This document shows positions 1 to 64,000 of a DNA stretch of 64,000 nt, one piece after another. Both the position numbers and the translations under genes were made by a program. The stretch is from Candidatus Yanofskybacteria bacterium. Its GTDB lineage: Bacteria > Patescibacteriota > Minisyncoccia > 2-02-FULL-40-12 > GWA2-44-9. The notes beneath the pieces are model-generated. The model saw nothing but the letters and a program-made list of their open reading frames with translations, ran no database searches and was not told the DNA's origin. How positions within the stretch are numbered: position 1 is the stretch's first letter; every line of letters begins with the position of its first letter. The stretch is taken from contig DOSG01000002.1 of the NCBI GenBank assembly GCA_003514055.1, positions 79,825 to 143,824 on the forward strand, given 5' to 3'.

Positions 1-183
1 CAGTCATTGGGACTGACTTATATTCTTGTAGTTCTAGTTTCGTGATTAGAGAATATGGTGTCGGGACTTATTTGAAAGAAGGCAGGAATGAACTTACCTT
101 TACTCCGACAAGAACTGGCTCAGTTAAATTTAGCTGTGCCATGGGCATGTATACAGGCATAATTAATGTCGTAGATTAAAATC

Positions 184-2415
184 ATGGAACATACTAAAAA
201 AATATATACAATTAAGGGGATGCACTGCGCCTCTTGCGTGTTGATGATTGAGAAGTCACTAAAAAAGATTGATGGCGTTGTGGAGGCAAACGTTAATTTA
301 GCTAACGAGAAAGCTACGATTACCTTCGATCGTAATAAGGTTGATGACAACAAGATTATGTCAACAGTTTCTAGTGCTGGCTACGAAGCCATGGTTCAAG
401 AAGAGACCATGAGTGCCGATGAGCATAGGGAGCACATGGTTAAAGATCTCGGTAAGTTGAAGTGGGAAGTGGTGGTTAGTCTTGTATTGGGTGGGCTAAT
501 ATTGTGGGGCAGTTTTCCAGGATTGATGGATACGGCACCAGCGATTTTGAGGAATTTTTGGCTGCAGCTAATTATTGCCACTCCAGTTCAATTCTGGTTT
601 GGCAGGCAGTTCTATAAATCGGCAATTAGAGCTATCGCTCATGGAAATGCGAACATGGATGTTCTCGTGGTTATAGGCACGACCGTGGCGTATATCTATT
701 CCATATTCGTAATTATCTTCCCCGAATACGTCAAAGCAATTGGAGTCGAAGCAATGCCATACTTCGATGTCTCTTCGTTGATAATTGGGCTAATACTTTT
801 GGGAAGATTTCTGGAGTCGCGAGCGAAGCTGGGAACGTCGGAAGCGATCAAAAAATTACTACAACTTCAGGCCAAAAGTGCACGGGTAATTCGAGATGGG
901 ATTGAAGTTGATGTGCCCATTGAGGCTGTGGTTATCGGCGATCTGATTAGGGTTAAGCCTGGCGAGAAAATTCCCGTTGATGGAATTATTATGGAGGGCG
1001 AATCATGGGTAGATGAATCCATGATTACTGGCGAGAGTATGCCAGTAACTAAAAAGAAGAATGATTCGGTTGTTGGGGCTACCATAAACAAGAATGGAGC
1101 TTTTATCTTTCGGGCGGAGAAAATTGGATCGGAGACCATGTTAGCCAGAATTGTAAAAATGGTTCAGGAAGCTCAAGGCAGTAAGGCGCCGATTCAGCGA
1201 TTGGCCGATCAAGTTTCGTCGTATTTTGTTCCGATTGTTATTGTGCTTGCCATCGTTACCTTCGGCGTTTGGTATATTTGGGGGCCCGCGCCGACGCTAT
1301 CCTATGCTCTACTTAATGCAATTGCCGTACTTATAATTGCTTGTCCGTGTGCTATGGGTTTAGCCACGCCAACGGCAATAATGGTTGGTACGGGAAAGGG
1401 TGCCGAGAATGGGATTCTTATTAAAGATGCCGAGAGCCTGGAGATCGCCCACAAGGTTGATGCGGTAATATTCGACAAAACCGGAACGCTTACAGTCGGC
1501 AAGCCGGAAGTAACCGATGTTAAATTCGTTGAAGGTTATGACGAGAAGGCAATTTTGAGAATAGCCGCTTCACTGGAAGTTAATTCGGAGCATCCTTTGG
1601 CTGAGAGTATAGTCAACCAGGCCAAGAGGCTGAATATAGGTATTCAAGCGGTGGTAGGTTTTAGGGCGATTCCTGGACTTGGTGTCGAGGGTGTAATTGG
1701 TGACACTAAATATAGTATTGGTAGTAGGAAGCTATCCGAAAATAATGGCATAGATCTCGGGGATTTAAAGCACTCGATAGACTCGCTTGAAGATAGCGCT
1801 AAGACGGTAATGATTCTTGGATCTGAGGATGGAGTCATCGGTTTGATCGCTGTGGCAGATGTAATTAAGGACAGCGCCGTTGCCGGCGTAGAAGTTCTTA
1901 AGCAAATGGGGATCGAGGTTATTATGCTAACGGGTGATAATAAAAAAACGGCTAATGCTATCGCTGCGAAATTAAACATAGGCAGGGTATTGGCTGAGGT
2001 TTTGCCAGATGAGAAAGAGGCCGAAGTAAAAAGAGTCCAGTCGGAGAATAAGATCGTGGCTATGATAGGTGATGGTATCAACGATGCGCCGGCCCTAGCT
2101 CAAGCCGATGTCGGCATTGCTATGGGTAGCGGCACCGACGTCGCCATCGAAGCGGCCGACATAACATTAGTTAATAAAAACTTGAGATCGATCGCGTCAG
2201 CGATAAGTCTTTCTAGGCAAACCATGAAGACGATCAGGTTGAATCTGTTTTGGGCGTTTGGATATAATATTATTCTAATTCCCGTAGCCATGGGCGCACT
2301 GTACCCGTTCTTCGGTTTGTTATTGAATCCGATATTCGCTTCGGCGGCGATGGCACTTAGCTCGGTGTCGGTGGTATCGAATTCGCTTCTATTGAAACGT
2401 AAAAAAATAATTTGA
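184..2415 (+). CDS. copA: Copper-translocating P1B-type ATPase
   Basis: N-terminal HMA motif GMHCASCV; CPC metal motif ([11 protein letters not shown]); DKTGTLT phosphorylation site; GDGINDAP hinge; 743 aa. Confidence 0.9.
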
Positions 2416-2443
2416 TAGGCGATGCTATCGAATTGGTGAAATA

Positions 2444-2480
2444 GGTAGTAGGTTATAGCATAAGACGGGCCAACGGCCCG
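2444..2480 (+). terminator. Perfect hairpin after copA (agcataagacgggcc-aac-ggcccgtcttatgct), followed by TGcTATAAT
   Basis: inverted repeat read directly from the sequence. Confidence 0.5.
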
Positions 2481-2536
2481 TCTTATGCTATAATGCGTAC
2501 AACAATAATTGTAACTGGCGACTTATCGCTGATGGT

Positions 2537-3565
2537 ATGACCGACAAAAATAAAAGTATCATATATGCTACCGTGGGGTTTATGTTTATGGCCGTATTCT
2601 TTGTTTTGGGGTACACGCATAATGATCAGGAGATAAAAGATTTTACTAAGACTAATATTGTTAAAGAAAAGATTACTGTCGAGCCCACGCCGAGTCCTGC
2701 GAGTAAAAATGGGGCCTCTATTATTTTTGTGGGCGATGTCATGACGTCACGAACAGTGGCTCAGAAAATGAAAAAGAATGGGTATGATTATCCGTTCTCA
2801 GCCATGGCGGGATATCTAAAAAGCGCTGACATGGTTTTCGCTAATCTAGAGACGCCCATAACGTCTGGGCCAAGCGTAAGTAGTGGAGATGTCGTTTTCC
2901 GTTCTGACCCAGAGGTTGCCGGTGCCTTGGCTCGCGCTAATATCAAAATAGTTTCTTTGGCCAACAATCATTCGATGAATTTTGGTGTTCAGGGCATAGC
3001 CGATACTTTCAAATATCTTATATCGGCTGGTGTCGATTTCGTGGGTGCCGGTAATAATGAAGTGGAAGCTTATGGGCCAAAATACATAAATATAAACGGG
3101 ATCAAGTTCGCGTTCTTGGCTTTTACTGATATCGACGTACTTCCTCCAGGAGCCGCTATAGAAGTGATTCAGCCAGGCGTAGCTATAATGGATTTAGCTA
3201 AGGCCAAGAAGGCAATTCAGGTAGCTAAAGGCATTGCCGATGTGATTGTTGTCTCGATGCACTCGGGTACAGAATATACCGACGTGCCCAATCAAAGACA
3301 AACAAGTTTCGCTCGAGGCGCTGTGGATGCGGGCGCTGATTTGGTTATTGGGCATCATCCGCATTGGACTCAAACGGTAGAGGAATATAAGGGCAAATAC
3401 ATTTTCTACAGTTTAGGCAATTTTGTATTTGATCAGATGTGGTCACAGAAAACCCGTGAAGGTGAAATTGTAAAAATATATTTTTCAAAGGATGGAGTCG
3501 AAAAATACGATTTGACTAGAATCGTTATTGACGATTATTCTAGGCCAAGGATAGTCCAGCCCTAA
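2537..3565 (+). CDS. CapA/PgsA-like metallophosphoesterase (poly-gamma-glutamate capsule synthesis family), membrane-anchored
   Basis: N-terminal TM segment; GDVM.., NNHSMNFG, GHHPHW motifs typical of the CapA family. Confidence 0.55.
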   Translation: MTDKNKSIIYATVGFMFMAVFFVLGYTHNDQEIKDFTKTNIVKEKITVEPTPSPASKNGASIIFVGDVMTSRTVAQKMKKNGYDYPFSAMAGYLKSADMVFANLETPITSGPSVSSGDVVFRSDPEVAGALARANIKIVSLANNHSMNFGVQGIADTFKYLISAGVDFVGAGNNEVEAYGPKYININGIKFAFLAFTDIDVLPPGAAIEVIQPGVAIMDLAKAKKAIQVAKGIADVIVVSMHSGTEYTDVPNQRQTSFARGAVDAGADLVIGHHPHWTQTVEEYKGKYIFYSLGNFVFDQMWSQKTREGEIVKIYFSKDGVEKYDLTRIVIDDYSRPRIVQP

Positions 3566-3675
3566 CGGACATTTTCTCATCAAGGGCCCGCTTCTTGGTT
3601 CTCGGGGCGCGAGATTAGACATGAGCCGTATGGCTCATTTGTTTTTTTCGAGGAAAAAGGTATAAATAAATTGCG

Positions 3676-5517
3676 ATGCCAGACGATAATATTTCAAAAA
3701 TAAAAGAGCGGCTAGACGTAGTCGGAGTCCTTTCTGGCTATATCAAAGTTCAGAAGGCGGGTATGAATTTCAAGGCACGTTGCCCGTTTCATAATGAGAA
3801 GACGCCATCTTTCTATATATCGCCAGAGAGGCAGATTTGGCATTGTTTTGGTTGTCAAAAAGGCGGCGATATATTTGCTTTCGTAAAAGAGATCGAGGGC
3901 GTCGAATTTCCAGATGCTATGCGCATACTGGCTCAGAAAGCTGGCATACAATTACAGCACTACGAGCTAATCGATCAGAAAAAAGACGAGAAAGCCATTC
4001 TGTATGATATCGTCGAATTAGCAACTAAGTTTTTCGAGAAACAACTTAGGGCCTCTAGAACGGGCATGCAGGCACTAAAGTATTTGAAAGAAAGAGGCCT
4101 CGAAGAGGGCACCATAGATGAATTTAGATTGGGCTTTGCGGCTAACGATTGGGAGGCCTTGTCATCTTTTTTAAGAGAGAGGGGATATAAGGAGCAAGAT
4201 ATCGTGGCCGCGGGTATGGCCATCAAGAGAGAAAATAAGAGTGGCGCTTATGACCGATTTCGTTCTCGAATTATATTCCCCATATTTGATCTAAACGGGA
4301 GGGTGGTCGGCTTCACGGGCAGAGTGTTTCAAGCAGAAAGACCGTTAGAGACTAAGGGCGAAGAGCCAGCTAAATATATTAACACGCCCCAGACTTCCAT
4401 TTATGACAAAAGTATGGTATTGTACGGCTTAAGTAAGGCGAAACAGAGTATACGCCAATCAGACAAATGTCTGCTGGTCGAGGGCAATATGGATGCCCTC
4501 ATGTCGTACCAGGCCGGCGTTACTAATGTAGTCGCCACATCCGGCACAGCGCTGACACCAAATCATTTAAAAATCCTACAGCGCTATACAAGTAATTTGG
4601 ATTTCTCATTCGATACCGATCAGGCCGGAGCGATAGCAACAAGAAGGGGCATAGGCCTCGCCTTAGCCCAAAATTTCAGTGTAAAAGTAGTTTCAATAGA
4701 AGATCCTTTATGCAAGGATCCGGCTGACTTTGTCCAGAAGCATGGTTCCAAATGGGCCGAGTTAGTTTCTGCATCAAAGCCGGTCATACAGTTCTATTTC
4801 GACAATTTGAGATCGCAGATAAACCCGTCATCGGTTGACGGGAAGAAAGCCGTTATTGCGGCGCTGGCACCTTTTATAAGAAGAATTGTCAGCAAAGTTG
4901 AGAAGGACCATTGGATTAGTCACTTGGCATCCTTTTTAAAAACTAAGGAAGAGGCACTTGAGGCTGATGTCTTAGCGGCTAAAGATGATTTAGGTGTTTA
5001 TGAAGGGGGTTCGAATGTCTCGGCTGGGCCAGTCCCAACGGTGGCTGCCGTGGGGTGGGCACCTGATAATGAATTGGCTGTGGATATACTTAGCGAGGCG
5101 CTGTTATCCATCATCATAAAGAATCCATCGATTTTTAAAGATGAGCTGGTCAAGATCAATCTGGACTTAATTGATCCTCGCGTATCTGGTGTTGTGACGG
5201 TGCTATCTAAGCTAGATCTAGAGAACTTTAATTTCGCCGAGGTCGTTAAGGGTTTTGACGGTGCGGCGGCGATGAAGCTAGAGTTTGCCTTCCTGAGGTC
5301 ACAAGAACTCTGGAAAGATTTTCAAGACGAAGATCTAAGGATAGAATTCAAGTCTGTTTTGCAAAAAATAGTTCACCGTTCGATTGTCGCTCGTCTAGTC
5401 AATCTCGAATACGAGATGAAAGAAGCCGAGATGACGGGTGATAAAGATAAGATTAGTGAATTGATATCGAAGTTCACAAATCTAACCAAGGAATTGGTTG
5501 AGATAAATAACATATAA
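3676..5517 (+). CDS. dnaG: DNA primase
   Basis: Zn-ribbon [11 protein letters not shown]...CFGC; TOPRIM region ([10 protein letters not shown]); 613 aa; immediately upstream of rpoD. Confidence 0.9.
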
Positions 5518-5518
5518 A

Positions 5519-6712
5519 ATGGCCAAAAAAACAAAAAAGACGACTGCGAAGAAAGCGATCAAGCCCAAGAATAAAGTTAAAGCTCCAAAAACCAAGAAGA
5601 AGGTAGCTAAGAAGTCTAAAGCTCCTGGTAAGATAATTTTAAGCGAAAGCAGCGTTCTTGCTTTGATCGAAAAAGGACGCCACAGAGGCTTTGTAACTCA
5701 GGCCGAAGTCTTAAATTCTTTTCCCAATATTGAGAAGGATATTAAGGGCCTAGAGGCCTTGTATGACAAACTCGATGCGGCAAATGTTAATGTTATTGAA
5801 TCTGGCAGGGTTTTTCATGAAGAATCAGTCAAAGAGTACGATGCTAAGAAAAAAATCGAAACTGAGTTTGGCGATTCTTCGTCAGATTCGGTGCAGATGT
5901 ATTTGAAAGAGATCGGGCAATATCCACTTTTAACTAGCGAGGAAGAAATTGAATTGGCTAAAAGAATTGAGAAGGACGACGAAGCGGCTCGTCAGAAGCT
6001 GGCTCTTTCGAACTTAAGATTGGTGGTCTCGATCGCCAAGAAGTACGTGGGGCGCTCGGCTAATTTGACTCTGCTTGATTTGATTCAAGAGGGGAATATT
6101 GGGTTATTTAAGGCCGTAGAAAAGTTTGATTACAAAAAGGGATATAAATTCTCAACCTATGCTACTTGGTGGATTAGGCAAGCTATTACTCGTGCCTTAG
6201 CTGACCAAGGCAGAACTATCCGCATTCCGGTGCACATGGTTGAGACTATAAATAAATACCAACAGGTAGTACGACGCTTAGTGCAGGATCTTGGTCGTGA
6301 GCCTATGCCGGAAGAGACTGCTTCAGAGATGGGCATTGCCGTGGATAAGGTTAGGCACATCATGAAGATCTCACAGGAAACGATTTCTCTCGAAGCGCCG
6401 GTGGGCGATGATGATGATCAGGATTCAAGTCTAGAGAGTTTTATTCCAGACGAAGATACGATTTCGCCATCGATGTCCGCCGCTAGAAAAATATTAAAAT
6501 CATATATTAACGAAATCATCGCCGACTTAACTCCAAGAGAGCAGAAAATACTAGATATGAGATTTGGATTGACCGATGGCGTGACTCACACTCTCGAAGA
6601 GGTTGGTAAGGTGTTTGCCGTTACTCGCGAGCGTATTAGACAAATTGAAGCCAAGGCTTTGGATAAAATTCGACAACATCACAAGTTGGGCAAGTTAAAG
6701 GGCTACGAATAG
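5519..6712 (+). CDS. rpoD: RNA polymerase primary sigma factor (sigma-70 family) with lysine-rich N-terminal tail
   Basis: region 2.4 [13 protein letters not shown]; region 4 [23 protein letters not shown]; dnaG-rpoD synteny. Confidence 0.9.
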
Positions 6713-6725
6713 CCGAGACAACTCG

Positions 6726-6770
6726 TCTCAAATCAAATGGCGGCCTTTGGCCGCCATTTGATTTGAGACC
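6726..6770 (+). terminator. Long perfect hairpin after rpoD (tctcaaatcaaatggcggcc-tttg-ggccgccatttgatttgaga)
   Basis: 20-bp perfect inverted repeat; no T-run follows, so the terminator role is inferred. Confidence 0.4.
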
Positions 6771-6858
6771 CTTGAATGCACGGAGTTCTTCTGTTAAAAT
6801 ATCTAAGTTCTTATAGAACAATACATTCCGCGATAGCTCAATGGTAGAGCGGCTCCCT

Positions 6859-7387
6859 GTGGAGACTATTCCTTCGAAATAGCGCTATAATGTTATTAAT
6901 GAAGGATAAAAGAACCTATGCCGATCGTCGCGAGGAATTGATAAAAGCGGTCGCCAAAAGGCGACGCAAAGTCAAAAGTCTAGCGATAGAATATAAGGGT
7001 GGCAAATGCCAAGTTTGTGGATATTGTAAGTATCAAGGAGCTCTTGATATGCACCACATATCTGATAAGCAATTTGGCATCGGAGATAAAGGATATACGA
7101 GATCTTGGGAAAAGATTAAACAAGAACTTGATAAATGTATCCTTGTCTGCGCAAATTGTCATCGTGAGATAGAAGGCGGCATAACGCAGCTTTCCGATCG
7201 AAAGACGGATTGAAACTTTTCGGGATAACGGTGAAGCCCTAGTCCGCCGACTGGTGGATGGGTAATACCGTGGGAACCTCGTAAATTTTACGAGGGCGCC
7301 GTAGAGACTAGATACCGAAACGCCTAAATCGTAAGGTAAGATAGGGCGAAGATATAGTCCACCCCGTGTCGTAAGACATGGATTACG
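6859..7387 (+). mobile_element. Group I self-splicing intron (approximate boundaries) with an ORF in its 5' part
   Basis: Conserved core elements in the expected order: R-like gtagagactaga (~7296-7307), S-like aagatatagtcc (~7341-7352). P8-like hairpin cgccta...tagggcg between them. P9-like GNRA hairpin ccgtgtc-gtaa-gacatgg, then G before the 3' exon. Confidence 0.6.
6890..7213 (+). CDS. HNH homing endonuclease (intron-encoded)
   Basis: CQVCGYC...DMHHISDK...N...VCANCH pattern (CxxC...HH...N...CxxCH); 107 aa; lies entirely inside the intron. Confidence 0.75.
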   Translation: MLLMKDKRTYADRREELIKAVAKRRRKVKSLAIEYKGGKCQVCGYCKYQGALDMHHISDKQFGIGDKGYTRSWEKIKQELDKCILVCANCHREIEGGITQLSDRKTD

Positions 7388-9011
7388 TGTAAGGAGAAGG
7401 TTCCAGGTTCGAGTCCTGGTCGCGGAGCAGAGGGTTCAAACCAGCGCCCGAAAGGGCGTTTTGGTTTGGATTAGAGCCACTTTTTGGCGGTTCTAAAGTT
7501 TGTTTTTGTAGTTTTGCCTGTTCTGCCCTTTCTTTTATCCTTAATATCGGTTTTTTATAGAATTTGCCCAATATCTCGCCGTTTAAAGTAAGGTTCGAGA
7601 ATATAAGCGACATGAACTCTCTTTTTGCCGGTATGTCGTCTTTTAGTGATTCGTATATTTCTTTTGATTTTCTGGCCAATTCCATAAAAGAACTACCGAG
7701 TAAGAGGAAATGAGTATTGTTTTGTTTTAATTTTGATTTTTCATCGATAACCCTTTGTTGATCCTGGTCCCACGTTTGGATATTACGGTTGTATTGGTCT
7801 TCAGATATCTTGCCGTCTAGCTTGTCTATATAGCAACGATCCTTGCGTTGCTGAAGAATCTGGAATTGTCGATCCAGATTCTCGGTTGCATTTTCAAAGT
7901 AATTAACTTCTTCCCGATGATTGCTTTTTAGTACTTCCTGGACCAGGGCAATTTCGTCCGGATCAAGCCCTTGGTGGAACCAGTCGAATATCTCCTTGGC
8001 CTGGGCCTCTATCCGGTCCTCACGTGCGAATTTTAGGCCCCTACAACCCTTATAGCCGTTACATCGGTAATAGGTTCGCCCTTTATGTATCTCACCACAT
8101 ACGGTGCCACCACAGGCCTTACAGTAAACCAACTGCTTAAAGAGGTGGAAGTGCTTCCTGTGTTTAGGCGTTGTTTTGGAATGCATGAGGGACTGCACCT
8201 GGTCAAATAACTCTTTCGATATCAATGCCGGGTGCTTGGCCGGATAGATAACACCTTTCCAAACCATCGAACCGTAGTAAAAGGGATCAGACAAAAGTTC
8301 TGCAATCCGGCTTTTAAGTATCTTTCGGCCGGACTCATTTCTTAAACCTTCTCGATATAACAGCTCAACAAGTGATTTTAGTGAATGCTGACCGGAAGCA
8401 TACAATTCAAACATACGACGAGCATACGGCGATTTATTCTCATCAACTATGTGGATCTTCCTGCCCTTTTCTCCGATGGTCTTATAGCCGATAGGGGGCC
8501 TAGTGGGAAGCCAGCCCTCTTTCAGTTTTTGTGCCTGGCCCTTTTTAACCTCCTCGGACAGGTTGTTTGAGTAAAACCTAGCAATAGCAATTTTCATATC
8601 CCATACCAGATTCTCGTGGGCCTTGGTATTCTTATTTGCTATGAAGTTCTCTTTTACGAAGTGTACTTTTCGGTTTTCATTCTCAAAAACCCAATCGCCC
8701 GCTATAATTGCTTCTTTTTGATTTCGAGTCATCCGATCGATTTTCTCGCATAAGATGTTGCCAGTATTATGGTCAACAGCATAATCAATCATCTGCTTAA
8801 ATATCTTTCGTGTCTGTTTTCCGCTTGCTGATTCTGGTACAGAGAACTCCTTAACGATCTTAAGGTTTTTGGAAGCAGCATAAGTCCTGAGCAACTCCGA
8901 TTGCGCGGCTAGGGAATACCCTTCTTCTGCCTGTTCTTTAGTGGATACCCGGCAATATAGAATTGCACAGTCGACTCTTATTCTTTGTATTTTTTGGTTT
9001 TCGGAAGCCAT
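7383..9011 (-). CDS. Large serine recombinase / integrase
   Basis: N-terminal resolvase catalytic domain (AILYCRVSTKEQ, YSLAAQ); recombinase domain; Zn-ribbon CKACGGTVCG...YYRCNGYKGC; coiled-coil C-terminus; 3' end overlaps the tRNA 3' exon on the opposite strand. Confidence 0.85.
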   Translation of the reverse strand: MASENQKIQRIRVDCAILYCRVSTKEQAEEGYSLAAQSELLRTYAASKNLKIVKEFSVPESASGKQTRKIFKQMIDYAVDHNTGNILCEKIDRMTRNQKEAIIAGDWVFENENRKVHFVKENFIANKNTKAHENLVWDMKIAIARFYSNNLSEEVKKGQAQKLKEGWLPTRPPIGYKTIGEKGRKIHIVDENKSPYARRMFELYASGQHSLKSLVELLYREGLRNESGRKILKSRIAELLSDPFYYGSMVWKGVIYPAKHPALISKELFDQVQSLMHSKTTPKHRKHFHLFKQLVYCKACGGTVCGEIHKGRTYYRCNGYKGCRGLKFAREDRIEAQAKEIFDWFHQGLDPDEIALVQEVLKSNHREEVNYFENATENLDRQFQILQQRKDRCYIDKLDGKISEDQYNRNIQTWDQDQQRVIDEKSKLKQNNTHFLLLGSSFMELARKSKEIYESLKDDIPAKREFMSLIFSNLTLNGEILGKFYKKPILRIKERAEQAKLQKQTLEPPKSGSNPNQNALSGAGLNPLLRDQDSNLEPSPYT

Positions 9012-9109
9012 TTCATTAAATTAGGGGTTGATTACATTAACGCTTAAGTTTGGAATCAATTCAAGTCTGTCATAATGGCTAATTTAGGTGGGATAAGCCT
9101 GGAGCAACT

Positions 9110-9245
9110 TTCCTAATATCCTTTATTTAAGCCATTTTTATAATGGTTTGATTCTCGACTTTTCCCAGCGGGTGATTTTCCGAAAAGTCTGATTTATGGC
9201 TAAAAAGTTCTGACCGGCTTTCCAAATATCCTTTATTTAAGCCAT
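9110..9245. repeat. Two ~32-bp direct repeats (tttccYaatatcctttatttaagccattDtt) about 100 bp apart, just upstream of the recombinase gene
   Basis: repeats read at ~9110-9142 and ~9213-9245. Confidence 0.5.
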
Positions 9246-9350
9246 TATTCTAGTAATTAATTTTAGACTTTTTATCTAAGACATTTTTATAACTTTTTCT
9301 TACTATTCTTATTTGTGTAAGCATAACCTTACGGGGCTATGCGATTATGT

Positions 9351-9749
9351 TTATAGGGGCTGTGAATTTTTATTTACACGTCTATCAACTACGCCGGTCT
9401 TATCCACAAATACCAGTGGTCTATATACGCAGACTGATCCATTTGTTGCTCTCTGGCTTTCTAGAAACCCCTTCTTAACGATTTTCTTTATGTTATTCAA
9501 GATGGTAATCCTGCTATTTTTTGAATTTAGGCCGATATCTTTTGCGATAGTATTGTGACTTACTCTGCACTGCCCCTTATTAAAAGTTCTCATAAGTATA
9601 GTTGCGTAGACTCTCATCTCTGAGTTTGTGAGTCCGCTACCCTTTATGATTTGATTAGGGACCATTGTAAACCCAAGCTCCTCCCATTTTTTAAGGCCTA
9701 ACCTTGATATTAGTTTTTGCAGAGCTATAGTTCGTCCTATTTGTTGCAT
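9351..9749 (-). CDS. Winged-helix/HTH DNA-binding protein (Rep- or repressor-like)
   Basis: HTH-like stretch SHNTIAKDIGLNSKNSRITILNNIKKIVKKGFLE; lies next to the recombinase. Confidence 0.4.
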   Translation of the reverse strand: MQQIGRTIALQKLISRLGLKKWEELGFTMVPNQIIKGSGLTNSEMRVYATILMRTFNKGQCRVSHNTIAKDIGLNSKNSRITILNNIKKIVKKGFLESQRATNGSVCVYRPLVFVDKTGVVDRRVNKNSQPL

Positions 9750-10037
9750 GGTTTATTTGTTGCCTCTTTTTTTGCTTGATTCTTAATAAGCCAACTAAAA
9801 AGCTGACATAGTGTTCTAAGATGTTCTTCCGCTTCAAGATCGGATTCAAAATCCTTCCCATATATTTTGCGGTATAGCTCTCGCATCTTTTTAATTTGTT
9901 CTTTAGATATAATCAAAGCCGCCGGCTCATGGGGATAAACCGGCGGCTTTGGTCCCCATGAAAATAAATAACCTGATGGTTATACCACCAGGTTATTCTG
10001 TCTTAACGACGATGACTAAGTATTAAGTGAGGTACAC

Positions 10038-10802
10038 TTACTTTCGCCTTTTTTTCTCGATGGAGATGATTTTTCCGATACTGCCTGCATCTATTGAGCG
10101 CGTCAGCTTTTCGGGGAACATTTCGCAGACTAGGTTTGCGAGTTTTTTTCTCGACATGTGACGATTCCTATAGATGAAGTCGGTCATCTCGCGACTCCCT
10201 TCTCTTCTAGTCCTGACCTGGAGTAGCCTGCTTTCTTCCCCAGATCTTTCTCCAGCGATGCGTTTCCAATTCTTGCTTATAAAGTCGATCAGATCCCGCT
10301 TGGTTGCATCTTTGTGAACCCCGATTGCGATAGGATACTCATCGCCGCGATTAACCACTTCTTTTAGTAAGGCCATGGGGCTGTTCCCGTTATCTGGGTC
10401 AAACCCACCGTCGTAAGTTGATAGATCTTCAGCTAGGTTAAAAATCTCAATAACCCCATAATCAAAATCTGGTTTTAGGTGGACAAATCTCTCTATGTCA
10501 TTATAGAAAATATATACCTTAGACAGGAACACAACGGCCCAATGTTTTATTGGAAACCCTGAGATCAGGTTCTCTATATCTCGGTTCAACTCTCTGTATA
10601 AGTCCCCGGACCCAAAATTAATCGGGAATGTTTGCTGGTTTATCTCTGGTAGTTCTTTATCTGAAATTGAAATCCCACTTGGAAGAATCCCATATTTTAC
10701 CCTAAGCTCTCTAGCGGTTTTTTGGAACGAGTCAGTTCTTAAGAAATCTCTAAAGGTATTAATAACCTTTTTGTTTGATTTATTTTTCCCCATGATTATC
10801 AC
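10038..10802 (-). CDS. Hypothetical protein (254 aa)
   Basis: long ORF with no recognisable motif. Confidence 0.45.
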   Translation of the reverse strand: MIIMGKNKSNKKVINTFRDFLRTDSFQKTARELRVKYGILPSGISISDKELPEINQQTFPINFGSGDLYRELNRDIENLISGFPIKHWAVVFLSKVYIFYNDIERFVHLKPDFDYGVIEIFNLAEDLSTYDGGFDPDNGNSPMALLKEVVNRGDEYPIAIGVHKDATKRDLIDFISKNWKRIAGERSGEESRLLQVRTRREGSREMTDFIYRNRHMSRKKLANLVCEMFPEKLTRSIDAGSIGKIISIEKKRRK

Positions 10803-11076
10803 AACCGTAGCGATTTTTAGTCAATTTTTCAAGTAGAGCAAGACCTTTTAATCATTGAGTGTTTGTGGTAAATTTAGCGTAACAATTCAGCCTAAACCAA
10901 TCGGGGCAACCTGATTAGCATGGCATCAAATACCGACGAAGATACTGAACCCATCGTTCAGGCTCCTTCGTCGGTCCATACCCGAAAGGGTGTGGGAGAG
11001 TGAAAGCTCTCGGCCTAGCGGTGGGTTTAGTGTTATACAAAACCCTGAGTCCCCATTAGCCGAGGCAAAATATACC

Positions 11077-11547
11077 ATGGGGACGAATCTCAAACGAATC
11101 ACGGTGAGCCTATTGCTAGTTGTTGGTGTGGTTGTACTTATCTCGGCATTGTCCTCTGGTGAACCAGGGAAGGATGTGGAAACAGTTGCCGCGTTTGATG
11201 TCCCAATGCTTGTTGGCAAGGACCTCTCCGGACTTGTAGCCGAATTGGGCATACCAGATAATAACAGCGAGCCGAATATGCTCCAAATAGAAAATGGGAC
11301 AAAAACATGGGAAAAAAGCTGGGAACGGGGCGACTATTTTCTTATGGCAACTTACGATGTAAAAACTAGAAACGTTATAGACTTGTTTATAGGTGCTGAA
11401 ACCGACGCCGGGTTTGTTCAGTTCCGGGATACAAAAAATATCTTGAAGGTAGGTGGACTATCCTCGAGTGCTACTGGTTACTCGGTCGAATTTGTAAAAG
11501 CAAGAAATACTCCGGGTTATACAGGTGCTGTTATTAAGGAGAGGTAA
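11077..11547 (+). CDS. Hypothetical membrane-anchored/secreted protein
   Basis: internal ATG followed by a hydrophobic segment (ITVSLLLVVGVVVLISAL). Confidence 0.45.
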   Translation: MGTNLKRITVSLLLVVGVVVLISALSSGEPGKDVETVAAFDVPMLVGKDLSGLVAELGIPDNNSEPNMLQIENGTKTWEKSWERGDYFLMATYDVKTRNVIDLFIGAETDAGFVQFRDTKNILKVGGLSSSATGYSVEFVKARNTPGYTGAVIKER

Positions 11548-11655
11548 ATAATGGGAGGATATCCCGACAAGGTTCAATACGATCTTGTCCAGTATCCATG
11601 TTGATTTTATTGTCTATTTCTGCGAGGATGTCTTCATCTAAATAATTTCAGCAAT

Positions 11656-12795
11656 ATGACGAGAAAAATTAATAAAATTGAGCTTCCAAAACCAATAGAC
11701 AAGAAAGAGATTACCTTGGATTCTTTAGTGTTAGACGACGACAATCCTCGCTTTGGGAGTACCCTGAACGGCAAAAGTCAGGAAGAAATCATAGAGAAAC
11801 TTGCCAAAGAGAAAAATCTATATGAGTTAATAGAATCATTCAGACAGAATGGTTACTACGAAGCAGAACCCCTGCTAGTTATCGGAGATAAAAAAAGTCC
11901 TGGTAAGTATATCGTCATTGAGGGCAATCGACGCGTAGCAGCTTTAAAAATACTTTTTGACTCAAACCTTTTAAAAAAATTCGGCTTTTCTAGTCCAAAC
12001 AATTTAAAACTTGAGGATTCTCTTGTGGAAAATCTCACCAAACACATTCCTGTGCAGGTTTATGGTAGTCGAAAAGATCTATGGAGCTACTTGGGCTTCA
12101 GGCATATTAAGGGGCCAATGCCGTGGGATCCTTATAGTAAGGCGCTTTATATTGTTAGTTTACATAAAGCTGGTACGTCAATAGACGAGATTGTTGAGCG
12201 CATAGGAGATCAAAATGCTCTAGTCGTGAAGATGTTTAATGGCATAAAGGTACTACAACAGGCAGAGCGCAAAAACCTTATTGAACCGGAAAATATAGCA
12301 AAGTTCGCCTTTTCCCATTTGTATACCATTCTTGGATACACAAATACGCAAAAGTTTCTTGGTCTTAAAATAAAAAGTGGGACTCTCTTAAAAGACAACC
12401 CCATACATGAAAAATATATTAAAAATCTGAAGTTACTCATTGAATTTATTTATGGTGATAAGGAGGGTAAATTCAAGTCGGTTATTCGGTCACAGAATCC
12501 TGATATCCGCCAATTAGACGCAGTCTTAAGCGACCCGAAATTAATAGCTGACCTAAAGGTAAACGTGAATCAGGTCGGATCTTTGAGTAATGTCTTTGCT
12601 GCTACCGGAGAGGCAGAGCAGATAGTCCCAGACTTAATAGCTGATGCTTTGGCAAAACTTAAAAAAGCAGCTGCCAACTTTCATACATATAAAAAAGTTG
12701 ACTCTTCCACAAGATCAATGATCGATGAAATAGCTGAGCTTGCCATAGATTTAACAAACAGACTCGATGCCAAGAAAAAAGGTAAAAAAAGCTAG
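11656..12795 (+). CDS. ParB-like / DUF262-like NTPase-nuclease domain protein
   Basis: DDDNPR box followed by YIVIEGNRRVAALK, resembling ParB Box I-II and the DUF262 DGQQR motif; 379 aa; 3' end overlaps the next gene by 29 nt. Confidence 0.5.
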   Translation: MTRKINKIELPKPIDKKEITLDSLVLDDDNPRFGSTLNGKSQEEIIEKLAKEKNLYELIESFRQNGYYEAEPLLVIGDKKSPGKYIVIEGNRRVAALKILFDSNLLKKFGFSSPNNLKLEDSLVENLTKHIPVQVYGSRKDLWSYLGFRHIKGPMPWDPYSKALYIVSLHKAGTSIDEIVERIGDQNALVVKMFNGIKVLQQAERKNLIEPENIAKFAFSHLYTILGYTNTQKFLGLKIKSGTLLKDNPIHEKYIKNLKLLIEFIYGDKEGKFKSVIRSQNPDIRQLDAVLSDPKLIADLKVNVNQVGSLSNVFAATGEAEQIVPDLIADALAKLKKAAANFHTYKKVDSSTRSMIDEIAELAIDLTNRLDAKKKGKKS

Positions 12796-13747
12796 ATCTT
12801 CTGCTCCTACTTTACGCCAGCTGATATCATTACCAAACCAAGCAGACGAGTTATCAGAGTTAGCAGATTGGGTAGAAGTTTCAGCATGGATTCAATCTGA
12901 CTATCAAGTTAGTCGGGAAGAGGTACTGTCTGTTTTTTCGTTTGCATCGGATAGTAATGATGCAGAAGAAAAAGTTTCAAAGTTGTGGGACGAATTAAAA
13001 ACCCGTGCTGTAATTCTCCAAGATCATTATCCCTTTGCGTTATCTCCCGGGGAAGAGATTTTTCAATTTAAAAATAACGACCGCTACAAGGCTTATCTTT
13101 TTTGTTTACTTCTTTCGTTTGTTGGACTTACAAAAATAAACTCCAGAACATTTCCCGCTGCAAGTATTTTTGAAGAGTTATGCTCTTCTGTCGCTCAGAA
13201 ATATATTTCAAGTGAGTCAGTTCCTGCGAAAAGCTTACATTTTGGTTGGCCGCGTAATAGCTGGCCCAGAAGACAAAGATCACTATTAAAGGCCCTGCCA
13301 GAGCTTATAAGGACCCTCGGAGATGGAGAAAATCTAATTGATGGTGTCAGAAGTGGACGAAGTGCTCATACAGGAGATGCGGGTCTAGATATTGCTGCTT
13401 GGCGTCCATTCGTAGATGAGAGAAGGGGCATGTTGGTATTTTTAGGGCAGTGTGCAACTTCTAGGGACCATAATAGTTACATGAAGAAATTAGGAGACCT
13501 CGATTCATTCCTACTAGAGTGTGTTAACTTTAATTTTCCAAACACCCTAGGGTTGTTTATACCCCATATCCTGAGCGACAACGATCAATCCCACAAGGAG
13601 TACTGGGAGAGAATAAAGAGAAGGAAGAATATCCCATTTGATAGAATTAGAATTGCTCTTTATGGCGAGTCTTGGTCAAACTCTAAACTAGATACTTTTT
13701 TAAGTAGTCAACGTAAAAAATTGAAACAGGAGCACTCTCTTACTTAA
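12767..13747 (+). CDS. Hypothetical protein, putative nuclease partner (DUF1524/His-Me-finger-like, tentative)
   Basis: C-terminal IPHILSDNDQSHKEYW...N...SNSK resembles the EHIxPQ...W...N...N pattern of DUF1524; translationally coupled to the ParB-like gene. Confidence 0.35.
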   Translation: MPRKKVKKARSSAPTLRQLISLPNQADELSELADWVEVSAWIQSDYQVSREEVLSVFSFASDSNDAEEKVSKLWDELKTRAVILQDHYPFALSPGEEIFQFKNNDRYKAYLFCLLLSFVGLTKINSRTFPAASIFEELCSSVAQKYISSESVPAKSLHFGWPRNSWPRRQRSLLKALPELIRTLGDGENLIDGVRSGRSAHTGDAGLDIAAWRPFVDERRGMLVFLGQCATSRDHNSYMKKLGDLDSFLLECVNFNFPNTLGLFIPHILSDNDQSHKEYWERIKRRKNIPFDRIRIALYGESWSNSKLDTFLSSQRKKLKQEHSLT

Positions 13748-14885
13748 GAACCTTGATCGTAAAGTCGTACTCTCCAGAGTCATCGTATTTTTTGCCGAAC
13801 ATTCTAGCCTGCCGCACTTTTTTAAAAGGAGAGTAGCTTTCTTTTATTAAACTAAGTTTTTGATTGCTCCTTTTTATGCTTTTCTGGATAATTTTTCGCA
13901 AAGGGTAATTATCTTTTGTGGATTGACCTATTCTACATACTATAATCCCATCTTTACTCATTATTTTAATAAGTGACTTCCATGTGTCAGAAAGAAAATC
14001 TATATATTTTTCTTGAGATGCAATTCTGTCATCTTTGGTTATCTTGCCTCGTGATGGAAATGGCTCGAATCCTAAGAACCATAGCCTTAGCCACTGGTCT
14101 TCCTCGTAAGATGTTATTTTTAAATATGGCGGAGACATTACTACTAGCGCGGCTTTCTTACTGGTGATCTTCTTTATGTTTCTATCAATATCTCTAACAT
14201 CTCCTAAGATACAATGCCCACGAGATTTAAATTTATGCTGTTTAGAGTTTGATAGTCTGAAATTTGTCCTGTCTCGTAAAACAGAGAAGGTGTCTATATG
14301 AGGAGCCTTCATTTTATTTTTGTGCCAGAATCTAACTGAGTAGCCTGGCTTCGGGCAATACGTATGGGGCAGGTTATTGCTTAAGTAAACCTTTTTTGTT
14401 TTTTGTGTTTCCCCGTGCAAGTAGCTAAGACATAATGTTTTAATAAAAAGACCCTCCTTTGTTTGCTCTTTTTTAAGTCGGTTCCTTAACCATAAAATCT
14501 GAAGTAGGGTTTTGCTATAGTATGCATGGCGGAAAAAAAGCGGCAACCTGGAAGCTTCTTCTCTGATAGAATTCTTATCGGCCGACTCAAACTCCTTCTC
14601 TAGTTTTTCGATGTATTTTAAGCAGGTAGCCAGTTTAATGGGCCTTGTTTTTGCTTGAGTAATCGCAAACGCCACAGGGTTTATATCATTGGCTATCGCC
14701 GCTCTTCCCAGTATTCTTGCTTCCAACAAGGTGGTTCCTCTACCTGAAAAGGGGTCTATAACTAAATCTCCTGGCTTTGAATGTTTTAAGATGGCGTCTC
14801 TAGCAAATTCTGGAGGGAACATGGCAAAATAAGGGCATAGTGCATGCATTGCATCATTGTAAGTTATTGAGGATATAATTTTCAT
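13740..14885 (-). CDS. DNA methyltransferase (N6-adenine or N4-cytosine, amino-MTase)
   Basis: AdoMet motif I DLVIDPFSGRGTT near the N-terminus and catalytic motif IV SPPY (VVMSPPYL) about 210 aa downstream. Confidence 0.8.
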   Translation of the reverse strand: MKIISSITYNDAMHALCPYFAMFPPEFARDAILKHSKPGDLVIDPFSGRGTTLLEARILGRAAIANDINPVAFAITQAKTRPIKLATCLKYIEKLEKEFESADKNSIREEASRLPLFFRHAYYSKTLLQILWLRNRLKKEQTKEGLFIKTLCLSYLHGETQKTKKVYLSNNLPHTYCPKPGYSVRFWHKNKMKAPHIDTFSVLRDRTNFRLSNSKQHKFKSRGHCILGDVRDIDRNIKKITSKKAALVVMSPPYLKITSYEEDQWLRLWFLGFEPFPSRGKITKDDRIASQEKYIDFLSDTWKSLIKIMSKDGIIVCRIGQSTKDNYPLRKIIQKSIKRSNQKLSLIKESYSPFKKVRQARMFGKKYDDSGEYDFTIKVLK

Positions 14886-15147
14886 TCCTGCTTTAAATTT
14901 AGCAAATTTATGAGACCTTGGCCAGAGTGGGTTAACAACAGGTGAAATTAAAGAAATCTATTCAATTTTTTTTGTAGTAAATCCAGGTCTCCGAATTCTT
15001 CGACCCAATCAATCTGTCTGAAATCGTCCTTCAGTGCGAGCTAGTAGCGCTGTTATAATGAGAGCCAGCATTATCTGACTTTTTAGTTATAACAAGTATG
15101 GACGGTAGAGCTAACTTCTGATAACCTTATCGCATTCCATCAGAAGG

Positions 15148-15756
15148 TTGAGACCTATGCGACTAATTATCGGCACCACAAATGAGGCCAAGGTTAAGCA
15201 AATTAAAGGAGCCTTGCTGCCACTGAAATTTCAAGTTGATGGCGTCAAAGATAAGAGTGTTCTTCCTGAAGTAATAGAGGATGGTGCGACTGCTCAAGAT
15301 AACGCCAGGAAGAAAGCCGTCGCATATGCCAAGGTATTGGGCGCAACAGTTTTATCAATGGATAACGCCCTATTTATTGATGGTCTGAACGAGAAAGAGC
15401 AGCCTGGCATTAATGTCCGGAGAATAAATAGTCGAGATGACCGTTCGGATGACCAAGAATTATTGAACCACTATAGTTCCTTAATCAGAAGGCTCGGAGA
15501 AAAAGTCGGGGGGCATTGGGAGTTTGCGATATGCGTAGCGACTCCAAGCGGCGAGACTCGTGAGACAACGATCATATCGCCAAGATTGTTTGTTGCTCAG
15601 TCGAGTTCGAAGATAGTACCAGGCTATCCGCTTGAGTCGATTCAAATTGAACCAGAGAGTGGAAAGTATATCTCCGAAATGAGCCAAGACGAACAGGACG
15701 TGTTTTGGCAGAAAGCAATCGGGAAAGAACTATGCAACTTTGTCGGATCATTGTAA
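15148..15756 (+). CDS. Ham1/RdgB-like non-canonical purine NTP pyrophosphatase (tentative)
   Basis: N-terminus RLIIGTTNEAKVKQIKGAL resembles the RdgB/Ham1 start; about 200 aa. Confidence 0.5.
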   Translation: MRPMRLIIGTTNEAKVKQIKGALLPLKFQVDGVKDKSVLPEVIEDGATAQDNARKKAVAYAKVLGATVLSMDNALFIDGLNEKEQPGINVRRINSRDDRSDDQELLNHYSSLIRRLGEKVGGHWEFAICVATPSGETRETTIISPRLFVAQSSSKIVPGYPLESIQIEPESGKYISEMSQDEQDVFWQKAIGKELCNFVGSL

Positions 15757-15770
15757 TCCCAGGCCCATTC

Positions 15771-15900
15771 GCCGACTAACGTCGGCTTTTTTATTCCAAA
15801 CAGATTCTGACATCAATGCATCAACGGAGCTAGCAGCGCTGCTATACGAAAGTTGACAAATGCCACGAGGGTGGTATTTTAGACTTAGTTTGCTCACAAA
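15771..15900 (+). promoter_or_regulatory. Intergenic module A: hairpin terminator (gccgactaacgtcggc+T7), conserved element ccaaacagattctgacatcaatgcatcaacggagc, then promoter TTGACA / ATGCCAC-gagg-GTGGTAT / TATTTTAG
   Basis: a homologous module occurs at 22086-22185. Confidence 0.6.
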
Positions 15901-15909
15901 GGATAGGCA

Positions 15910-16113
15910 ATGGCCAAACTGTCCATTAACGATATAAGACGGCGGATTAAACAAGCATCAGAGACCGGGCAAGCCTCGTGCGACATCGGGATTGAAGGGG
16001 CATTTCTAGTTCTCTTTGCTGGGATGTCCTTGAATGAAAGAAAACATATATCGAAACGAAAAAGTGAGGGGCGAAGAAGGCCAAACTCAAGCTCAAAGAA
16101 AAGAGCTCGCTGA
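15910..16113 (+). CDS. Small basic protein (67 aa), hypothetical
   Basis: ORF directly downstream of the operator-bearing promoter. Confidence 0.35.
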   Translation: MAKLSINDIRRRIKQASETGQASCDIGIEGAFLVLFAGMSLNERKHISKRKSEGRRRPNSSSKKRAR

Positions 16114-16228
16114 CCGAGAACGGTCATTTTTTAATCCAAACAGATCCTGGCATTCTTTACTCAGCGGAGCACCTATAAAAAGCCAGATAATACTGGCTTT
16201 TTGGTTGGACCTAATGTGGACGTTAGAA

Positions 16229-16927
16229 CTAATCTATCCTTTTCAAGACAAGGTCGCTGAACATACCCGGTATATTTTCGATTACCCACCCTGGCATATA
16301 TTTTTCAAACATAATTTTAAAATACTCCGAGCGTTCTTTCGCCTTACCTTTCCTGCGTAATTTATCGGGTAAAAAATCCTTATCAAATAGTGAATAATAT
16401 AATTCGAACACTTCGTGAGGCAAATGTCCGCTTTTTATTTCATCTCGAGTCAATTTATTGTTGGGATTTGCCAGAATCTCTTCTATGCACCTCCCTACGT
16501 CGCTCCCATAATAAGCAGTATCTGCCGGTGATATGCCGATTGCTTTAATTGATTTCAAGGAAGCCGCGGCTTCAATAAAAGAAGAGATGGCATTCCGAAG
16601 TATCGTCTGATCTTCTGGGCTTAGCCTTATCCGGGCGTATGCATATTCTCTAGTTTTAAATAGGAAGCTGTAACTATTGCCATAGCCTTCGGAAAGTCGG
16701 AATATATACTTTAGCCCGCCAATCGTCTTTTGTAAGGTATAGCGATTGTATGGTTGCTCCTCGCGTCGGAATGCGAAGGGGTAGGTCGTTGAATGATAAA
16801 TCTTTCCTTCTTCTAACTCTGGAAGGTTTTCTAACTCCAATTCTCGTTCGCTTTCGACGACTATGGGGGAGTTCGGCTTATGCTCTATAATCTTTTTGGC
16901 TTCGTTACTATTCCATTCTTGGCTCAT
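16229..16927 (-). CDS. Hypothetical protein (232 aa)
   Basis: long ORF on the minus strand inside the cassette region. Confidence 0.5.
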   Translation of the reverse strand: MSQEWNSNEAKKIIEHKPNSPIVVESERELELENLPELEEGKIYHSTTYPFAFRREEQPYNRYTLQKTIGGLKYIFRLSEGYGNSYSFLFKTREYAYARIRLSPEDQTILRNAISSFIEAAASLKSIKAIGISPADTAYYGSDVGRCIEEILANPNNKLTRDEIKSGHLPHEVFELYYSLFDKDFLPDKLRRKGKAKERSEYFKIMFEKYMPGWVIENIPGMFSDLVLKRID

Positions 16928-17099
16928 GATAATAATTCTACTATTAAATTTATTAAATGGTAGGGACGGCTAGATTAAATATTCAGATATTCTCTCAAGT
17001 CGGGGATATGCAAAAAATTCTCTTTTTTGATCACAGTTCTAACGTCATTCACAATGCGGAGCATTTTTCAGAGAGTGGCTTAAAACACCACTTTTTGAT

Positions 17100-17221
17100 A
17101 TTGCAAATATTAGGATTTTGTGCTATAATATAGACAATGTTGCACCATCTAATCTGGATGCGTGCAGGCAGACCGTAAACCAACGATCCAGCACAGCTGG
17201 ACGGATGGAAGGAGAGCGGCT
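17100..17221 (+). promoter_or_regulatory. Promoter TTGCAAAT...TGCTATAAT plus a conserved 52-nt leader (hairpin ccagc-aca-gctgg; RBS ggaaggagag) ahead of paralogue 1
   Basis: nearly identical to 23146-23264. Confidence 0.55.
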
Positions 17222-17650
17222 ATGGCAACTATGGTGTTGCTCGACAACAATGGCGAGAAAGTACGGACTCTCGGGTCGATCATCAATCCGAACCCGGATC
17301 TGGTCATCCCGCAGGGGTGGATGCTCAGTTGGGAAAATCAGTTCATGGAGGTCACTGCGACCGATCGTCTGAAAAATGCCGTGCTTACGCACGGGAAGGC
17401 CCGCGTCCTGGTCAATGTCGTGATGCAGACGCTCGTGGTCAGAATCGAGAGCCCGAATGTGAGGGATCTCGTGGAGGCAATCGACCTCATGGTTCAGTAC
17501 GTCGGGGGCGAGGTCGCTACGTTCAGCCCCTCCGCCGCCAACAATTCGTTCGTCGGCGGCATCAAGAACGACCTCGTCTTTCTTCGAAACATGGCGGTAC
17601 GGGCCATTCGCTCGCTACGGCAGCGAACTGGCTTCAAGATCGCGCGCTAA
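17222..17650 (+). CDS. GC-rich hypothetical protein, paralogue 1 (~142 aa)
   Basis: start MATMVLLDNNGEK after the RBS; 180 nt identical to the 23218-23398 copy, then diverged; own big-stem terminator downstream. Confidence 0.6.
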   Translation: MATMVLLDNNGEKVRTLGSIINPNPDLVIPQGWMLSWENQFMEVTATDRLKNAVLTHGKARVLVNVVMQTLVVRIESPNVRDLVEAIDLMVQYVGGEVATFSPSAANNSFVGGIKNDLVFLRNMAVRAIRSLRQRTGFKIAR

Positions 17651-17855
17651 GCGCTCACACCTCGCATCGAGACAGGGGATCCCAATCCTCGTCTGGTGCG
17701 GGGTCCTTTGTTTTTATACGTATCCAAGACTAATTAAATCTCCCCGAATTCTTACTCAATCCAGCGTTCTGAATGCGTTCCGTAGGCAGAGCAAAGCTTG
17801 ACAATAGCACTAGATGGTGCTATTGTTATTTTAACCTTAAAACTAGGAGAGTGTC

Positions 17856-18059
17856 ATGCGAATAGTTGCCGATGCGTCAAAACGTACATTGAAATTAACT
17901 GCCGAAACTGATATTGACGAGGATGAATTGATAAGAGCGAACTACGTAGTGGTAAGTTCCAAAAAGTGGTACCAATTTTGGAAAAAATCACCAACCGTTA
18001 AATTGACAATGGCTGGAGATAAGAATAAATATCTTCAGGCAATAGAAATCTCTTTCTAG
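17856..18059 (+). CDS. Small hypothetical protein (67 aa)
   Basis: promoter TTGACA-ATAGCAC-N6-GTGCTAT upstream; RBS aggaga; terminator gacccacagtgtgggtc follows. Confidence 0.4.
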   Translation: MRIVADASKRTLKLTAETDIDEDELIRANYVVVSSKKWYQFWKKSPTVKLTMAGDKNKYLQAIEISF

Positions 18060-18127
18060 GTGACCCACAGTGTGGGTCTTTCTTTTGCCTCAAAACAGTC
18101 TCTAACATCAAAGCGTTCGGGGAGTTA

Positions 18128-18162
18128 ACTTGATTATATCACGGAAACGTGGTATAATTATT
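18128..18162 (+). promoter_or_regulatory. Promoter TTGATT-N17-TGgTATAAT (extended -10)
   Basis: acttgattatatcacggaaacgtggtataattat; near-duplicate at 19808-19842. Confidence 0.55.
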
Positions 18163-18197
18163 CTAGTTCTCAAAAACCCAAGAAAGGAGTCAGTATA

Positions 18198-19322
18198 ATG
18201 AGTCTGAAACTGCGTCGGAGAGATAGACTATGGGTCATAACCCAAGGCCTGCCGCACGCTGTCGTGGCGGAAGTCCTCCTCGATCCTTGGGATCAGGTGG
18301 GCGAAGTCGTTCTGTATGCAGATTCCTCCGAGCAAGTTCAGCTCGAGGTTCTGCGTCTTGCGGCCTCACATGTTCGACAGTACGTTCGACATCGGACGGC
18401 TTCGGCTTTCGGTGGCCTCATGGTTGCCGAACATCGTAATCACAACCTGACGCGAGATGATTCCGACCGTTTCATGGATTTCTCGACGATCCCGTCGGAG
18501 ATTCAGGAGATGAATCGGGAGACGCTCACAAGAGGACTTCGCGAACTCCACATCAGTGTCTTTGCTGCCGTCCATCGGCGAGCCGAAGATGCAATCAGCG
18601 CCGCCATCGAACAAGTTGGCGTCGCTGGTCTCAAGTACGAAGTGATTCCCCAAAGGATGATCTTCGATACCGAGTTGATGGTTCGTTTCACCGTCGAAGA
18701 GCCGAACAGCTTCACCTTCTGGCACAGTCAGTCCAGGCCTGGTGGCGGGTTCGATCTCTACATCGTCCCGGCTTATCATCCCGTGATGAACGGGAAAGAG
18801 TCAGTTGGAATGGTCAACGGCGCTACAGATGCTTACATTCGCGGCAACGCGGTGAGAAGCATCTACTGCCCGGAGGACGCACAAGCAACAGATCCCAGTA
18901 AGAACTTCGGTACGAGCTGGAATCACGTGAAGCATCCGTTCTACGCGACAGGTCGTTCGATGGCGGTGAAGTTGATCACCACGAAGGTTCGTTCAGCCGA
19001 AAGCATGGAGGAGCTCACTCAGCTTCTGCGTGCTGCTCTCGGTCTGGACAACAAGTACGTGGACATCAGCGGCGGTTTCAATGCTCCGCTAAAGTGCGGG
19101 TACAATCGCATCGTTGAACTCGGCATCAGATCGCCCTATCCGCAAGCCGAGTACAGGCGCGGCGGTAACATCACTCGCGGTTCCGAACAACATTGCGTAT
19201 GGTCTTATCGAGTCCTCAAGGAAGAGGGGCAACTCGAGAAGGCCTACATTCCTTCCTGGTTTATCAAAGAAGGCTGGCTGAAGATCTACGAAGGCGCTGA
19301 AGAACGCCACGGTCTCTACTGA
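18198..19322 (+). CDS. GC-rich hypothetical protein (374 aa)
   Basis: strong RBS aaaggagtcagtataATG; GC content far above the surrounding DNA; terminator 19347-19396. Confidence 0.6.
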   Translation: MSLKLRRRDRLWVITQGLPHAVVAEVLLDPWDQVGEVVLYADSSEQVQLEVLRLAASHVRQYVRHRTASAFGGLMVAEHRNHNLTRDDSDRFMDFSTIPSEIQEMNRETLTRGLRELHISVFAAVHRRAEDAISAAIEQVGVAGLKYEVIPQRMIFDTELMVRFTVEEPNSFTFWHSQSRPGGGFDLYIVPAYHPVMNGKESVGMVNGATDAYIRGNAVRSIYCPEDAQATDPSKNFGTSWNHVKHPFYATGRSMAVKLITTKVRSAESMEELTQLLRAALGLDNKYVDISGGFNAPLKCGYNRIVELGIRSPYPQAEYRRGGNITRGSEQHCVWSYRVLKEEGQLEKAYIPSWFIKEGWLKIYEGAEERHGLY

Positions 19323-19494
19323 TGAGCAAGCTCAGAAATCACCTGCCCGCGAGAGCCCGCACATTACGTGCCCGCCTCGCGGGCTCTCTCTTTTTATACA
19401 AACGCATATTTTATTAAATCATTGTGAATACTAACCCAATCCAGCGTTCTGAATGCGTTCCGTAGGCAGAGCTGACAGCATTATTGCAAGTATA

Positions 19495-19524
19495 TTGACA
19501 AATACCACGCGAGTGGTATTCTAG
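19495..19524 (+). promoter_or_regulatory. Promoter with operator: TTGACA-a-ATACCAC-gcga-GTGGTAT-TCTAG
   Basis: perfect 7-bp inverted repeat between -35 and -10. Confidence 0.6.
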
Positions 19525-19556
19525 GTCAAGTTGATCGTTCTCTGAGGTAAGAGGCG

Positions 19557-19742
19557 ATGAATAAAAAACCACGTTCACCATATCGCAAGAAGCCTTTGCC
19601 TTGTCCTTTTGGATGTCCTGGGTGTTTAGGGAGATTTTTGGGCAAAAAATGTGAATGTTCGAATACGCTGTCAACGTGTCAGCGTGCTCGCAAAGGCGAG
19701 TGCAATGAGTGCCATGCCTGTCGTTCATGTCGAGATGCATGA
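19557..19742 (+). CDS. Cysteine-rich small peptide (61 aa, 12 Cys)
   Basis: CPFGCPGCLGRFLGKKCECSNTLSTCQRARKGECNECHACRSC; RBS gaggtaagagg; terminator caaaccgccatattggcggttt follows. Confidence 0.45.
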   Translation: MNKKPRSPYRKKPLPCPFGCPGCLGRFLGKKCECSNTLSTCQRARKGECNECHACRSCRDA

Positions 19743-19856
19743 TCAAACCGCCATATTGGCGGTTTTTATTTTCTAGATAGATCCTGATTTTATCCAGCGG
19801 AGTAGCACTTGATTATATCGTGTAAATGTGGTATAATTACTATACGGGGTGGCAAA

Positions 19857-20138
19857 ATGAATAAGGATACCGGGTGGATGATTGCTTCCGGGGTGGTAGG
19901 CTTCTTGTTCTTCTTGATCGCAAATTTCACAAACTTCTTTGCTGGCGCTAGTGTTCTGGCCGGCTGTCTCCAGCTTTGTGTTAATGCTTTTGTGTTCGTT
20001 GTCTGGGCCAGAGCATTCATGCGAAGCCATGGTTTTAAGAAGTTTGTGGCTTTCTTCGGAGTGATCGTCCCCGTCGGTATGGCGGGCGTTACTCTTTGGA
20101 GAATTCTAATCCCTGCAATCACAGCATCATTTGTTTGA
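19857..20138 (+). CDS. Small membrane protein (93 aa)
   Basis: two predicted TM segments; extended -10 promoter 19808-19842; terminator gaccgagaacggtc+T7 follows. Confidence 0.5.
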   Translation: MNKDTGWMIASGVVGFLFFLIANFTNFFAGASVLAGCLQLCVNAFVFVVWARAFMRSHGFKKFVAFFGVIVPVGMAGVTLWRILIPAITASFV

Positions 20139-20265
20139 TGCTCGCTGACCGAGAACGGTCTTTTTTTGTTGCAAAATAGGTTCTGATATTGATGCGTCAG
20201 CGAAGTTGGCGGCATTGCTACGTGAAAGCCAGACAAAGCTGGCTTTTTGGTTGAATCTGGTATAG

Positions 20266-20760
20266 ATGCCGGGGCTATGCTACGATTGGATCATGAATAT
20301 CATGCGGATATTATTGTATACTCTGGTTGCACTATTATTATGCTTGGTGGTCGTCTGGCTTGCTGTTGGAATTTGGAATGTCGATAAAGTTTACGGAAAG
20401 AAGATGTTTGGCTACCAAGAAGACAAAATTTGTATTGAATGTTTCAATGGTACTCGTACGGGTACTTGTCCACAACTGATGGATGATAAGCTCACATATC
20501 CACGCGCCGCTGAATCAACAGAAATGATGGATTCGGCGCCTAATGATAGTTCGGATTATTCCGATAGCCATGTTATTAGAAATGGGTTTTGCACTCAATT
20601 TCACTCTACATTAACTACCGAAGGGCAGGATTATATTAAAAGATTCCAGACGATGCCAATACCGGAGAAGAGTTATGCTGAGTCGCTTGGGGTAGCTTGG
20701 CGATATGTGGGAGATTTTTTTGTTGCTATTATCTGTCGCACCATTGGATGTAAAATGTAG
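20266..20760 (+). CDS. Membrane-anchored Cys-containing hypothetical protein (164 aa)
   Basis: N-terminal TM segment; terminator 20808-20850. Confidence 0.45.
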   Translation: MPGLCYDWIMNIMRILLYTLVALLLCLVVVWLAVGIWNVDKVYGKKMFGYQEDKICIECFNGTRTGTCPQLMDDKLTYPRAAESTEMMDSAPNDSSDYSDSHVIRNGFCTQFHSTLTTEGQDYIKRFQTMPIPEKSYAESLGVAWRYVGDFFVAIICRTIGCKM

Positions 20761-20912
20761 TTTATTATTTAATCCAAGTAGACTCTGGCCTCATTCACCA
20801 GACCGATCAAACTAAAACACCGTATCTTATGCGGTGTTTTAGTTTGATCGGTCACTTATTCGTCGTAGAGTAGGCCACGTATGGCATACTCTTAACTCGG
20901 GAATATAGATGT

Positions 20913-22040
20913 TTATCTCAGCTCTTTGATCATCCGTAGCTTCAAGCTTACGGCCGTTCCAATTGCAGTCAGGCTGAACAGAGAAATAACGGCATACCCT
21001 ACGAATGGAATGAACCAGAGGATAATATATGCGGCCACGCCAATTAACATAGTCTTCCAGCTAACGTCGAAATTCGTTTTCTTAGTAAGCCATTTATATA
21101 GAAGTGAACCTATGAATATCGGAGTTAAGGCACAGCTAAGGATACTAAGAGCAACAATACTTATGATGCCTAAAATTCCAAGCGGAATTCCAACGACCGT
21201 AACCAGAAGTAGAATAGATATTACGGGTAAGATAATAACAGTGACGAACCCCTTTCCAAGTGCGGCCCAGGGAGACTTGAAGGCAGTCTCAACTGCTTCA
21301 ACGCTGTAGCGTCTGAACATGATACCCATTAAGAATACTAGGACAATCATCATCAAGGCCTTCATGATCAACCAGAATGATATGAAAGCTTTGATAGGTC
21401 GACTTTCGTTACGCATCGCTTTCGATTCATAAGAAACTGTGCCAAGAATTTTTGCCTCGCTATCTCTAGACATTTCATTGGGTGAACGATAGGTAAGATT
21501 GCCGCTAATAACAGCTTTCGGTCCCAATTTCAATTGAGTGGCATCGACAATAATATCTCCAGTCACGGTGGAATTTATATATACCAATGCTCCTGCTATC
21601 CGAGCCTTACCTCGAACAGAAGCCTCGACATTAATTGAATTGCCGCCAAGTAAGAGGTCGCCACCCACTTGGCCACCGGAAACCGTAATCTGATTGCCGC
21701 CTATCATGGCATCGCCGCCAACGTTGCCCTGAATAAAAACAGTATTGCCGATAATCTTAACGTCGTCGTCGACATTGGCAGTAATGACAACATTGTTGCC
21801 AGCTGAAAAGAGATCTTGGCTGACCTGGTTACTTATGAGGACGGATTGACCTGCCGCAAAGAGATCTCCGATTATTGTACCAGTGACGGATACGCTACTG
21901 CCGGCGATATACAGATCATCGCTGACTATCTCTGACGAGCCGACGGTTGGGTTGCTTCCGCTCGTAAATGTCGCACCAAGAGCTACCGCTGGCAACAAAA
22001 GTGCCATGGCAACAAAGAGTATAATTTTTTGTTTGTTCAT
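20913..22040 (-). CDS. Bactofilin-like (beta-helical repeat) protein with signal peptide and C-terminal TM domain
   Basis: repeated G-rich beta-solenoid units (IIGDLFAAGQSV.., VGGDAMIGGNQITVSGG.., GDIIVDA..) followed by four TM helices. Confidence 0.5.
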   Translation of the reverse strand: MNKQKIILFVAMALLLPAVALGATFTSGSNPTVGSSEIVSDDLYIAGSSVSVTGTIIGDLFAAGQSVLISNQVSQDLFSAGNNVVITANVDDDVKIIGNTVFIQGNVGGDAMIGGNQITVSGGQVGGDLLLGGNSINVEASVRGKARIAGALVYINSTVTGDIIVDATQLKLGPKAVISGNLTYRSPNEMSRDSEAKILGTVSYESKAMRNESRPIKAFISFWLIMKALMMIVLVFLMGIMFRRYSVEAVETAFKSPWAALGKGFVTVIILPVISILLLVTVVGIPLGILGIISIVALSILSCALTPIFIGSLLYKWLTKKTNFDVSWKTMLIGVAAYIILWFIPFVGYAVISLFSLTAIGTAVSLKLRMIKELR

Positions 22041-22152
22041 ATCTATACTATAGCAAGTATCAGCAAATTTTCCAAAAATTCTCTAGCCGACTAGCGTCGG
22101 TTTTTTATTCCCAACAGATTTTGGCCTCATTTGCTCAGCGTGATGCACTTGA

Positions 22153-22185
22153 TTGACAGAACGCGATTTCGGTGGTATTATTAAT
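22153..22185 (+). promoter_or_regulatory. Promoter TTGACA...GTGGTAT half-site...TATTATTAAT
   Basis: member of the operator-promoter family; left half-site degenerate. Confidence 0.45.
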
Positions 22186-22211
22186 ATATCCTGAAATCTG
22201 GAGGTTGTGCC

Positions 22212-22421
22212 ATGCCCGACATTCGTAAGTGTGCAGTCTGTCGCGTTGAGTTTGACTTCGACGAGTCCGGGCTAGAGGGTCCAAACGACGTCGTGGTCTG
22301 CGGCGCGGTCTGTGCCAAAAAGTCTGCCGCCAGTCGTGGAAGCGAATATGTGATCCACGACGGCGAGGGGGCGGTAGTTGAGACGAACATCACTCCTGGC
22401 ATCAAGACTCACCGCTGGTAA
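22212..22421 (+). CDS. GC-rich small Cys protein (zinc-ribbon-like CxxC...CxxxC), 69 aa
   Basis: CAVCRVEF...VVVCGAVC; RBS ggagg. Confidence 0.45.
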   Translation: MPDIRKCAVCRVEFDFDESGLEGPNDVVVCGAVCAKKSAASRGSEYVIHDGEGAVVETNITPGIKTHRW

Positions 22422-22462
22422 TCTTATCTCGAACGCCACATCAAGGAACAGGAGGAGTGCAA

Positions 22463-22678
22463 ATGAAAGTCACGGTTCTCGAGAAACCGACCGGAGGAAC
22501 GTGGTCACGATCTGAGGTTGAGGCTATCATGGGGACAATGACCGAAGTCGAACAGCTACCGAGGCTGCCGAATCGTATCGTGCTCATGAACAAGCCGCTC
22601 CGTGGTTCGATCTCGTGCGCTCTGGGCCACACCAACTACGTCGCGCGAGAAGTGGACTACCACGATCGCTGGGCCTAG
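22463..22678 (+). CDS. GC-rich small hypothetical protein (72 aa)
   Basis: RBS aggagg; terminator 22683-22740. Confidence 0.4.
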   Translation: MKVTVLEKPTGGTWSRSEVEAIMGTMTEVEQLPRLPNRIVLMNKPLRGSISCALGHTNYVAREVDYHDRWA

Positions 22679-22861
22679 CTATCGGCCCGCCTACTTGGCG
22701 ACGGAAACCCGTCGACTCAAGTCGGCGGGCTTCTTTTTTTATCCATATCCAGCTGAGTCTTTTTGGGTGTTTGCCGAGGTTGTCGATCTGAATATGTTCT
22801 GTGAGCGAAGCAAGGCATGCGGATGGTTTACGAATATCGTTTTAATTGATATGCTAAAGTT

Positions 22862-23062
22862 ATGCAAAAAATAGCTACAAAAGTATTCGTCGGGGCGTCT
22901 GTCGCTTTCGGTATTATCGGACTGTCGATGGTTGTGACAACATCTCCTGAAAGCAACGGCCCGAATGTTGTTCTGTTGAAACTTCTCTTCACTAGCGTCA
23001 TTGTCATTTTAACCTCGTTCGCTCTAAGTGTAGCCAGTAAGTATCTCAACAATAAGTCCTAA
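22862..23062 (+). CDS. Small membrane protein (66 aa)
   Basis: two hydrophobic helices; terminator aaaagtgcc-ttaaat-gggcactttttgg. Confidence 0.4.
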   Translation: MQKIATKVFVGASVAFGIIGLSMVVTTSPESNGPNVVLLKLLFTSVIVILTSFALSVASKYLNNKS

Positions 23063-23264
23063 TCTCAGTTAGGTTATAGAATTGATGCCCAAGAGGAGAG
23101 GGGCGCGTCTTTCAAAAAGTGCCTTAAATGGGCACTTTTTGGTATTGCAAACGTTACAGTTTCGTGCTATAATATAAATAATGTTGTGGCGTCTAACCTG
23201 GGCGTCGCGAACAGACCGTAAACCAACGATCCAGCACAGCTGGACGGATGGAAGGAGAGCGGCT

Positions 23265-23693
23265 ATGGCAACTATGGTGTTGCTCGACAACAATGGCGAG
23301 AAAGTACGGACTCTCGGGTCGATCATCAATCCGAACCCGGATCTGGTCATCCCGCAGGGGTGGATGCTCAGTTGGGAAAATCAGTTCATGGAGGTCCTCG
23401 CAAAGGACCACCTGAACAACGCCGTACTAACGCATGGGAAGGCTCTCGTTCTGGTCACCGCTATGATGAGTACGGTTGTGGTCCGGATTGAGAGCCCGAA
23501 CGTGAAGGACCTGGTCGAGGCGATCGACCTCGTGACCCGGTACCTTGGCGGCGAGGTTGCCACCTTCAGCCCCAACGCCGCCAACAATTCGTTCATTGGC
23601 GGTATCAAGAATGACCTCATCTTCCTTTGGGGGAAGACGACTCAGGCCATTCGCTCGCTACGGCAGCGGATTGGTTTCAAGATCGCACGCTAA
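23265..23693 (+). CDS. GC-rich hypothetical protein, paralogue 2 (~142 aa)
   Basis: same promoter, leader and first ~45 codons as 17222-17650. Confidence 0.6.
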   Translation: MATMVLLDNNGEKVRTLGSIINPNPDLVIPQGWMLSWENQFMEVLAKDHLNNAVLTHGKALVLVTAMMSTVVVRIESPNVKDLVEAIDLVTRYLGGEVATFSPNAANNSFIGGIKNDLIFLWGKTTQAIRSLRQRIGFKIAR

Positions 23694-23771
23694 GCGTGCA
23701 TGCCTCGCATCGAGACAGGGGACCTCAATCCTTGTCTAGTGCGAGGCCCTTTGTTTTTATTCGTACCGAAT

Positions 23772-25073
23772 TTATTTTAGGAACCAAGCCTTAACGACTT
23801 CTTCAGATGGTTTGTTGCGGAAGCCGGCCGATATCGATATCAGGGGCCTTACTTCTGGATCGAGAGCATCATCCCAGGCGAAATTACCGACGTTAATCCT
23901 GACGATATTCGTTGCATCTCGGACCACCGAAAAGAAGGAATTAAAAGCTTTGGCTTGCTCGTTGTAATCACTTTCAAGGGCTCTGATCGATGGGTTTTTG
24001 GAATCGAGATATTCGACTGGGCCAGCAAAAGTGCCGTCTGTATAGCTGGATGGTGCGAAGAATAGAGATACCTTTATTCCCTTCGCAATGGCCTTTCGGT
24101 TAACATCTTCGATCATTCTTCCCATCGCCGCATCGAATGATTCTTCTCCGTCTATTTTGTACTTGCCAGGTATAGCGTATATTTTTATCTCAATCACGTC
24201 GGCTTCCTTGTAATAATCATATTTTGTCCAATCTTCCTTTCCGTTTTTGCCGTCGATAAACCCGTATATATTCAGATCAGTCATTATCTCTCCTTTAAAA
24301 TTCTCCTTGACCTTAGATATGAGTTTTTTCCATAATCTATTCGCAAGCTCCTCGTGTCTAGTAAACGTTGGGTCCTGGAACATGGGCGATATGGACATAA
24401 TATCGACTCCAGCTTCCTGGTACATCTTACCCTTCTCTGATAATCGCGATTCCCATTTTTCGAAGTAATTGGAAATCCATTCTTCCGTATGTGAACTGTT
24501 GAAGTCTTCGTAATCTTTCGCGACGTCTGTGGTAATATCTCCTTTTATCCCAGACAATATGAATTTCCCGATATTCACGAAGGCCAGATTTCTTTTTATG
24601 CCAAGTTTCATCCCGCGTGAATGGGCGGCTTCTACGAGCTTCTCCAGATCCTCGGAGTTTATTGATTCGTCACGCATATCGTTCCAGAATGTTTCGTCAG
24701 CTAACTGATATGAAGTACTTTTATAGTCTGTCTCGTCGTCATATAGAGCCCTGTCAAAATCGTGTATGAATATCTCTTTGGCGCCAAGAGTTCTTACTCG
24801 TTCGAATGAACTCTCAATATTGGCCTGCGTCGTTTCGAACATTCCCATATTGTAGTTTCGGCCCCATGTGTCGTACATATTAACCGCTTTTATTTGAGGC
24901 AGAGGGGATGGAGAAACCGATACTTCATATTTGTGTACTATAAATTCTCCACGGCACCAGGGAGGAGTCGGCCATGGTCCGACAGGTGGGCAGATATTGG
25001 AAGCGAACATCGCGCCGATTAGTAGAAGAAGGATCGCCGCGATGATCGCAAGATAGATAAAAGTTTTTCTCAT
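23772..25073 (-). CDS. Membrane-anchored glycoside-hydrolase-like (TIM-barrel) protein, tentative
   Basis: N-terminal TM segment; 433 aa; overall composition only, no specific motif confirmed. Confidence 0.35.
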   Translation of the reverse strand: MRKTFIYLAIIAAILLLLIGAMFASNICPPVGPWPTPPWCRGEFIVHKYEVSVSPSPLPQIKAVNMYDTWGRNYNMGMFETTQANIESSFERVRTLGAKEIFIHDFDRALYDDETDYKSTSYQLADETFWNDMRDESINSEDLEKLVEAAHSRGMKLGIKRNLAFVNIGKFILSGIKGDITTDVAKDYEDFNSSHTEEWISNYFEKWESRLSEKGKMYQEAGVDIMSISPMFQDPTFTRHEELANRLWKKLISKVKENFKGEIMTDLNIYGFIDGKNGKEDWTKYDYYKEADVIEIKIYAIPGKYKIDGEESFDAAMGRMIEDVNRKAIAKGIKVSLFFAPSSYTDGTFAGPVEYLDSKNPSIRALESDYNEQAKAFNSFFSVVRDATNIVRINVGNFAWDDALDPEVRPLISISAGFRNKPSEEVVKAWFLK

Positions 25074-25503
25074 ATATTAATTATTTTATTGGAACACTAG
25101 TATATTTAATCATTAAAAGGAGTGCGGAGCAACGAGAATGAAAAAGACATCCAGTATCATTTATATCTATTGGCAGTAATTTTTTGCTGAGATTATCGAT
25201 TAAACTGAATTTATTGAATGCGTGGACGTTTAAAATGGATTGTGATTAAATTTAAAAATGGTTATAGATATAGAATTAACCTTGAACAGGTTTGGATTCG
25301 GTAAAATCGACGCGAATAAATTTCAGCTGTTTTGCTTCAGGTTTTCTAGGTGGGAGATCCCTGGCAAGTATTCTATTTCCTTCGAGATAAATTGGCGAGT
25401 TAAAGAATAAGCTCCCGCCTTAATGCGTCTGGATTTAAGACCTTGACAGCCTAACGAAACTGATGTATTTCTTGAATAAGCACATTTACAAAGGAGCTGG
25501 CAC

Positions 25504-26628
25504 ATGGCGAATTGGTGGGAATCAGAACCAGAAAAAACTCAAGAACAAAAAGACTATGAGGCGGGTCAAAAAGAGGGATCGCAATGTAATTCGATGGGCG
25601 CAGCATTTAGGCACGATGTTCTTGTGGGCTTCCACAGTGAGGCATTCGAGAGAGGGTTTGATAATGGTTATGCTAACCAGCCGGAGCCTCCCAGAGAAGA
25701 GCCCGATGTGGATGAAGGATCAAGCTCAGACGATGATGACTATGGTAGCTATAGTTATTCGTCTTCTTCCAGTAGCACAAACATCTCTTCTCCGCCCGGA
25801 GACTCACCTAGCAATGCTATAGGGCGGGTTATCTTGGGTAGTATTATTGTTGTCTTGGTGATGTTCTGTACTCTAATTATGGGGCCAAATCATCAACATG
25901 TAGCGAATGATGATACTCAACCATCATATCGCGAGGCAATCATAAATGAACCGACGCATGTATCACCATCGGAAGATGGACCTCGCAAGACTATCCCAAA
26001 AAGCGTTGAAGACATTAATCGTATCGACAAGAGCCTCGGTGATAATAATGAAGATAAAAATCTTGACGCCGTATTCGACACATCCATTGTCCATTCCATA
26101 GATGTGGAGCTCGAAAGAGACTATTTTGCTTCTCATTGGGGCACAGTAGACACAAGATCGGCCAAGAAACATTTCAGGATATCAAAGTCTTTTTCTCGGA
26201 AGGTCCTAGTAAGTGGACATCTAGCTTCTAGCGAGGCGTTTACTGCTCCCGAATGGAAGTTAGATCTGGAAGAGTGTAATGCTCTCAACGATCCAGAAGG
26301 AGATAGGGAGGTTGAGATGATATTTTTTCAGATAAATCCTGACGATATTCTGGTGGGCGAGGAGATGAATAAGGCTTACGATGAACTAGGGTTAAGAGCA
26401 GATCCCTATGCACTAGCCGCCGTAAATCATAAAGATAAAACATTCTCGCGCCGCTATCCGAATATGACATTTTGGAGTATTCCGCAAGATTCCAAAGACT
26501 ATCAGGTTTTAATGTTCAGAGAGATCAAATCCGAAGATACGCTTAATATATATTGCGGCCATGTTCCTTTCTCGTGGCACTATATGGCATTTGGTGTTAA
26601 TTGGTGGTATGCCGGAATCAGGAAATAA
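25504..26628 (+). CDS. Hypothetical membrane-anchored protein with acidic/Ser-rich low-complexity region
   Basis: SSSDDDDYGSYSYSSSSSS tract followed by a TM segment. Confidence 0.45.
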   Translation: MANWWESEPEKTQEQKDYEAGQKEGSQCNSMGAAFRHDVLVGFHSEAFERGFDNGYANQPEPPREEPDVDEGSSSDDDDYGSYSYSSSSSSTNISSPPGDSPSNAIGRVILGSIIVVLVMFCTLIMGPNHQHVANDDTQPSYREAIINEPTHVSPSEDGPRKTIPKSVEDINRIDKSLGDNNEDKNLDAVFDTSIVHSIDVELERDYFASHWGTVDTRSAKKHFRISKSFSRKVLVSGHLASSEAFTAPEWKLDLEECNALNDPEGDREVEMIFFQINPDDILVGEEMNKAYDELGLRADPYALAAVNHKDKTFSRRYPNMTFWSIPQDSKDYQVLMFREIKSEDTLNIYCGHVPFSWHYMAFGVNWWYAGIRK

Positions 26629-26775
26629 CAATCTGTCCAGAATATGGACTTGATGGCCAACAATGGCCATCTTTTTTTATAATTCTATAGTGAAGTCCAA
26701 CGATAGTTTTAGAGAGCAATCTTTTAATTATTTTATAAAAATGACAGAATAGGAGTAAATGCAAAATATAATTAT

Positions 26776-27819
26776 ATGGATAACAAACATCATTCTCATT
26801 ATTTTCTACTTTTAGCGCTCGCGACATCGATTATCGTCTTGTATTTTGTAGCTAAGCCATTTTTAAGTCCATTGATATTGGCTGCTGTATTCGCGTTTCT
26901 CTTCCAGGTGATCTACAAAAAGTTTTTAGGTATTTTCATAAATCGAGAGAGCTTGGCGGCATTTCTCACAACTCTCGTCGCTATTATTCTGATCTTATTA
27001 CCGATCGTGCTTTTGGGAACTCAGATCTTCAAAGAATCTAGCCAGCTGTATCAATCCCTCGTGCATAGCGGTGGAGGAAATTTTGTTGATTCGATGGAAA
27101 ATATATTAAACCAAGCCCGCACTATTCTCCCGATTCCTGCAGATTTTGAATTCAACTTTGATCAATATGCTAGGCAGGGGCTAGACGTGCTGATTAGAAA
27201 CTTTGGCGCAGTGTTTTCAAGTTTTGCCAAGATATTACTCAATACGTTCGTATTCCTTATTGCTTTTTATTTCTTTCTCAAAGACGGCGATAGACTAAAA
27301 AATTATCTCATTGCGCTGAGTCCCCTCAACGATACGGATGATGATTTCATTGTGTCACGCTTGAAGGTGGCCGTGTCCGCGGCTATGAAAGGAAACTTAG
27401 CTATTGGGCTCGTTCAAGGAGCTTTAACCGGTATTGGTTTTGCAATCTTCGGCGTGCCTAATCCCGCGCTTTGGGGAGGCGTTGCCGTTGTGGCTGCTTT
27501 TCTTCCTGGTATTGGAACGGCGCTGGTCATTACTCCGGCGATCATCTTTTTGTTTCTTACCAATAGCACATTTGGTGGAGTTGGGCTCCTGGTGTGGGGG
27601 ATGATAGCAGTTGGCCTTATCGATAACCTCTTGGGCCCCAAGCTTGTTGGCCGTGGTATGCAGCTACATTCGCTTGCGGTATTCATCTCCGTCTTGGGTG
27701 GACTGGCTTTCTTTGGTCCGTTGGGATTCCTTTTGGGGCCACTTGCTATGAGTGTTTGCATGGCCTTGATTGATATATACGTCTTACTTAAGGTGCGAGA
27801 GAATAAGATTATGAGTTAG
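26776..27819 (+). CDS. AI-2E family transporter (PerM/YdiK-like)
   Basis: 347 aa, about 8 TM segments; characteristic NLLGPKLVGRGMQLHSLAVFISVLGG region. Confidence 0.65.
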   Translation: MDNKHHSHYFLLLALATSIIVLYFVAKPFLSPLILAAVFAFLFQVIYKKFLGIFINRESLAAFLTTLVAIILILLPIVLLGTQIFKESSQLYQSLVHSGGGNFVDSMENILNQARTILPIPADFEFNFDQYARQGLDVLIRNFGAVFSSFAKILLNTFVFLIAFYFFLKDGDRLKNYLIALSPLNDTDDDFIVSRLKVAVSAAMKGNLAIGLVQGALTGIGFAIFGVPNPALWGGVAVVAAFLPGIGTALVITPAIIFLFLTNSTFGGVGLLVWGMIAVGLIDNLLGPKLVGRGMQLHSLAVFISVLGGLAFFGPLGFLLGPLAMSVCMALIDIYVLLKVRENKIMS

Positions 27820-27863
27820 TCTTATTGGTCATATAAATCTTTTAAAAATCGTATAATAAATTT

Positions 27864-28631
27864 ATGAAAAACATATTTATGAAAATATTTGCCGGTGTCT
27901 CTTATGTCGCCATGGTAGTGGTGAATTTTTTGGCTAATAGTTTGCCCATTAATAATCGTTCCACCGGAGAGATATCGAATGCCTATCCTAACCTATTTGC
28001 ACCAGCGGGCGTGACTTTTTCTATCTGGGGCTTGATTTATCTTCTACTGGCTGGCTATGTGATTTATCAATTTACAAAAAGCGGTCAGCAAAGAGAGGGG
28101 ATTTTCAGAAAGATCAACCCACTTTTTATCGCCACCTCTCTTGCTAACATGACGTGGATATTTGCTTGGCACTATGACTATATCGGCCTCTCAGTTTTTA
28201 TAATGGCGATATTACTCGTTCTTCTTATTAAGATCGCAGATGTTCTTCGCGCGGAGCGATTTACTTCGTCGGAGAAGTTTTTTATTTGGGCGCCATTTAG
28301 CGTGTACTTTGGCTGGATTACCGTGGCAGCGATTGCTAATATAACGGTATTTTTGATCAGTATTGGTTGGAAGGGATTTGGAGTTGCTGACTTTGTCTGG
28401 ACTAGCATTATTTTAATCGTCGGCGCGCTCATTGGTATCTTGCGCATGCGCAAAGATAAAAATATTGCCTATGGTCTAGTGCTGATCTGGGCGTATTTGG
28501 GGATTCTTTTGAAGCACCTATCGGCCGACGGTTTTAATGGGCAATATCCCAGCATCATTGTCGCAGTAATTATATGCCTAGTTATGTTTATATTTTTTGT
28601 GGGGAGGATATCTTATGGCAAGCAGTATTAA
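27864..28631 (+). CDS. Trp-rich polytopic membrane protein (TspO/MBR-like, tentative)
   Basis: W-rich TM helices (FSIWGLIYLLLAGY, FAWHYDY, YFGWITVAAIANI). Confidence 0.3.
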   Translation: MKNIFMKIFAGVSYVAMVVVNFLANSLPINNRSTGEISNAYPNLFAPAGVTFSIWGLIYLLLAGYVIYQFTKSGQQREGIFRKINPLFIATSLANMTWIFAWHYDYIGLSVFIMAILLVLLIKIADVLRAERFTSSEKFFIWAPFSVYFGWITVAAIANITVFLISIGWKGFGVADFVWTSIILIVGALIGILRMRKDKNIAYGLVLIWAYLGILLKHLSADGFNGQYPSIIVAVIICLVMFIFFVGRISYGKQY

Positions 28632-28778
28632 CTATTTCGATTGCAATTGTAGCTCTTATTATTGTCGGCGGAAGAGGGCAGGATTTTATTGATAGTATCC
28701 ATTCTGCTTATAACGGCGAATATCTTCTTATGTCTCTCGTCATTGCGATGCCCCTTTAATCCTGGACGGATTTTTGCT

Positions 28779-29336
28779 ATGGTACTCATGCCTATGAATA
28801 GTCTTACAGACGAACAATTAGTCCAGAAATACCTCGGGAAAGACGATAAAGCCCTAGAGGGGCTTATTAAGCGATATCTGCCCATTATTTTTGGTTTTGT
28901 TAAAAGATATACCGGTAATCAAGATACTGCCTCTGACGTTGCACAGGAAGTTTTCGTTAAAGTCTGGAAAAATCTTAAAAATTTTGATCAGTCTAAAAGT
29001 TTTCGAACTTGGATATTCACCATTGCAAAACGAACGGCCATTGATGAGCTAAGAAAAAAGAATGCTTTGCCTTTCTCTGTTTTGAAGGAAAACGGATTCC
29101 CCGAATCTATAGTTGATGAATCTCCGTCAATTCCGGATCAGATATTTGCCCAAGAACAATCTAGGAAGCTCTCAGCGGCCTTGGCTAGGCTACCAGTAGG
29201 CTATAATTCCGTAATCAATCTATATTCTAATAACGGTCTAAATTTTAGGGAGATTGCCATTTTACTCAATGAACCGCTGAATACCGTAAAGAGTAGATAT
29301 AGGCGAGGCCTAGCTTTGTTAAGGAAGCTACTCTAG
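28779..29336 (+). CDS. ECF-type RNA polymerase sigma factor
   Basis: region 2 (DVAQEVFVKVWKNLKNFD, WIFTIAKRTAIDELRKK); region 4 HTH (LNFREIAILLNEPLNTVKSRYRRGLALLRKLL); start taken at an internal ATG. Confidence 0.7.
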   Translation: MVLMPMNSLTDEQLVQKYLGKDDKALEGLIKRYLPIIFGFVKRYTGNQDTASDVAQEVFVKVWKNLKNFDQSKSFRTWIFTIAKRTAIDELRKKNALPFSVLKENGFPESIVDESPSIPDQIFAQEQSRKLSAALARLPVGYNSVINLYSNNGLNFREIAILLNEPLNTVKSRYRRGLALLRKLL

Positions 29337-29344
29337 ATATACAA

Positions 29345-29842
29345 ATGATTTCAGGGCACAAAGGATGCACCAAAGTGCATCCTTTGTGCGTATTAGTATG
29401 TATGCGAGATCAAAAAGATAATCAACGATTTGAGGATATGCCCTCGGTTAGACTTCCTCGAAGCTTATTCTCGCGCATCATAAAAAGATTGGGCTTGGAG
29501 AAAGAGCTTATTCTGGCGAAGAGATATCTGGGTTTTTTTGTAGTCCTACTCATGATCTTTTTGTTCTTGTCGATCTTTGCCTTTATCGGAATAAAACATG
29601 TCTTATCAGAATCTAACCTAGAATTTTTCATCTCTCTTATATTCTCTGATCCTGGCGTAGTGATTAAATATTGGGACAGTTTTGCTTTTGCGGCCTTTGA
29701 GTCGATGCCTGGCATCACGGCCACGGCACTACTTCTTTCAGTAGCTTTTCTAGCCCTTTTTATCAGACTCGCTGCTCTTGCTTTTGAAAAACTTTTTACG
29801 GTTATTAAATTAATTAATAAACAGAAACATGGACACAAATAG
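29345..29842 (+). CDS. Putative anti-sigma-factor-like membrane protein
   Basis: position right after the ECF sigma gene; TM segments; no motif. Confidence 0.3.
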   Translation: MISGHKGCTKVHPLCVLVCMRDQKDNQRFEDMPSVRLPRSLFSRIIKRLGLEKELILAKRYLGFFVVLLMIFLFLSIFAFIGIKHVLSESNLEFFISLIFSDPGVVIKYWDSFAFAAFESMPGITATALLLSVAFLALFIRLAALAFEKLFTVIKLINKQKHGHK

Positions 29843-30395
29843 TTCGGATTTATCCACTACGAGTAAAATATTGGACTTTATTAAGTCAAAAAAAATAGTT
29901 GTTGTTATCGTAGCCCTTTTTGGTTTTGCCATGCTCTTGGGGACATTTAGCGTCGGAGTCGCAGTCGGATATCGTAAGGCTAAGTTCTCGTATGCCTGGG
30001 GAGAAAATTATCATCGAAATTTTGCCGGACCAAGGGATGGATTCATGGGAGAATTTAACCAAGAATTGAATGGCGGCGATTTCATCGGTGGGCATGGTAC
30101 TTTTGGGCAGATAATCAACATGGCTGGTTCTGAGCTGGTAGTCCGAGGCAAGGACAATGTTGAGAAAATTATAGTTATTAACGCGAATACTGATATTAGA
30201 CGCTTCAAAGATGCGATTCAAATGAAAGATCTCACAATTGACGAATCGATTGTAGTGATTGGAGAACCTAACGACAAAGGCCAGACCGTGGCTAAATTCA
30301 TTAGAATTATGCCTGCTTCCCCGACAGACCGGCCATTGCCTGCTTCGCCAGGGCTTCAGCGAGGCGAGCCGTCTCCTCGTTTACCACGAAGATAA
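29829..30395 (+). CDS. Hypothetical membrane-anchored protein
   Basis: N-terminal TM segment; 188 aa. Confidence 0.4.
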   Translation: MDTNSSDLSTTSKILDFIKSKKIVVVIVALFGFAMLLGTFSVGVAVGYRKAKFSYAWGENYHRNFAGPRDGFMGEFNQELNGGDFIGGHGTFGQIINMAGSELVVRGKDNVEKIIVINANTDIRRFKDAIQMKDLTIDESIVVIGEPNDKGQTVAKFIRIMPASPTDRPLPASPGLQRGEPSPRLPRR

Positions 30396-30401
30396 AAATA
30401 T

Positions 30402-32138
30402 ATGAATAAAATATTACAAATAATTTTAAAACGGAAGATATTATTGGGCATGGGGTTTTTAGTCATCGCTCTTGGCTCGTATTTCTTTTTTCGAGGAGAC
30501 GCCACGATAGAAACTAAATATGTATTAGCGGCCGTCGAAAAAGGAACCATCGTTGCCTCTATCACTGGCAGTGGTCAGATCTCTGCCCTGCAGCAAGTGG
30601 ATGTTAAGCCAAAGGTTTCGGGTAGTATAACTTATGTTGGGGTTAAGGCCGGACAGCAAGTTTACGCGGGTCAAGCCTTAGCTTACTTAGACTCGCAAGA
30701 TGCTCAGCGGTCGGTGCGTGATGCTCAGATTAGCCTCGAGAGCGCCCAAATATCTTTGGAGAAAATGCGTCGTAGTCAGGAGACGAGCGGGGAGACTACG
30801 ACAGATAATCTAGCTCAGTCATACAAGGACGGATATAGCAAGGTCTCGGATGCATTTTTAAATCTACCAAATTTAGTTGAATTAGCGCGAGGCGTCCTTT
30901 ATGACAACAATGTCGAAGCTGGTGGTTGTGGCAATGTTTGCGAGTATGGCAACTTAGCTTATCAAGACTTTAGAGAGGAATTTAAATCTATAACCTCTCG
31001 AGCTGAATACGATTATAAAATCGCTAAAGACGCCTATGATCCTAATTTCAAGACTTATAGAGATGTAAGATTAGATGCTTCGCCGGAAGAAATAACGTCA
31101 ATTATAGAAACGACAGAAAATACGGTTGAACTTTTAGCCCAAGCCATTAAAAGCGAGCAGAACATGCTAGATGCTCTAGTGAGCAATATTAACGACGAAG
31201 CATCGAAGCAAGGCCATAAAGGACAGATACGACAACAATTAGTTACCTTCCAAAATAGTATTGGAAGCGGAGTGAGTAATTTAAATAGCATTCTTTCAAG
31301 TCTAGGTAACGCTAGGCGGTCAATCGAATCAGCCCAAAGATCTCTTGAAGATTCGGCGCTTTCTAATCCAATAGACATAAGAAGTCAGGAGAATACAGTT
31401 GCGCAGAGACAAGCGGCATTGCAGGATGCGAAGAGTAACCTAGCAGACTATGCAGTTCGTGCGCCATTTGCTGGAATCGTGGCCAAATCAGATATTGAAA
31501 TTGGAGATTCGGCATCGAGTGGTACGATAATAGCGACATTGCTGACCAAACAAACCATTGCTCAAATATCGTTGAACGAAGTTGATATTTCTCAAGTCGA
31601 AGTTGGACAAAAGGCTACACTTACTTTTGACGCAGTAGAAGATTTAGCTCTCACGGGAAAAGTATTAGAAGTTGATTCCCTAGGAACGGTTAGCCAGGGT
31701 GTGGTTAGTTATAATGTTAAAATCGGATTTGATACTCAAGATGAGCGAATTAAATCTGGCATGAGTGTTTCTGCCGCTATTATCACTGATTCTAAGCAAG
31801 ACGTTTTGGTGGTGCCTAACTCAGCCATCAAATCTGCTAGTAGTGGAAGTTACATAGAAATACCAGGAGACAAATTGGATGCCGAATCGGCGGCTAGTCT
31901 TTTAAATAGTACTGGCATTTCTCTATCTTCTGCCATACAAAGGCAGACGATTGAAACGGGATTATCTAATGACGCTATTACCGAAGTCACGAGTGGTCTT
32001 AATGAGGGAGATCTTGTTATAGTTCGAACCATCGCCGCCTCAACTCAAACTACGACAAGTCAGGGCCAAAACAGTCTATTCCCGGTAGGCGGAAGTGCTA
32101 CTGGCGGCGGAGGAGGCAACAGGACGCAGATGCGCTAA
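30402..32138 (+). CDS. Efflux periplasmic adaptor (membrane-fusion protein, HlyD/MacA family)
   Basis: N-terminal TM segment; lipoyl-like and coiled-coil regions; directly upstream of the ABC ATPase and permease. Confidence 0.75.
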   Translation: MNKILQIILKRKILLGMGFLVIALGSYFFFRGDATIETKYVLAAVEKGTIVASITGSGQISALQQVDVKPKVSGSITYVGVKAGQQVYAGQALAYLDSQDAQRSVRDAQISLESAQISLEKMRRSQETSGETTTDNLAQSYKDGYSKVSDAFLNLPNLVELARGVLYDNNVEAGGCGNVCEYGNLAYQDFREEFKSITSRAEYDYKIAKDAYDPNFKTYRDVRLDASPEEITSIIETTENTVELLAQAIKSEQNMLDALVSNINDEASKQGHKGQIRQQLVTFQNSIGSGVSNLNSILSSLGNARRSIESAQRSLEDSALSNPIDIRSQENTVAQRQAALQDAKSNLADYAVRAPFAGIVAKSDIEIGDSASSGTIIATLLTKQTIAQISLNEVDISQVEVGQKATLTFDAVEDLALTGKVLEVDSLGTVSQGVVSYNVKIGFDTQDERIKSGMSVSAAIITDSKQDVLVVPNSAIKSASSGSYIEIPGDKLDAESAASLLNSTGISLSSAIQRQTIETGLSNDAITEVTSGLNEGDLVIVRTIAASTQTTTSQGQNSLFPVGGSATGGGGGNRTQMR

Positions 32139-32166
32139 TAATAACTTGTGACGAGTCTATCAAGCC

Positions 32167-32874
32167 ATGATCAAGTGTAATAATATATTCAAGATATATA
32201 AAAGCGGAGATATAGAAACTAGTGCTCTTAAGGGAGTTAGTTTTGAAATTACTGATGGTGAATTTGTAGCTATTATGGGTCCATCAGGATCTGGGAAATC
32301 AACATTGATGCATATCATCGGAGCCCTGGATATCCCCACAAGCGGCGAATATATTCTCGATGGACATGATGTCTCTAATTTGACTGACGACGAATTGGCT
32401 GATACCAGAAAAGATAAATTGGGATTTGTTTTCCAGGCATTTAACTTATTGCCAAGAGCTACTGTGCTTAGGAACGTAATATTGCCTTTGGTATATGCCG
32501 GAGTTCCCAAAGAAGAGCGTGAGCTAAAAGCTCGACGGGCTCTTATTAATGCCGGGATGGATGAATCTCACTTCCATCATAGGTCAAATCAGCTCTCGGG
32601 AGGGCAGATTCAACGTGTTGCTATAGCTCGAGCCTTGGTTAATGATCCCTCTTTAATTCTCGCAGATGAACCCACCGGTAATTTGGATACAAAAACAGGA
32701 GAAATAGTTTTGAATACTTTCCAGGCTCTTAACGAAAAGCAAAATAGAACTATCGTTCTCATCACTCATGAGCGAGAGGTGGCCGAACATGCTGATAGAA
32801 TTATAACCATCAAAGACGGACTAATCGTGGAGGATAAGATAAATAAAAATAAGCGTCACGCAAATCTATCATGA
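32167..32874 (+). CDS. ABC transporter ATP-binding protein (MacB/LolD type)
   Basis: Walker [10 protein letters not shown]; signature [15 protein letters not shown]; Walker [12 protein letters not shown]. Confidence 0.9.
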
Positions 32875-34094
32875 TCATTTCTGATTTATTCGAAGAAACA
32901 TATTCAGCCTTGCTAGCGAATAAGGCCAGATCTGGTCTTACGGTTCTTGGCATTGTCATCGGTATCGGTTCAGTTATCGCTATGATCTCAATTGGGCAAG
33001 GAGCCAAGGGGACTATTGAATCGAGCATCCAAAACTTGGGATCTAATTTGGTTATCGTAATGCCCGGTGCTCAGCGAGGCGTTGGCATTCAGGTCAATGC
33101 CGGTCGTGGTAGCGCTCAGACATTAACTCAAGATGACGCTGATGCACTTAAGGAGCAAGTAGTTTTAGCGAATGATGTCGCCCCAGAACTTTCTAGTCGG
33201 TATCAGATAACGGCTAAGGGAACTAATACCAATACTCAAGTAGTTGGAACGGTGCCGAGTTATTTAACAGTCAGAAATGTTGAGCTTGAAGATGGTTCAT
33301 TTATCAGTGAGCAGAATCTCAGAAGTTTATCCAAAGTAGTAGTATTGGGGCCAACGGTAAGAGATGATCTTTTCGGTGAAGGAGTAAGTCCCATCGGCCA
33401 ATCAATCCGTATCCGTTCTGTTCAGTTCAAAGTTATTGGAGTGATGAAAGCTAAAGGGGGAAGTGGATTTAATAATCCCGACAATACGATGTATATACCC
33501 CTTTCTACCGCGCAAAAGTTTTTGGCTGGAAATGCATCGGTAAGTCAAATAAGCGTCCAGGCTGTTGATCAGAACTCTATGGCGGAATTACAAGCCCAGA
33601 TTACTGCCCTACTACTCGATAGGCACAATATCTCAGATCCGGCCCTTGCTGACTTTAGTACACTTAATCAGGCAGATATTGTAGCGACGGCATCTTCGGT
33701 TACCGATACCTTTACTATTCTTCTTGCCGCAGTCGCGGGCATATCCTTAGTTGTCGGGGGAATTGGCATTATGAATATGATGTTGACCACGGTTACGGAG
33801 AGAACGAGAGAGATAGGGTTAAGAAAGGCTATCGGCGCCAAGAGAAAAGATATTAATTTACAATTTTTAGCCGAAGCCGTACTGCTTACCTTTTCTGGAG
33901 GAGCGCTAGGAATAATATTCGGATGGGTCGTCAGTCTGCTAGTCTCAAGATTTGGTGGCATAGCGACATCGATTTCAATATCTTCAATTTTATTAGCATT
34001 CGGCGTCTCAGCCGCTATTGGGATTGTATTTGGCTACTACCCGGCTTCTCGGGCGGCTAAATTAAATCCCATAGAGGCGCTACGTTTCGAATAA
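32871..34094 (+). CDS. ABC transporter permease (FtsX/MacB family)
   Basis: 407 aa, four TM segments with a large periplasmic loop; overlaps the ATPase gene (operon). Confidence 0.85.
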   Translation: MIISDLFEETYSALLANKARSGLTVLGIVIGIGSVIAMISIGQGAKGTIESSIQNLGSNLVIVMPGAQRGVGIQVNAGRGSAQTLTQDDADALKEQVVLANDVAPELSSRYQITAKGTNTNTQVVGTVPSYLTVRNVELEDGSFISEQNLRSLSKVVVLGPTVRDDLFGEGVSPIGQSIRIRSVQFKVIGVMKAKGGSGFNNPDNTMYIPLSTAQKFLAGNASVSQISVQAVDQNSMAELQAQITALLLDRHNISDPALADFSTLNQADIVATASSVTDTFTILLAAVAGISLVVGGIGIMNMMLTTVTERTREIGLRKAIGAKRKDINLQFLAEAVLLTFSGGALGIIFGWVVSLLVSRFGGIATSISISSILLAFGVSAAIGIVFGYYPASRAAKLNPIEALRFE

Positions 34095-34104
34095 CAAAAA
34101 TACC

Positions 34105-34545
34105 ATGAAGAAACTTTTATTAGTGGCGATAGTAGTCGCAGTGATAGTTGGAGGTGGAGCGTTTTATGGAGGCATGAAATATGCTCAGGCTGGAAAAGGG
34201 AATTTTGCTAACTTAACTTCGGAACAGCGTCAACAATTCGCGGATAATGCTGGAGCTGGTCTTAGAAATGGTCCGAGCAGAGGTAGTATGGGCGCAGGAG
34301 TTATCTCGGGAGAGATCATCTCAAAAGACGACAAGAGTGTAACTGTTAAAATGAGAGATGGTGGTTCAAAGATTGTGTTCTATTCCGGCTCGACAGAGAT
34401 TGGAAAGTTTACCAAGGGCGTTGTCTCCGACTTGAGCATCGGAGAAACCGTAACAACTAATGGTACTGCGAATTCTGATGGAAGCCTGACAGCTCAATCA
34501 ATCCAAATCAGACCTTTGCTACCAAGTCCAACGCCATCCAATTAA
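34105..34545 (+). CDS. Secreted hypothetical protein
   Basis: signal/TM N-terminus; 146 aa. Confidence 0.4.
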   Translation: MKKLLLVAIVVAVIVGGGAFYGGMKYAQAGKGNFANLTSEQRQQFADNAGAGLRNGPSRGSMGAGVISGEIISKDDKSVTVKMRDGGSKIVFYSGSTEIGKFTKGVVSDLSIGETVTTNGTANSDGSLTAQSIQIRPLLPSPTPSN

Positions 34546-34629
34546 TAGCAAGCCCAAGTTGCACATATCGATTGCCGAGCGCTCCCTTACTCTTTAGTCA
34601 ATCTGACATGAATATGATAAAATTTTCGT

Positions 34630-34806
34630 ATGAATAAAACTAGGATAACTTATTCTATTCTTGCAATATTGTTTGGCGTATTCATGGTTGTGTACGGTGG
34701 ATACGACGATAGTCCAGGAGCGCAAGGACTCGGACTGATAGCGGCTATTGTTGGTATCGTGGGCATTATAAAGAGCAAAAAGAGAATCTCTAGCCAAAAT
34801 AATTGA
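34630..34806 (+). CDS. Small membrane protein (58 aa), absent from the ORF track
   Basis: two hydrophobic helices (ILAILFGVFMVVYGG, LIAAIVGIVGII) with a basic tail; the antisense 67-aa ORF looks non-coding. Confidence 0.35.
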   Translation: MNKTRITYSILAILFGVFMVVYGGYDDSPGAQGLGLIAAIVGIVGIIKSKKRISSQNN

Positions 34807-34820
34807 TTACATATTATTCT

Positions 34821-35207
34821 ATGTATAAAAAAATATTAATATTAGGCGTGTTTCTTGCTGCGGGGGTATTAATTCTCGTCTTTACAGCTAAAGACAATAC
34901 AAATAAGAGCTCTACGGTAAGCCCGACTGCTAGTCCATCCATCACTCCAAAATCTCAAGATACATCTTCTGGGCATACTCTTTTAGATGTTGCTAGTCAT
35001 AATGGCAGACCAAGCTGCTGGAGCGTGGTTAATGGAAAGATTTATGACCTTACTTCGTGGATTGATAAACATCCCGGTGGCTCTGATCGCATTCTTAAGA
35101 TATGTGGGACTGATGGCTCGGCCAATTTTAACAATCAGCATGGAGGTAAGCAGAAACCGGCTGATCAATTAGTTAATTTCTATGTTGGAGATTTGTCGGT
35201 GCGATAG
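34821..35207 (+). CDS. Cytochrome b5-like heme-binding domain protein, secreted/anchored
   Basis: HNGRPSCWSVVNGKIYDLTSWIDKHPGG (cyt b5 HPGG motif); signal peptide. Confidence 0.75.
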   Translation: MYKKILILGVFLAAGVLILVFTAKDNTNKSSTVSPTASPSITPKSQDTSSGHTLLDVASHNGRPSCWSVVNGKIYDLTSWIDKHPGGSDRILKICGTDGSANFNNQHGGKQKPADQLVNFYVGDLSVR

Positions 35208-35362
35208 ACCATGGAGTGCCCGATATACGTGTTGATCTTATGCAACACTAATTAAGGCTCGATTTTTCCTCTTTTCAACCCGCAAAATAGGGGAGGAACG
35301 TTCATTTCTCCTTGCTAAAACAGTAAGATTGATGGCCTAGACAGGTCTAAGCTGTTGCGATT

Positions 35363-35392
35363 GACGAAACCGCCTGTTTATGCTATAATTAA
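35363..35392 (+). promoter_or_regulatory. Promoter TTGACG-N17-TGcTATAAT ahead of a GC-rich gene
   Basis: ttgacgaaaccgcctgtttatgctataatt. Confidence 0.5.
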
Positions 35393-35474
35393 TACAACAG
35401 TGATGGTAGGGACCTTCACAACAGAATACGTTAGATTTGGTGCTTTTTTTCTTGTATCCATAAGGAGCTTGAGG

Positions 35475-36734
35475 ATGAAGAAGATCGACAGGACTGCCGA
35501 ATTCCCTCAGTTGAGGGACGGCGAAGTGTATGCGGACTGGACGGGAGCGGCGCTTCCACCGGTATCGCTCATCAGCAAGTTCGCGACGTTTCTGACGTCG
35601 CATCTGCTGGGTAACCCACACTCATCGCACCGGGCATCGCAGACCGCCTCCGACATGGTGACGGCGACGCGAGCGAGAATTCTGTCGTATCTCAACGCTT
35701 CCAGCGATGAATACGATGTGGTCTTTACCCCGAACGCGACCGGTGCGATCCGTATCCTCGAACACTTCGTGTTCCGGGGCGGTGAGCTTCTGCTCACCGC
35801 GGACAACCATAACTCGGTCAACGGCTTGCGGGAAACCGCAAAACGTGACGGAGGGGTGGTGCGCTACGCGCCCATCAATGGCAATCTCGGGATCGACGTA
35901 GATGGGTTGGTCCGACTGCTCGACTACCCGCGTACGGAAGGTGGGAACAAGCTCTTCGCCTACCCGGCGAAGAGCAATTACTCGGGGGTGTGTCATCCGC
36001 TCGAGCTAGTCGGGATGGCGCAGGAACGCGGGTGGTACGTCCTTCTGGACGCCGCCGCGTACAACGCGAACTGCCGTCTCGATCTGAGCGCGGTCAAGCC
36101 GGACTTCGTTCCGGTGTCGTTCTACAAGATGTTCGGGTTCCCAACGGGTGTCGGTTGCCTGATCATCAAGAAGACGGCCTACGCAGCGCTGGCCAAGAAG
36201 TGGTTCGCCGGCGGCTCGATCCGACTGGTGTCGGTCGCCACCGACTACTTTACCCATGATCGTGGGGCGTCGAAGTACGAGGACGGAACCATCAACTTCC
36301 AGATGATCCCGGCGATCATGGAAGGGCTCGAGTTCCTCGAGGAGTTTGGGGATCGGAATCGGCACGCCATCGCGTTGGCTACCCAGCTCCGTGACGAGCT
36401 CAAGGGCTTGGCAGTGGGAGACGCCTTGTTCGTCATTCACAGCCCGCGTGGTACGGACACCGTGGCTTGCGCCGTTCGCAAAGACGGCGAATACTTGTCA
36501 GTGAGAAGGTTTGAAGAGTTCGCCTCTGAGCGTGGAGTTCACGTCCGGGCGGGCGACTTCTGCAACCCCGGGGCTAACGAGCAGGTGTATGGCTTCGTGG
36601 TCGACCCAAACGAGCCGCAATTCGATGCGGCTCCCAACGGGAGCATCAGAATTTCATTTGGCTACGCCAACGTGGCGAGCGATGTTTCACGGATTCTCGA
36701 GGTGGCAAGGGAGTACTTGGACCACATCCAGTAG
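35475..36734 (+). CDS. GC-rich class-V aminotransferase-fold PLP enzyme (MOCOS/cysteine-desulfurase-like)
   Basis: SFYKMFGFPTGVGCL resembles the PLP-lysine region of the molybdenum-cofactor sulfurase/NifS family; RBS taaggag. Confidence 0.55.
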   Translation: MKKIDRTAEFPQLRDGEVYADWTGAALPPVSLISKFATFLTSHLLGNPHSSHRASQTASDMVTATRARILSYLNASSDEYDVVFTPNATGAIRILEHFVFRGGELLLTADNHNSVNGLRETAKRDGGVVRYAPINGNLGIDVDGLVRLLDYPRTEGGNKLFAYPAKSNYSGVCHPLELVGMAQERGWYVLLDAAAYNANCRLDLSAVKPDFVPVSFYKMFGFPTGVGCLIIKKTAYAALAKKWFAGGSIRLVSVATDYFTHDRGASKYEDGTINFQMIPAIMEGLEFLEEFGDRNRHAIALATQLRDELKGLAVGDALFVIHSPRGTDTVACAVRKDGEYLSVRRFEEFASERGVHVRAGDFCNPGANEQVYGFVVDPNEPQFDAAPNGSIRISFGYANVASDVSRILEVAREYLDHIQ

Positions 36735-36746
36735 GAGAGGTGACAC

Positions 36747-36938
36747 ATGAGCCAGGATCAGTCGAAGGTTGACTCGCGTATCAAGGTCGGCTCGATCGTG
36801 AGTCGCCGTGGGCAGGAATACAGGGTGACAGAGTTCACCCACGGCTGCTGCGGCGGCGACGAACAGGTTCGGGTCAGGGATGGCAACGGCTTTTCGGCCG
36901 GGCCGTTCTACACCGACAACGTCAAGTTCGTTCGATAG
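36747..36938 (+). CDS. GC-rich small protein (63 aa) with an HGCCGG motif
   Basis: RBS gagagg; terminator cccccgggggg...ccccggggttttt follows. Confidence 0.35.
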   Translation: MSQDQSKVDSRIKVGSIVSRRGQEYRVTEFTHGCCGGDEQVRVRDGNGFSAGPFYTDNVKFVR

Positions 36939-37128
36939 TCGTCTACGCGACGGCTATCAGCCCCCGGGGGGTTCTACCCCCGGGGTTTTTGTTTACTAAA
37001 TAAATTGCCCAACGAGCGATCATATAAAAATATCTGGATTAATATCCGCGTATTTAGGAAGGAATAAAAAGATGATCCATGAGTGGATCATCTTTTTATT
37101 CCTGGGGAACTATAAACGAGTCTTTGTC

Positions 37129-37692
37129 TTATTGCGGCATCTGCATGTATTGTGGCTCGCCGATTCTAACTGAGGCGTTGAACAATCCATACTGAGCTTT
37201 TGCTTGGGCGTTTGCATTCAAGTTATAATAAACTTCTTGAATGGCATTTCTAGCCTGAACTGGTCCGATGGTACGATTTTGTAGAGCTTGAGAGGATAAA
37301 GTTCCAGTCCAAGCTGAGATTGTCGATAATGAAGAGTCTACCATTAAGAGGTATTTTTGTTTATCGGCATCCGAGAGACCATTCGGATTTCTTTGAGCTT
37401 CTTCAAGGGCTTTAACTGCGTTGAATACTCCGGTATAAGCCAAATGTTCAGGAGAGTTTGATATCGTCGCCAACACTTCGCTCAAAGGCTTCCCTGCGTG
37501 GAAAGATGCACCTGAATCTAGGGGTCGATGGAATATCGCTCCATATAGACTTGTCAGTAGCGATGTGTCGACAGTGCAAGTTGCGTTAGCCGAGGCTACT
37601 TGAGTATGATTACTAACGAACATCCCTCCGAGTAGTCCTAGGCCGATCATTAGGAAAGAGACAATAAATATGTTGTGTTTTGATATTTGCAT
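37129..37692 (-). CDS. Secreted hypothetical protein
   Basis: N-terminal TM/signal segment; 187 aa. Confidence 0.45.
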   Translation of the reverse strand: MQISKHNIFIVSFLMIGLGLLGGMFVSNHTQVASANATCTVDTSLLTSLYGAIFHRPLDSGASFHAGKPLSEVLATISNSPEHLAYTGVFNAVKALEEAQRNPNGLSDADKQKYLLMVDSSLSTISAWTGTLSSQALQNRTIGPVQARNAIQEVYYNLNANAQAKAQYGLFNASVRIGEPQYMQMPQ

Positions 37693-37907
37693 TCAGTTGT
37701 TAAAATAAGTACTAAGTAATCACGAGTTTTGATGAAACTAGTAAATTATCGGTGCTTAAATTAAGTTAATTATTCTACCGCGGGCTACGACCTGGGTAGC
37801 GAGTTAAAAAATACTACCCATTTTGATCCCGATCACTTTTGATGCCGTACAAAGCATCTATACATTGCAATTGATCGCTGATGCGGATAGCTAGTAGGCT
37901 TTAGAAT

Positions 37908-38564
37908 CTACTTTGAGAGGATGAGGGCTATCTTTATGGTGGCATCCATGGTCTTGGCAGAATTATTCCAATCTGCCGCTGCTTGCTTGAGCGTATCAAA
38001 AGAATAAATCATACCATTGCCTTGAGTGGTGCCTGGATCATTTACTATGAATCCAGAGGCATTGTAGCCGCGCACCACGATCATGTGGTAAAAAGGCCCT
38101 GAGTCCGTGTAGATCGGCAATAATCGGGCATTTATTGGCAGGAGAACGACATGGCCTCTGCTCAGCTCTTTCTTTAAATCCTTTTCGGTGTAATCTCTTA
38201 TTTGCTTAACGGTTATGTCAAATACTTTTTCAGCCATTCGAGAAGTGGTGTAAGCGCCAGTGTCGGCGTTGTAGCCAATATTGTTTGCCTCCCATTTTCT
38301 TAGTTTGGCTATATATTCTTGGGCTAGGGCTACTGTTAACTCATTATCTCTGTTGCCTTCGAAATAGGCGTGAGCCATGGCGATGCTTGTCTCTTCGCAA
38401 TCTTCGTTACGGTCCCATCTCCCCGTCGGAGCTTGATCAGTAAAGGGTACGGCCAGAACGAGGGTCTCGGGTAGTGGCCAGTTAGTCATTACGATGATCA
38501 GTCCGATAAGGCCCAGTCCGAGCAGGCTCATCGTGCGTCTGTGCGTCGAAAAAATATTTTGCAT
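37908..38564 (-). CDS. Peptidase C39-like (C39_2) domain protein, secreted
   Basis: LAVPFTDQAPTGRWDRNEDCEETSIAMAHAYF; signal anchor. Confidence 0.5.
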   Translation of the reverse strand: MQNIFSTHRRTMSLLGLGLIGLIIVMTNWPLPETLVLAVPFTDQAPTGRWDRNEDCEETSIAMAHAYFEGNRDNELTVALAQEYIAKLRKWEANNIGYNADTGAYTTSRMAEKVFDITVKQIRDYTEKDLKKELSRGHVVLLPINARLLPIYTDSGPFYHMIVVRGYNASGFIVNDPGTTQGNGMIYSFDTLKQAAADWNNSAKTMDATIKIALILSK

Positions 38565-38573
38565 ATTGGTGGA

Positions 38574-39338
38574 TTATTTTGAAACAACGATCATGACGGA
38601 TTTGCTTTCGTCGATTGTGTCGATGGCATGATCCCAATCAGCCGTGGCATTGTTAATGGTCGAGAATGAATATAGATAATTCTCGCCGTTTCTTGTGCCA
38701 GAATCATTGGTGATAATTTTTGTGGCTGTATAGCCGCGAATTACTAACATATGATAAATTGGCCCCGGTTGCTTATAGTTCGGATTATTGAGTTTGCGGC
38801 CATTAACCGGAATTATAAGTACTTTACCTGCTAGTAGGGCCGATTTAATATCGTTTTCGGTAAAGTTTTTTACTAGGTTAGTTTTAAGGCCGTATACCGA
38901 TTCAATCATTTCTGCAGTTTCTACTGCGTCAGTATCTAAATAGTAGCCGAAATTCGTATCCTGCCACTTAGTCAATTTGGTAATTTCTATTTCCACCTCG
39001 GCGGCCGGAATTTTTTCTCTTGTGTCGCCGGCAAAGTATGCCCCGGCCATTATGGCGCTAGCTTCTTCGCAGGCTTCATTGTGAAGTTGGTCCCAATTGC
39101 CGATCGGCGCCTGGGGCGTGAAGGGAACAGCGAGAGAAAAACTCAGAGGAGTTTCTGAGGGTTTACTTGCCGATGGACTTGGGCTTGGTGAAACTAATGT
39201 GCCGGTCGGCGTAGGTGAGATACTGGGACTTGGGGTCTGTGTTGGTTGTGGATTTTTACCATATCCAAACAGTACAATCCCGACTATTGCAACGACAAGA
39301 ATTACGCCGATTATATTGATTGATTTGTTGATGGTCAT
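38574..39338 (-). CDS. Peptidase C39-like domain protein, tandem paralogue with a P/S/T-rich linker
   Basis: VPFTPQAPIGNWDQLHNEACEEASAIMAGAYF. Confidence 0.5.
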   Translation of the reverse strand: MTINKSINIIGVILVVAIVGIVLFGYGKNPQPTQTPSPSISPTPTGTLVSPSPSPSASKPSETPLSFSLAVPFTPQAPIGNWDQLHNEACEEASAIMAGAYFAGDTREKIPAAEVEIEITKLTKWQDTNFGYYLDTDAVETAEMIESVYGLKTNLVKNFTENDIKSALLAGKVLIIPVNGRKLNNPNYKQPGPIYHMLVIRGYTATKIITNDSGTRNGENYLYSFSTINNATADWDHAIDTIDESKSVMIVVSK

Positions 39339-39481
39339 TTCTCAGTATTTATTTTTTTAGATTATACATTCAATAGTAAGCCGATACAAAATTTAAGTTA
39401 TTACAGTCTAAATGATTGTTCGGGCCGTTGTAACCTATTTGGTCTTGAGGCGGCACCATTTGTAATAAGAGTAATGAAACG

Positions 39482-39868
39482 TTGATGAATATGATAGACA
39501 AACACTATAATCCCATACACTCAAGTACCAACTTCGGGTATACTAGTTTACATTTTTGGCGACCAATCTTAAAAGCGGCTGGAATTGTTATTTTTCTTGG
39601 GGTAGTTATCTTATTGTTGGTTGGTGGTGTGATATTCGGGGCGTCTCAATTTGTGACAATTTTTTCGAGTTCCACCGAAGCTGCAGACCAGACTAGATTA
39701 GCCCAGGCAGGCTTAGAGACTATGAAGAAAATGGTGGGTGACCAGGAAGCTTGGTCAGCGGCAATCAAAAGCGAGTATGATGGTATTTTTACTAATCAAT
39801 CCGTAGACAAGCGTGGGCTTAGCTGGTTTGATGGCTATATAACTGAAGCAGACCATTCTATCGATTAA
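39482..39868 (+). CDS. Hypothetical membrane protein
   Basis: TM segment; 128 aa. Confidence 0.4.
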   Translation: MMNMIDKHYNPIHSSTNFGYTSLHFWRPILKAAGIVIFLGVVILLLVGGVIFGASQFVTIFSSSTEAADQTRLAQAGLETMKKMVGDQEAWSAAIKSEYDGIFTNQSVDKRGLSWFDGYITEADHSID

Positions 39869-39938
39869 ACCGGCTATGATGTACAAATTAAATCAGCCTC
39901 CAGTGGGGGGCTGATTTAATCAAGTAAAGGCCCATCAC

Positions 39939-40562
39939 TTATGCTGGATCATATAGTAATTTGAGCTTCGCCAGTCCACGATGTAGTTGTACGGCAATGG
40001 TATTTTTTGATTGTCCGGTGACGAGTGAGATTTCTTCGAGCGATAAGTCTTGGCTATATTTCATACGCATCACCTCTTGGTATTTTTTAGGAAGTCGCTG
40101 TATCAATATAAGCGCTTTCTTGCCGTCGAGCATATCTATAAGGCGTCCAGAGTTATCATTCCCAGGTTCGAACCCTTTCTCTAGCAGGGCATCAAGTGAG
40201 GTTGTCTTTCGTTTCCTATATTCGTCGACGATAAGATTGTTGAGAACATGATAGAGAAAGGCTTTCATAATTTCGATCTTTCCGCCCTTGACTATATAAC
40301 TCCAAGTTTTAATGAATGTATTCTGGACTAAATCTTCGCTAGTCATGCGGTTACGTATCTTAAAAAAGGCATACGAGCGAAGCTTTTTTTCGTAATCTCC
40401 GTGAACTATAGTAAATGCCACCTTTTGTTGTATTTCTTGAGTGGTTTCGTCCATGTTTATGAATAAAGCGGCCAAATTGCACATTATCGTGCGAGGAGTG
40501 ATAGTGTAGATCAATTGTGACCCCTTTTTTGCACAATAGCCAGCTGTAATAATTTTGATCAT
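39939..40562 (-). CDS. Sigma-70/ECF-family sigma factor
   Basis: region 4 HTH LSLEEISLVTGQSKNTIAVQLHRGLAKLK; region 2-like VQNTFIKTWSY. Confidence 0.55.
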   Translation of the reverse strand: MIKIITAGYCAKKGSQLIYTITPRTIMCNLAALFINMDETTQEIQQKVAFTIVHGDYEKKLRSYAFFKIRNRMTSEDLVQNTFIKTWSYIVKGGKIEIMKAFLYHVLNNLIVDEYRKRKTTSLDALLEKGFEPGNDNSGRLIDMLDGKKALILIQRLPKKYQEVMRMKYSQDLSLEEISLVTGQSKNTIAVQLHRGLAKLKLLYDPA

Positions 40563-41161
40563 TGGCAGGCTTCATTATTATGAAACCAATAAAAAACAAG
40601 AATAGTATAGGAATCGAGGCCATAGGCCCTGATTTTGTGAAGCGTTTATGGGAGGAAAGTTGGACATACATCAGAACGGTAGTCGATGTGGTTCGAGAAC
40701 CGGTCCTGATTCTTAACAAAGACCTTCGAGTGATGGCGGCTAATGATTCCTTCTATAGACTTTTCCAAGTCGAGTCAAAAGATACCGAAGGAAAGGTTGT
40801 CTATGAACTCGGAAATGGTCAATGGAATATTCCATCGCTTCGGAAACTCCTCGAAGATATATTGCCCAGAAATTCATTTTTCAAAGGCTTCGAGGTTGCT
40901 CACGAGTTTCCTGTTATAGGCCGTAAGGTCATGATTTTAAATGCTAGACAGATCCATCCCAAAGAGGAGATGACTTCAAAATTATTTCCACCGATTATAC
41001 TTCTGGCCATGGAAGATGTTACAGACATGATGCTTGTCGCCGAGACTCTCGCTAGTCATGCTAATCAAGTCGAATCCAAGTTCGCGGAGCGTGCGCATAA
41101 ATTGGAGGTTAACATTGAGAAGCTGGAGCAAGAGATTGTAAAACTTAAGAAAATATCATAA
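40562..41161 (+). CDS. PAS-domain protein with C-terminal coiled coil
   Basis: PVLILNKDLRVMAANDSFYRLFQVESKDTEGKVVYEL resembles the PAS core. Confidence 0.4.
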   Translation: MAGFIIMKPIKNKNSIGIEAIGPDFVKRLWEESWTYIRTVVDVVREPVLILNKDLRVMAANDSFYRLFQVESKDTEGKVVYELGNGQWNIPSLRKLLEDILPRNSFFKGFEVAHEFPVIGRKVMILNARQIHPKEEMTSKLFPPIILLAMEDVTDMMLVAETLASHANQVESKFAERAHKLEVNIEKLEQEIVKLKKIS

Positions 41162-41198
41162 TCGTCTAGGTAAAATAAAAAATAATTAATAAAAACAT

Positions 41199-41447
41199 AT
41201 GGGAATTATATTATGGATCATATTCGGCGCATTAGTTGGCTGGGTGGCTTCTATGATAATGAAGACCGACGCTGAGCAGGGAGCATTGTTAAATATAGCA
41301 GTGGGTATCGTCGGAGCAGTTATAGGTGGTTGGTTGATGAGCGTTATCGGAGCAAGTGGTGTTGGGGGATTTAATCTATACAGTTTTGTGGTGGCATTGA
41401 TTGGTGCGTGTGTATTAATCGCAATAGTGAAAGCATTACGTCGCTAA
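41199..41447 (+). CDS. GlsB/YeaQ/YmgE family (transglycosylase-associated) small membrane protein
   Basis: MGIILWIIFGALVGWVA... with Gly-rich TM helices; 82 aa. Confidence 0.7.
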   Translation: MGIILWIIFGALVGWVASMIMKTDAEQGALLNIAVGIVGAVIGGWLMSVIGASGVGGFNLYSFVVALIGACVLIAIVKALRR

Positions 41448-41475
41448 AAAATATTAACAACATAACATTAAAAAT

Positions 41476-41826
41476 ATGGACTCATACAATTCTCCAACTA
41501 CGAAGCCGTTATTTAGAGGCGCTCAGGTCGTGTGGTACATTTTATCGATTTTAGAGGTGCTGCTTGCTTTTCGTCTTATATTAAAATTGATGGCAGCAAA
41601 TCCTGGCGCGGGCTTTACGAATCTTATCTATTCTGTGACTTGGCCATTTATCGCACCTTTTCTAGCGGTGTTTCCAAAGACTGTTGTAGAAAGTAGCGTC
41701 TTCGAATGGACTACTCTTCTCGCTATGTTTGTATATTGGATGATAGCCATGGCAATCATTAGATTATTTCTAATGAGCAAGACCGTATCAACTCCAGAAG
41801 CAGCAGCCAAGCTTAACGAAAAATAA
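41476..41826 (+). CDS. YggT-like small membrane protein (tentative)
   Basis: 116 aa, two TM helices. Confidence 0.35.
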   Translation: MDSYNSPTTKPLFRGAQVVWYILSILEVLLAFRLILKLMAANPGAGFTNLIYSVTWPFIAPFLAVFPKTVVESSVFEWTTLLAMFVYWMIAMAIIRLFLMSKTVSTPEAAAKLNEK

Positions 41827-41830
41827 TATC

Positions 41831-42700
41831 ATGAAAATATTTGGAAAAATTTTGATGGTCGCGCTGGTAGTTTCTTTTGTCCTTGACGTGTCTGGGGCTA
41901 GTCTAGCTGCGACTACGATAAATCTTGGCGCGGCTGGTAATTTTGCAGTACTCGGAAGTTCAACGATTACCAATATCGGGTCTACTGTTGTAAACGGAGA
42001 CCTAGGATTGAATCCTGGTGCTTCGGTTACGGGATTTCCGCCTGGAGTAGTCAATGGTACGCAGCACATAACTGATGGCGTGGCTGCTCAGGCGCAGATA
42101 GACCTAGTTACGGCTTATAATTTGGCTAGCACGCAAGCTGGTGCCGTAATAATATCTGGCGATCTGGGTGGATTGACCCTGACGCCGGGAGTATATAATT
42201 CTGCGACATCAATCGGCCTTACTGGCGGATTAACCCTAGATGGTCAGGGGAACCAAAATGCAGTGTTTATTTTTCAGATTGGCTCTACGCTAACTACAGC
42301 ATCGGGAAGTACGATAAATCTTATAAATGGCGCTCAAGCTTGTAACGTTTTTTGGCAAGTTGGTTCTTCTGCTACACTAGGAACAAATTCAAGCTTTTCC
42401 GGGACTATCTTGGCATTCGCGTCTGTCACGGCGACTACTGGTGCGTCAATCAACGGCAGGGTGTTGGCACGGAATGGCGCGGTAACTCTCGACACAAGCC
42501 CGATCACTAGGCCAGTATGTATAGTAGCGACACCAACGCCAACTTCTTCGTCAACGCCGATACCAACGGTATCGCCTACAATAACACCAACTCCAACACC
42601 TTCGCCAACACCGACAGCGTCGCCTACGGTAACTCCGGCTCCTACGGTTACCCCAACTCCAACACCGAAGTTGCCAAATACGGGTTTCGGCCCAAATTAA
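41831..42700 (+). CDS. Secreted DUF3494 (ice-binding-like) beta-solenoid protein with P/T-rich stalk and LPNTG sorting motif
   Basis: NLGAAGNFAVLGSSTITNIGSTVVNGDLGLNPGASVTGF; C-terminal ...TPTPKLPNTGFGPN then a stop. Confidence 0.6.
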   Translation: MKIFGKILMVALVVSFVLDVSGASLAATTINLGAAGNFAVLGSSTITNIGSTVVNGDLGLNPGASVTGFPPGVVNGTQHITDGVAAQAQIDLVTAYNLASTQAGAVIISGDLGGLTLTPGVYNSATSIGLTGGLTLDGQGNQNAVFIFQIGSTLTTASGSTINLINGAQACNVFWQVGSSATLGTNSSFSGTILAFASVTATTGASINGRVLARNGAVTLDTSPITRPVCIVATPTPTSSSTPIPTVSPTITPTPTPSPTPTASPTVTPAPTVTPTPTPKLPNTGFGPN

Positions 42701-42748
42701 GTAAATCTTCTCTGGTAGTGTCAGGCGTGAATTTAATTATATAAATAT

Positions 42749-43309
42749 TTGTATACACGAATTATAAGATGGTGGTTATCGGGTATAGTTTTACTTGGAC
42801 TTCCGGCCATATTTTTTATATATAGTTTGGCATATCCCGGGTTAAATCAAAAAGGCGATAGAATTGGGATCCCAGTACGGATTAAAATCGTAAGCATTGG
42901 TGTTGATGCGGTGATTGAGCAGGTGGCGATAACAGATGATGGGCTCATGGATGTTCCAAAGTTCCCGGTAAATACTGGATGGTATAGTTTGGGCCCTCGT
43001 CCAGGAGAAAGCGGCAGTGCGGTGATTGATGGTCATGTCGACGATGAACGTGGCGATAAGGCAGTATTCTCAGATTTACATAATCTAAGACCGGGAGATA
43101 AGATTGAGGTTCAAGACGATAGGGGCTTGCTAGTGTCATTTATAGTGCGCGAAAGTCGTCGATATGATCCAGATGCAGACTCTTCTGAAATATTTATATC
43201 CAATGATGAAAGATCGCACCTAAATCTAATTACCTGTGAAGGTACTTGGGACGAAGCATCTAAAAGCTATTCCCAACGATTAGTGGTATTTACCGACAGA
43301 GAGATGTGA
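42749..43309 (+). CDS. Sortase
   Basis: catalytic His (IDGHVD) and TLxTC Cys (NLITCEG); N-terminal TM segment. Confidence 0.8.
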   Translation: MYTRIIRWWLSGIVLLGLPAIFFIYSLAYPGLNQKGDRIGIPVRIKIVSIGVDAVIEQVAITDDGLMDVPKFPVNTGWYSLGPRPGESGSAVIDGHVDDERGDKAVFSDLHNLRPGDKIEVQDDRGLLVSFIVRESRRYDPDADSSEIFISNDERSHLNLITCEGTWDEASKSYSQRLVVFTDREM

Positions 43310-43369
43310 GCCAAGATTTAATCCCAGGGATTCCCATGGCACATAATCTGTGTTATAATAAGAGTCAAA

Positions 43370-44503
43370 ATGAGAATAGCTACCAACGTAACTAGAGAAT
43401 ATCTTGGAGGTATAACTCGGTCAAACATCAATTTTTTAGATTCAATCCACGGAGAAGGAGATGGTGTAATTGGCCTTGAGTTAAATGCAAAAAGATACGT
43501 ACTTGAGCCTACGATGTTTCGACATCTTTCTTTGGATTGGTTTGCGCATCACATTATAAACATTCACGACATCTCGATATATAAAGCTATATATAGCTCT
43601 AAATCTCTGGGAGACCTCGAGAAAAAGTATAGGGCTATCATAAATATAATTAAAGATATTCTGGCCAAGGATAAGCCAGATGTCGTATTTTTGAATGGGA
43701 CATATTATGTACCATGGCTGATTTCCATAGCCGCCCACGAGTTAAAAATACCAATAGTGTTGCGGTATGCGGGAGTATATACAAAAGAGACAGAGCATCT
43801 CAAGCCGAAGCTTAGGAAGTTTTTCAATCAGATAGAGAAATCATTTAGAAAGAGGGTGAGCCGCTTCGTTTTCCCGTCGCGTTTATGCAAGGACCTTGTT
43901 GAGAAAGAAATATATAAAGGAGAGATTGAGAATGCCTTTATAATTCCCAACTCATTTAACGTGAAAGAGGACTATACGATTTTTAGGACGACCGAAAGGA
44001 GGATCGCTGCCATTGGTAGGTGGGATAGCATAAAGAATTTTAAAGCCTTTTTTGATATTCACAAGGCATTACAAAAAGATGGTTGGAGGCACGAGGCATC
44101 GTTTGTAACTAGCGACTCAAAAATAATGGGGATGCCGAAGAGCATAAATAGACTCGCCTCGATGACTCATGAAGAGTTGTTGAATTTCTATTCTGCCCAG
44201 GGACTAATTATCTGCCCTTCTATATTTGAGACATTTGGTAACGTCCCGATGGAGGCGGTCTGCATGGGGATACCCGTCCTTGTAAGCGAGAACATGGGAT
44301 GTGCCGAAATATTAAAAATAGCCGGTCTGGAGAATATGGTGATTTCTTTTAAAGATATGAAGGAGGTTACGAAGAGAGTTAAACTACTTTGTGGACAGCA
44401 AATAATGCCTAAGCAGATAAATAATGTTCGAAAGATTCTCAATTCTAAGTTAATAAATGCTGAAATAGTAGCGATTCTTAGGGATGCCATTAGTCATAAG
44501 TAG
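43370..44503 (+). CDS. Glycosyltransferase family 4 (GT-B)
   Basis: ETFGNVPMEAVCMGIPVLVSENMG (E-x7-E-like GT4 motif). Confidence 0.75.
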   Translation: MRIATNVTREYLGGITRSNINFLDSIHGEGDGVIGLELNAKRYVLEPTMFRHLSLDWFAHHIINIHDISIYKAIYSSKSLGDLEKKYRAIINIIKDILAKDKPDVVFLNGTYYVPWLISIAAHELKIPIVLRYAGVYTKETEHLKPKLRKFFNQIEKSFRKRVSRFVFPSRLCKDLVEKEIYKGEIENAFIIPNSFNVKEDYTIFRTTERRIAAIGRWDSIKNFKAFFDIHKALQKDGWRHEASFVTSDSKIMGMPKSINRLASMTHEELLNFYSAQGLIICPSIFETFGNVPMEAVCMGIPVLVSENMGCAEILKIAGLENMVISFKDMKEVTKRVKLLCGQQIMPKQINNVRKILNSKLINAEIVAILRDAISHK

Positions 44504-44618
44504 GTCTCAATATTTTCAAATTAACGGGCTAAGCTTAGGTATTAAAAAAAGCCATTTAAAAATGGCTTTTGGCGTTTTTATATTAGAAATATTTGGGGGA
44601 AAGTGGTTAAATTGATGT

Positions 44619-45572
44619 ATGGAAATCCAAAAGAAACGGCTGGAAGAAATACAGAAGGTACTTGTTCGGACATTCTTTATGAATTTGGTGGCCTGTTTAA
44701 TCAAGATAGTTCTCGGATTTTATACTGGCATTTTAGCAATTGCAGCGGATGGATTTCATTCTCTTGGAGACTCGCTGTCTAATATAATTGGATTTTTGGG
44801 TATACGATTGGCGAAGAAGAAGCCCGACGATAAATACGCCTATGGTTATGACAAATTCGAATCCTTCGTAACGCTTTTAATTGTTTCGATAATATCTGTT
44901 ACTTGCTATAAGATTTTCGAAGGTGGCATTCATCGTCTGATGCATCCGCAGGAGATTCAGGTCAATCCATTTATGATGATAATCGTTGTGGCTTCTATAG
45001 GTATAAACATTATCACTATTTGGTATGAAGGTGGGGCCGGCAGAAGTTTAAAAAGTGAGTTCTTGATCGCAGATTCTAATGAAACCAAGAGCGATCTGTG
45101 GGTTTCGAGTCTAGTCGTTGCTGGCGTTCTGATAATTAGCAGGATCGGATGGAATTGGCTAGATGGGGCACTATCATTACTAGTCGGCCTGTTTGTGCTG
45201 AGGGTTATATGGGAAATAATCGTGTCTACCGCTAAGACTTTGGCTGATGGCCAAGTCGTATCACCTTCTGCGGTAACTAAAATAGTTCTAGCCGTACCTG
45301 GCGTAGAATTTTGTCATGCGGTTCGTTCGAGGGGCAGGGAAGAAGCATTTTATTTAGATTTGCACTTGGGCACAAATAAGGATTTAACGATTGAGGAGGC
45401 CCACGATGATATTTGTCATCAGGCTAAAATTGCCCTACATAAGGCATTCCCAGGTCTCAAATCGGCAAATATTCATATCGAACCAGATAATGAAGATGGC
45501 AGAGGAAGAGCCAATAGTGTCTTTAGAAAACGCGACTCCTATAATCACGGCAAGGAGTTGCTGGCGAAATAA
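44619..45572 (+). CDS. Cation diffusion facilitator (CDF) family metal transporter
   Basis: ADGFHSLGDSLSNIIGFLG signature; 6 TM segments plus a cytoplasmic C-terminal domain. Confidence 0.85.
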   Translation: MEIQKKRLEEIQKVLVRTFFMNLVACLIKIVLGFYTGILAIAADGFHSLGDSLSNIIGFLGIRLAKKKPDDKYAYGYDKFESFVTLLIVSIISVTCYKIFEGGIHRLMHPQEIQVNPFMMIIVVASIGINIITIWYEGGAGRSLKSEFLIADSNETKSDLWVSSLVVAGVLIISRIGWNWLDGALSLLVGLFVLRVIWEIIVSTAKTLADGQVVSPSAVTKIVLAVPGVEFCHAVRSRGREEAFYLDLHLGTNKDLTIEEAHDDICHQAKIALHKAFPGLKSANIHIEPDNEDGRGRANSVFRKRDSYNHGKELLAK

Positions 45573-45611
45573 CTTGTGGACGAAAATTTACGTTAGTGAT
45601 TAAATATAATT

Positions 45612-45950
45612 ATGAGTGAAAAAACACCGGATACATTTGAGCAAAAAGTTGAGCACATCCCTACGCCAGACGAGGTTAGTGAGATAATAAGGCAGATGGT
45701 AGGAGGGGAATTTCAGGAGACTAAGAGATGTTTAGACGCTAAGGGTAATTTGTATCGAATCGATGCGATTGCTCCAGGAACAAGAGAAGGCGAGTCTCTG
45801 GAGATATTTTATATAAGGAAAGGAGTTTATCCGAGCGGTGATCAAGCGGCAGAGACGGAAATTCATAGCGTCTATGTTGGAGATGATTATTGCGGACCGG
45901 CAGGCCCGCAAGCCTCATTAGCTGATGGTCAGTGGGTGCTGACTAGCTAA
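45612..45950 (+). CDS. Hypothetical protein (112 aa)
   Basis: ORF only. Confidence 0.4.
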   Translation: MSEKTPDTFEQKVEHIPTPDEVSEIIRQMVGGEFQETKRCLDAKGNLYRIDAIAPGTREGESLEIFYIRKGVYPSGDQAAETEIHSVYVGDDYCGPAGPQASLADGQWVLTS

Positions 45951-45987
45951 CGAGAGGCATTACGCCCTCGAAAGCGTAACGATAGAC

Positions 45988-46017
45988 TTGACGAATACCA
46001 CGTAGGTGGTATTTTAG
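45988..46017 (+). promoter_or_regulatory. Promoter with operator: TTGACG-a-ATACCAC-gtag-GTGGTAT-TTTAG
   Basis: same architecture as 15853-15880 and 19495-19524. Confidence 0.55.
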
Positions 46018-46085
46018 TTTAAGCTCATTATCGTGGAAGGCGAAGATTATGAAGACAATCGCAAATCCTTCTTTCGAGAAGACTT

Positions 46086-46415
46086 ATGGCACATAAGCCA
46101 ATTGCTCCTAGAGCCTCAAGGCGTGTAGGAAGTTTTTTGGTGATAATGATTACTAGAGCGATCAGCAGGTACATCGCTCAAGTGATTGAGGAAGAACCTC
46201 TAGTATTGAAAGTTGAAGAATCGGGGCCCTACTCTAGATTAAAAGGTGAAGACTTTGTAATAATGGAGAATGATTCTCTGCGAGCTCAAGGAGATGATGA
46301 GACTGCACAAGAACTTCTTCGAGAAGCGGTTCGACGTGGCAAACCGCTTCGTTCTGGCCTGAAAAGCCTAGGAGTTAAGAATGGAAAATTGCATGAGATT
46401 CTGCCAGTAGAGTAA
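46086..46415 (+). CDS. Hypothetical protein (109 aa)
   Basis: ORF downstream of the operator promoter; terminator 46432-46490. Confidence 0.4.
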   Translation: MAHKPIAPRASRRVGSFLVIMITRAISRYIAQVIEEEPLVLKVEESGPYSRLKGEDFVIMENDSLRAQGDDETAQELLREAVRRGKPLRSGLKSLGVKNGKLHEILPVE

Positions 46416-46703
46416 TCTCTTTTTTGTTGATGGGGTCCGTGCCCTGCATGCAAAAGGCTTTGCCTTTTGCATGCAGGGTCTTTTTGTTTCTATATTTGTG
46501 ATAGAATTATGTACATACTGAGTAGTTAATATTTAATGAAAAACTGGCTAAGATCTAACTCGCTAGGCATTCTATTAATTATTGTGGCCGTTGCCATTTT
46601 AGTTGGCATAGTTTTTTTGGCAACCAGTCGAAATTTATCTGCTGTGATTTTTTAATCGCCAACGGTTGCCAATAATTTAAAAAAACGGTAGACTGTTGAT
46701 ATT

Positions 46704-46826
46704 ATGGCAAAACGAAAAGGAGCATTGAGCAGTCTGAACAGGAAGTCGCATTCTCACAAGACTAAGAAACGTCTTGCGGCAAAAGCGCTTCTGTTAGCTA
46801 AGATAGCCGCTAAAAGACGGAAATAG
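46704..46826 (+). CDS. Very basic 40-aa protein (MAKRKGALSSLNRKSHSHKTKKRLAAKALLLAKIAAKRRK), ribosomal-protein-like composition
   Basis: short ORF below the track threshold. Confidence 0.25.
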   Translation: MAKRKGALSSLNRKSHSHKTKKRLAAKALLLAKIAAKRRK

Positions 46827-46993
46827 ACTTTAGCTTTTAAGTAAATAAAACGGCCTTTTAGGGCGTTTTATTGTTGATTTTGGTTCAAATAGTCAAGACA
46901 ATTGACAAAATAAGATAAATGGAGCATTATTGATATACAAAGAGACGTGGTCGGGTTTCTAAAAAAATAAAAAGAGTTATACAATTTAAAAAA

Positions 46994-47194
46994 ATGACTG
47001 GAACAATTAAGACACTTACGGAAAAAGGTTTTGGATTTATCTCTCGCGAAGGTGAAACGAAAGATCTTTTCTTTCACTCTAACGATTTGGTAGGCGTAAC
47101 CTATGCCGAGCTGAGACTTGGCGATAGCGTCACCTTTGATGTCGTTGATGGCGACAAGGGACCTAGCGCTAAGAATGTAGCAAAGGCTCAGTAA
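46994..47194 (+). CDS. Cold-shock protein (CspA family)
   Basis: GTIKTLTEKGFGFISREG...DLFFHSNDL (RNP-1/RNP-2 motifs); terminator 47207-47240. Confidence 0.9.
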   Translation: MTGTIKTLTEKGFGFISREGETKDLFFHSNDLVGVTYAELRLGDSVTFDVVDGDKGPSAKNVAKAQ

Positions 47195-47370
47195 ACCGAT
47201 TTAAAAAACCAGCCCCCCAGTCGGGGGCTGGTTTTTTATTATCTAAAATTCGTCGAGATAGTAGTATCTATACAAGATTAGTGGAGCCGTCGGATATGAC
47301 GGCTTTTATGTTTAGGTGAGCCTTATTGATTCTTCTCGTGATAGTATTAGGATATATCTAGATAATTGGC

Positions 47371-47652
47371 ATGGAGACTGGCATGGCCTTAGCACCTTTC
47401 ATGGTGATCACATTCCTAGTTTGCTTAGTAGTCGCGTATCTATATATGACGATTAAGTGTTTTGCTCAAAAGAGATATAGTTCGGCGGCGAATCTAATAT
47501 TGCGCATGTTTGCGAACATTACGTGTGAGCCTTGTAGGGAGAGTTGCGATAATCATAAAAAACTTATCGCTCGAGCCATATTGTTCTCATTGCTTATGGC
47601 TATTGTCCTCACTCTTACTGTTTATCTTGCCATCACCTATTCTGCTCGCTAA
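47371..47652 (+). CDS. Small membrane protein (93 aa)
   Basis: two TM helices. Confidence 0.4.
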   Translation: METGMALAPFMVITFLVCLVVAYLYMTIKCFAQKRYSSAANLILRMFANITCEPCRESCDNHKKLIARAILFSLLMAIVLTLTVYLAITYSAR

Positions 47653-47765
47653 CCACCTTGCCTAGGTGGTTTTATGTTTAACTGGTAGTATGTCGCAGTT
47701 TATGGCCAGATTTTTTATTTCATTGCGAGCCGCTTGTAATATAGAAATAACGTGGTATAATGCGG

Positions 47766-47795
47766 CCGTGATTCGTGTTGGTTCGTAAGCAACTT
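47766..47795 (+). promoter_or_regulatory. Promoter TTGTAA-N17-TGgTATAAT ahead of a GC-rich gene
   Basis: cttgtaatatagaaataacgtggtataatg. Confidence 0.5.
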
Positions 47796-47843
47796 GGGTG
47801 ACTACTACCAGAGGCCAGATGCCTAAAAAGTAGTGGAGGAATT

Positions 47844-48359
47844 ATGGAAAGACTAAAACGGTTGATGGCCGAAGCCGAGGCTCTCATCATCGGGTCCGAT
47901 GATGAGCCGAATAGCGGCAAGAATTTCGATGACGTGGTCATCGGTGTCTTGCCGGATGGGCTGAAGAGGCTCGGTGTCCTCATCGGGCGCAAGTACGACC
48001 AGATCAAGGCGATGGTCAGGGAGGGTATCCACCTGTGTGACGCCGACGAGGGCCTTGAGCCCCACGAACACACGTCGGAACACAAGGAGTTCCACGCGAA
48101 GGTCCGCGCCGCCGAGGCGGAGCTGAAGTTCGTCAAGGATCTCTTCTGGGGTCTGGTGAAGATCGAATTCCCGGACGCCAACGACAAGGGAGAGCTGCTC
48201 GTTTGCATCGGCTTCGAGTTGGTGGCGAGGAAGAGCGAACCGAAACTCGACGGTTTGCGCCAGACACTGAATGCCATGGGCGTCGACTTCAAGGTTGTGC
48301 GTGCGTCTGTGGGCGACACGCCTCAGATCTTGGTGCCTGGATCCAAGGCCCGCAACTAG
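47844..48359 (+). CDS. GC-rich hypothetical protein (171 aa)
   Basis: RBS ggagga; hairpin terminator 48367-48420. Confidence 0.5.
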   Translation: MERLKRLMAEAEALIIGSDDEPNSGKNFDDVVIGVLPDGLKRLGVLIGRKYDQIKAMVREGIHLCDADEGLEPHEHTSEHKEFHAKVRAAEAELKFVKDLFWGLVKIEFPDANDKGELLVCIGFELVARKSEPKLDGLRQTLNAMGVDFKVVRASVGDTPQILVPGSKARN

Positions 48360-48507
48360 TCAGCGCGGGGTCTATTCAATCCCATGGTAGACGAAGCTTC
48401 GAGCTCCGTCTACCATGGGATTTTTACTTTTTAGGCTCATTTATGGACACGTATTGTAAAATGTGGGCTATTAGTGTAGTCTATGGCTATATAAATTAAA
48501 CAAAAAC

Positions 48508-49830
48508 ATGAAAAACACAGCAGTATTCCTATTAATCTTGGTCGTTATTACAGGAGGAATCTTTAGTAATTCGTTAATCGCCAGCGCTTCGGTGCCAACA
48601 TTATCAATCAATCCGACTGGTAGCGGCGACTCGGTTCAAATAAGTGTGTATGGTGATGCTAATTCAAGCGTGGTTTTGTATTATCAGCAATCAGGCTACT
48701 ACAGTGTCCAATCTCAATATATTGGATCGACCAATTACAGTGGCTATCTATCGACTACTATTAATAAATCGACATACAATATAAATTCTGGAAGTTCGGT
48801 TTACGTCGTAGTTAATAATCAGCAATCTTCAAGTGCTAATTGGCCATATTCATATGGCTATAATTATGGCGGGACGCCATCTGTCAGTCAGACGAGCATC
48901 TCTTTAACTATCGGGCAATCTACTAACGTGACAGTCTCTGGCGGATCTGCGCCTTATAGTATGTACCCTGGTTCGCCAAATTTGTATCAGGCTTCAATAA
49001 GCGGGAATACGCTTACTCTTGTGGGGCAGAATACGGGCTCAGATACGCTCAGAATTTGTTCTTCGGGAAGCACGACTAGCTGTGCCAATCTTTACATAAA
49101 CATAAATACCAGTGGTACTGGTTATAATAGCCAGGTGTCATTGGGACAAAATAGCGTTTCTATTAATTCTGGAAGCAGTGCCACGATAAGCATTTATGGT
49201 AGCGGAAGCTATTATATATCGAGTAACTCTAATCCTAATATTGCCACTGCCACGATAAGCGGGAATATTATGACCGTTTATGGTGTTAGCTACGGTAGTG
49301 ATAATATCACTGTCTGCCAGAGTGGTGGCCAGTGCGCAGTCTTATACGTATCAGTTGGATATGGGAATAACAACAATTACTCATCCGTATCTTTCAGCCA
49401 GGTGAATCCAGTTCTATCGATTGGACAAGTTATGAATGTGTCAGTCTATGGAGGGGATACTACTAATTACAATGTTGCTTATAATTCTAATACGAGCGTA
49501 GTGCAATCTAGCTTGAGCGGAGGAGCCTTGACGATAACCGGTTTGACCAATGGATCTAGTGCTATCGTTGTCTGTTCGTCGGCCCGTAGCTGTGCGGCAA
49601 TATCTGTGACCGTTGGCTCTGGTAGCGTATTGGGAGCTCAGAATAACTGGACATATTGTGCCGCTGAGAATGGTTATTGTAATTTTTATGGAACTCAGTT
49701 AGTTAGGTACGGAGCGAATGGGGTTTATTATTATAGAACTTTATCTGGCGGTGTCACCTGTACTAACGCCGTATTCGGAGATCCGATATTCGGCGTTGCT
49801 AAGCAATGTAGCTATGGTGGGAGTAGATAG
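48508..49830 (+). CDS. Secreted S/G/T/N-rich protein with about four ~90-aa internal repeats (Ig-like)
   Basis: signal peptide; repeated ...ISGNTLTL.G...GSD...VCSS....C... units. Confidence 0.5.
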   Translation: MKNTAVFLLILVVITGGIFSNSLIASASVPTLSINPTGSGDSVQISVYGDANSSVVLYYQQSGYYSVQSQYIGSTNYSGYLSTTINKSTYNINSGSSVYVVVNNQQSSSANWPYSYGYNYGGTPSVSQTSISLTIGQSTNVTVSGGSAPYSMYPGSPNLYQASISGNTLTLVGQNTGSDTLRICSSGSTTSCANLYININTSGTGYNSQVSLGQNSVSINSGSSATISIYGSGSYYISSNSNPNIATATISGNIMTVYGVSYGSDNITVCQSGGQCAVLYVSVGYGNNNNYSSVSFSQVNPVLSIGQVMNVSVYGGDTTNYNVAYNSNTSVVQSSLSGGALTITGLTNGSSAIVVCSSARSCAAISVTVGSGSVLGAQNNWTYCAAENGYCNFYGTQLVRYGANGVYYYRTLSGGVTCTNAVFGDPIFGVAKQCSYGGSR

Positions 49831-49842
49831 GCTTGCCATGAC

Positions 49843-49890
49843 TAATTAAGACAAACAAAAATACCACCGAGGTGGTATTTTTGTTTGTCT
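49843..49890 (+). terminator. Perfect 18-bp-arm hairpin (gacaaacaaaaataccac-cgag-gtggtatttttgtttgtc) whose tip is the ATACCAC-N4-GTGGTAT motif
   Basis: read directly from the sequence. Confidence 0.55.
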
Positions 49891-49952
49891 TAATATTATT
49901 TGGAAATAACGATAATTACTGGTAAATTAGTTATATAGATTAATATCTTTAC

Positions 49953-50537
49953 GTGAAAATCGAAGACAAAATCGAAGCCCTAGAAGAAGAGCTTAAGCGT
50001 CTAACTAAGCTGGTCTATCACGATGAGCTGACTGGCATATTAAATCGGAGGGGGTTCTCAAAAGAGGCCGAGGAGCAATTTAAAAGTATTTCTCTTGGCG
50101 ATACATTAGTCGAAAGGAGAACGCATAATCAGATTCCGTATGCGGTTATATTTATTGATCTGGATGATTTTAAGAAAATTAATGATACATATGGCCACGC
50201 AATCGGTGATATTGCATTGAAGACCGTATCTAGTGTACTTGCCGAACAGTTACGCGGTGGTGACGTGTTTGGTAGGTGGGGAGGAGAGGAGTTTGTCGTC
50301 GGCTTGTTGGGTGCAAGCGCTGAACTAGCTAGGCATGTTGCTGAGAAATTGCGAGTTGCGATTGAACGATGCGTCATAAAAACAGAAGAGGGGCACTCGA
50401 TCAATTTAAGTGCCAGTTTCGGCGTGAAAGAGCACGATAATGAGAAAAGTGTTTCGGAGATGCTCGATAGTGCGGACGATGCCATGTACGAAGCTAAGAA
50501 AAATGGCAAAAACCGAGTAGTGGTCTATAAAAAATAA
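49953..50537 (+). CDS. GGDEF-domain diguanylate cyclase with N-terminal coiled coil
   Basis: active-site RWGGEEFVV; GTG start. Confidence 0.85.
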   Translation: MKIEDKIEALEEELKRLTKLVYHDELTGILNRRGFSKEAEEQFKSISLGDTLVERRTHNQIPYAVIFIDLDDFKKINDTYGHAIGDIALKTVSSVLAEQLRGGDVFGRWGGEEFVVGLLGASAELARHVAEKLRVAIERCVIKTEEGHSINLSASFGVKEHDNEKSVSEMLDSADDAMYEAKKNGKNRVVVYKK

Positions 50538-50576
50538 TTTAGCTTATATACGGAATAAAAAACACCCGAAAGGGTG

Positions 50577-50828
50577 TTATAGCCATTTTCTCATTCTCGT
50601 ACATAATACTTTTGCAAGAACTACGAATCCGGCAATGGGTAGGAATATTACGTATACGGCGCCTAGCAAAGGTGCAGAAAATAACGTCTCAATGAGGCTG
50701 AGTCTAAAAAAGATCTGCTTGGGTTCTCCTTCGATGATAGAACCATCTTCAAGAGGAATAAGTTCCCATTTTTTTACGTTAAGATAGTAGCTTCGCTTAG
50801 CAAGCTCGCCACCATGATAGATTCTCAT
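50577..50828 (-). CDS. Small membrane protein (83 aa)
   Basis: RBS ggagga; C-terminal TM helices. Confidence 0.4.
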   Translation of the reverse strand: MRIYHGGELAKRSYYLNVKKWELIPLEDGSIIEGEPKQIFFRLSLIETLFSAPLLGAVYVIFLPIAGFVVLAKVLCTRMRKWL

Positions 50829-50958
50829 GTACTCCTCCGATGTGAATGTTCTGCCTATACTTTATATCTTATTTTCGAGTATGTAAATTGACTGTGCTGA
50901 GTTCGCGTTTATTGACGAGGGCTGTAGTTATGGTACTTTTTTACATAGACACTTAACA

Positions 50959-51468
50959 ATGCTAGGAGTAGTTATGGATAGCCGCAAAGTCGAAAGACGA
51001 CCTACGCCTATATATGGATTTGGTGTCTTTGCCATTGAAGATATCGAGCCCGGTGAAGTTATAGGGGAATTTCTTGCCGAAATTAGATGGTCAGAAAATG
51101 CCGCATCGTTACCAGTGGATGATTTTTTTTCTGGCAGACATGCTATACAGTTTAGGAAGCATTGGTGGCGAGATGGGCGAGTCGATGGTATCGCCAGATA
51201 CATAGCTCATTCTTGTAACCCAAATTGCGGTATAGTCGATTTGTTCAAAGTAGTTTCAATGAAAAGAATAAAAGCCGGAGAAGAAGTCACTTGGGATTAT
51301 GCCATGACCGAAGAAGAGCATCCACCATTTGAGTGCAAGTGCGGAAGCTCTAATTGTCGCGGAGTAGTATGCGGCTTCCGCCCGATGACATTGGAACAAA
51401 AAGAGGATTTTGTTTCTAGGTGCGGTGGGATGATATCCGATTGGCTACTAACAGAGTATAACCTATAA
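50959..51468 (+). CDS. SET-domain protein (putative protein-lysine methyltransferase)
   Basis: NHSCNPNC, EEVTWDY and post-SET CKCGSSNCRG motifs. Confidence 0.8.
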   Translation: MLGVVMDSRKVERRPTPIYGFGVFAIEDIEPGEVIGEFLAEIRWSENAASLPVDDFFSGRHAIQFRKHWWRDGRVDGIARYIAHSCNPNCGIVDLFKVVSMKRIKAGEEVTWDYAMTEEEHPPFECKCGSSNCRGVVCGFRPMTLEQKEDFVSRCGGMISDWLLTEYNL

Positions 51469-51496
51469 GGGTAGAGCCACTATGTGGCTCTTTTAA

Positions 51497-52495
51497 TTAC
51501 TTGTACATGGTGGCATTAACCACGGCCATGGTCTCGTCGGCATTTGACCTGGCGATAGCATTCCCTTTCTCTAAAATACTTTCTATATAATCCGGATTCT
51601 CGGTTATCTTCTTTCTATTTGTCTGGAATGTGGCTAGAAAAGAATTTACAATATCAGAGAAGGCGTCTTTGAATTCACCCATGACTTTCTCGCCTTTTAA
51701 ATGACGTCCAATAATAATATCTATTTTTTTGTGCTCGTTCTCATCGGAAGATAGCTCTTTTGCCAAGAATATATGATTTTTAAGGGCATTGCTCATTTGA
51801 CCTTCAAAAGCCGTTTCGGCTTTTTTAATTTTCTGGATTACTTCGTCTGGTGAGTCGGTTAAAAATATTGCTGTTTCTGGCGAAGTTTTACTCATTTTCC
51901 CGTCTCCCTTGAGGGATAAGATCCTAAGTGATTCGACTTGATGAGCTTTGGGTAAGGAAAATACTTCGCCGTAGTTTTTATTGAATCTACGGGCGAGTTC
52001 TCTAGTGACTTCTATGTGTGACAATTGATCTTCGCCGACAGGAATTTCTTTAGCTCGATTTATTAAAATGTCCGCGGCCATAAGCACGGGGTATAGCAAG
52101 AGTAGGGCATTGGCATTTTCTGGTTGGAGAGTGCTTTTTAGTTTCTCCTTAAGCGTGGGCACTCTTAATAATTCTGCCACTGATATTAATCTCGAGAGAA
52201 TCAGAGTTAATGAGCTGACTTGATTTGCAATGGCCGACTGTATGTATATAGTAGTTGTGTCTGGGTCTAAGCCTAGAGCGATATAATCGGCTACTACCTC
52301 ATTGGTGTATTTCTTAACAAGTGCTGGTTCATTGTCGGTGAGGGCATGTATATCGGCGACAAAAACTAGAGGTCTGTAGCCTTGAGATTGGAGCTTAACG
52401 ATAGGTTTAACGGCACCTAGATAGTTTGCAACTGTTAAATTACCTGTTGGCCTGATTCCTGTAAATATATCTACTTTATATTCTGGTTTACTCAT
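51497..52495 (-). CDS. trpS: Tryptophan--tRNA ligase
   Basis: HIGH-like region (FTGIRPTGNLTVANYLGA); KMSKS (GKMSKT); 332 aa. Confidence 0.85.
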   Translation of the reverse strand: MSKPEYKVDIFTGIRPTGNLTVANYLGAVKPIVKLQSQGYRPLVFVADIHALTDNEPALVKKYTNEVVADYIALGLDPDTTTIYIQSAIANQVSSLTLILSRLISVAELLRVPTLKEKLKSTLQPENANALLLLYPVLMAADILINRAKEIPVGEDQLSHIEVTRELARRFNKNYGEVFSLPKAHQVESLRILSLKGDGKMSKTSPETAIFLTDSPDEVIQKIKKAETAFEGQMSNALKNHIFLAKELSSDENEHKKIDIIIGRHLKGEKVMGEFKDAFSDIVNSFLATFQTNRKKITENPDYIESILEKGNAIARSNADETMAVVNATMYK

Positions 52496-52586
52496 AATAC
52501 GTTAAATGTTACCACTAAATACTTGTCGGGTCTATGTATAAAATATTAGGAAGTTAAAAATTGTGATAATATTGATTTAGATCTCC

Positions 52587-52889
52587 TTGCAAGGTGTCAT
52601 CATGATCCGTTTTGATAAAACTGGCAGAACGGTGACGATATATCAAGACGATGAATACATTGGGTGTATCCCGCACTTAAACAAGAATCTTGTAATTGGT
52701 GGCGTGACTATAAGTCCAGCCGATCTCCGCTTGGTTACTAGGCGACTGGCTTTCGAGCGAGGAGAGGTCATTTGCGATTGCTGTGGTGAAATAGCAAAAT
52801 TTGCCGAACATAGGCCAGCGCATGATGCTTATGATTGTGCCGCATGCGAGAATAGAATTTTGGTTAAGAGAGAGTGGGCAACCGGCTAA
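52587..52889 (+). CDS. Hypothetical Cys-rich small protein (100 aa)
   Basis: CDCCGE...CAACEN; terminator follows. Confidence 0.4.
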   Translation: MQGVIMIRFDKTGRTVTIYQDDEYIGCIPHLNKNLVIGGVTISPADLRLVTRRLAFERGEVICDCCGEIAKFAEHRPAHDAYDCAACENRILVKREWATG

Positions 52890-52957
52890 TGCCGGTTTTA
52901 TTTACACGTCCACGACGTTCTGATATAAGGGTAGTAGATCATTAACAGACGGAACGG

Positions 52958-53611
52958 ATGGGTGTGACCATGAACGCTTCGACACGAAGCGCCGTGATTA
53001 GTCTTGACCAGGGAATAGGTGGCACTTTGGGGATAAAGACTTTCTTTTCCGATCATGGCTTACGAAGAGCCTGGGAAAGATCGTCGATAATAACCATTCC
53101 AGAGATGATTAGAATATTAGATACTGGCCTTTACGTGCCAGTGGGTTACGAAGATGGAACCAAGAAAGAGCATCGCCTTTTTTATAGCATAGATGACCGG
53201 TTCCACTTGGTGGCCGTTCAAGATAGGATCAATCATGAGGTGATTACAATCCTTGGACCTCGGTTTAGATTTAGAATAACCGATGAAGCTATGCGCGCAG
53301 CTATGCAGATGATCGAGCGGAGCCCAATAGAAATATCTAAAGCAGAGCGATACGGTAATTACTATGTGACTTGTAGGGCGTATAGTAACGAATTTAGACA
53401 AGAGATCAATCACAAATTGTTAGCTTGTTCGATAGCTGATTACGGTAATATAAAATCGTTGATGAACAGCCGAATGTTTAAAGATGATCTCGTGACAGCA
53501 CTTAAGAAGAAGAATCTGCAGAGACTGATAAAGGTAATATATATAAGTAAGACTAGATCGGGCAAGCCTCGTCCGTATACGCTAAATGAAGTGTTTGGCT
53601 CCAATAGTTAA
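52958..53611 (+). CDS. Hypothetical protein (217 aa)
   Basis: ORF only. Confidence 0.4.
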   Translation: MGVTMNASTRSAVISLDQGIGGTLGIKTFFSDHGLRRAWERSSIITIPEMIRILDTGLYVPVGYEDGTKKEHRLFYSIDDRFHLVAVQDRINHEVITILGPRFRFRITDEAMRAAMQMIERSPIEISKAERYGNYYVTCRAYSNEFRQEINHKLLACSIADYGNIKSLMNSRMFKDDLVTALKKKNLQRLIKVIYISKTRSGKPRPYTLNEVFGSNS

Positions 53612-53674
53612 CCCGCCTATTCTGGCGGATTTTAGTTGCTCAAATCGTAAGTTTGATAATATAATGTAAATCTC

Positions 53675-54376
53675 ATGCCTAGCCTGAACGATGCGAAAAA
53701 ACGATTAAGGGTCAAAGCGGACCCGATTAAGGCAAAAATATTGCAAGGGTTTTTCAAGACAGCTAAGGGTGAATATGGTTATGGTGATTTATTTCTGGGT
53801 GTTACTGTGCCGGAAATAAGAAAAATCGCCGTGGCCAGCGAGGGACTTAGTCTGCCCAGCATAGAGAGACTGCTACATTCTAAAATTCATGAAGAAAGGC
53901 TTCTAGCCTTGTTGATTTTGGTTAATGCCTACGGATTGGCTGATAATTCTGGCAAGCATACGATATGTAAATTTTATATTTCGAACCGTCGATCTATCAA
54001 TAATTGGGATCTAGTAGATCTGTCGGCTCCTAAAATTGTCGGAGATTATCTGTTGGGTAGAAATAAAAAAGCCTTACATAGGCTAGCTATTTCCGAGAAC
54101 TTATGGGATCGACGAATTTCTATAATCTCTACTTATTCTTTTATTAGAAAAAATAAATTCTCAGAAACCCTAAAGATAGCTAGGATTTTATTAGGCGATG
54201 ATCACGATCTTATTCATAAGGCCGTGGGTTGGATGCTACGCGAAGTTGGGAATAGATCGAGGTCGACCGAAGAACTATTTTTAAAAAAACACTATAAGCA
54301 AATGCCAAGAACGATGCTGCGCTATGCCATTGAGAAGTTTCCAGAGAAGTTGAGGATAAAATATTTGGCTAGATAG
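53675..54376 (+). CDS. DNA alkylation repair protein (AlkC/AlkD-like HEAT-repeat glycosylase), tentative
   Basis: size and helical-repeat pattern; no catalytic motif. Confidence 0.5.
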   Translation: MPSLNDAKKRLRVKADPIKAKILQGFFKTAKGEYGYGDLFLGVTVPEIRKIAVASEGLSLPSIERLLHSKIHEERLLALLILVNAYGLADNSGKHTICKFYISNRRSINNWDLVDLSAPKIVGDYLLGRNKKALHRLAISENLWDRRISIISTYSFIRKNKFSETLKIARILLGDDHDLIHKAVGWMLREVGNRSRSTEELFLKKHYKQMPRTMLRYAIEKFPEKLRIKYLAR

Positions 54377-54432
54377 CCAGGGCTTTCTCTTGGGATTTTT
54401 GATAGGGCATTAAAGTAGTGTAGAATTAGAGA

Positions 54433-56715
54433 GTGGAGAGAAGAAATCTCGAAAAATATGATCCGGTAAAACCGGAAGATCTACGTAAGCGGGAACTTTT
54501 TGATTTACTGGCGGATGCTCAGAAGAAGGCTGAGTTAGAAAAAATAATGGCCAGAGCGCAAATGGAAAATTGCGATTCTTTTCATACTCTAGCCGCTAGA
54601 GAAGATAACCAGGAGAAGAAGGAGGCCCTGCTATTGGCAATAAAAGTGTCTGAAAGAGTTAAGGAGCTGGGCGGCGTGGCTATGGTGGCCGGCGGCTATG
54701 CCCGCGATGCGGTTATGGCTAAGCTGGGGATGGGTAGACCATCGAAAGATATCGACTTAGAAATATATGGTGTTGAATTGGCCGTACTTGAATCTGAGCT
54801 CTCCAATCTTGGCGTAGTGAATAAAGTTGGTCAGTCGTTCGGAGTTTTGAAAATAGGAGAATTAGATATAGCTATCCCTAGGCGCGATTCAAAAACTGGG
54901 GATGGGCACAGAGGTTTTGATGTTGAGGGGGATCCAAATATGTTAATGGTAGATGCCGCGCGCAGGCGAGACTTTACAATAAACGCCATGCTGCTTAATC
55001 CGTTGACTGGCGAAGTAATTGATTATTATGGTGGGGTAGAGGATATAAAAGAAAAAACTATCAAGATTGTTGACCCCAAGACTTTTGCCGATGATCCGCT
55101 TAGGGTATTGAGGGCGGCGCAATTCGCTGGAAGATTTGGTTTTGGTATCGACCTCGAAACCGTAAAAATTTGTAGGGATATGAGCGTAGAGCAATTGCCC
55201 AAGGAAAGAGTCGGAGAGGAATGGATAAAATTATTATTAAAATCCGATAGGCCCAGTATCGGACTTGAGGCCATGAGATGGCTGGGAGTCATTGAAAAAT
55301 TGCACCCCGAATTAGCCGCGTTAGTTGGTGTGCCGCAGAATCCTGAGTATCACCCTGAGGGCGACGTATGGAATCATGTGAAAATAGTATTAGATACTGC
55401 ATCTGAAATATGTAGAAGAGAAGGCCTGGATCAGGTGGCTGCTAAGACTTTAATGCTGGCCGCCTTATGTCACGACTTGGGAAAACCAGAGAAAACGACG
55501 ACTGATGAAAATGGTCGTATTATATCTCATGACCACGATGATGCCGGTGTTGAGCCTACCAAAAGCCTGCTAAGCAATTTCAATATTCCAAAAGATCTGA
55601 TAACGAGAGTGGCCGCATTAGTTAAGAATCACATGAAGCCGTTAATGACGAGAGAAGTGACAGATCATGGCGTGCGACGCTTGGCCGATAAATTGTCTCC
55701 AGCGACTATAAAGGAGGCGGTATTATTAACTGAAGCCGATTTGATGGGGCTTAGTAGGTATCCTTTCCTCGGTCCTGAAATACTTGAGAAAGCCGATGAG
55801 CTTGCCATTAAAGAATCAAAGCCTCAATCAATTATATCTGGCAAGATGTTAATTGAGTTGGGCCTTAAGCCGGGTCCAGAGATGGGTCAAGTTTTGAAAA
55901 AGCTCTTTCAGCTGCAACTTGATGGTAAATTCGTGGATATAGAGGGAGGGATGAGATATGCTCATTTGGAAAAATTCATTACTGAATCGCTAGGAAAGAA
56001 CATAGCGCCGGAATTGCTTCTGAATGGTGAGCAATTAACAAAAGAAGATATGGTCGGATACGTTGAACAGAGATTACTAGATGAAGGAACCCAAGATATG
56101 GGGACTTTAGTGATGACCATGATTCTAATGGGCAAAGAGTTACCGCTGATCTTAGAAAGGAATAAGAAGGCTATCTTAACGGCCCACAAGTACGGCCCGA
56201 TATGGTTTTCACATTTAGATCGTGAATTTTACGAGACATCATGGAAGTCATTCTATGGTCAATTTGAGGCCGGAGGTGATACGACAATGGCGCCACTCAG
56301 AAAGTTGACGTATGATAAGCAACTTGATAGGGGACTAGAGTTAATCCTTCGTTCCGATTTAGAATCAATTGATATTTATAAAAAGAGTTTAGACACAAAT
56401 CCAGTTGAGTCATCTGGCATCTTTGCTCTATACGAAACCGATGAGTACCCGTTTGAATTTGGCATGCTCTCCGGTTTCAGAATCATGATTCAATTTAATC
56501 CGACCAAAAAGCGGCTATCGGTTTCGGTACTGGATGAAAATACGGATAGAGTCGCCGATATCGATAGAGAGATACGAGACTTAATCCCAGACTTGGCCGA
56601 GGCCAGGAAGGTCGGCTACTTAACCATGGACTATAAAACAGATGGAACCTCTTTCAACATGGCTGACGCTAGAGAGATTTATGTAAAATTGTCGAATCAT
56701 CTAAGGATTAACTAA
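54433..56715 (+). CDS. CCA-adding tRNA nucleotidyltransferase with HD domain and a ~300-aa C-terminal extension
   Basis: Pol-beta NT motif GGYARD...DIDLEIYG; HD motif LAALCHDLGKP; 760 aa. Confidence 0.65.
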   Translation: MERRNLEKYDPVKPEDLRKRELFDLLADAQKKAELEKIMARAQMENCDSFHTLAAREDNQEKKEALLLAIKVSERVKELGGVAMVAGGYARDAVMAKLGMGRPSKDIDLEIYGVELAVLESELSNLGVVNKVGQSFGVLKIGELDIAIPRRDSKTGDGHRGFDVEGDPNMLMVDAARRRDFTINAMLLNPLTGEVIDYYGGVEDIKEKTIKIVDPKTFADDPLRVLRAAQFAGRFGFGIDLETVKICRDMSVEQLPKERVGEEWIKLLLKSDRPSIGLEAMRWLGVIEKLHPELAALVGVPQNPEYHPEGDVWNHVKIVLDTASEICRREGLDQVAAKTLMLAALCHDLGKPEKTTTDENGRIISHDHDDAGVEPTKSLLSNFNIPKDLITRVAALVKNHMKPLMTREVTDHGVRRLADKLSPATIKEAVLLTEADLMGLSRYPFLGPEILEKADELAIKESKPQSIISGKMLIELGLKPGPEMGQVLKKLFQLQLDGKFVDIEGGMRYAHLEKFITESLGKNIAPELLLNGEQLTKEDMVGYVEQRLLDEGTQDMGTLVMTMILMGKELPLILERNKKAILTAHKYGPIWFSHLDREFYETSWKSFYGQFEAGGDTTMAPLRKLTYDKQLDRGLELILRSDLESIDIYKKSLDTNPVESSGIFALYETDEYPFEFGMLSGFRIMIQFNPTKKRLSVSVLDENTDRVADIDREIRDLIPDLAEARKVGYLTMDYKTDGTSFNMADAREIYVKLSNHLRIN

Positions 56716-57039
56716 ATGGATATAAAAAAACTGTCTAAAATAACTAAGGAGATAAAATCAGCTTATGCCGAACTGAATCGAAAGAAGGGTAGGCCTGTTT
56801 TTAAAGTTAAAGATTATTCTGATGTTTTCGTTGGCGATGTCGGTGATCTGGTTAAATTTTTGGGTAGTTATTCAAGGCGACCGAGCAAGGAGATTCTCAA
56901 GAAGATAGAACATGAACTAGCCGATTGTCTTTGGTCTGTCCTGGTAATATCAGATGAGTTGGGAGTTGATATTGAGAAAGAGTTTCTGATTAACATGGAA
57001 TATTTAAAACAGAAATATTTCGAGAAAAAGAGCAAATAA
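56716..57039 (+). CDS. MazG-like nucleotide pyrophosphohydrolase domain protein
   Basis: EHELADCLWSVLVISDELGVDIE motif; 107 aa. Confidence 0.6.
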   Translation: MDIKKLSKITKEIKSAYAELNRKKGRPVFKVKDYSDVFVGDVGDLVKFLGSYSRRPSKEILKKIEHELADCLWSVLVISDELGVDIEKEFLINMEYLKQKYFEKKSK

Positions 57040-57138
57040 TAGCGAGTAAAACGCCGCCCCGCTTAGCGGGGCGGCGTTTTACTATTCTCTCCAATTGTTC
57101 TATATTCTCCCCAGATCATTTACAAGTAGGAGCTTGCC

Positions 57139-58866
57139 ATGCGTTATCTTAACGAATCAAACATTAGGCCCGTGGCTGATCTTCTTGGCGAGGTGGTCCA
57201 GGAAAAGGATCTGAATATCGGTATATATTTTTCTGGCGATGCTATGAGCTTTCGACGACTAGGCTGGTCCGTGGGTAATGTTGCTGCTTATGTTTCCGAT
57301 GCGACTAAGGTTGGTTCCCGAGTGGCCATTATGTTGCCCAACTGTCCACAGTTTGTGATAGCTTACCTGGCGACATTATCGGCCGGGAGAACGGTTGTGC
57401 CTATCAATTTTATTACAATCAAGGAGCGTCTTGAGGCTCGGCAGAGCGTTAATGAAATAATGCCCACGGAAAAGATAGTCCATCAAATAATGGACTCTAG
57501 GCCAAGTTTAATTTTTGTAGCCGATTTTCTGTATCCAGTTTTAATGAAGATAAAGCCGAACTGGCCGATGACCATAGTCGTCGTCGATGTTATTGACGGA
57601 ATCCCTGCGGCCTTACGGCCAGCTGCTAGACTTATTGCATGGAAAAATAATCGGCGAGCTAATATCTCTGGAATTTACGAAACCTTCACCGATATCGTTG
57701 AAGGTAACCATAAATATCCTCAGGTCAATTTTAACCCCGACGATGTCGCAATCATCCAGTATACGGGAGGAACTACCGGATTACAGAAGGGCGCAGTTCT
57801 TACTTACAGAAATATTCTATCGAATATGTGGCAAATGATGGAGATAATTAGTCCTTTCGTCAAAGAAGGTCAAGAAGTTATGCTGGGAACGCTACCGTTC
57901 TTTCATATCTATGGGCTAGCCGTCTGCATCAATGCTTGTCTCATCGGTCTGAAATCTCCGTTGGTAATCATTCCAACTATAAATCCTAAAGATATCGTTA
58001 AAAGAATTAAGTCGCACAGGATTACAATTTTCCCGAGCATAAACAGAGTCTTCAAAGATGTGGCCGCCTTAAATAATAAGTTCGATCTAGCTCATATGTT
58101 GGCATCTCTTAGGCTGTGCATTAGCGGTGCTGGGCCTATTGATGAATCTATTGTTCAAGATTTCCAACGTTTTACTAAGGTCAAGATCCTTCGTGCCTAT
58201 GGTCTATCAGAAGCATCTCCGGCTGTTTCGGTTTGCTTGCCAGGAAGTATACAGCCAAACAATACGCGTGGAAGCATGATAGGTACCCTAGTCCCAGGCA
58301 CTAAGGTGAAGATCATAGATTTTGACGATAAGGAGATTAATGATGGTGGAGTCGGCATCATTTGGGTCAATGGTCCTCAGGTTATGAAGGGCTATTGGGA
58401 TAACGATAGCGAAACGGCGGGAGCTCTAGCAACTATTGATGACGAGATTTGGCTGAAGACTGGTGACCTGGGCTACGTATTAAATGGTCAGCTTTTCTTC
58501 GCCGGCCGACAGAAGCACATGGCCACCATAAACGCCGAGAACATATATCACTGCGACGTTGAGAGGTATATACAAGCATTAGACGGCATATATGGCGTAG
58601 CACTAGCGACTATCCCTGACAAAAAGTCTGGTGAAGCTATTGCGGCGGTAATCGCCTTCAAGGACGATCACCCAAAAGATAGCGGCGTTACTGAAAGAAT
58701 AAAGACTCGACTTGCAGATATAGCCGTGAATAGATATCATATTCCGAAAGAGATTATTATTGTGACTCCGAAAGAATTTGATACCCTCAAGAATGAACTT
58801 GGTAAAGTGGACGAAGCCCACCTAAGCGGCTTCGTTGCTCGTCGTTTACGGATTCAAATGTCCTGA
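57139..58866 (+). CDS. AMP-dependent synthetase/ligase (long-chain fatty-acid--CoA ligase-like)
   Basis: AMP-binding motif IIQYTGGTTGLQKGAVLTYRN; 575 aa. Confidence 0.85.
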   Translation: MRYLNESNIRPVADLLGEVVQEKDLNIGIYFSGDAMSFRRLGWSVGNVAAYVSDATKVGSRVAIMLPNCPQFVIAYLATLSAGRTVVPINFITIKERLEARQSVNEIMPTEKIVHQIMDSRPSLIFVADFLYPVLMKIKPNWPMTIVVVDVIDGIPAALRPAARLIAWKNNRRANISGIYETFTDIVEGNHKYPQVNFNPDDVAIIQYTGGTTGLQKGAVLTYRNILSNMWQMMEIISPFVKEGQEVMLGTLPFFHIYGLAVCINACLIGLKSPLVIIPTINPKDIVKRIKSHRITIFPSINRVFKDVAALNNKFDLAHMLASLRLCISGAGPIDESIVQDFQRFTKVKILRAYGLSEASPAVSVCLPGSIQPNNTRGSMIGTLVPGTKVKIIDFDDKEINDGGVGIIWVNGPQVMKGYWDNDSETAGALATIDDEIWLKTGDLGYVLNGQLFFAGRQKHMATINAENIYHCDVERYIQALDGIYGVALATIPDKKSGEAIAAVIAFKDDHPKDSGVTERIKTRLADIAVNRYHIPKEIIIVTPKEFDTLKNELGKVDEAHLSGFVARRLRIQMS

Positions 58867-58943
58867 CCGGCACGCTAGTGCCGGTTTTATTTTGTTCACA
58901 ATCTATTATAATTATGCCAGCATCTTCAAAAGAGGCGATTTAT

Positions 58944-59462
58944 ATGAGGAACATGACTGTTGGTATTATGTTCTTTCTGGCGTTATCTCTGGGCGAGGTC
59001 ACGTTAGCTCAAGAAAGTAGTCTTTCTATTAGAATAAAGTTGTCGGAGTTTAGGCTGGATGTATATGATGGCGATATCATAATTGCCAACTTCGATATAG
59101 CCACGCCAGCGGTTATGCCCAAGAACCTACCAGTAGAGGCGTTGATAAGAAATTTCGAAATGAATCCGCGCTGGTATCCAACAGAGTTGACTAGAGAGTA
59201 TTATCTTAAAAGAAGGGGCATAGCCCTGCCCAAAGTATTAGAGTTTGGTGATCCAAGAAATGCTATGGGTCGGGCAATTATCAGGCTAGATTTTATCAAG
59301 CCCGGTGTGATGCCTAGCGCTGTTGCGATTCACGGTACGAATGATGAGAAATCTATCGGTACTTCGATTTCGAGGGGCTGCATAAGAATGCGCAATGTCG
59401 ACGTAGAAGGATTGGTGAATCTAATAGGTCGAAATAAAGCGAGAGTTATCTTCGAAAAATAA
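58944..59462 (+). CDS. L,D-transpeptidase (YkuD family), secreted
   Basis: HGTNDEKSIGTSISRGCIRM (catalytic His/Cys); signal peptide. Confidence 0.8.
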   Translation: MRNMTVGIMFFLALSLGEVTLAQESSLSIRIKLSEFRLDVYDGDIIIANFDIATPAVMPKNLPVEALIRNFEMNPRWYPTELTREYYLKRRGIALPKVLEFGDPRNAMGRAIIRLDFIKPGVMPSAVAIHGTNDEKSIGTSISRGCIRMRNVDVEGLVNLIGRNKARVIFEK

Positions 59463-59777
59463 AACCGGCTGACGCCGGTTTTTAATTTATTGAGGGCTGG
59501 GATTTGGTAAAGAGCCAGATTCGACCGTAACTATTGGAGGAGTGTAATAGAAGTATGACCTTATGCCACGGTAGAGGGCCTGGTAGTATCCTTGCCAGAA
59601 ACAGAACATGACTACTATTAATGCGAAAGCTAGCCACCCTGATAATCTTTTGTTCTCGTCGGTCATCGCCTTATCCTTGCTTTTTTGTGAAGTATTCTTG
59701 GCTAAGTATCAATCTTTTATTTGTAAATTGCAAGTCCATCTGCTAAAATTAATGCTAGTAAATTAATCTAAAAAAGT

Positions 59778-60548
59778 ATGGATGAAATAAATAATAATTT
59801 GCCAATTGGGAATGACAGCGGGGCGTCACTCAAGGATATTCCACCCAAGCCATTTTGGGATGGAATTAGCCCGAACACAATGATAATCTCCGGTGCGATT
59901 GTCATCGCTGGATTACTAATAGGTCTAGCAGTAATTTATTCGAATGGTGGATTCAAGGGGCTTCTTGACGATAGTGGCCAAGCTGCAGAATTGCCTTCGT
60001 CGGCTAGCTTAATTGATGATGACACTATACTTGGCGAAAAAAAGGCTAAACTAACGATTGTTGAGTTTAGTGATTTTCAGTGTCCTTATTGCAGAAAATT
60101 CTGGCAAGATACTCTTCCTCAGATTAAGAAAGAATATATAGACACTGGCAAAGTAAATTTCGTATACAGAGATTATCCATTATCTATACATCCTATGGCC
60201 AATCCGTCGGCCGAGGCAACTGAATGTGCCGATGAGCAGGGTAAGTATTGGCAGATGAACGATAAGATATTCGCGGAACAAGTCAAAAAAGGTGAAGGTA
60301 CAGTTCAGTATACTCTTAATGAAATTAAGAAATGGGCTGGCGAGATAGGCTTAGATACTAAAACATTTAACTCGTGCTTAGATACGCGCAAATTCAAGAA
60401 TGAAATTGCCAAAGACTTGAGTGACGGCACCGCTCAGGGGGTAGAAGGCACGCCAGCATTCTTCATAGGCTCGCAAGTAATGTCCGGAGCTTATCCATTC
60501 GCACAATTCAAGATGATCATCGATGAGGAATTGGCTAAAGTAAAGTAG
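59778..60548 (+). CDS. DsbA-family thiol:disulfide oxidoreductase, membrane-anchored
   Basis: CPYC active site (FQCPYCRKF); N-terminal TM segment. Confidence 0.8.
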   Translation: MDEINNNLPIGNDSGASLKDIPPKPFWDGISPNTMIISGAIVIAGLLIGLAVIYSNGGFKGLLDDSGQAAELPSSASLIDDDTILGEKKAKLTIVEFSDFQCPYCRKFWQDTLPQIKKEYIDTGKVNFVYRDYPLSIHPMANPSAEATECADEQGKYWQMNDKIFAEQVKKGEGTVQYTLNEIKKWAGEIGLDTKTFNSCLDTRKFKNEIAKDLSDGTAQGVEGTPAFFIGSQVMSGAYPFAQFKMIIDEELAKVK

Positions 60549-60904
60549 CCGCTCCGCCTCAAGCCTACGACTCGACCGATAGTTGTCCGCCTCCTGCGGG
60601 CGTCCACTGTCTACACTCTCGGCCCTCGGAAGATCCTATCCTTTATTAACTCTGATAGAGAATAATGATTCAGCCCTCGGGCCTGCGAGAGTTCTCGCTG
60701 TAGGCTTGGGCCTTCGTTTAATTAACAATGCTAAGACTTGGGATGTGGATTTCGAGAGGCCCGCGCAGGCTCGACTACGCCGTCTCGGAGGGATGGTGCT
60801 TTAGCCCATCCTCCAAGTCTCTGTAGGGAGAGGGTGATTTTTCAACAGAAAAATACAGCCCGTACTCGAGAAAGCCATATTCCAAGTCGGTCAAGCATAA
60901 CGAC

Positions 60905-61453
60905 ATGAGAGAGAAGGCTTTAAAATTGTTGAATGAGAAAATAGTGAATACTAACATGAAGAAGCACTCACTAGCCGTGGGTGCTATTATGTTTGCCTTA
61001 GCTGAACATTTCGGCGAGAATGAACAGGATTGGGAGGTGGCTGGAATATTGCACGATATTGATTACGAGGAGACAAATAAGGAATTGGATAAGCACTCAA
61101 TCTTAGGATCTAAATATGTTGAGGAGGCGGGTTTTTCGAAAGAGATTGCTCGCGCAGTTTTAACTCATAATGTTATGCACGGTATCCCAGCCGAGACTAG
61201 ATTCGAGAAAGCACTGGTGGCCGCGGATCCGATGTCGGGCCTTATCACTGCCGCGGCACTAGTCCTGCCATCTAAAAAATTGGCTGACGTCAAATCAGAG
61301 AGTATAGTCAATCGTTTCCATGAAAAGAGTTTTGCCAAGGGTGCGAATCGTGACTGTATTAGGGTTTGTGAGCAGATCGACTTATCGTTGGAAAAATTCG
61401 CAGAGATCTCCCTTGTAGCCATGCAATCTATCTCAGATCAGCTAGGTTTGTAG
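60905..61453 (+). CDS. HD-domain phosphohydrolase
   Basis: H...HD motif (KKHSLAVG...AGILHDIDY). Confidence 0.55.
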   Translation: MREKALKLLNEKIVNTNMKKHSLAVGAIMFALAEHFGENEQDWEVAGILHDIDYEETNKELDKHSILGSKYVEEAGFSKEIARAVLTHNVMHGIPAETRFEKALVAADPMSGLITAAALVLPSKKLADVKSESIVNRFHEKSFAKGANRDCIRVCEQIDLSLEKFAEISLVAMQSISDQLGL

Positions 61454-61642
61454 ATGGATATCGAGGCATTTGCTATTTTGGCGAGAAGTATGTTATAATA
61501 GGTTTACAGTAGGTTTTCTCGATAGTCTCTCTAAGTTTCTTAGCGGGGGCGCGGGAGGTCGTCCTACAAATAAATAGATATATTTGCGCAAAGATGAGTG
61601 GCTAATTATATGCCACGCGTTGATCTCGCAGATAAAATATAA

Positions 61643-61981
61643 GTGGCTAAGAAATTATATATAGGGAATCTTTCCTATAACACCAACGATGCTCAGCTCA
61701 GAGACTTTTTTGCTCAGGCTGGTACCGTTGAATCAGCATCTGTCCTTATGGACAAGATGACTGGCCGATCCAGAGGTTTTGGATTCGTTGAGATGGCTAG
61801 TGACGAAGAGGCTGCCAAGGCTGTTGAGACTCTCAATGGCGTGGAACTCGACGGCAGAAAGCTTGTCGTAAACGAAGCTAGACCGATGACCGACAAACCC
61901 CCAAGGCGCAGTTTCGGTGGAGGCATGGGTGGCGGAAACCGAGGCGGTGGCAGAGGTTTTGGCGGAGGCAGAGACTACTAA
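61643..61981 (+). CDS. RRM-type RNA-binding protein with Gly-rich tail
   Basis: RNP-2 LYIGNL and RNP-1 RGFGFVEM; C-terminal GGGMGGGNRGGGRGFGGGR. Confidence 0.85.
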   Translation: MAKKLYIGNLSYNTNDAQLRDFFAQAGTVESASVLMDKMTGRSRGFGFVEMASDEEAAKAVETLNGVELDGRKLVVNEARPMTDKPPRRSFGGGMGGGNRGGGRGFGGGRDY

Positions 61982-62078
61982 TCGTTGTCTTTAGAAACAC
62001 CGGCCCGAAAGGGCCGGTGTTTTGTTTTTATAAACGAATCGCATATAATAGTCCCAGACCTTTGAAAGGGGTAAGGAA

Positions 62079-62648
62079 GTGGCAGACGTCACCGTTGTGG
62101 TTGGACCAATGCGATCTGGTAAGTCTGAAGAGATCATTGGCGAAGCCAATAAATATCTAATTGCTGGGATGAAAGTTCTCGTTGTTAAGCCCGCGATTGA
62201 TAAGAGAACTACCGGCGCCATAGCCTCTAGAAAGTGGGATGGCGGGAAGCCCGTTTTAACGAAAGAATTGTCGGCCATGGAGGTAAAAGACGAGGAGCAT
62301 TTGAGAAGCTTGATTAGAAGATATAATCCCGAGATTATAATCGCGGATGAATGCCAGTTTTTTGATAGTTGGTTTTATGATGTAATGCTCTATGCGGCTA
62401 AATATTTGGATATTCCGGTTTGGCTGTCGGGTCTGGACCTAGATGCTTGGAAAAGGCCATTCCTAATCATGCCTAACTTGCTAGCATTGGCAGACGTCGT
62501 GATTAAAAAGACCGCCGTTTGTTCGAAGTGTCGTCATCTCGGTGCACGCTTTACTCAAAAATTATCGGGGACATCTTCGCAAATTGAAGTTGGGGATGTT
62601 CAGTATGAGCCAAGGTGCGAGAAGTGCCACGTCTTGCCATCGGTATAG
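62079..62648 (+). CDS. tdk: Thymidine kinase
   Basis: P-loop GPMRSGKSEE; C-terminal Zn motif CSKC...CEKCH. Confidence 0.85.
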   Translation: MADVTVVVGPMRSGKSEEIIGEANKYLIAGMKVLVVKPAIDKRTTGAIASRKWDGGKPVLTKELSAMEVKDEEHLRSLIRRYNPEIIIADECQFFDSWFYDVMLYAAKYLDIPVWLSGLDLDAWKRPFLIMPNLLALADVVIKKTAVCSKCRHLGARFTQKLSGTSSQIEVGDVQYEPRCEKCHVLPSV

Positions 62649-62773
62649 GTGCGCTAGAGACACCTATCCATTAGTCTCAACTCAAGAATGAATTGATTGA
62701 GTGTTAGGAAGTACCCAGTTGCGAAGCGCGATTGGGTACTTTTTTAATATGTAATATTATGTAGAATAGTCGT

Positions 62774-63118
62774 ATGCAGTTATTCAAGTTTCCGAAAAAC
62801 GATAAGAGATATCATTGGACTAATCACGTTATGCGCAAGATGCTTTATTATGGCTTAACGCCGGATAAGGTTAAGAGAATAATGCGCAATCCCAAAAGGA
62901 GCGAGAACGGCATTGCCGAAGACACGATTGCCGTGATGCAGCCATCGGGCAGTAAGACTAAGCCAACGGAGATCTGGGCCATGTATGCTAGTCGGCCAAA
63001 GTCTCAACAGAAAGTTATAATCACGGCTTGGCGTTATCCAGGCATAAGCCCAGTCCGAGATGAAATTCCCATCCCAAGTGATATACTTGAAGAATTAAGA
63101 GCTGAGGGAATAATATAA
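62774..63118 (+). CDS. Hypothetical protein (114 aa)
   Basis: ORF only. Confidence 0.4.
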   Translation: MQLFKFPKNDKRYHWTNHVMRKMLYYGLTPDKVKRIMRNPKRSENGIAEDTIAVMQPSGSKTKPTEIWAMYASRPKSQQKVIITAWRYPGISPVRDEIPIPSDILEELRAEGII

Positions 63119-63942
63119 TGAAAATTGGATGTCATGTATCAATCGCGGGAGGAATACAAAATGCGCCGAAGAGGGCGGCGGATTTGGGGTGCGAGATTCT
63201 CCAGTTATTTACGCGCTCACCGCAGGGCGGCGCGGCACCTGAGTTAACAGAAGAACTAATCTCGGAATTTAAATCTGAGACGAAGAAATGGAATCAAGAA
63301 AATTATTATATTCATACGCCATACTACATTAACTTTGCTTCAGTCAAGGAAAACGTTAGAAAAGCTTCTGTGCGTGTTGTTCGAGAGGAGCTTGAGAGAG
63401 GTTCTTTAATTGGTGCCAAATATGTAATGACTCATTTGGGTAGCGCTAAGGATTATAAAAACAAAGGAGAGGCTCTTGATGTAGTAGTCAAAAGTATCAA
63501 AGAGATTGTTGATGGCTACAGAGGGAAGACAGTTTTTTTACTTGAGATATCAGCCGGAGCGGGCGATACGATTGGTAGTACATTCGAAGATTTAGGATAC
63601 ATTCTCGATAATACGAGTGATAAGATTGGCATATGTCTTGATTCGGCTCACATGTTTGCATCGGGATACGATATCAAATCCAAAGATGGTTTTGAAGCGG
63701 TCATGGGGAAAATAAAAAATACAGTTGGCTTAGAGAAAATAAAATTAATCCATGCCAACGATTCGATGGTTGGCTTAGGCGAGAAAAAAGATCGTCATGA
63801 GCATATAGGTAAGGGCGAGATCGGGGAGGAGGGATTTGTAAGTTTGATGGCGCAATTTCCAGAAGTCGATATGATATTGGAGACCGATCATGATGGCGTC
63901 GAGGATGATATTAAAAAGCTGAAGAAGCTCAGAGGCTATTAG
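63118..63942 (+). CDS. nfo: Endonuclease IV (AP endonuclease family 2, TIM barrel)
   Basis: N-terminus MKIGCHVSIAGG...; conserved His/Asp/Glu metal ligands spaced as in the Nfo family. Confidence 0.7.
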   Translation: MKIGCHVSIAGGIQNAPKRAADLGCEILQLFTRSPQGGAAPELTEELISEFKSETKKWNQENYYIHTPYYINFASVKENVRKASVRVVREELERGSLIGAKYVMTHLGSAKDYKNKGEALDVVVKSIKEIVDGYRGKTVFLLEISAGAGDTIGSTFEDLGYILDNTSDKIGICLDSAHMFASGYDIKSKDGFEAVMGKIKNTVGLEKIKLIHANDSMVGLGEKKDRHEHIGKGEIGEEGFVSLMAQFPEVDMILETDHDGVEDDIKKLKKLRGY

Positions 63943-64000
63943 CGTGTTAAGAATATCAATTTTTCGAGTACGGGCTGTATTTCTCTACTGAGAAATCGCC

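What the first reader, a model, noticed from the sequence alone, without database searches (positions are those of the whole stretch)
15771..23760. ~8 kb array of monocistronic small-protein cassettes built from recurring promoter/terminator/spacer modules
At least 12 short genes (60-375 aa; many Cys-rich or membrane) each have their own promoter and their own hairpin terminator. The intergenic DNA is built from repeated modules. One is hairpin gccgactaRcgtcggc+T-run followed by ccaaacagatTctgRcat..atgc..tcagcgRagc (15771-15830 and 22086-22145). A second is gaccgagaacggtc+T-run, a related spacer, then aaagccagaNaaNNctggctttttggttg (16112-16205 and 20147-20250). A third is a 38-nt element aatccagcgttctgaatgcgttccgtaggcagagc (17755-17792 and 19435-19472). 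Two promoter types also recur: TTGACA-operator-TATTTTAG, and TTGATT...TGgTATAAT at 18128 and 19808. This looks like a cassette-accretion or shuffling hotspot and is not an ordinary operon structure.
Basis: seen in the sequence. Interest (0 to 1): 0.8.

Follow-up and report, generated by a model that had tools for sequence, protein, structure and literature searches.

The report
tRNA-anchored array of swappable gene cassettes
Downstream of a tRNA-Asn gene, this groundwater Parcubacteria chromosome carries a one-directional row of self-expressed single-gene units separated by a conserved 36-base joint that resembles the end of that tRNA; related strains differ by whole units cut at these joints, so the joints appear to mark where these tiny genomes gain and lose genes.

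Summary
All the repeats exist at the stated coordinates and exceed chance. Promoter-like and terminator-like sites are 2-3 times more frequent than in shuffled sequence.

The "spacer modules" are one family of a ~36-nt oriented element. There are 11 copies at 15.0-22.1 kb, all on the + strand, and none in the other 56 kb. Each lies between a terminator T-run and a sigma70-type promoter.

The element is not private to this genome (Ca. Yanofskybacteria, Rifle aquifer). Its consensus, AAACAGGTTCTAACATCGTCCAG-N4-CGGAGC, recurs in many Parcubacteria metagenome contigs, always co-oriented within a locus, ahead of unrelated genes.

It resembles the last 31 nt of tRNA-Asn(GUU). Arrays start at tRNA-Asn genes: 12 of the 31 tRNA genes in the fetched loci are tRNA-Asn, with 21 modules downstream on the same strand and none upstream or on the opposite strand. 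In the window the anchor is an intron-split tRNA-Asn at 6827-7427, followed by a 7.6-kb element encoding a large serine recombinase. Homologues of that recombinase abut tRNA-Asn in two other lineages.

Near-identical strains differ by whole units with breakpoints at the modules (L052, L091/L139/L063). One assembly lacks 6 kb through recombination between two duplicated units (L145).

Best reading: a tRNA-Asn-anchored flexible cassette array, closest to the Dehalococcoides ssrA tandem islands, T4 PeSLs and integrons. The recombination mechanism is unresolved.

The parts
6827..7427 (+). Anchor of the array: tRNA-Asn(GUU) gene. Exons are 6827-6860 and 7390-7427, split by a 529-nt group I intron at position 35/36. 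The intron carries a 107-aa HNH-like ORF (6890-7213).
   Evidence: ARAGORN calls tRNA-Asn(gtt) on the spliced exons. Rfam Intron_gpI scores 44.6 bits, E 5e-10, at 7153-7381. The HNH hit is weak. Introns at 35/36 in Patescibacteria tRNA-Asn are described in PMC13011429.
7430..15005 (.). First and largest unit: a 7.6-kb integrated element. It holds a large serine recombinase (7383-9011, - strand, whose last codons overlap the tRNA 3' exon), iteron-like repeats at 9074-9292, an HTH/Rep-like ORF at 9351-9749(-), LOOT RNA at 10889-11011, four ORFs without family hits, and an N6/N4 DNA methylase at 13740-14885(-).
   Evidence: Pfam hits, Rfam and repeats D7/D8/D12. The element is absent from the alternative haplotype L052, which diverges from the window immediately after the tRNA's GGAGCA. 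Recombinase homologues overlap tRNA-Asn in the same way in L149-151 and L152.
15006..15041 (+). Junction module M1 (..TCTGAAATCGTCCTTCAGTGCGAGC), upstream of the Ham1 unit. It is also the right breakpoint of the window/L052 polymorphism.
   Evidence: In alignment A7 the window and L052 become identical from GAGC|TAGTAGCGCTG onward.
15157..15756 (+). Ham1/ITPase-like gene (199 aa), followed by a terminator at 15771-15786.
   Evidence: Pfam PF01725; terminator scan.
15795..15830 (+). Junction module M2, followed by a palindrome and the promoter at 15853-15880.
   Evidence: nhmmer E 5e-7 and E 5.5e-4; promoter scan.
15910..16113 (+). 67-aa ORF with a terminator at 16111-16126.
   Evidence: No Pfam, PHROG or PADLOC hit.
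16135..16170 (+). Junction module M3. It is followed by a hairpin at 16179-16203 and an inverted box A at 16219-16230 ('context b', the same arrangement found after tRNA-Asn in L052).
16229..16927 (-). 232-aa ORF on the opposite strand. No module lies upstream of its own promoter.
   Evidence: sequence read.
17027..17062 (+). Junction module M4 (GTTCTAACGTCATTCACAATGCGGAGC). This is the window copy closest to the Parcubacteria consensus.
   Evidence: The HMM trained only on metagenome copies gives E 2e-5.
17058..17760 (+). Duplicated unit W1: hairpin, promoter 17101-17129, 90-nt 5'UTR, 142-aa ORF 17222-17650 (GC3 0.76), terminator 17687-17703.
   Evidence: Repeats D1/D3, alignment A3, GC3. Only 4 homologue clusters exist.
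17757..17792 (+).
18090..18125 (+). Junction module M6 after the terminator at 18062-18078, followed by the promoter at 18130-18158.
18198..19322 (+). 374-aa ORF (55% GC) of a family specific to the candidate phyla radiation (CPR). Function and fold are unknown. Its terminator is at 19370-19384.
   Evidence: 58 homologues. AlphaFold2 pLDDT 93.8 with no PDB match. The homologue in L008 sits in another module array.
19437..19472 (+). Junction module M7 (identical to M5), followed by the promoter at 19495-19522 and a Cys-rich 61-aa ORF at 19557-19742 with a terminator at 19745-19765.
19772..19806 (+). Junction module M8 (4 nt shorter than the others), followed by the promoter at 19809-19837 and a 93-aa membrane ORF at 19857-20138 with a terminator at 20147-20160.
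20171..20206 (+). Junction module M9, followed by a hairpin at 20225-20249 (context b) and a 155-aa ORF at 20293-20760.
   Evidence: D16/D17.
20773..20808 (+). Degenerate junction module M10, followed by a bidirectional hairpin at 20809-20853 and a 375-aa DUF8173 membrane ORF at 20913-22040 on the - strand.
22085..22144 (+). 'Orphan' terminator hairpin (22085-22102) plus junction module M11 (22109-22144), with no + strand gene upstream. They are followed by the promoter at 22153-22181 and a bicistronic pair at 22212-22421 and 22463-22678 (GC3 0.66-0.69), with a terminator at 22708-22729.
22862..23062 (+). 66-aa membrane ORF.
   Evidence: no family hit.
23102..23760 (+). Duplicated unit W2: promoter 23145-23173, 142-aa paralogue 23265-23693, terminator 23730-23746. 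It is the distal end of the array and the partner of W1 in the 6-kb deletion or insertion seen in L145.

Best explanation
The finding is the distal two-thirds of a polar, tRNA-Asn(GUU)-anchored array (window about 6.8-23.8 kb) of self-contained transcription units in a Candidatus Yanofskybacteria (Parcubacteria) chromosome.

Neighbouring units are joined by a composite junction. It consists of an intrinsic terminator, then an oriented ~36-nt element (lineage consensus AAACAGGTTCTAACATCGTCCAG-N4-CGGAGC; diverged here), then, typically 5-6 nt later, a sigma70-type promoter with an extended -10. The 36-nt element is a conserved derivative of the last 31 nt of tRNA-Asn, and the real tRNA 3' end occupies the position of the first junction.

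The first unit is a 7.6-kb element with a large serine recombinase of a family that sits at tRNA-Asn 3' ends in several Parcubacteria. The remaining units are mostly single small genes, several with foreign base composition.

Shown: the anatomy; the conservation of the element across lineages; the polarity from tRNA-Asn; and the fact that closely related genomes differ by whole units with breakpoints at the junction elements or between duplicated units.

Inferred: units enter, leave and swap by recombination at the junction elements. This could be RecA-type exchange using the 36-100 nt of shared junction-plus-promoter sequence, as proposed for T4 PeSLs. Alternatively, the serine recombinase could act in trans on junctions as pseudo-attachment sites, as in the tandem ssrA islands of Dehalococcoides. 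The flanking terminator and promoter would insulate and express whatever gene is captured.
For: - Anatomy and local enrichment.
- Same element in a distant relative: in L008, every intergenic region of a 7-kb array has hairpin plus T-run plus ..GTTCTAACCTCCTCCAGCCAGTGGAGC plus about 5 nt plus TTGACA.
- Spread in metagenomes: 95 stretches matched a strict pattern, and most share the much longer consensus.
- Co-orientation: an HMM found 164 hits in 72 loci, always on one strand within a locus. 87 of 147 unique copies have a -35 hexamer 4-7 nt after GGAGC.
- Downstream genes are unrelated to each other: 126 proteins fall into 114 clusters.
- tRNA link: 12 of 31 tRNA genes in the fetched loci are tRNA-Asn(GTT); 21 modules lie downstream on the same strand, 0 upstream, 0 on the opposite strand.
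- The flanks of tRNA-Asn are the same two contexts that follow modules (loci L091, L058, L052).
- Module consensus versus tRNA-Asn 3' end: 21 identical positions against 14.4 +/- 1.8 for shuffles, with 1 of 2000 shuffles reaching the observed value.
- The window anchor is tRNA-Asn.
- The serine recombinase overlaps tRNA-Asn in the window, in L149-151 and in L152.
- Unit-level polymorphism: L052; L145; metagenome junctions.
Against: - No recombinase recurs in 32 module-rich loci, and most tRNA-Asn-anchored arrays have no recombinase next to the tRNA. Site-specific capture is therefore unproven.
- Modules precede ordinary cellular genes (pyruvate kinase, alanine racemase, UDG, methyltransferases) as well as ORFans, so they may primarily be a promoter element.
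- The window's own copies are diverged. An HMM trained only on other genomes finds just M4 significantly.
- Only 64 kb of this genome, and at most about 20 kb of any other, could be examined, so modules far from tRNA-Asn cannot be excluded. L149 has one module on the other side of its tRNA-Asn.
- The L145 deletion could be an assembly collapse across the 185-nt identical repeat.
- Breakpoints cannot be placed within the module because the copies are too similar.
Confidence: 0.65

Rival explanations
1. The 36-nt element is simply a lineage-wide promoter-upstream element spanning about -40 to -75. It would be bound by a transcription factor or by RNA polymerase, marking a regulon of monocistronic genes. 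On this reading the clustering reflects co-regulation, and recombination at the copies is an incidental by-product of repeated DNA.
For: - Fixed spacing: 87 of 147 copies have a TTGACA-like hexamer 4-7 nt after GGAGC, followed by a 17-nt spacer and a -10.
- The boxes are conserved while the spacer and promoter sequences vary between lineages.
- Downstream genes include ordinary housekeeping functions.
Against: - It does not explain the resemblance to tRNA-Asn or the strict polarity from tRNA-Asn genes.
- Minus-strand genes inside arrays have no module upstream of their promoters: 0 of 101 modules are on the opposite strand, against 9 of 91 ORFs.
- About 40% of copies are followed by a hairpin rather than a promoter.
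- The real tRNA-Asn 3' end substitutes for the element in front of a promoter (L091).
Confidence: 0.2
2. This is an integron-like, dedicated cassette-capture system. The tRNA-Asn-targeting large serine recombinase would integrate and excise small circular cassettes (promoter-gene-terminator-module). The tRNA-Asn 3' end would be the primary site and each module a cassette-borne secondary site, with the crossover at or just 3' of GGAGC.
For: - The recombinase family abuts tRNA-Asn in 3 of 4 loci examined.
- Both breakpoints of the window/L052 polymorphism, and the L091/L139 junction, lie at the GGAGC end.
- Modules in other lineages are closer to the pan-lineage consensus (77-100%) than to their own tRNA-Asn (55-68%). 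They are therefore a maintained sequence family, not decaying scars.
- Precedent: the Dehalococcoides ssrA islands, with a 540-aa serine integrase on the reverse strand next to attL and direct repeats of the ssrA 3' end (PMC3146451).
Against: - No recombinase was found in most module-rich loci.
- No circular cassette or empty-site pair was observed.
- Other breakpoints start at the 5' edge of the module, which fits homologous exchange equally well.
- Attachment sites of large serine recombinases normally share little sequence and leave no long repeats.
Confidence: 0.25
3. The region is a prophage or plasmid early/leading region whose small genes carry PeSL-like promoter-terminator cassettes.
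For: - Small ORFan genes, each with its own promoter and terminator.
- A serine integrase and a Rep-like ORF lie nearby.
- The recombinase resembles phage serine integrases at 24-29% identity.
Against: - None of 10 unit proteins has a meaningful PHROG hit.
- There is no DNA match in 50,697 phage records.
- The strict module pattern gives only chance-like, single, coding-region hits in IMG/VR.
- The region is flanked by dnaG-rpoD and other chromosomal genes.
- The 374-aa gene is chromosomal in other candidate phyla radiation genomes.
Confidence: 0.03
4. The modules are generic REP- or MITE-like extragenic repeats, or chance similarity between AT-rich intergenic regions.
For: They are short intergenic repeats lying next to hairpins.
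Against: - They are not palindromic and are strictly oriented.
- They are confined to one 7-kb stretch of the 64-kb window.
- They are conserved across distant lineages at 16 or more nearly invariant positions.
- A test for a hairpin within the element was weak: 61% of cells paired against 59% in shuffles.
Confidence: 0.02

Closest known systems
Dehalococcoides ssrA-specific tandem genomic islands (ssrA-GIs; McMurdie et al. 2011, PMC3146451)
   Same: Both are polar series of units downstream of a single tRNA-like gene. Unit boundaries are marked by direct repeats of that gene's 3' end. A serine recombinase of about 540 aa lies on the reverse strand immediately next to the attL side. Units lacking an integrase are interpreted as cis-mobilizable. 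The region is a strain-variable hotspot.
   Different: The anchor is tRNA-Asn rather than tmRNA. Most units are single genes of 0.3-1.5 kb rather than islands of roughly 7 kb or more. The repeat is a diverged 31-36-nt derivative with its own consensus conserved across a phylum-level group, not an exact 20-bp copy. The repeat is tightly coupled to a terminator on one side and a promoter on the other.
PeSLs (promoter-early stem-loops) of T4-like phages (Comeau, Arbiol and Krisch 2014, PMC4122927)
   Same: Both are small composite terminator/promoter sequences that flank small variable genes in hyperplastic regions. Both serve as exchange points between otherwise unrelated genes in closely related genomes.
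   Different: This is a cellular chromosome, not a phage. An additional conserved tRNA-derived element lies between terminator and promoter. The array is polar and anchored at a tRNA gene.
Integron cassette arrays
   Same: Both are co-oriented arrays of mostly single-gene units. Each unit ends in a recombination-site-like repeat, and the array starts at one primary site next to a recombinase gene.
   Different: There is no IntI tyrosine recombinase. The repeat is not an attC-type imperfect palindrome. Every unit has its own promoter and terminator, instead of promoterless cassettes read from a common Pc promoter.
Putative mobile promoters / promoter propagation (Matus-Garcia et al. 2012, PMC3488235)
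   Same: Highly similar upstream regions precede non-homologous genes, both within and between genomes.
   Different: Here the propagated segment is organised in one polar array, includes a tRNA-like element, and coincides with unit boundaries in strain comparisons.
Additive flexible genomic islands and CIME/ICE accretion
   Same: Strain-variable islands that differ by the presence or absence of gene cassettes through site-specific integration and tandem accretion (PMC4033161 for additive islands; accretion as cited in PMC3146451).
   Different: The units here are miniature, and the junction has a conserved regulatory architecture.

Membership tests
Integron | IntI-type tyrosine recombinase gene adjacent to the array | tested here: not met
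   The only recombinase is a large serine recombinase (PF00239 plus PF07508). No Phage_integrase hit occurs among 143 ORFs of module-rich loci.
Integron | attC sites: imperfect inverted repeats (R''-L''/L'-R') able to fold as hairpins at the 3' end of each cassette | tested here: not met
   The 36-nt element is non-palindromic. The only candidate stem is a 6-bp stem, and it pairs in 61% of cells against 59% in shuffles.
Integron | Promoterless cassettes expressed from a common Pc promoter | tested here: not met
   Eight TG-extended sigma70-like promoters, and a terminator for nearly every unit.
Tandem tRNA/tmRNA-targeted serine-recombinase islands (ssrA-GI type) | Array starts at the 3' end of a tRNA or tmRNA gene and extends downstream only | tested here: met
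   Window tRNA-Asn at 6827-7427. In 10 loci, 21 modules lie downstream on the same strand, 0 upstream and 0 on the opposite strand.
Tandem tRNA/tmRNA-targeted serine-recombinase islands (ssrA-GI type) | Unit boundaries are direct repeats of the target gene's 3' end | tested here: inconclusive
   The modules resemble the last 31 nt of tRNA-Asn (21 identities against 14.4 +/- 1.8 in shuffles, 1 of 2000 shuffles as high). However, they form their own conserved consensus and are not exact copies.
Tandem tRNA/tmRNA-targeted serine-recombinase islands (ssrA-GI type) | Serine integrase on the reverse strand next to attL | tested here: met
   The 542-aa recombinase at 7383-9011(-) overlaps the tRNA 3' exon. 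The same arrangement occurs in L149-151 and L152. This holds only for the first unit; the other units have none.
Tandem tRNA/tmRNA-targeted serine-recombinase islands (ssrA-GI type) | Demonstrated excision or integration (circular form, empty site) | not testable with these tools
   Requires read-level data or experiments. Only alternative haplotypes were seen (L052, L145).
PeSL (T4-like phages) | Composite stem-loop terminator plus early promoter flanking small variable ORFs | tested here: met
PeSL (T4-like phages) | Located in hyperplastic regions of T4-type phage genomes | tested here: not met
   The context is chromosomal (dnaG, rpoD, tRNA). No phage DNA or PHROG matches were found.
PeSL (T4-like phages) | Serve as exchange points between closely related genomes | tested here: met
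REP/BIME/MITE-type extragenic repeats | Palindromic units dispersed around the genome in both orientations | tested here: not met
   The copies have one orientation only, lie in one 7-kb stretch of 64 kb, and are not palindromic.
Putative mobile promoters | Near-identical upstream regions in front of non-homologous genes | tested here: met
   for example, about 90 nt of near-identical sequence precedes unrelated genes in L058, L084, L097, L113 and L046.

The most novel reading that the evidence does not exclude
Parcubacteria may possess an integron-like gene-capture system built on a different enzyme and site. A tRNA-Asn-specific large serine recombinase would insert and excise miniature circular cassettes. 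Each cassette would carry its own promoter, one gene, a terminator and a conserved 36-nt tRNA-Asn-3'-end mimic that serves as its attachment site. The result would be polar cassette arrays downstream of tRNA-Asn across the lineage.
Probability: 0.25. Interest if true: 0.9.

Novelty: new variant of a known kind. Interest (0 to 1): 0.72.

Why it matters
Candidate phyla radiation (CPR) bacteria have tiny genomes with many lineage-specific small proteins, and horizontal transfer accounts for a sizeable part of their gene content. How genes enter these genomes and become expressed is largely unknown.

This locus points to a concrete and widespread structure. There is a fixed chromosomal docking point (tRNA-Asn). 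There is a conserved junction element that can be searched for in any assembly. Each unit has a plug-and-play design of terminator, junction and promoter, which would express any captured gene independently of its neighbours.

If confirmed, three things follow:
- The flexible gene pool of Parcubacteria could be catalogued directly from metagenomes.
- Co-occurring strains could be told apart by cassette content.
- The lineage would gain defined promoters, terminators and possibly an integrase/attachment-site pair as genetic tools, which it currently lacks almost entirely.

Tried and rejected
- Rfam: nothing in the region, either at gathering threshold over the whole window (only LOOT RNA at 10889-11011) or at E-value threshold over 15.5-24 kb (only chance microRNA-like hits on a hairpin).
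- Structured RNA in the module: a 6-bp stem was tested on 59 diverse copies. 61.3% of cells paired against 58.8% in shuffles, and the covariation score was reached by 49 of 500 shuffles. Not convincing.
- Function of the unit proteins: Pfam, PHROGs and PADLOC gave nothing meaningful. The 142-aa paralogues have only 4 homologue clusters.
- Phage origin: no blastn match to phage records. The IMG/VR pattern scan gave only chance-like hits.
- Species-genome scan with the 374-aa family returned only 6 loci and not the source genome. A genome-wide module census of this organism was therefore not possible.
- A locally encoded recombinase common to module-rich loci: none was found among 143 ORFs.
- Alternative sigma-factor promoter readings of the two boxes (sigma54, ECF, sigma28) were considered from memory and dropped, because the conserved letters and spacings do not fit.
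- DNA-uptake sequence was considered and dropped: the element has strict orientation and local confinement.
- Literature: no paper in the searchable library contains the motif string GTTCTAACATCG. One preprint on promoter-terminator coupling was listed but could not be opened.

Full report
**1. What the window is**

The window is 100% identical to ENA scaffold ANAN16-1 scaffold_48 (171 kb) from the Rifle aquifer. It also matches GCA_001795995.1 and GCA_000995635.1, the latter named Candidatus Yanofskybacteria (Parcubacteria, candidate phyla radiation). It is chromosomal: dnaG and rpoD lie at 3676-6712, with a P-type ATPase, a CCA-adding enzyme and other cellular genes elsewhere. Overall GC is about 42%.

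**2. Check of the observation**

- the gccgacta.cgtcgg terminator plus spacer at 15771 and 22085;
- the gaccgagaacggtc terminator, spacer and aaagccag..ctggcttttt hairpin at 16105-16212 and 20140-20258;
- the exact 38-mer at 17755 and 19435, inside a 92-nt repeat;
- the two promoter types.

It also found a 660-bp duplication of a whole unit (17058-17760 and 23102-23760).

A consensus scan of 14900-23900 found 24 promoter-like sites against 12.6 +/- 3.4 in shuffles, and 23 terminator-like sites against 8.3 +/- 2.8. Eight TG-extended promoters each lie directly upstream of an ORF. None of the unit proteins has a meaningful Pfam, PHROG or PADLOC match. Five units have a GC3 of 0.56-0.76 against about 0.35-0.47 for their neighbours.

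**3. The 'spacers' are one element**

Aligning the sequences between each T-run and the next promoter shows a single family with two boxes at fixed spacing: (A)CAG(A/G)TTCT(G/A)AC-N14-(C)GGAGC. An HMM built from the window copies finds 10 copies, all on the + strand, all between 15.8 and 22.1 kb, and nothing below E=1 in the other 56 kb. An eleventh copy lies upstream of the Ham1 gene at 15006-15041.

All copies point the same way even where the adjacent gene is on the - strand (16229-16927, 20913-22040). One terminator-plus-element at 22085-22144 has no + strand gene to terminate.

**4. The element is conserved across Parcubacteria**

The 374-aa unit protein has 58 homologues, all CPR-like. 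In one distant relative (L008; 56% protein identity; a 452-kb contig) the homologue sits in another row of + strand monocistronic genes. Every intergenic region there reads hairpin, T-run..ACGTTCTAACCTCCTCCAGCCAGTGGAGC, about 5 nt, TTGACA.

A strict pattern scan of JGI metagenome contigs returned 95 stretches. Most share a far longer consensus than the pattern demanded: aaACAGGTTCTAACATCGTCCAG....CGGAGC.AA..ATTGAC-17 nt-TATATT/TATAAT.

Further properties of these copies:
- An HMM of the metagenome copies found 164 hits in 72 loci. Within every multi-copy locus all copies are on one strand (8/8, 7/7, 6/6 and so on).
- Positions 10-25 and 32-36 of the element are nearly invariant; positions 26-31 are free.
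- 87 of 147 unique copies have a TTGACA-like hexamer 4-7 nt after GGAGC. Most of the others are followed by a hairpin plus T-run.
- 93 of 146 copies have a T-run ending 1-11 nt upstream.
- The genes downstream are unrelated to each other (126 proteins in 114 clusters, median about 95 aa). They include ordinary cellular functions as well as ORFans.
- One locus belongs to Ca. Nealsonbacteria.

The same pattern in IMG/VR gave only single, coding-region, chance-like hits. No searchable paper contains the motif.

Caveat: the window's own copies are diverged. The model trained only on other genomes finds just the copy at 17036-17062 significantly (E 2e-5), although its next best hits are also inside the region.

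**5. The tRNA-Asn connection**

L052, a 3.8-kb contig from another sample, matches the window at both of its ends (window 7304-7429 at 100%; window 15017-15163 at 95%). Between them it carries 3.5 kb of other small genes with the same module types. The left match ends at ..GGTTCGAGTCCTGGTCGCGGAGCA, a tRNA-like 3' end.

Rfam finds a group I intron at 7153-7381 (44.6 bits). Splicing 6827-6860 to 7390-7427 gives a tRNA-Asn(GUU) by ARAGORN. Introns at 35/36 in Patescibacteria tRNA-Asn are a described phenomenon (PMC13011429).

ARAGORN on all fetched loci found 31 tRNA genes, of which 12 are tRNA-Asn(GTT). In the ten loci that hold both a tRNA-Asn and modules, 21 modules lie downstream on the same strand, none upstream and none on the other strand.

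The sequence that follows tRNA-Asn is the same as what follows modules:
- in L091, GGAGC is followed by aaaataTTGACC.. (a promoter at the usual distance);
- in L058 and L052, GGAGC(A) is followed by the same hairpins that follow the 'context b' modules, including window 16135-16203 and 17027-17096.

The module consensus aligns to the last 31 nt of tRNA-Asn (variable loop to discriminator plus C) with one 2-nt gap. It gives 21 identities against 14.4 +/- 1.8 for shuffles, with 1 of 2000 shuffles as high. Modules of other lineages are nevertheless closer to the common module consensus (77-100%) than to their own tRNA-Asn (55-68%). They are therefore a maintained family, not decaying scars.

**6. 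The recombinase**

Immediately after the tRNA's GGAGCA the window carries a 7.6-kb block that L052 lacks:
- a 542-aa large serine recombinase on the - strand, whose last codons overlap the tRNA 3' exon;
- iteron-like repeats next to an HTH/Rep-like ORF;
- LOOT RNA;
- four unknown ORFs;
- a DNA methylase.

The recombinase has more than 1,800 homologues, many labelled Paceibacterota or Parcubacteria. It is 24-29% identical to phage serine integrases. Of three homologue contexts fetched, two independent ones (L149-151 and L152) have the recombinase ORF overlapping a tRNA-Asn(gtt) on the opposite strand, exactly as in the window. This family therefore sits at tRNA-Asn 3' ends. By contrast, no recombinase recurs among 143 ORFs of 32 module-rich loci.

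**7. Evidence for unit turnover**

(a) Window versus L052. The two haplotypes share the tRNA up to GGAGCA, and become identical again from GAGC|TAGTAGCGCTG at the end of the module upstream of Ham1. Different content lies in between (7.6 kb against 3.5 kb).

(b) L145 (GCA_003509745.1; 99.2-99.6% identical to the window) lacks window positions of about 17723-23109. Its single 142-aa gene is an exact chimera: W1-type up to the 185-nt stretch that is identical in both window copies, and W2-type afterwards. This is the product of homologous recombination between the duplicated units. An assembly collapse across the repeat cannot be excluded.

(c) Among the metagenome loci, 21 of 62 internal ends of blocks at least 250 nt long and at least 75% identical fall within 3 nt of a module, although modules occupy only about 2-3% of the sequence. 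Junction alignments show, for example, rcL091 and L139 identical through ..CCCCGGAGC and unrelated from the next base on. Other pairs are unrelated up to GGTTCTAAC and identical afterwards. Because the modules themselves are alike, the crossover cannot be placed more precisely than 'within or at the edge of the element'.

**8. Interpretation**

The simplest account of all this is a tRNA-Asn-anchored, polar, flexible array. Its units are bounded by a tRNA-Asn-3'-derived junction element and are individually equipped with a promoter and a terminator.

Two steps remain inferred. First, the mechanism of exchange is open: homologous recombination on 36-100 nt of shared junction and promoter sequence, as proposed for PeSLs (PMC4122927), or site-specific action of the serine recombinase on junctions as pseudo-attachment sites, as in the tandem ssrA islands of Dehalococcoides (PMC3146451). 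Second, it is unknown whether the element also acts as a promoter-upstream site.

The pure promoter-element reading explains the fixed distance to the -35. It does not explain the tRNA-Asn resemblance, the polarity, or the absence of modules in front of - strand genes inside arrays (0 of 101 modules against 9 of 91 ORFs on the opposite strand). Prophage, REP-like and chance explanations are rejected.

**9. Comparison with known systems and novelty**

The closest described system is the Dehalococcoides ssrA-GI region: tandem units downstream of a tRNA-like gene, direct repeats of its 3' end, and a serine integrase of about 540 aa on the reverse strand beside attL. The present case differs in four ways:
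- the anchor is tRNA-Asn;
- most units are miniature, single-gene units;
- the junction consensus is conserved across a phylum-level group;
- the junction has a built-in terminator/promoter architecture.

It fails the defining tests for integrons: no IntI, no attC-type palindrome, and the cassettes are not promoterless. It shares the working principle of PeSLs but not their phage setting. I therefore file it as a new variant of a known kind. An integron-like serine-recombinase capture system remains a live, more novel possibility (probability about 0.25).

Noticed in passing
window 6827-7427: tRNA-Asn(GUU) interrupted at position 35/36 by a 529-nt group I intron. The intron carries a 107-aa ORF (6890-7213) with a weak HNH hit. 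ARAGORN and the Rfam gathering threshold both miss the gene. Introns at this site are known in Patescibacteria, but ones encoding a homing endonuclease are reported as rare.
   Followed up: partly
window 7430-15005: The serine-recombinase element looks like an integrated episome. It has three or four iteron-like direct repeats (9074-9292) beside a 132-aa HTH/Rep3_N-like ORF (9351-9749, - strand), a LOOT RNA (10889-11011, 76 bits), four ORFs with no family hits, and an N6/N4 methylase.
   Followed up: partly
[not shown]
   Followed up: partly
window 17222-17650, 22212-22678, 23265-23693, 47844-48359, 35355-36734: These ORFs have strongly elevated GC or GC3 (GC3 up to 0.80; 60% GC for the class-V aminotransferase) in a 42% GC genome. 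Each is fitted with low-GC native-looking promoters and terminators. This suggests recent acquisition from higher-GC donors.
   Followed up: no
window 15853-15882, 17798-17826, 18130-18158, 19495-19524, 45988-46017; also L056, L066, L080, L120, L127: Promoter spacers contain a palindrome (A)TA(C/G)CAC-N4-6-GTG(G/C)TAT whose right arm is the extended -10 (TGgTAT..). It recurs in several Parcubacteria lineages and at one promoter outside the array. It could be an operator for a common repressor or a structural feature of these promoters.
   Followed up: no
window 17130-17353 and 23174-23396: The two 142-aa paralogues share a 90-nt 5'UTR and the first 44 codons. Within this a 185-nt block is 100% identical, although the rest of the repeat is only about 84% identical. 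This suggests recent gene conversion or a constrained leader RNA. No Rfam match was found.
   Followed up: no
window 45600-48400: A second run of monocistronic small genes, including a cold-shock protein, a small basic protein and a high-GC 171-aa ORF. Each has its own promoter and terminator, but there are no junction modules. Monocistronic organisation alone is therefore common in this genome; the module is what marks the array.
   Followed up: partly
window 16219-16230; L052 about 168-186; L113 and L056 about 40 nt 3' of tRNA-Asn: An inverted copy of box A (GTTAGAAC) lies about 40 nt downstream of tRNA-Asn or of 'context b' modules, beyond a hairpin. Box A and its inverse thus bracket the terminator. 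Its significance is unknown.
   Followed up: no
window 16985-17025; L047, L056, L057, L096, L099, L118, L127, L128, L130, L132: Where a module is preceded by a divergent gene rather than a terminator, the upstream 40 nt is itself conserved (AAATCTGGnATGTAnATATA..TTTTG..gctnAATTATGG). It may be a conserved divergent promoter or leader.
   Followed up: no
[not shown]
   Followed up: no

Follow-up and report, generated by a model that had tools for sequence, protein, structure and literature searches.

What is an inverted repeat doing inside the core promoters of an uncultivated groundwater bacterium? The question arises from a 64,000-nt stretch of Candidatus Yanofskybacteria DNA (hereafter, the window), for which an initial annotation had described the repeat ATACCAC-N4-GTGGTAT between the -35 and -10 hexamers at three sites and had read it as the operator of a dimeric repressor. 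The placement at these three sites is borne out. We find four matches to ATACCACNNNNGTGGTAT in the window (≤2 mismatches), at 15860–15877, 19502–19519, 45995–46012, and 49861–49878. This is far beyond the chance expectation of 0.09 from shuffled sequences, and none of 100 shuffles gave four. At 15860, 19502, and 45995, TTGACA or TTGACG plus one base precedes the left arm, and the right arm enters TATTTT or TATTCT. A promoter scan calls all three copies with a 16-bp spacer and TG ahead of the -10.

The palindromic sites are strong sigma-A–type promoters. Their family consensus comprises a -35 of TTGACA, a spacer of 16 to 18 bp, and a TRTGn-extended -10 of TATTNT. Within the window, the -35 is TTGACA or TTGACG at 15853, 17798, 19495, 22153, and 45988, and TTGATT at 18130 and 19809. 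All window sites have a spacer of 16 or 17 bp and TG upstream of the -10, as do those on metagenome loci. A Shine-Dalgarno sequence and start codon follow 30 to 45 nt past the -10, in most cases 40 to 66 nt from the T of TTGACA. The variant ATAGCAC-N6-GTGCTAT, annotated at 17804–17823, is as described, and its pairing is longer (ACAATAGCAC/GTGCTATTGT). Two further sites were absent from the annotation: the promoter at 18130–18160, laid out as TTGATT-ATATCACG-GAAA-CGTGGTAT-AAT with a palindrome covering both the -35 and the -10, and a degenerate copy at 19809–19837.

Table 1. Palindromic promoters, their genes, and related elements in the window.
Position	Strand	Feature	Details
15853–15880	+	Palindromic promoter	-35 TTGACA 15853–15858; arms ATGCCAC 15860–15866 (one mismatch) / GTGGTAT 15871–15877, one G.T; loop GAGG; -10 TATTTT 15875–15880
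15910–16113	+	67-aa orphan ORF	Intrinsic terminator 16111–16126; no Pfam match
17798–17826	+	Palindromic promoter	TTGACA-ATAGCAC-TAGATG-GTGCTAT-TGT; compensated arms; -10 TATTGT 17821–17826; spacer 17 bp
17856–18059	+	67-aa orphan ORF	Terminator 18062–18078
18130–18160	+	Palindromic promoter	TTGATT-N17-TATAAT within 13-pair palindrome TGATTATATCACG-GAAA-CGTGGTATAATTA
18198–19322	+	374-aa orphan ORF	Terminator 19370–19384
19495–19522	+	Palindromic promoter	-35 TTGACA; arms ATACCAC 19502–19508 / GTGGTAT 19513–19519; loop GCGA; -10 TATTCT 19517–19522
19557–19742	+	61-aa Cys-rich orphan ORF	Terminator 19745–19765; public gene calls place the gene on the opposite strand
19809–19837	+	Related promoter	TTGATT-N17-GTGGTATAAT; left arm degenerate (8 Watson-Crick pairs + 5 G.T); drives ORF 19857–20138
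22153–22181	+	Promoter	Right arm alone (GTGGTAT 22172–22178); drives ORF 22212–22421
45988–46015	+	Palindromic promoter	-35 TTGACG; arms 45995–46001 / 46006–46012; loop GTAG; -10 TATTTT
46049–46479	+	Leader and ORF unit	15-codon leader ORF 46049–46096; 109-aa ORF 46086–46415; terminator hairpin 46441–46479
49845–49894	+	Long perfect hairpin	~50 nt; centre ATACCAC-CGAG-GTGGTAT 49861–49878; terminator-like

The two arms are not equivalent. At 22172–22178, annotated as a degenerate half-site, GTGGTAT is present and the left arm is absent. GTGGTAT is not a dedicated right half-site: it is the lineage's ordinary -16/-10 element, a TRTGn-type extended -10 that also occurs in promoters without the left arm. 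The left arm alone is special, and it tracks whatever the right arm is.

The wider motif search that had been proposed for this repeat extends the picture, as the same promoter architecture recurs about 60 times on metagenome contigs of related organisms. The exact 26-nt pattern was found in 49 metagenome contig stretches, which add 32 distinct promoter sequences to the three in the window; this set carries an ascertainment bias because the scan demanded exact arms, and the unbiased sample is limited to the sites in the window and the additional ones on the loci. Across 596 Gb of reference genomes, the pattern had four matches, three of them in one apparently homologous stretch that by our reading is a coding region.

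The arms covary. About 80% of sites share the common arms, while five or six have arms that differ from these yet are mutually complementary. Compensated variants include ATACCGC/GCGGTAT, ATACACC/GGTGTAT, ATAGCAC/GTGCTAT, and ATGCTAC/GTAGTAT, and on one metagenome locus (L054) the unrelated arms ATTACAT/ATGTAAT fill the same slot. Several Watson-Crick types are seen per pair across the pair table, with all four at -8 (A:T 8, C:G 6, T:A 3, and G:C 1). Perfect hairpins of at least 6 bp are present in 29 of 57 TTGAC-N16/17-TAWNNT promoters, compared with 0.37 expected. Arm length ranges from 7 to 13 bp, extending into the ACA of the -35 and the TGT of the -10, and identical arms are found with N4, N5, and N6 spacing.

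These observations bear directly on the classical operator, in which a dimeric repressor binds the ATACCAC-N4-GTGGTAT duplex and occludes RNA polymerase, making the downstream genes one regulon. A palindrome between -35 and -10 is most often a repressor operator. Here, the core promoter and the inverted repeat overlap, half-site centres lie 11 bp apart, most sites share the same arms and a 4-nt centre, and the site is common to many unrelated genes. Degeneration of one arm only (at 15860 and 22172 in the window, and at L032-8511 on a metagenome locus) is also operator-like. However, nonpalindromic promoters have the right arm too, as their generic extended -10, the divergent arms remain mutually complementary, and a rigid dimer is not expected to tolerate three different spacings between identical arms. 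Complementarity also runs inward through the centre to the tetraloop and outward up to 13 bp, and the centre is strand-asymmetric. No conserved candidate repressor emerged when the window and 132 locus proteins were scanned against Pfam (among the first 25 of 103 locus families listed). Regulator matches in the window are a weak HTH_36 at 9351–9749 and two ECF sigma factors; the locus families, among those first 25, include CopG antitoxin, HU, and DksA/TraR. What stands of the proposed regulon is the promoter-embedded palindromes and the small orphan gene set; fixed spacing does not stand, a single half-site sequence is weakened, and a repressor gene was not found in these scans. We consider the operator unlikely. 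Because the arms covary and both spacing and arm length vary, self-pairing fits better than a fixed dimer operator.

We therefore propose, tentatively and with somewhat less than even confidence, that the core promoter contains a switch, with the palindrome forming a hairpin or cruciform. The conserved property would be intrastrand pairing, with the -16/-10 element as right arm and a left arm kept complementary to it directly after the -35. Negative supercoiling would extrude the palindrome as a small hairpin or cruciform, with help from the stable sense-strand loop C-GNNA-G. Since extrusion would deny RNA polymerase the -10 and the -35/-10 geometry, the promoter would be a built-in switch whose state depends on DNA topology or a protein that binds the structure. 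We infer this extrusion and its regulatory effect from sequence.

The loops are consistent with such a structure. With the same arms, they span 3 to 7 nt over 46 sites, the centre being 4 nt in 40 of 46; the C-GNNA-G loop occurs at 24 of 46 sites, and GNNA on the sense strand in 27 of 40 tetraloops versus TNNC in 0 of 40, although most copies are nearly the same and may descend from a recent common source, which inflates the loop and arm statistics. As single-stranded DNA, the sites fold with energies of -5.6 to -12.3 kcal/mol and z-scores of -3.8 to -9.9. Against the switch, stems of 7 to 9 bp are about as short as extrusion permits.

An RNA hairpin would account just as well for G.U pairs and for the GNRA loops seen in 26 of 40 sense-strand tetraloops. 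The palindrome, transcribed from upstream, might be a terminator, insulator, or 3' stabilizer of the preceding gene or tRNA that overlaps the next promoter in a compact genome. Mismatches are G.U-compatible; the apparent G.T tolerance of the sense strand is confounded, because RNA polymerase constrains the right arm and transitions in the A/C-rich left arm yield G.T automatically. As RNA, the sites fold at -10.8 to -18.4 kcal/mol, matching or beating the terminators of the downstream genes themselves. Four sites begin 4 to 9 nt past a tRNA gene, about 10 lie within 40 nt of an upstream stop codon, and longer variants have U-rich tails. The same core is also central to terminator-like hairpins past tRNA-Glu on two loci (L036 and L046) and at 49861–49878 in the window. 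The latter, annotated as a hairpin tip, is the centre of the perfect 49845–49894 hairpin, which begins 15 nt past ORF 48508–49830 and has no -35/-10 geometry. Because this copy is a terminator-type hairpin and not a promoter, the suggested control of a diguanylate cyclase (GGDEF) gene is not supported.

The stem and U-tract of an intrinsic terminator are present at 49845–49894 and 18131–18160. However, in the palindrome's commonest form no more than four U follow the stem, of which three are paired, and this form is not among the terminators called by the scan. A separate canonical terminator lies upstream at four of five window sites (with gaps of ~50 to 110 nt from scan coordinates), and at some sites the upstream gene is divergent or absent. 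The RNA reading also offers no reason for the fixed register of the hairpin with the -35 and -10 hexamers. We regard it as improbable, the least likely of the readings considered here.

Each palindromic promoter stands at the start of a self-contained cassette, followed by a small orphan ORF and a terminator. Pfam gave no hits for these downstream ORFs; ORF 15910–16113 has a homologue at 89.6% identity with third-codon-position bias. One cassette is found in three to four different genomic contexts, with homology that starts at TTGACA and stops past the terminator. Across Candidatus Yanofskybacteria genomes, the cassettes are scattered and shuffled. The two recombinase matches seen are a large serine recombinase in the window (7383–9011) and a single Phage_integrase-family (tyrosine) match in the locus proteins.

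Such recurrence would also suit a palindrome with no separate function, a single promoter module spread by duplication and recombination in which the arms are kept by descent and template-switch (quasipalindrome) correction, not by selection. Homogenization of the arms by template switching could itself produce the covariation. In addition to the cassette homology, a segment of about 45 bp that takes in the loop and the first bases transcribed is nearly the same ahead of unrelated genes, and 7 of 57 positions separate the promoters of one orthologous pair, a divergence close to that of the gene overall. The 22153 promoter lacks the left arm and its gene is still intact; its orthologue on a related locus (L028) retains a 5-bp palindrome. 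However, the -10 leaves TATAAT for TATTGT, TATTCT, or TATTAT exactly as pairing with the bases after the -35 requires, a shift that comes at a cost to the promoter consensus. Enrichment of the stable loop motif is confined to one strand, and the unrelated arms on L054 occupy the same slot. On balance, we find an absence of function quite unlikely, and retain the hairpin or cruciform switch as our working proposal.

Operators between -35 and -10 include the Gram-positive LexA box (CGAAC-N4-GTTCG), the cI/Cro operators of phage, and the KorA/KorB operators repeated in IncP plasmid promoters. The sites described here share with them an inverted repeat over the core promoter, repeated before many genes, and a 4-nt centre resembling that of the LexA box. 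They differ in having a generic -10 as one arm, covarying arms, and variable spacing and arm length. The LexA (Cheo) box, which lies upstream of recA, lexA, or uvr genes, is not matched: the sequence differs, and the genes downstream are small orphan ORFs with no DNA-repair genes among them. The Pfam scans gave no regulator. One comparative-genomics paper lists the LexA study in Patescibacteria among lineages whose LexA evolved direct-repeat, not palindrome, recognition (PMC7739468).

Hairpins that act as DNA are known from phage N4. When an N4 promoter hairpin of 5 to 7 bp was engineered between the rrnB P1 -35 and -10, the promoter lost its activity in vivo and regained it with novobiocin, a gyrase-dependent silencing of a sigma-70 promoter with placement like that seen here; extrusion needs a C:G closing pair with 5' G and 3' A loop bases (PMC4496689). 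Our sites share the small hairpin, the stable C:G-closed loop with these same loop bases, and freedom of nonconserved stem bases while pairing is kept. In contrast to the N4 promoters, which a single-subunit virion RNAP recognizes and which lack sigma-70 hexamers, our sites have full sigma-70 hexamers, mostly 4-nt rather than 3-nt loops, and the stable loop on the non-template strand; they are natural and multicopy, with no N4-like polymerase. The 10-kb stretch 14000–24000 had no phage match, and viral contigs scanned for the palindrome alone yielded no site in promoter context. An N4-type hairpin promoter is thus rejected on loop length, consensus hexamers, and the lack of a phage match or phage families.

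Phage morons are small accessory genes, each with a promoter and terminator of its own. In integrons, the cassettes are promoterless, carry attC at the 3' end, require IntI, and have between them imperfect palindromes, which fold in single-stranded form. Like both, the cassettes described here are discrete, shuffled small accessory genes and, like morons, carry their own promoter and terminator. Unlike them, they occur in chromosomal context, where phage genes and families were not found. An integron cassette is rejected, given the promoter at the 5' end and no integron integrase identified among window and locus proteins.

The exsA promoter of Vibrio parahaemolyticus is a natural promoter repressed by a cruciform and relieved by HlyU (PMC10325908). 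As there, a natural DNA cruciform would hide the promoter, and the sequence features expected of a cruciform-silenced sigma-70 promoter are present: a perfect inverted repeat between -35 and -10, stems of 7 to 13 bp, and a stable loop. However, exsA is a single locus at which a known wHTH protein attenuates the structure, while here there are dozens of copies and such a protein was not found. It is conceivable, though rather doubtful on sequence evidence, that these are natural multicopy self-silencing promoters, in which supercoiling and not a repressor gates mobile promoter-ORFan-terminator cassettes and the palindrome could double as a recombination site. If so, a short hairpin with a hyperstable loop, set in the -35/-10 spacer, would replace the repressor as the gate.

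In the window, the promoter palindrome ATACCACNNNNGTGGTAT has four matches at up to two mismatches, against 0.09 expected from shuffles. Three of these lie one base after TTGACA or TTGACG and continue into TATTTT or TATTCT, the placement between -35 and -10 that the initial annotation had described, and a promoter scan gives them a 16-bp spacer with a TG before the -10. The variant site and the lone right arm that it listed also agree with the sequence. The fourth match sits at the center of a perfect hairpin of ~50 nt, which begins 15 nt 3′ of ORF 48508-49830 and lacks promoter geometry. Two members had been missed: a 13-pair palindrome spanning TTGATT and TATAAT, and a degenerate copy. Sites were located by DNA pattern search and scripts; a general repeat listing omitted such short palindromes. 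An uptake-signal-like repeat was rejected, with GTGGTAT occurring only 16 times on both window strands and half of these within palindromes, as was a bidirectional promoter, since direct reading of the sequences gives the opposite strand no usable -35.

Coordinates of promoter palindromes, cassette features, and neighboring elements (window positions unless a metagenome-contig locus from a related organism, L-number, is named)
Feature	Position	Remark
Palindromic promoter	15860	left arm ATGCCAC
Palindromic promoters	19502, 45995	
Palindrome within hairpin	49861	
Variant palindrome	17798-17826	
13-pair palindrome	18130-18160	
Degenerate copy	19809	
Right arm before -10, no left arm	22172, 47752	
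Small ORF	15910-16113	
Small ORF	19557-19742	
Leader ORF	46049-46096	15 codons
109-aa ORF	46086-46415	
Junction element	15795-15840, 16130-16175, 17033-17070, 17758-17793, 18092-18129, 19436-19471, 20167-20205	window
Junction element	L024, L026, L027, L032, L061	metagenome loci
TAGCAGCGCTGCTA	15833-15846	14-bp perfect palindrome
Cassettes directly 3′ of tRNA-Glu	L046 53-830; L036 3748-4060	
Large serine recombinase gene	7383-9011	
LOOT RNA	10889-11011	+ strand
Duplication	17066-17722 / 23110-23765	
Long near-perfect palindromes	2453-2493, 6725-6769, 20801-20853, 37060-37103, 46442-46478, 47202-47238, 48378-48422, 57045-57083	
rpoD to SET-domain gene	6712-50959	44 kb
SET-domain gene to rpoD-dnaG-PGA_cap	L079 10001-12349	~650 bp

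The right arm, GTGGTAT, is this lineage's -16/-10 element (TRTGn plus TAT), and it is likewise found ahead of the -10 where a promoter lacks any left arm, both in the window and several times on the metagenome loci. What sets the palindromic sites apart is their left arm, whose sequence follows that of the right arm. Arm pairs are compensated (left/right: ATACCGC/GCGGTAT, ATACACC/GGTGTAT, ATAGCAC/GTGCTAT, ATGCTAC/GTAGTAT), and among 28 distinct promoters most pairs occur as several Watson-Crick types (at position -8, A:T 8, C:G 6, T:A 3, and G:C 1). Thus, where the -10 hexamer is free to vary, its bases match those after the -35. In longer forms, with arms of 10-13 bp, the palindrome runs from the ACA of TTGACA to the TGT of TATTGT. 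Of 57 TTGAC-N16/17-TAWNNT promoters that precede an ORF, 29 contain a perfect hairpin of at least 6 bp, where spacer shuffles predict 0.37. Loops span 3-7 nt, and 40 of 46 are tetraloops; on the sense strand, 27 of these 40 read GNNA and none TNNC. C:G pairs close 24 of the tetraloops. Folding energies range from -5.6 to -12.3 kcal/mol as DNA and from -10.8 to -18.4 kcal/mol as RNA. A strand test from G.T wobbles was dropped, confounded by arm composition and by the polymerase's constraint on the right arm.

The way the sites vary is more indicative of DNA structure than of a sequence-specific repressor. Such features suit an element that pairs with itself; a rigid dimer operator would not be expected to show them, and its half-site would be identical to each strong -10 of the cell. 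We therefore favor, tentatively, a self-pairing element in the core promoter that may act as a hairpin or cruciform switch, because complementarity is kept over sequence, loop length is flexible, arm length varies, the stable loop is strand-specific, and there is precedent for such a device. The initial annotation had instead proposed an operator at which a dimeric repressor occludes RNA polymerase. Sites of this form usually have that role, and the arms and 4-nt center are common to most copies, an invariance that is partly ascertainment bias among the metagenome copies, for which the scan demanded exact arms. Pfam scans of window and locus proteins found no regulator among the matches listed (the first 25 of 103 families for the loci), and we consider a repressor rather unlikely. 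If the site proves to be an ordinary operator, it would still define the largest regulon so far visible in this lineage.

Still less probable is that the palindrome works in RNA, as a terminator or insulator. GNRA loops, upstream stop codons at short distance, sites immediately after tRNA genes, and an identical core inside terminator-like hairpins (49845 in the window; also L036 and L046) would fit such a role. However, the common form has no U-tract, and a canonical terminator already lies upstream of four of the five window sites. A known RNA family was rejected, since an Rfam scan of the window returned only LOOT RNA, located elsewhere.

Each window site is followed by a Shine-Dalgarno sequence, then a small ORF (61-374 aa), and then an intrinsic terminator. 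None of these ORFs has a Pfam hit, in line with the small proteins of unknown function in the initial annotation. On the metagenome contigs, the downstream genes are ~30 orphan ORFs (40-180 aa) unrelated to one another; many are Cys-rich, and they have no meaningful Pfam or PHROG hits. The small ORFs are real: when compared with homologues elsewhere, most differences fall at third codon positions. In public annotation two of them are missing or have a gene on the wrong strand: at both small ORFs tabulated, longer opposite-strand ORFs are called instead. Codon-position bias backs the + strand reading of the first. Cassettes in varied genomic contexts are a source of unannotated or misannotated small proteins. 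Translational coupling is suggested by a leader ORF that has a good Shine-Dalgarno sequence and runs into the start of the 109-aa ORF. Proteins of a cassette family beginning MAEVQ (L035, L039, L042, L052, L055) have conserved ends rich in His and Cys; between these lies an Ala/Gln-rich repeat (AWQAYDEA-like), present in different copy numbers in different strains.

One gene family occurs in three or four genomic contexts, its homology starting at TTGACA and stopping just past the terminator. The moving or recombining unit is therefore promoter, gene, and terminator together. IS200/IS605 or REP-type ends were rejected: the hairpins at the right-hand ends vary from cassette to cassette, and no transposase turned up. 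A junction element of ~35 nt (consensus roughly ACAGATTCTGACATCAATGCGTCAGCGGAGC) recurs in the gap separating a cassette's terminator from the promoter that follows, sometimes with a perfect palindrome after it. Where cassettes lie directly 3′ of tRNA-Glu, the 3′ end of the tRNA (cgtcggggctgca) is directly repeated ahead of the next cassette's TTGACA, resembling integrase attachment sites.

The 26-nt pattern TTGACNAATRCCACNNNNGTGGTATT has four matches in 596 Gb of reference genomes, all set aside as unrelated Bacteroidota, three of them from one apparently homologous coding stretch. In metagenome contigs it marks 49 stretches, with as many as four in 6 kb, and these yield 32 distinct promoter sequences besides the window's three. 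These contigs are chromosomal, not viral (enolase, a penicillin-binding protein, ribosomal protein L21, RsgA, and tRNAs), as is the window (copA-like, dnaG, rpoD, TrpRS, sortase, and GGDEF genes). A phage origin was rejected: 14000-24000 has no megablast match to phage records, palindrome matches in viral contigs lack TTGACA and are due to chance, genes on the loci are chromosomal, and PHROG gives the cassette proteins no convincing match. Exact protein matches assign the window to Candidatus Yanofskybacteria (NCBI record MGLH01000001.1), a Parcubacteria/Candidate Phyla Radiation lineage from aquifer metagenomes. No ATACCAC-type promoter occurs in ~58 kb from more distant relatives, reached via the SET-domain gene; the family thus seems confined to a narrow clade. 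Self-complementarity might also be a by-product of descent and template-switch correction, a reading that is hard to set aside given the close relationship among copies and an orthologous pair whose divergence roughly keeps pace with that of its gene, yet which we judge unlikely.

Other features of the window concern its wider organization. The distance between rpoD and the SET-domain gene, 44 kb here versus ~650 bp in a related genome, suggests large insertions or a rearrangement starting at the serine recombinase. The region adjoining this gene carries the LOOT RNA (RF03000, 76 bits where 46 is the gathering score) and encodes a DNA methylase as well as ParB-like and wHTH proteins, the latter at 9351-9749. 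Within a duplication of ~660 bp (84% identical) lies an orphan gene of 162/170 aa that has its own promoter, TTGCAA-N17-TGCTATAAT. Long palindromes (37-53 nt) lie 3′ of chromosomal genes, such as rpoD, a cold-shock gene, and the 47844 ORF; several have no clear U-tract, whereas cassette genes end in a short GC stem and then a T-run.

We found no description of this motif in the literature, by sequence or by topic. The motif appears to be new, whereas promoter-embedded palindromes as a kind are already known. Candidate Phyla Radiation bacteria cannot be cultured alone, and to our knowledge almost nothing is known of their transcription control. Here, a cis-element common to dozens of orphan genes is clearly delimited and testable in a heterologous host. 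When the N4 promoter hairpin is placed between the -35 and -10 of rrnB P1, it extrudes in vivo and shuts the promoter off, and activity returns with novobiocin; a C:G closing pair and 5′ G and 3′ A loop bases are required for extrusion, while stem bases are free if paired (PMC4496689). Furthermore, a natural Vibrio promoter is repressed by a cruciform (PMC10325908). If the hairpin reading is true, the palindromic promoter would be nature's version of the engineered N4-hairpin/rrnB promoter and would join a very short list of cases in which cruciforms control genes, in this instance on a genome-wide scale.

Follow-up and report, generated by a model that had tools for sequence, protein, structure and literature searches.

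Six GC-rich segments in the window (the whole 64,000-nucleotide stretch of Candidatus Yanofskybacteria DNA that we analysed) are best explained as whole cassettes that were acquired horizontally from a GC-richer pool and are now ameliorating, and we put the probability of this reading at roughly 0.6. The best label for them would be moron-like chromosomal cassettes from a GC-richer pool, which means a familiar event, horizontal transfer, in an unusually clean and modular form, with a groundwater CPR bacterium as host. In the proposed mechanism, each segment would be an autonomous expression cassette built from a sigma-70 extended -10 promoter, a leader of 30-92 nt with a Shine-Dalgarno sequence, one or two GC-rich coding sequences (CDS) and an intrinsic terminator, and the moving unit would be this entire transcription unit. 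The source would be a gene pool evolving at about 53-61% GC, from which the cassettes would have been taken up once this Yanofskybacteria lineage had separated from its relatives; we infer both the identity of the pool and the route by which cassettes move. Even in high-GC genomes, function would keep the promoter and leader AT-rich, and pool and recipient would use the same promoter grammar, so a unit that moved as a whole would seem to have a host-like shell, and the donors would most likely be other CPR/Patescibacteria. Once resident, the cassettes would have their own transcription, uncoupled from the neighbouring genes, and would persist under purifying selection, and their GC would drift passively to the ~42% of the host (amelioration).

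The whole window has 43.3% GC, and its 57 background genes (each of at least 100 aa) have a mean GC of 0.426 (sd 0.027, maximum 0.51) and a mean GC3 of 0.412 (sd 0.045, maximum 0.52); rpoD, the gene of the primary sigma factor, and the other window genes all stay at GC3 0.52 or below. The ORFs named by the earlier note have 54.8-59.8% GC and GC3 of 0.62-0.80, and the GC-rich genes deviate from the background by z = 4.5-6.4 for GC and 4.7-8.7 for GC3, so the claim of GC-rich ORFs in AT-richer DNA was borne out and neither GC nor GC3 is uniform along the window. The six units (A1, B, C, A2, D and E) contain eight genes: 22212-22678, previously listed as one ORF, splits into two (69 and 71 aa), and 35475-36938 is likewise two, one of 419 aa that ends at the TAG at 36732-36734 and one of 63 aa with its own RBS. 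Judged by their sequence, the six units are real, working genes. Maximum-likelihood change-points placed the 5' composition edge within 25 nt of the ATG in B, C, D and E; in A1 and A2 the GC-rich leader shifts it to 68-79 nt upstream of the ATG. The 3' edge was 47-68 nt beyond the stop in all units, at the end of the terminator stem, so the GC step follows the CDS plus terminator and not the stop codon. The GC jump said to coincide with start and stop codons was thus found at the ATG of four cassettes, but not at the start of A1 or A2 and not at any stop.

The cassettes and junction motifs described next lie on the + strand. Cassette A1 (17101-17722; GC 57.3%, GC3 0.77) has its promoter at 17101-17129 (TTGCAA-17-TGCTATAAT), a GC-rich leader of 92 nt, a CDS at 17222-17650 for a near-orphan protein of 142 aa, and a terminator stem at 17687-17703 followed by a T-run. 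Its paralogue A2 (23145-23765; GC 55.9%, GC3 0.76) has the same parts (promoter 23145-23173, GC-rich leader, CDS 23265-23693 for 142 aa, terminator 23730-23746), and the two form a 660-nt repeat that is 84% identical from promoter to terminator, with a dN/dS of 0.22. One A1 homologue was found on another contig (53% identity), and contig L097 has just one A copy, a hybrid, and is missing the 6 kb that separate A1 from A2. A junction motif (AATCCAGCGTTCTGAATGCGTTCCGTAGGCAGAGC) at 17758-17797 lies directly upstream of the -35 box of the next cassette, a low-GC one for 67 aa (promoter 17798-17826, CDS 17856-18059). This copy belongs to a 92-nt direct repeat whose partner is at 19381-19472, with a perfect core of 35 nt, and related motifs lie upstream of cassette promoters in L098, L100 and L010. 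Cassette B (18130-19395) has its promoter at 18130-18158, a 39-nt leader, a CDS at 18198-19322 for a 374-aa protein of a Parcubacteria-restricted family with an unmatched fold, and a terminator hairpin at ~19346-19386 with a T-run. The second copy of the junction motif (19438-19478) lies between the end of B and the start of cassette X: the B-unit homology to L098 stops at 19452, and the X-unit homology starts at 19476. Cassette X (19476-19796; promoter 19495-19522, terminator 19745-19765) has ordinary GC and encodes a Cys-rich peptide of 61 aa (CDS 19557-19742); it is 82% identical in nucleotides to L098 7017-7340 (peptide 83%), where it stands upstream of B, which means that the order is shuffled relative to the window.

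Cassette C (22153-22740; GC 56.7%, GC3 0.67 and 0.69) has a promoter with a score of 11/12 at 22153-22181, C1 at 22212-22421 (69 aa), C2 at 22463-22678 (71 aa, own AGGAGG RBS) and a terminator at 22708-22729 with a T-run. Cassette D (35361-36995; GC 59.8%, GC3 0.76 and 0.79) has its promoter at 35361-35389, an AT-rich leader of 85 nt, a CDS at 35475-36734 for a 419-aa class-V PLP enzyme resembling cysteine desulfurase, a second CDS, d63, at 36747-36938 (63 aa, labelled DUF1918 by one source) and a terminator at 36962-36985. Cassette E (47734-48432; GC 58.9%, GC3 0.80) has its promoter at 47734-47761, an 82-nt leader and a CDS at 47844-48359 for a near-orphan of 171 aa. Its terminator, a long hairpin at ~48381-48421 plus TTTTTACTTTTT, has a 13-nt loop and was overlooked by the terminator scan, but was found by reading the sequence directly. 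The codon-position GC of E (0.64/0.34/0.80) fits the + frame; an antisense ORF at E was rejected, because this pattern does not fit it.

The local promoter and terminator that had been described at each GC-rich ORF were confirmed, with sigma-70-type promoters (10-11 of 12 matches, extended -10 TG) and G+C-rich hairpins followed by a T-run at all six units, and the low-GC host genes use the same promoter grammar. The idea that native control signals were added to foreign genes did not hold. B copies in unrelated flanks share DNA homology from about -62 to -74 (relative to the ATG) to +65 to +130 (relative to the stop); L098 and L100 have 1.27 kb in common at 90.5% identity and no homology outside it, and the B unit of the window is homologous to L098 over 18136-19452 and to L100 over 18136-19387. 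L096 has a recognisable homologue of the promoter and leader of D in the window; the leader of B is likewise conserved (L008, L102 and L126), and the 59% GC contig L125 has a B copy with the same AT-rich promoter and leader, plus terminator. Because homology between copies spans promoter to terminator and then stops, the control signals travel with the gene, and the transferred unit, as judged from these limits, is promoter, leader, CDS and terminator together, not a CDS given its shell afterwards.

The cassettes are younger than the core genes. B, C1 and D had dS of 0.66-0.96 (NG86, approximate given the skewed codon usage) between genome pairs whose core genes were at or near synonymous saturation. 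Between the window and L098, dS was 0.82 for B and 0.66 for C1 (77% amino acid identity, dN/dS ~0.2) while three core genes were saturated (pS 0.85-0.90), and between the window and L096 it was 0.91 for D and 1.5 or saturated for core genes. A1/A2, B, C1, D and d63 are under purifying selection (dN/dS 0.13-0.22). The cassette genes occupy different contexts in different genomes, and the D unit has a homologue in a different context in L096. Together with the decay of GC toward the host described below, the low dS and the differing contexts bore out the earlier claim of horizontal acquisition, and on this comparative evidence the GC-rich cassette genes are foreign.

We then considered whether the high GC could be maintained in situ, by selection on synonymous sites (through mRNA stability, translation, or escape from AT-targeting nucleases or silencers) or by GC-biased gene conversion in often-recombining accessory genes, with no need for recent arrival. 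The GC of these genes clusters at 51-60% almost independently of host GC (34 to 59%), D has 54-57% GC within flanks of 35-46%, the dS below core level could mean synonymous constraint, and the GC3 of A and E is far above the level implied by their amino acids. D also has the same core gene (the 37908 homologue) as a near neighbour, no more than 1-2 kb away, in the window and in L096 alike, and vertical descent of D under synonymous constraint keeps a small probability. But the direction of substitution argues against maintenance. On the L098 and L100 branches, S>W changes outnumbered W>S by 38 to 7 with two outgroups and by 59 to 23 with one (p = 9e-5), and on the window branch by 26 to 14, although parsimony polarisation with a GC-richer outgroup somewhat raises the S>W counts. 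The equilibrium GC3 calculated from the counts is ~0.32, at or under the host level; intact copies with GC3 of 0.27-0.29 and fully ameliorated copies (L016, L020, L116/117) are present; the homology of the B and D units breaks off sharply, and their contexts are unrelated; and other window genes, rpoD included, show no such elevation. Maintenance in situ is therefore rather unlikely to us. Cassette GC, by these counts, is decaying toward host composition, and the high GC is probably a historical legacy and not a functional requirement.

Acquisition from a GC-richer pool is also consistent with the wider distribution. The most GC-rich copies, L008 and L102, had balanced substitutions (30:23 and 28:28) in hosts of 49% and 35% GC, and by these counts are recent arrivals whose evolution took place in a GC-rich setting. 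In many other CPR genomes, too, these families stand out as GC islands: B homologues were at least 4 GC points above their flanks in 14 of 17 loci (maximum 25 points), and D homologues on CPR-type contigs were 8-20 points above (L013/17, L014, L015/19, L096), while 22 non-CPR homologues, used as a control, were within ~0.04 of their own flanks. In the 59% GC contigs L123 and L125, B homologues are at native composition. A calibration with 52 loci found B, C and D self-consistent at 53-58% genome GC, against 42-44% for the window background. Against this reading, A and E were GC3-heavy, GC3 implying 64-66% genome GC and GC2 and amino acids 38-52%, the reverse of the classical amelioration signature.

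The cassettes could instead be cargo of a prophage or prophage remnant. A moron (Juhala/Hendrix; reviewed by Cumby, Davidson & Maxwell 2012, PMC3594210) is a unit transcribed on its own, from its own promoter to its own terminator, and the cassettes fit this anatomy; like morons, they differ in GC from their neighbours, spread horizontally, are present or absent between related genomes and have accessory functions. The 17-24 kb array also adjoins a region that resembles an integrated element, with a large serine recombinase (7383-9011), an O-like replication initiator, PHROG-family proteins, a PD-Lambda-5_A-like protein and a methylase. However, we saw no genes for phage structural proteins, PHROG gave no match for A, B or E, these three had no relatives among 2.9 million IMG/VR contigs, and for B no similar structure came from BFVD, a library of viral structures. 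Unlike morons, the cassettes lie outside any recognisable phage genome, and D, E and the B/D homologues are among chromosomal housekeeping genes of CPR bacteria (TsaD/LeuRS, SecDF/SecA, NUDIX/response regulator); their offset is always to higher GC, and their families recur as GC islands in many CPR lineages. We consider a phage origin unlikely.

The earlier note had proposed that the CDSs came from a high-GC host or partner and then received native promoters and terminators. Distant D relatives (~40-44% identity) are mostly from Chloroflexota/Acidobacteriota of 50-72% GC, there is one named Syntrophothermus match (50%), and the GC step is close to the ATG in four cassettes. But most non-CPR D relatives are too distant for recent donors and match their own genomes in GC, the nearest D relatives with a name (50-56%) are CPR with few exceptions, the named relatives of B are all Parcubacteria, and A and E are near-orphans, E having only weak relatives among 1.84 billion representatives. 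The terminator lies inside the 3' GC step, and the control signals transfer with the CDS. Capture from outside the CPR is thus quite improbable: no high-GC host donor emerged, nor was a donor genome identified among relatives of the cassette genes. Transfer from other CPR/Patescibacteria, our preferred reading, would agree with an independent study, which reports other Patescibacteria as the source of 83% of the transfers into this group that it detected (PMC12455944). Contaminant DNA wrongly joined to a low-GC scaffold has only the compositional contrast in its favour and can practically be dismissed, since the sequence is identical in at least four independent assemblies (10-17 kb of the locus in one ENA and two JGI assemblies is 100% identical to the window, and an NCBI assembly differs by one 171-bp gap within A2), the cassette proteins are present on 18-28 contigs, the segments are 0.5-1.6 kb each with matching transcription signals on both sides, and unrelated CPR genomes show the same pattern.

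In the framework of Lawrence and Ochman, acquired genes or "genomic islets" undergo amelioration, and the cassettes resemble such islets in atypical GC and GC3, patchy distribution, divergence below that of core genes and substitution toward host composition. They differ in that each is one transcription unit with exact promoter-to-terminator limits, no tRNA genes, integrases or IS elements flank D or E, the donor pool appears to use the promoter grammar of the recipient, and GC3 in A and E is displaced more than GC1/GC2, opposite to classical expectation. Like integron cassettes, they are small, mostly single-gene modules, largely co-oriented in the array (17-24 kb) and shuffled between genomes, with a short conserved motif at several junctions. 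But integron cassettes normally lack promoters, whereas each one here carries a strong promoter of its own and ends in a plain intrinsic terminator instead of an attC site, and no IntI-type tyrosine recombinase was found, the sole recombinase being the large serine type ~8 kb away. The analysis found neither a mobilising enzyme nor a proven recombination site for the cassettes.

The functions of the cassettes are accessory. Of the residues of B, 24 are invariant in all 29 sequences compared; its predicted fold is confident but without a match, and the protein appears to be an enzyme. The MOCOS/NifS-like assignment of D was right as to the class-V PLP fold (PF00266, E = 1.6e-39), which D shares with SufS/CsdA type II cysteine desulfurases and the NifS-like domain of molybdenum cofactor sulfurase, and among solved structures it is closest to CsdA and SufS (E about 1e-21 to 1e-15). 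But D scores far below every NCBIfam equivalog cut-off (e.g. SufS, 113 vs 475 bits) and is paired with a 63-aa protein, not SufE, SufU or CsdE. From its sequence, D belongs to the PLP-dependent enzymes of the cysteine-desulfurase type and has a small partner; it falls in a separate, mostly CPR clade in which the SFYK lysine is invariant and the GCFCNPG cysteine near-invariant.

The window is chromosomal DNA of a groundwater Candidatus Yanofskybacteria (Parcubacteria, CPR), the name that its proteins carry in NCBI and UniRef. The overall GC content of the window was 43.3%, whereas six segments reached 54.8-59.8%, as the earlier note had claimed for GC-rich ORFs in lower-GC DNA. They contained eight ORFs: the 142-aa paralogues A1 (cassette 17101-17722) and A2 (23145-23765), the 374-aa B (18130-19395), C1 and C2 (69 and 71 aa, 22153-22740), the 419-aa PLP enzyme D with a co-transcribed 63-aa gene (35361-36995), and the 171-aa E (47734-48432). 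Their GC3 was 0.62-0.80, against a mean of 0.412 (sd 0.045, max 0.52) in the 57 other genes of the window, and relative to these 57 background genes the cassette z-scores were 4.5-6.4 for GC and 4.7-8.7 for GC3. Likelihood-ratio change-points at the cassette edges had 2dlnL of 30-95. Change-point fitting placed the 5' GC step no more than 25 nt from the ATG in B, C, D, and E, but 68-79 nt upstream of the ATG in A1 and A2, because the A leader is itself GC-rich, and the 3' step of all cassettes lay 47-68 nt beyond the stop codon, where the terminator stem ends. So the composition jump that had been assigned to start and stop codons coincided with the start codons of B, C, D, and E, but not with those of A1 and A2 nor with the stop codons. 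In one ENA assembly and in two from JGI, stretches of this locus (10-17 kb) were 100% identical to the window, and the locus in NCBI GCA_001795995.1 was identical except for one 171-bp gap. Since these independent assemblies carry the same locus, a chimeric assembly was ruled out.

All six units had a predicted promoter, which by consensus matching agreed at 10-11 of 12 positions and carried an extended -10 TG, and a predicted G+C hairpin plus T-run terminator on the 3' side, that of E being read directly from the sequence. With its own promoter and terminator, each of the six is predicted to be an independent transcription unit. The strict pattern TTGnnn-N13-15-TGnTAnnWT matched only 18 times in the whole window, and six of these matches were the cassette promoters. 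In four window promoters (15853-15880, 18130-18158, 19809-19837, and 45988-46015), the spacer was also palindromic, CCAC/TCAC-N5-6-GTGG, and continuous with the extended -10 (GTGGTATwwT). The palindrome of the B promoter showed paired changes between the window and L098, a contig carrying homologues (TCACG..CGTGG versus CCACA..TGTGG), and this spacer may be an operator. The GC-rich A1 and A2 leaders (17130-17221 and 23174-23264) were identical over their 3' 53 nt, folded modestly better than shuffled sequence (z = -2.05), and had a TCCAGC/GCTGGA hairpin immediately before the RBS. They may act as a translational control element.

The extent of the transferred unit was defined by comparing loci with unrelated flanks. 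By blastn, homology of the B loci started within the promoter, at about -62 to -74 nt relative to the ATG, and ended at +65 to +130 nt past the stop codon, through the terminator; two of these contigs, L098 and L100, had 1.27 kb in common at 90.5% and nothing further. The A1/A2 duplication was a 660-nt block from promoter to terminator. The promoter (TTGACG...TGCTATAAT), leader, and terminator of D were homologous in another locus, L096, where the neighbours differ, and the B leader (..cgaacgaaagggttcga..ATG) was conserved in L008, L102, and L126. Even on a 59% GC contig (L125), the B homologue had an AT-rich promoter (TTGATT-17-TAGAAT) and leader, plus a terminator. Because these signals are shared between copies and are AT-rich even in L125, the AT-rich shell is the cassette's own and not a later domestication, and the earlier idea that foreign genes had been placed under native control signals is not supported. 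A sharp GC step at the start codon beside a "native-looking" promoter should be read with caution, as it does not prove domestication under local signals. Both the placement and the order of the units B, C1, X, and D differed in L098, L100, and L096. X is a small cassette of ordinary GC, consisting of a promoter, a gene for a 61-aa Cys-rich peptide, and a terminator. In the window it follows B (19476-19796, + strand) and in L098 it precedes B (7017-7340), and the conserved peptide (61-63 aa, 83% identical) has the cysteine motifs CPxxC, CxC, and CxxC. A JGI 3300009296 contig (L097) joined window positions 14091-17270 straight to 23207-24516, without the 6 kb that separates A1 from A2 (window 17270-23210), and had a single hybrid A gene made of the A1 leader and the A2 body. 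Either recombination produced a variant with this deletion, or the assembly collapsed over about 110 identical bases.

Among billions of proteins, B had 58 relatives, A had 4, and E had 18. The B homologues formed 58 clusters, whose named members were all Parcubacteria, and they were GC islands in 14 of the 17 loci with usable flanks (51-60% GC vs 34-52% in the flanks, up to 25 points higher). The closest clade of D (50-56% identity) was mostly CPR (Magasanikbacteria, Komeilibacteria, Buchananbacteria, and "Saccharibacteria") and its members were GC islands of +8 to +20 points, whereas 22 more distant non-CPR homologues, taken as a negative control, had GC within about 0.04 of their own flanks. 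The GC-island pattern is not peculiar to the window genome. Low-GC3 copies in L016, L020, and L116/117 (GC3 about 0.27-0.29) were fully ameliorated, and the occurrence of such copies means that high GC is not required for function. B homologues at native composition were found in two 59% GC contigs, L123 and L125, at an identity of only about 35%. As clues to the taxonomy of these two contigs and of high-GARP homologues, the Pfam domains carried no useful signal, and a MacB protein was only 42% identical to the window's MacB. Beside B and D homologues in CPR genomes we saw further unrelated GC-outlier genes (L013 8221-8883, - strand; L014 11483-12079 and 14400-15269; L098 6151-6813; L102 4529-4972). 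Islands of one GC-rich gene each thus seem to be a general trait of CPR accessory regions. A close D homologue (L018 8001-9275, 56% identity) lay on a 54% GC contig which is labelled Gammaproteobacteria and does not look CPR-like; it was 10 GC points above its flanks and beside two 65-69% GC genes, and the contig also carries pyruvate kinase, an NRPS-like reductase, and asparagine synthase.

In three core genes compared between the window and L098, synonymous sites were saturated (pS 0.85-0.90, aa identity 59-70%), whereas dS was 0.82 for B (78% aa) and 0.66 for C1 (77% aa). Between the window and L096, dS was 0.91 for D and 1.5 or saturated for core genes. Across comparisons, cassette dS was 0.66-0.96 against saturated core genes. 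The cassettes therefore postdate the split of the genomes, and together with the atypical composition and patchy distribution this supports the horizontal acquisition that had been proposed. The direction of substitution was polarised by parsimony for B only. The S>W : W>S ratio was 59:23 on the L098 and L100 branches with one outgroup (p = 9e-5), 38:7 with two concordant outgroups, and 26:14 on the window branch, which shows GC decay on these branches. The L008 branch (host 49% GC, GC3 0.75) gave 30:23 and the L102 branch (host 35% GC, GC3 0.77) gave 28:28, which indicates that these copies evolved at GC-rich equilibrium and are recent arrivals. A Muto-Osawa-type calibration with 52 loci and five measures put the window background at 42-44% genome GC by all five measures, and B, C, and D were self-consistent at about 53-58% genome GC, which supports this picture. 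The orphans A and E were GC3-heavy in the calibration, and the simple model does not account for them.

Our preferred reading, to which we give a probability of about 0.6, is that these are moron-like self-contained expression cassettes, horizontally acquired from a GC-richer pool and now ameliorating under purifying selection (dN/dS was 0.13-0.22 in every comparable cassette-gene pair). Cassettes would enter from the GC-richer gene pool by horizontal transfer, and once resident they would drift towards host composition while selection maintained the proteins. A published study reports that most transfers into Patescibacteria have other Patescibacteria as source (PMC12455944). Because of this, of the shared promoter grammar, and of the restriction of B to Parcubacteria, we infer that the donors are most likely other CPR lineages.

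Genes of atypical GC acquired by horizontal transfer are textbook material, and the cassettes resemble such ameliorating genes in their composition, below-core divergence, patchy distribution, and, for B by parsimony, net substitution towards host composition. A moron is defined by its own promoter and terminator, deviant GC, and horizontal spread (PMC3594210). Like phage morons, all six cassettes have a predicted promoter and terminator of their own, their GC deviates from that of neighbouring genes, and as "more DNA" B, C1, X, and D are placed elsewhere in relatives, with L097 lacking 6 kb, possibly by collapse over the repeat of about 110 nt. Unlike morons, they are not lodged among conserved phage genes, so it is only in phage residence that they depart from the definition. 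The clean modular limits from promoter to terminator, the repeated occurrence across CPR, and the evidence of decay make this a tidy new variant and no new category. In the literature we came across no account of GC-rich single-gene cassettes from CPR.

An alternative is a dedicated Parcubacteria cassette-exchange system, integron-like with self-expressing cassettes, recombining at a motif of about 30 nt, gTTCTrA-N17-GmAGC. This motif (with a spacer of about 17 nt) precedes the -35 box by 0-22 nt in several cassettes from four genomes (window 17758-17797, 19438-19478, and 18096-18129; L098 6984-7017 and 7894-7927; L100 670-701; and, in the homologue-carrying locus L010, 9890-9920 and 11184-11214). 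It forms a direct repeat around B in L010 and around the pair of B and a 67-aa cassette (CDS 17856-18059) in the window, and its 3' end coincides with the break of homology between L098 and L100. The motif could serve recombination or regulation, and we consider an exchange system improbable; if there is one, the GC-rich cassettes would trace one-way gene flow through it, out of GC-rich and into GC-poor CPR lineages. GCGTTC-N5-GCGTTC was rejected as a window-wide regulator site, being exact only in two junction copies with a total count not above chance. An ordinary integron was also rejected. Integron cassettes are normally promoterless, whereas every cassette here has its own predicted promoter, and the 3' ends here are short perfect G+C hairpins with T-runs; inspection of the repeat search showed no imperfect palindrome of 57-141 nt resembling attC, and a Pfam scan of the window ORFs (all but several, mostly beyond 38 kb) gave no IntI and only a large serine recombinase. 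A phage or plasmid origin of A, B, and E was rejected because PHROGs, three IMG/VR scans, PADLOC, and BFVD gave no match to any of them. D, E, and the cassette-gene homologues in other genomes sit between housekeeping genes, and only the 17-24 kb array adjoins an integrated-element-like region.

The cassette ORFs are genes. A full-length alignment of B with 28 homologues showed 24 invariant residues, A had a 53%-identity homologue on another contig, and the codon-position GC pattern of E matched its + frame. Structured non-coding RNA was rejected on the low dN/dS and these conserved protein alignments, and an Rfam search of 16.5-24 kb and 35.2-37.2 kb gave no match. Whole-transcript mutagenic retrohoming with DGR-like adenine loss was rejected because the sense strand had no A depletion and the AT skew of the islands was about 0 to +0.12. 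The structure model of A (pLDDT 51.6) was unusable for fold.

The best NCBIfam scores of D were 112.9 bits for SufS (cut-off 475) and 86 bits for CsdA (cut-off 607), and no score against the SufS, CsdA, NifS, and IscS equivalogs exceeded the curated cut-off, so only superfamily membership holds (PF00266, 136 bits vs a cut-off of 21.5). In an alignment of 35 sequences of its clade, K218 was invariant and C363 near-invariant, making them candidates for the PLP lysine and the catalytic cysteine. A candidate type III hammerhead ribozyme was seen 65 nt 3' of the D homologue on a 35% GC CPR chromosome (L015 11371-11432, + strand; = L019, OZ246412.1). Its core was complete (CUGAUGAG...CGAAA), and it scored 33.8 bits against RF00008 (local E = 7e-6), which is below the gathering score. 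A similar sequence in L014 (about 11390-11440) had no Rfam match and the window had no hammerhead, so the ribozyme was rejected as a general 3' feature of the cassettes.

These data bear on how CPR/Patescibacteria, with their tiny genomes, gain functions. The accessory families B and D recur in CPR genomes that are only distantly related, each time as one self-expressing GC-rich unit sharply bounded by its promoter and terminator. This argues for a gene pool that is active, probably inside CPR, and whose members are recognisable by composition alone. GC3 outliers that lie between a promoter and a terminator could thus serve as a simple handle for recent CPR gene flow in metagenomes, and they flag proteins that are repeatedly kept, such as the unmatched-fold B family and the divergent desulfurase-like enzyme with its small partner.

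The GC-rich cassette array starts directly after an integrated-element-like block (7383-16000) beside the dnaG-rpoD pair of the window. This block contains the large serine recombinase (7383-9011, - strand, Pfam), an O-like replication initiator (9351-9749), a PD-Lambda-5_A-like/ParB-like protein (11656-12795), a PHROG-family protein (12767-13747), a DNA methylase (13740-14885), and a Ham1 protein (15148-15756). A full-length LOOT RNA (RF03000, 76.4 bits) was also found there at 10889-11011 (+ strand), just upstream of the ORF at 10990-11547 and overlapping its start. Elsewhere, a modest GC rise to 51-54% was seen at 60504-60880 and 61643-61981, where the genes are a doubtful 73-aa ORF (60583-60804) and an RRM-type "RNA-binding regulator" (NF058537, E = 1e-32). 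The first of the two could be an unannotated RNA, although Rfam gave no match at 60504-60880.

Follow-up and report, generated by a model that had tools for sequence, protein, structure and literature searches.

Two nearby genes of an uncultivated bacterium agree letter for letter over part of their leader and their first codons and then diverge abruptly, and the question is how so sharp a boundary came to lie within an open reading frame. The DNA in which they are found, which we refer to as the window, is a 64-kb stretch of chromosome from a groundwater Candidatus Yanofskybacteria (CPR), the name under which databases list exact and near-exact copies of both proteins, and carries among others a copper ATPase gene, dnaG (3676-5517) and sigA (5519-6712). 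Both genes lie in an island of mostly unknown genes that extends from a gene for a large serine recombinase (7383-9011, minus strand) to just before an AI-2E transporter gene (26776).

Self-BLAST pairs the two cassettes, A and B (Table 1), at 83% identity overall, and this homology of 665 nt stops at both ends with nothing similar beyond. Only these two copies occur within the window. They have a common layout consisting of a near-consensus promoter with an extended -10 element, a leader of ~85 nt, a strong ribosome-binding site, the gene and a terminator with a stem of ~20 bp, and the folding energies of the terminators (Table 1) bear out the preliminary description, in which both genes were said to end in a long-stem terminator. 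Pairwise alignment and a repeat finder both give a block of 185 nt with 0 mismatches, its two copies starting 6,043 nt apart, which takes in codons 1-44 and, before them, the final 53 nt of the leader with the hairpin CCAGC-ACA-GCTGG and the ribosome-binding site. The earlier placing of this block at 17175-17355 and 23218-23398 was nearly right, in that it begins 6 nt earlier and that positions 17354-17355 already differ ('ac' in A, 'ct' in B). Its sharp boundary inside diverged copies, also noted at that time, stands: the alignment matches 185 of 185 nt in the block against 74-85% in the flanks (74% over the 111 nt 5' of it, 76% in the 297 nt of the gene 3' of it and 85% in the terminators). 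The figure of ~65% identity for the downstream proteins was too low, with 73 of the 98 residues after residue 44 (74%) being the same.

Table 1 Features of the two cassettes, of the DNA between them and of the repeated elements of the island. Positions are those of the window unless a contig is named
Feature	Position	Strand	Description
Cassette A	17058-17722	+	complete single-gene unit, homologous to cassette B
Predicted promoter, gene A	17101-17129	+	TTGCAA, 17-nt spacer, TGnTATAAT (extended -10); consensus scan 10/12 + TG
Leader hairpin 1	17140-17167	+	5' end of transcript, outside the identical block; 12-bp stem (RNAfold)
Identical block (R), copy 1	17169-17353	+	3' part of leader and codons 1-44 of gene A; 100% identical to copy 2
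Leader hairpin 2	17184-17203	+	CG-a-UCCAGC / ACA / GCUGGA-CG, bulged A; copy B at 23227-23246
Ribosome-binding site GGAAGGAG	17207-17214	+	follows leader hairpin 2
Gene A	17222-17650	+	142 aa, uncharacterised family
Intrinsic terminator, gene A	17659-17716	+	~20-bp stem, then U tract; -29.5 kcal/mol, z -4.4
Segment between blocks	17354-23211		5,858 nt (6,043 with one block); body of gene A and ~9 small or unknown genes; GC 0.475
Cassette B	23102-23765	+	complete single-gene unit with its own promoter
Predicted promoter, gene B	23145-23173	+	same architecture as gene A promoter
Identical block (R), copy 2	23212-23396	+	includes leader hairpin 2 at 23227-23246
Gene B	23265-23693	+	142 aa; protein 82% identical to A over its full length
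A-type stretch of gene B in L010	23397-23443	+	14 diagnostic sites
Intrinsic terminator, gene B	23702-23759	+	-30.3 kcal/mol, z -4.4
~28-nt motif sites	17036-17062, 17766-17792, 19446-19472, 22785-22811; L008 1750-1775; L005 ~890-915		GTTCTrA..TTC...GCrGAGCA
Reused module pairs	17698-17792/19379-19472; 18128-18160/19807-19839; 15771-15815/22086-22129; 16105-16207/20140-20253		71-88% identity

Outside the block the longest identical run between the cassettes is 24 nt, and 185 matches in a row at 77% identity have a chance of about 1e-21. Over codons 45-142 we obtained a dS of 0.79, a dN of 0.17 and a dN/dS of 0.21, values that point to old copies maintained under purifying selection. Codons 1-44 show 0 differences, where ~13 synonymous ones would be expected even with all 44 residues held fixed (P(0) ~1e-8). 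We consider it very probable that the block is the tract of a recent interlocus gene conversion between old paralogs, brought about by homologous recombination.

Evidence for such a process comes from strain variants in public assemblies. A 136-kb scaffold from another sample (L010), 99.94% identical to positions 13265-33693 of the window, has a copy B whose 14 diagnostic sites from 17354 to 17392 (numbered as in A) are A-type and which turns B-type again after 17401. Its identical tract is thereby 232 nt long (17169-17400) and reaches 47 nt further into gene B with the 5' edge unchanged at 17169, so that the 3' boundary of identity lies at 17353 in the window and at 17400 in this strain. As the run shared at the switch is only 8 nt, too short to join, the switch is not a product of the assembler, and the same mosaic occurs as a protein (P0011) on two contigs of 136 and 176 kb. 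A second mosaic protein, P0002 from another data set, has upstream sequence of B type, the body of A with a single B-type residue, L61, and two private substitutions. Taken together the longer tract and this second mosaic indicate that the copies have exchanged sequence repeatedly and with varying end points, which is the signature of interlocus gene conversion. The recent gene conversion suggested from the sequence alone is thus upheld by zero synonymous divergence in the block against a dS of 0.79 outside it and by the 232-nt A-type tract of the sister strain.

In this process the sequence of one paralog would recently have been copied over the other, the two copies giving neither the direction nor the number of events. 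The tract would have come to lie at the leader hairpin and N-terminal codons as the best-conserved part of the cassette, strand exchange presumably starting there because the longest runs of identity would be found in that part. Once formed, a perfect repeat would seed further recombination events, and deletion mediated by the repeat would give presence/absence variants within the population. No gene for RecA or a partner recombination protein was found within the 64-kb window. For duplicated genes in general, interlocus conversion has been documented many times (reviewed in PMC3924818), and PMC12046097 describes a bacterial case.

Among bacteria, tufA/tufB of Salmonella, rRNA operons and the PE/PPE genes of Mycobacterium tuberculosis undergo conversion of this kind. 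With such cases our locus has in common a perfect, sharp-edged tract within diverged duplicates, homogenised synonymous sites, tract ends that vary by strain and direct repeats that are also substrates for the deletion or duplication of the DNA between them. It differs in that about a quarter of the cassette is homogenised with the rest at a dS of ~0.8, in that a conserved 5' leader forms the centre of the tract, which is not gene-wide, and in that the host is an uncultivated CPR bacterium and the evidence is that of metagenome assemblies only.

A constant-plus-variable organisation had also been put forward for the two genes, and this we could not sustain. Each is full-length with its own promoter, ribosome-binding site and terminator, the dN/dS of 0.21 is that of purifying selection, and the boundary between residues 44 and 45 does not fall between domains; in the AlphaFold model it lies in a loop within one six-stranded sheet of a single domain. 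An identical 5' part, diverged 3' parts and recombination between nearby copies recall the antigenic variation of pilE/pilS and the orphan toxin modules of Rhs/CDI systems. Unlike in those systems both copies here are complete with predicted promoters of their own, the part that varies is under purifying selection, the boundary is not at a domain edge and there is no toxin/immunity or surface-protein signature. Promoterless partial donors of the pilE/pilS kind are likewise missing from the window, whose two copies are both full with a promoter.

The two blocks are direct repeats on either side of a segment (Table 1) in which each gene has its own promoter and terminator, as judged from a scan for open reading frames, promoters and terminators. 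Two contigs, one of 4.4 kb from JGI (L001) and one of 66 kb from a MAG (L006), join the sequence upstream of A through the block to the body of B with 0 other substitutions and are without the 6,043-bp unit, and a third of 1.2 kb (L004) joins the sequence upstream of B to the body of A, which is the reciprocal junction as expected from a circle or a tandem duplication. In an accession look-up for which P0008 was the only positive control, the lists of two segment proteins contained two sister MAGs and lacked the MAG of L006. With L006 matching the window everywhere else, it is simpler to assume a recent deletion from the two-copy state than a recent insertion. Crossovers between the direct repeats are likely to delete the 6,043-bp segment, and they may also release it as a circle or duplicate it. 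The junction contigs are possibly assembly shortcuts, since the 185-nt repeat is longer than the reads and the k-mers (k127 in the contig names); they share 100% of their sequence with the two-copy form. We also considered a class of 11 short contigs, the longest of 6,140 nt, as the circular segment and rejected it, because a repeat-flanked unitig assembled at k = 141 would have about this length (5858 + 2 x 140).

The same arrangement could be read as an integrative element of 6 kb whose attL and attR are the blocks and which enters and leaves a chromosomal gene in the manner of Campbell. The element would then carry the B-type promoter with the A body, and the chromosomal gene would consist of the A-type promoter with the B body. 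All three forms that this calls for are present among public contigs, the cointegrate being the window, the empty site L001 and L006 and the reciprocal form L004 and P0002; the segment also has a higher GC content than the island to its left (0.40), and the 5' edge of the block is equal in both tract variants, a hint that a site-specific process could be involved. As in elements with long-repeat att sites in genes, direct repeats bracket an accessory segment, and contigs matching an empty site and a reciprocal junction exist, although misassembly could have made these, the repeat exceeding k-mer and read length. Against this, neither a recombinase, replication or transfer domain nor any other informative one was detected in the nine products tested from 17354-23211, and the only recombinase nearby is the large serine type 8 kb away; to our knowledge large serine recombinases neither need nor create long identical repeats. 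The repeat is far longer than a typical core, and its 3' edge differs between strains, which is typical of conversion and unlike a fixed core. The identity of L006 to the window over 20 kb would make the event recent, the donor would need an exact 185-nt match to the host beside 23% divergence, and the junction contigs may be assembler shortcuts. The element was not found in viral, plasmid or phage collections, where BLAST of 16900-24000 against phages and plasmids returned no match. An integrative element is therefore quite unlikely, and we retain interlocus gene conversion as the origin of the block.

The leader itself, which is the best-conserved nucleotide stretch in a homolog with 52% protein identity, contains two hairpins. 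Hairpin 1 differs in sequence between A and B with at least three pairs changed on both sides and keeps its 12-bp stem in both. Homologs at 44-56% protein identity (L005, L008 and L009) retain the architecture of hairpin 2 through compensatory changes. Both partners have changed in five of its nine pairs, and the proportion of paired cells is 94% as against 22-33% in slid controls. Coming from four distinct sequences, this covariation is suggestive. A more distant homolog (35% identical, L015) has two hairpins of different sequence at matching places. When the window was searched with a covariance model built on hairpin 2, the two leaders scored 58.7 bits and no further hairpin of this type, which would have suggested a regulon, came up; an Rfam scan of the leader gave no match at E values up to 1. 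Judged from these sequence comparisons, the earlier suggestion that the leader is a riboregulatory element is plausible, and we infer that it is a conserved cis-acting RNA, in which the 5' hairpin would stabilise the mRNA and the bulged-A hairpin just upstream of the ribosome-binding site would control translation.

A conserved leader of this kind, together with the motifs MA[ST]MVLL and LSWE that are conserved in the N-terminus of the family, is what could be expected if nucleotide-level selection on the leader RNA and an essential N-terminus had kept the block identical without any recombination. Constraint on protein or RNA structure would however not freeze ~27 synonymous sites. The coding stretch of the block is only ~65% nucleotide-identical in the 52%-identical homolog (the present homologs being at 65-80% identity to the 185 nt), one contig (L003) has a SNP within the block (17323 G>A), hairpin 1, a structural element too, varies freely between the cassettes by compensatory changes, and the length of the tract varies by strain. 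The synonymous-site test and the L010 variant contradict selection as the sole cause, which is largely refuted and in our estimate very improbable.

That a collapsed repeat produced the identity as an artefact of assembly or consensus, a caution raised at the outset and in line with public assemblies that err exactly at the block, has hardly any probability and is rejected, as the same two copies with the block are recovered in many independent assemblies by several pipelines (NCBI MAGs, JGI and ENA re-assemblies), flanks of 74-76% identity would not collapse and the L010 assembly resolves differences between the copies right beside the block. The two-copy arrangement with the same block was found in L011, L013 and L014 and in 25 blocks of 50-200 kb contigs, and L007 and L011-L014 are 100% identical to the window.

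The assembly errors have consequences of their own for annotation. In L007, 54 nt and 34 nt are missing inside the two blocks, in L012 a 14-nt filler replaces 171 nt, and the contig L014 begins inside the repeat. The errors at L007 10044-10047 and 16035-16036 and at L012 15108-15123 are contained in the public MAG records GCA_000995875.1 and GCA_001795995.1. These deletions and the filler explain why KKR41018.1 (124 aa), KKR41028.1 (101 aa) and OGN40751.1 (71 aa) are truncated in the annotation, and a similar gap of 25 codons is seen in KKT53103.1 (117 aa). Misassembly of the block accounts in this way for truncated or frameshifted versions of both genes in several public MAG records.

The encoded proteins belong to a small family, for which HMMER returned 33 clusters in 1.84 billion representatives and a word-based search 4 clusters in 5.8 billion sequences. 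Nearly all members are of 137-171 aa and on short metagenome contigs. A further protein search with the family profile added no named relatives, scans of genome contigs and viral contigs found no relatives and a metagenome scan added only L005. Around the distant members L005, L008 and L009 only the family gene itself is in common with the window. No match was found in Pfam, PHROGs, PADLOC or NCBIfam, nor in the PDB by sequence and profile. An AlphaFold model built from an alignment of 32 sequences is confident (pLDDT 90.5) and shows six strands, one helix spanning residues 80-93 and a long one at the C-terminus (110-141); with Foldseek its best hits in PDB and BFVD (E 0.02-0.04, TM below 0.3) were not significant. 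Charge is unevenly distributed in the protein, with an acidic body (pI 4.9) and a very basic C-terminal helix (pI 12), which is compatible with nucleic-acid binding.

Hairpin 2 has features in common with known translational operators such as ribosomal-protein leaders and the coat-protein operators of MS2 and PP7 with their bulged A, being a short bulged-A stem-loop with a small loop just upstream of a ribosome-binding site that covaries across homologs and precedes this gene family only. One could imagine that the encoded basic protein binds the hairpin as its operator, in which case it would be an RNA-binding protein that regulates itself and whose fold is absent from solved structures, and that recombination between the blocks is a switch adding or removing a 6-kb accessory gene set in natural CPR populations; as a whole we regard this scenario as unlikely.

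Several further observations concern the island and its surroundings. Its left part (7383-16927) has the look of a defence or mobile island. There the serine recombinase gene adjoins sigA and lies beside two direct repeats of 69 nt (9074-9142 and 9184-9252), 72% identical and 110 nt apart, which may serve in recombination or regulation. At 11656-12795 is the gene for a PD-Lambda-5_A-like protein with a ParB-like N-terminus, overlapping that of a 326-aa partner (12767-13747), and an N6/N4 DNA methylase gene (13740-14885, minus strand) is followed by one for a Ham1-type NTPase (15148-15756). A motif of ~28 nt is found just upstream of the promoters of several of the single-gene units and also upstream of family genes in unrelated contigs, with 4 matches against 0.5 expected (Table 1). 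It could mark the boundary of a cassette or bind a regulator common to these units. As an attC site it was rejected, recurring before promoters without an attC-like palindrome, and so were integron gene cassettes, with no tyrosine recombinase found and a promoter present in every unit. Promoter, terminator and spacer modules are moreover reused among otherwise unrelated small genes of the island (Table 1), which makes the region a patchwork of units that have regulatory parts in common. Two candidate relationships did not hold: the 374-aa genes at 18198 and 25504, taken as marks of a larger duplication, are unrelated, and the small proteins at 15910 and 19857 are not relatives of one another.

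Between the convergent genes 20266-20760 (plus strand) and 20913-22040 (minus strand) there is a long near-perfect hairpin (20786-20877), probably a bidirectional terminator, for which Rfam gave only weak miRNA-like matches on both strands. At 15853-16126 and 19495-19765 promoter/terminator pairs on the plus strand bracket small plus-strand ORFs (15910-16113 and 19557-19742, the latter with a Cys-rich product of 61 aa), and public MAG annotations have minus-strand ORFs of 77 and 108 aa at these places which are probably mis-annotations. Outside the island the GC content rises from ~0.42, the chromosomal value, to 0.51-0.60 at 35000-37000, where a class-V aminotransferase gene (35355-36734) may be foreign. 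A pair of neighbouring Peptidase_C39-like proteins and one that is ice-binding-like (E 6e-65) are encoded at 37908-39338 and 41831-42700.

As a mechanism the conversion between the two genes is of the textbook kind and changes little; the process is a new instance of a well-known one in an unusual organism, in which the protein family and the leader motif are undescribed. The family is rare, with a confidently predicted structure that matches no known fold and a covarying leader hairpin absent from Rfam. For this uncultivated CPR lineage public assemblies alone document ongoing intragenomic recombination, in the form of a conversion tract that is polymorphic between strains and of a 6-kb deletion that is probably mediated by the repeat.
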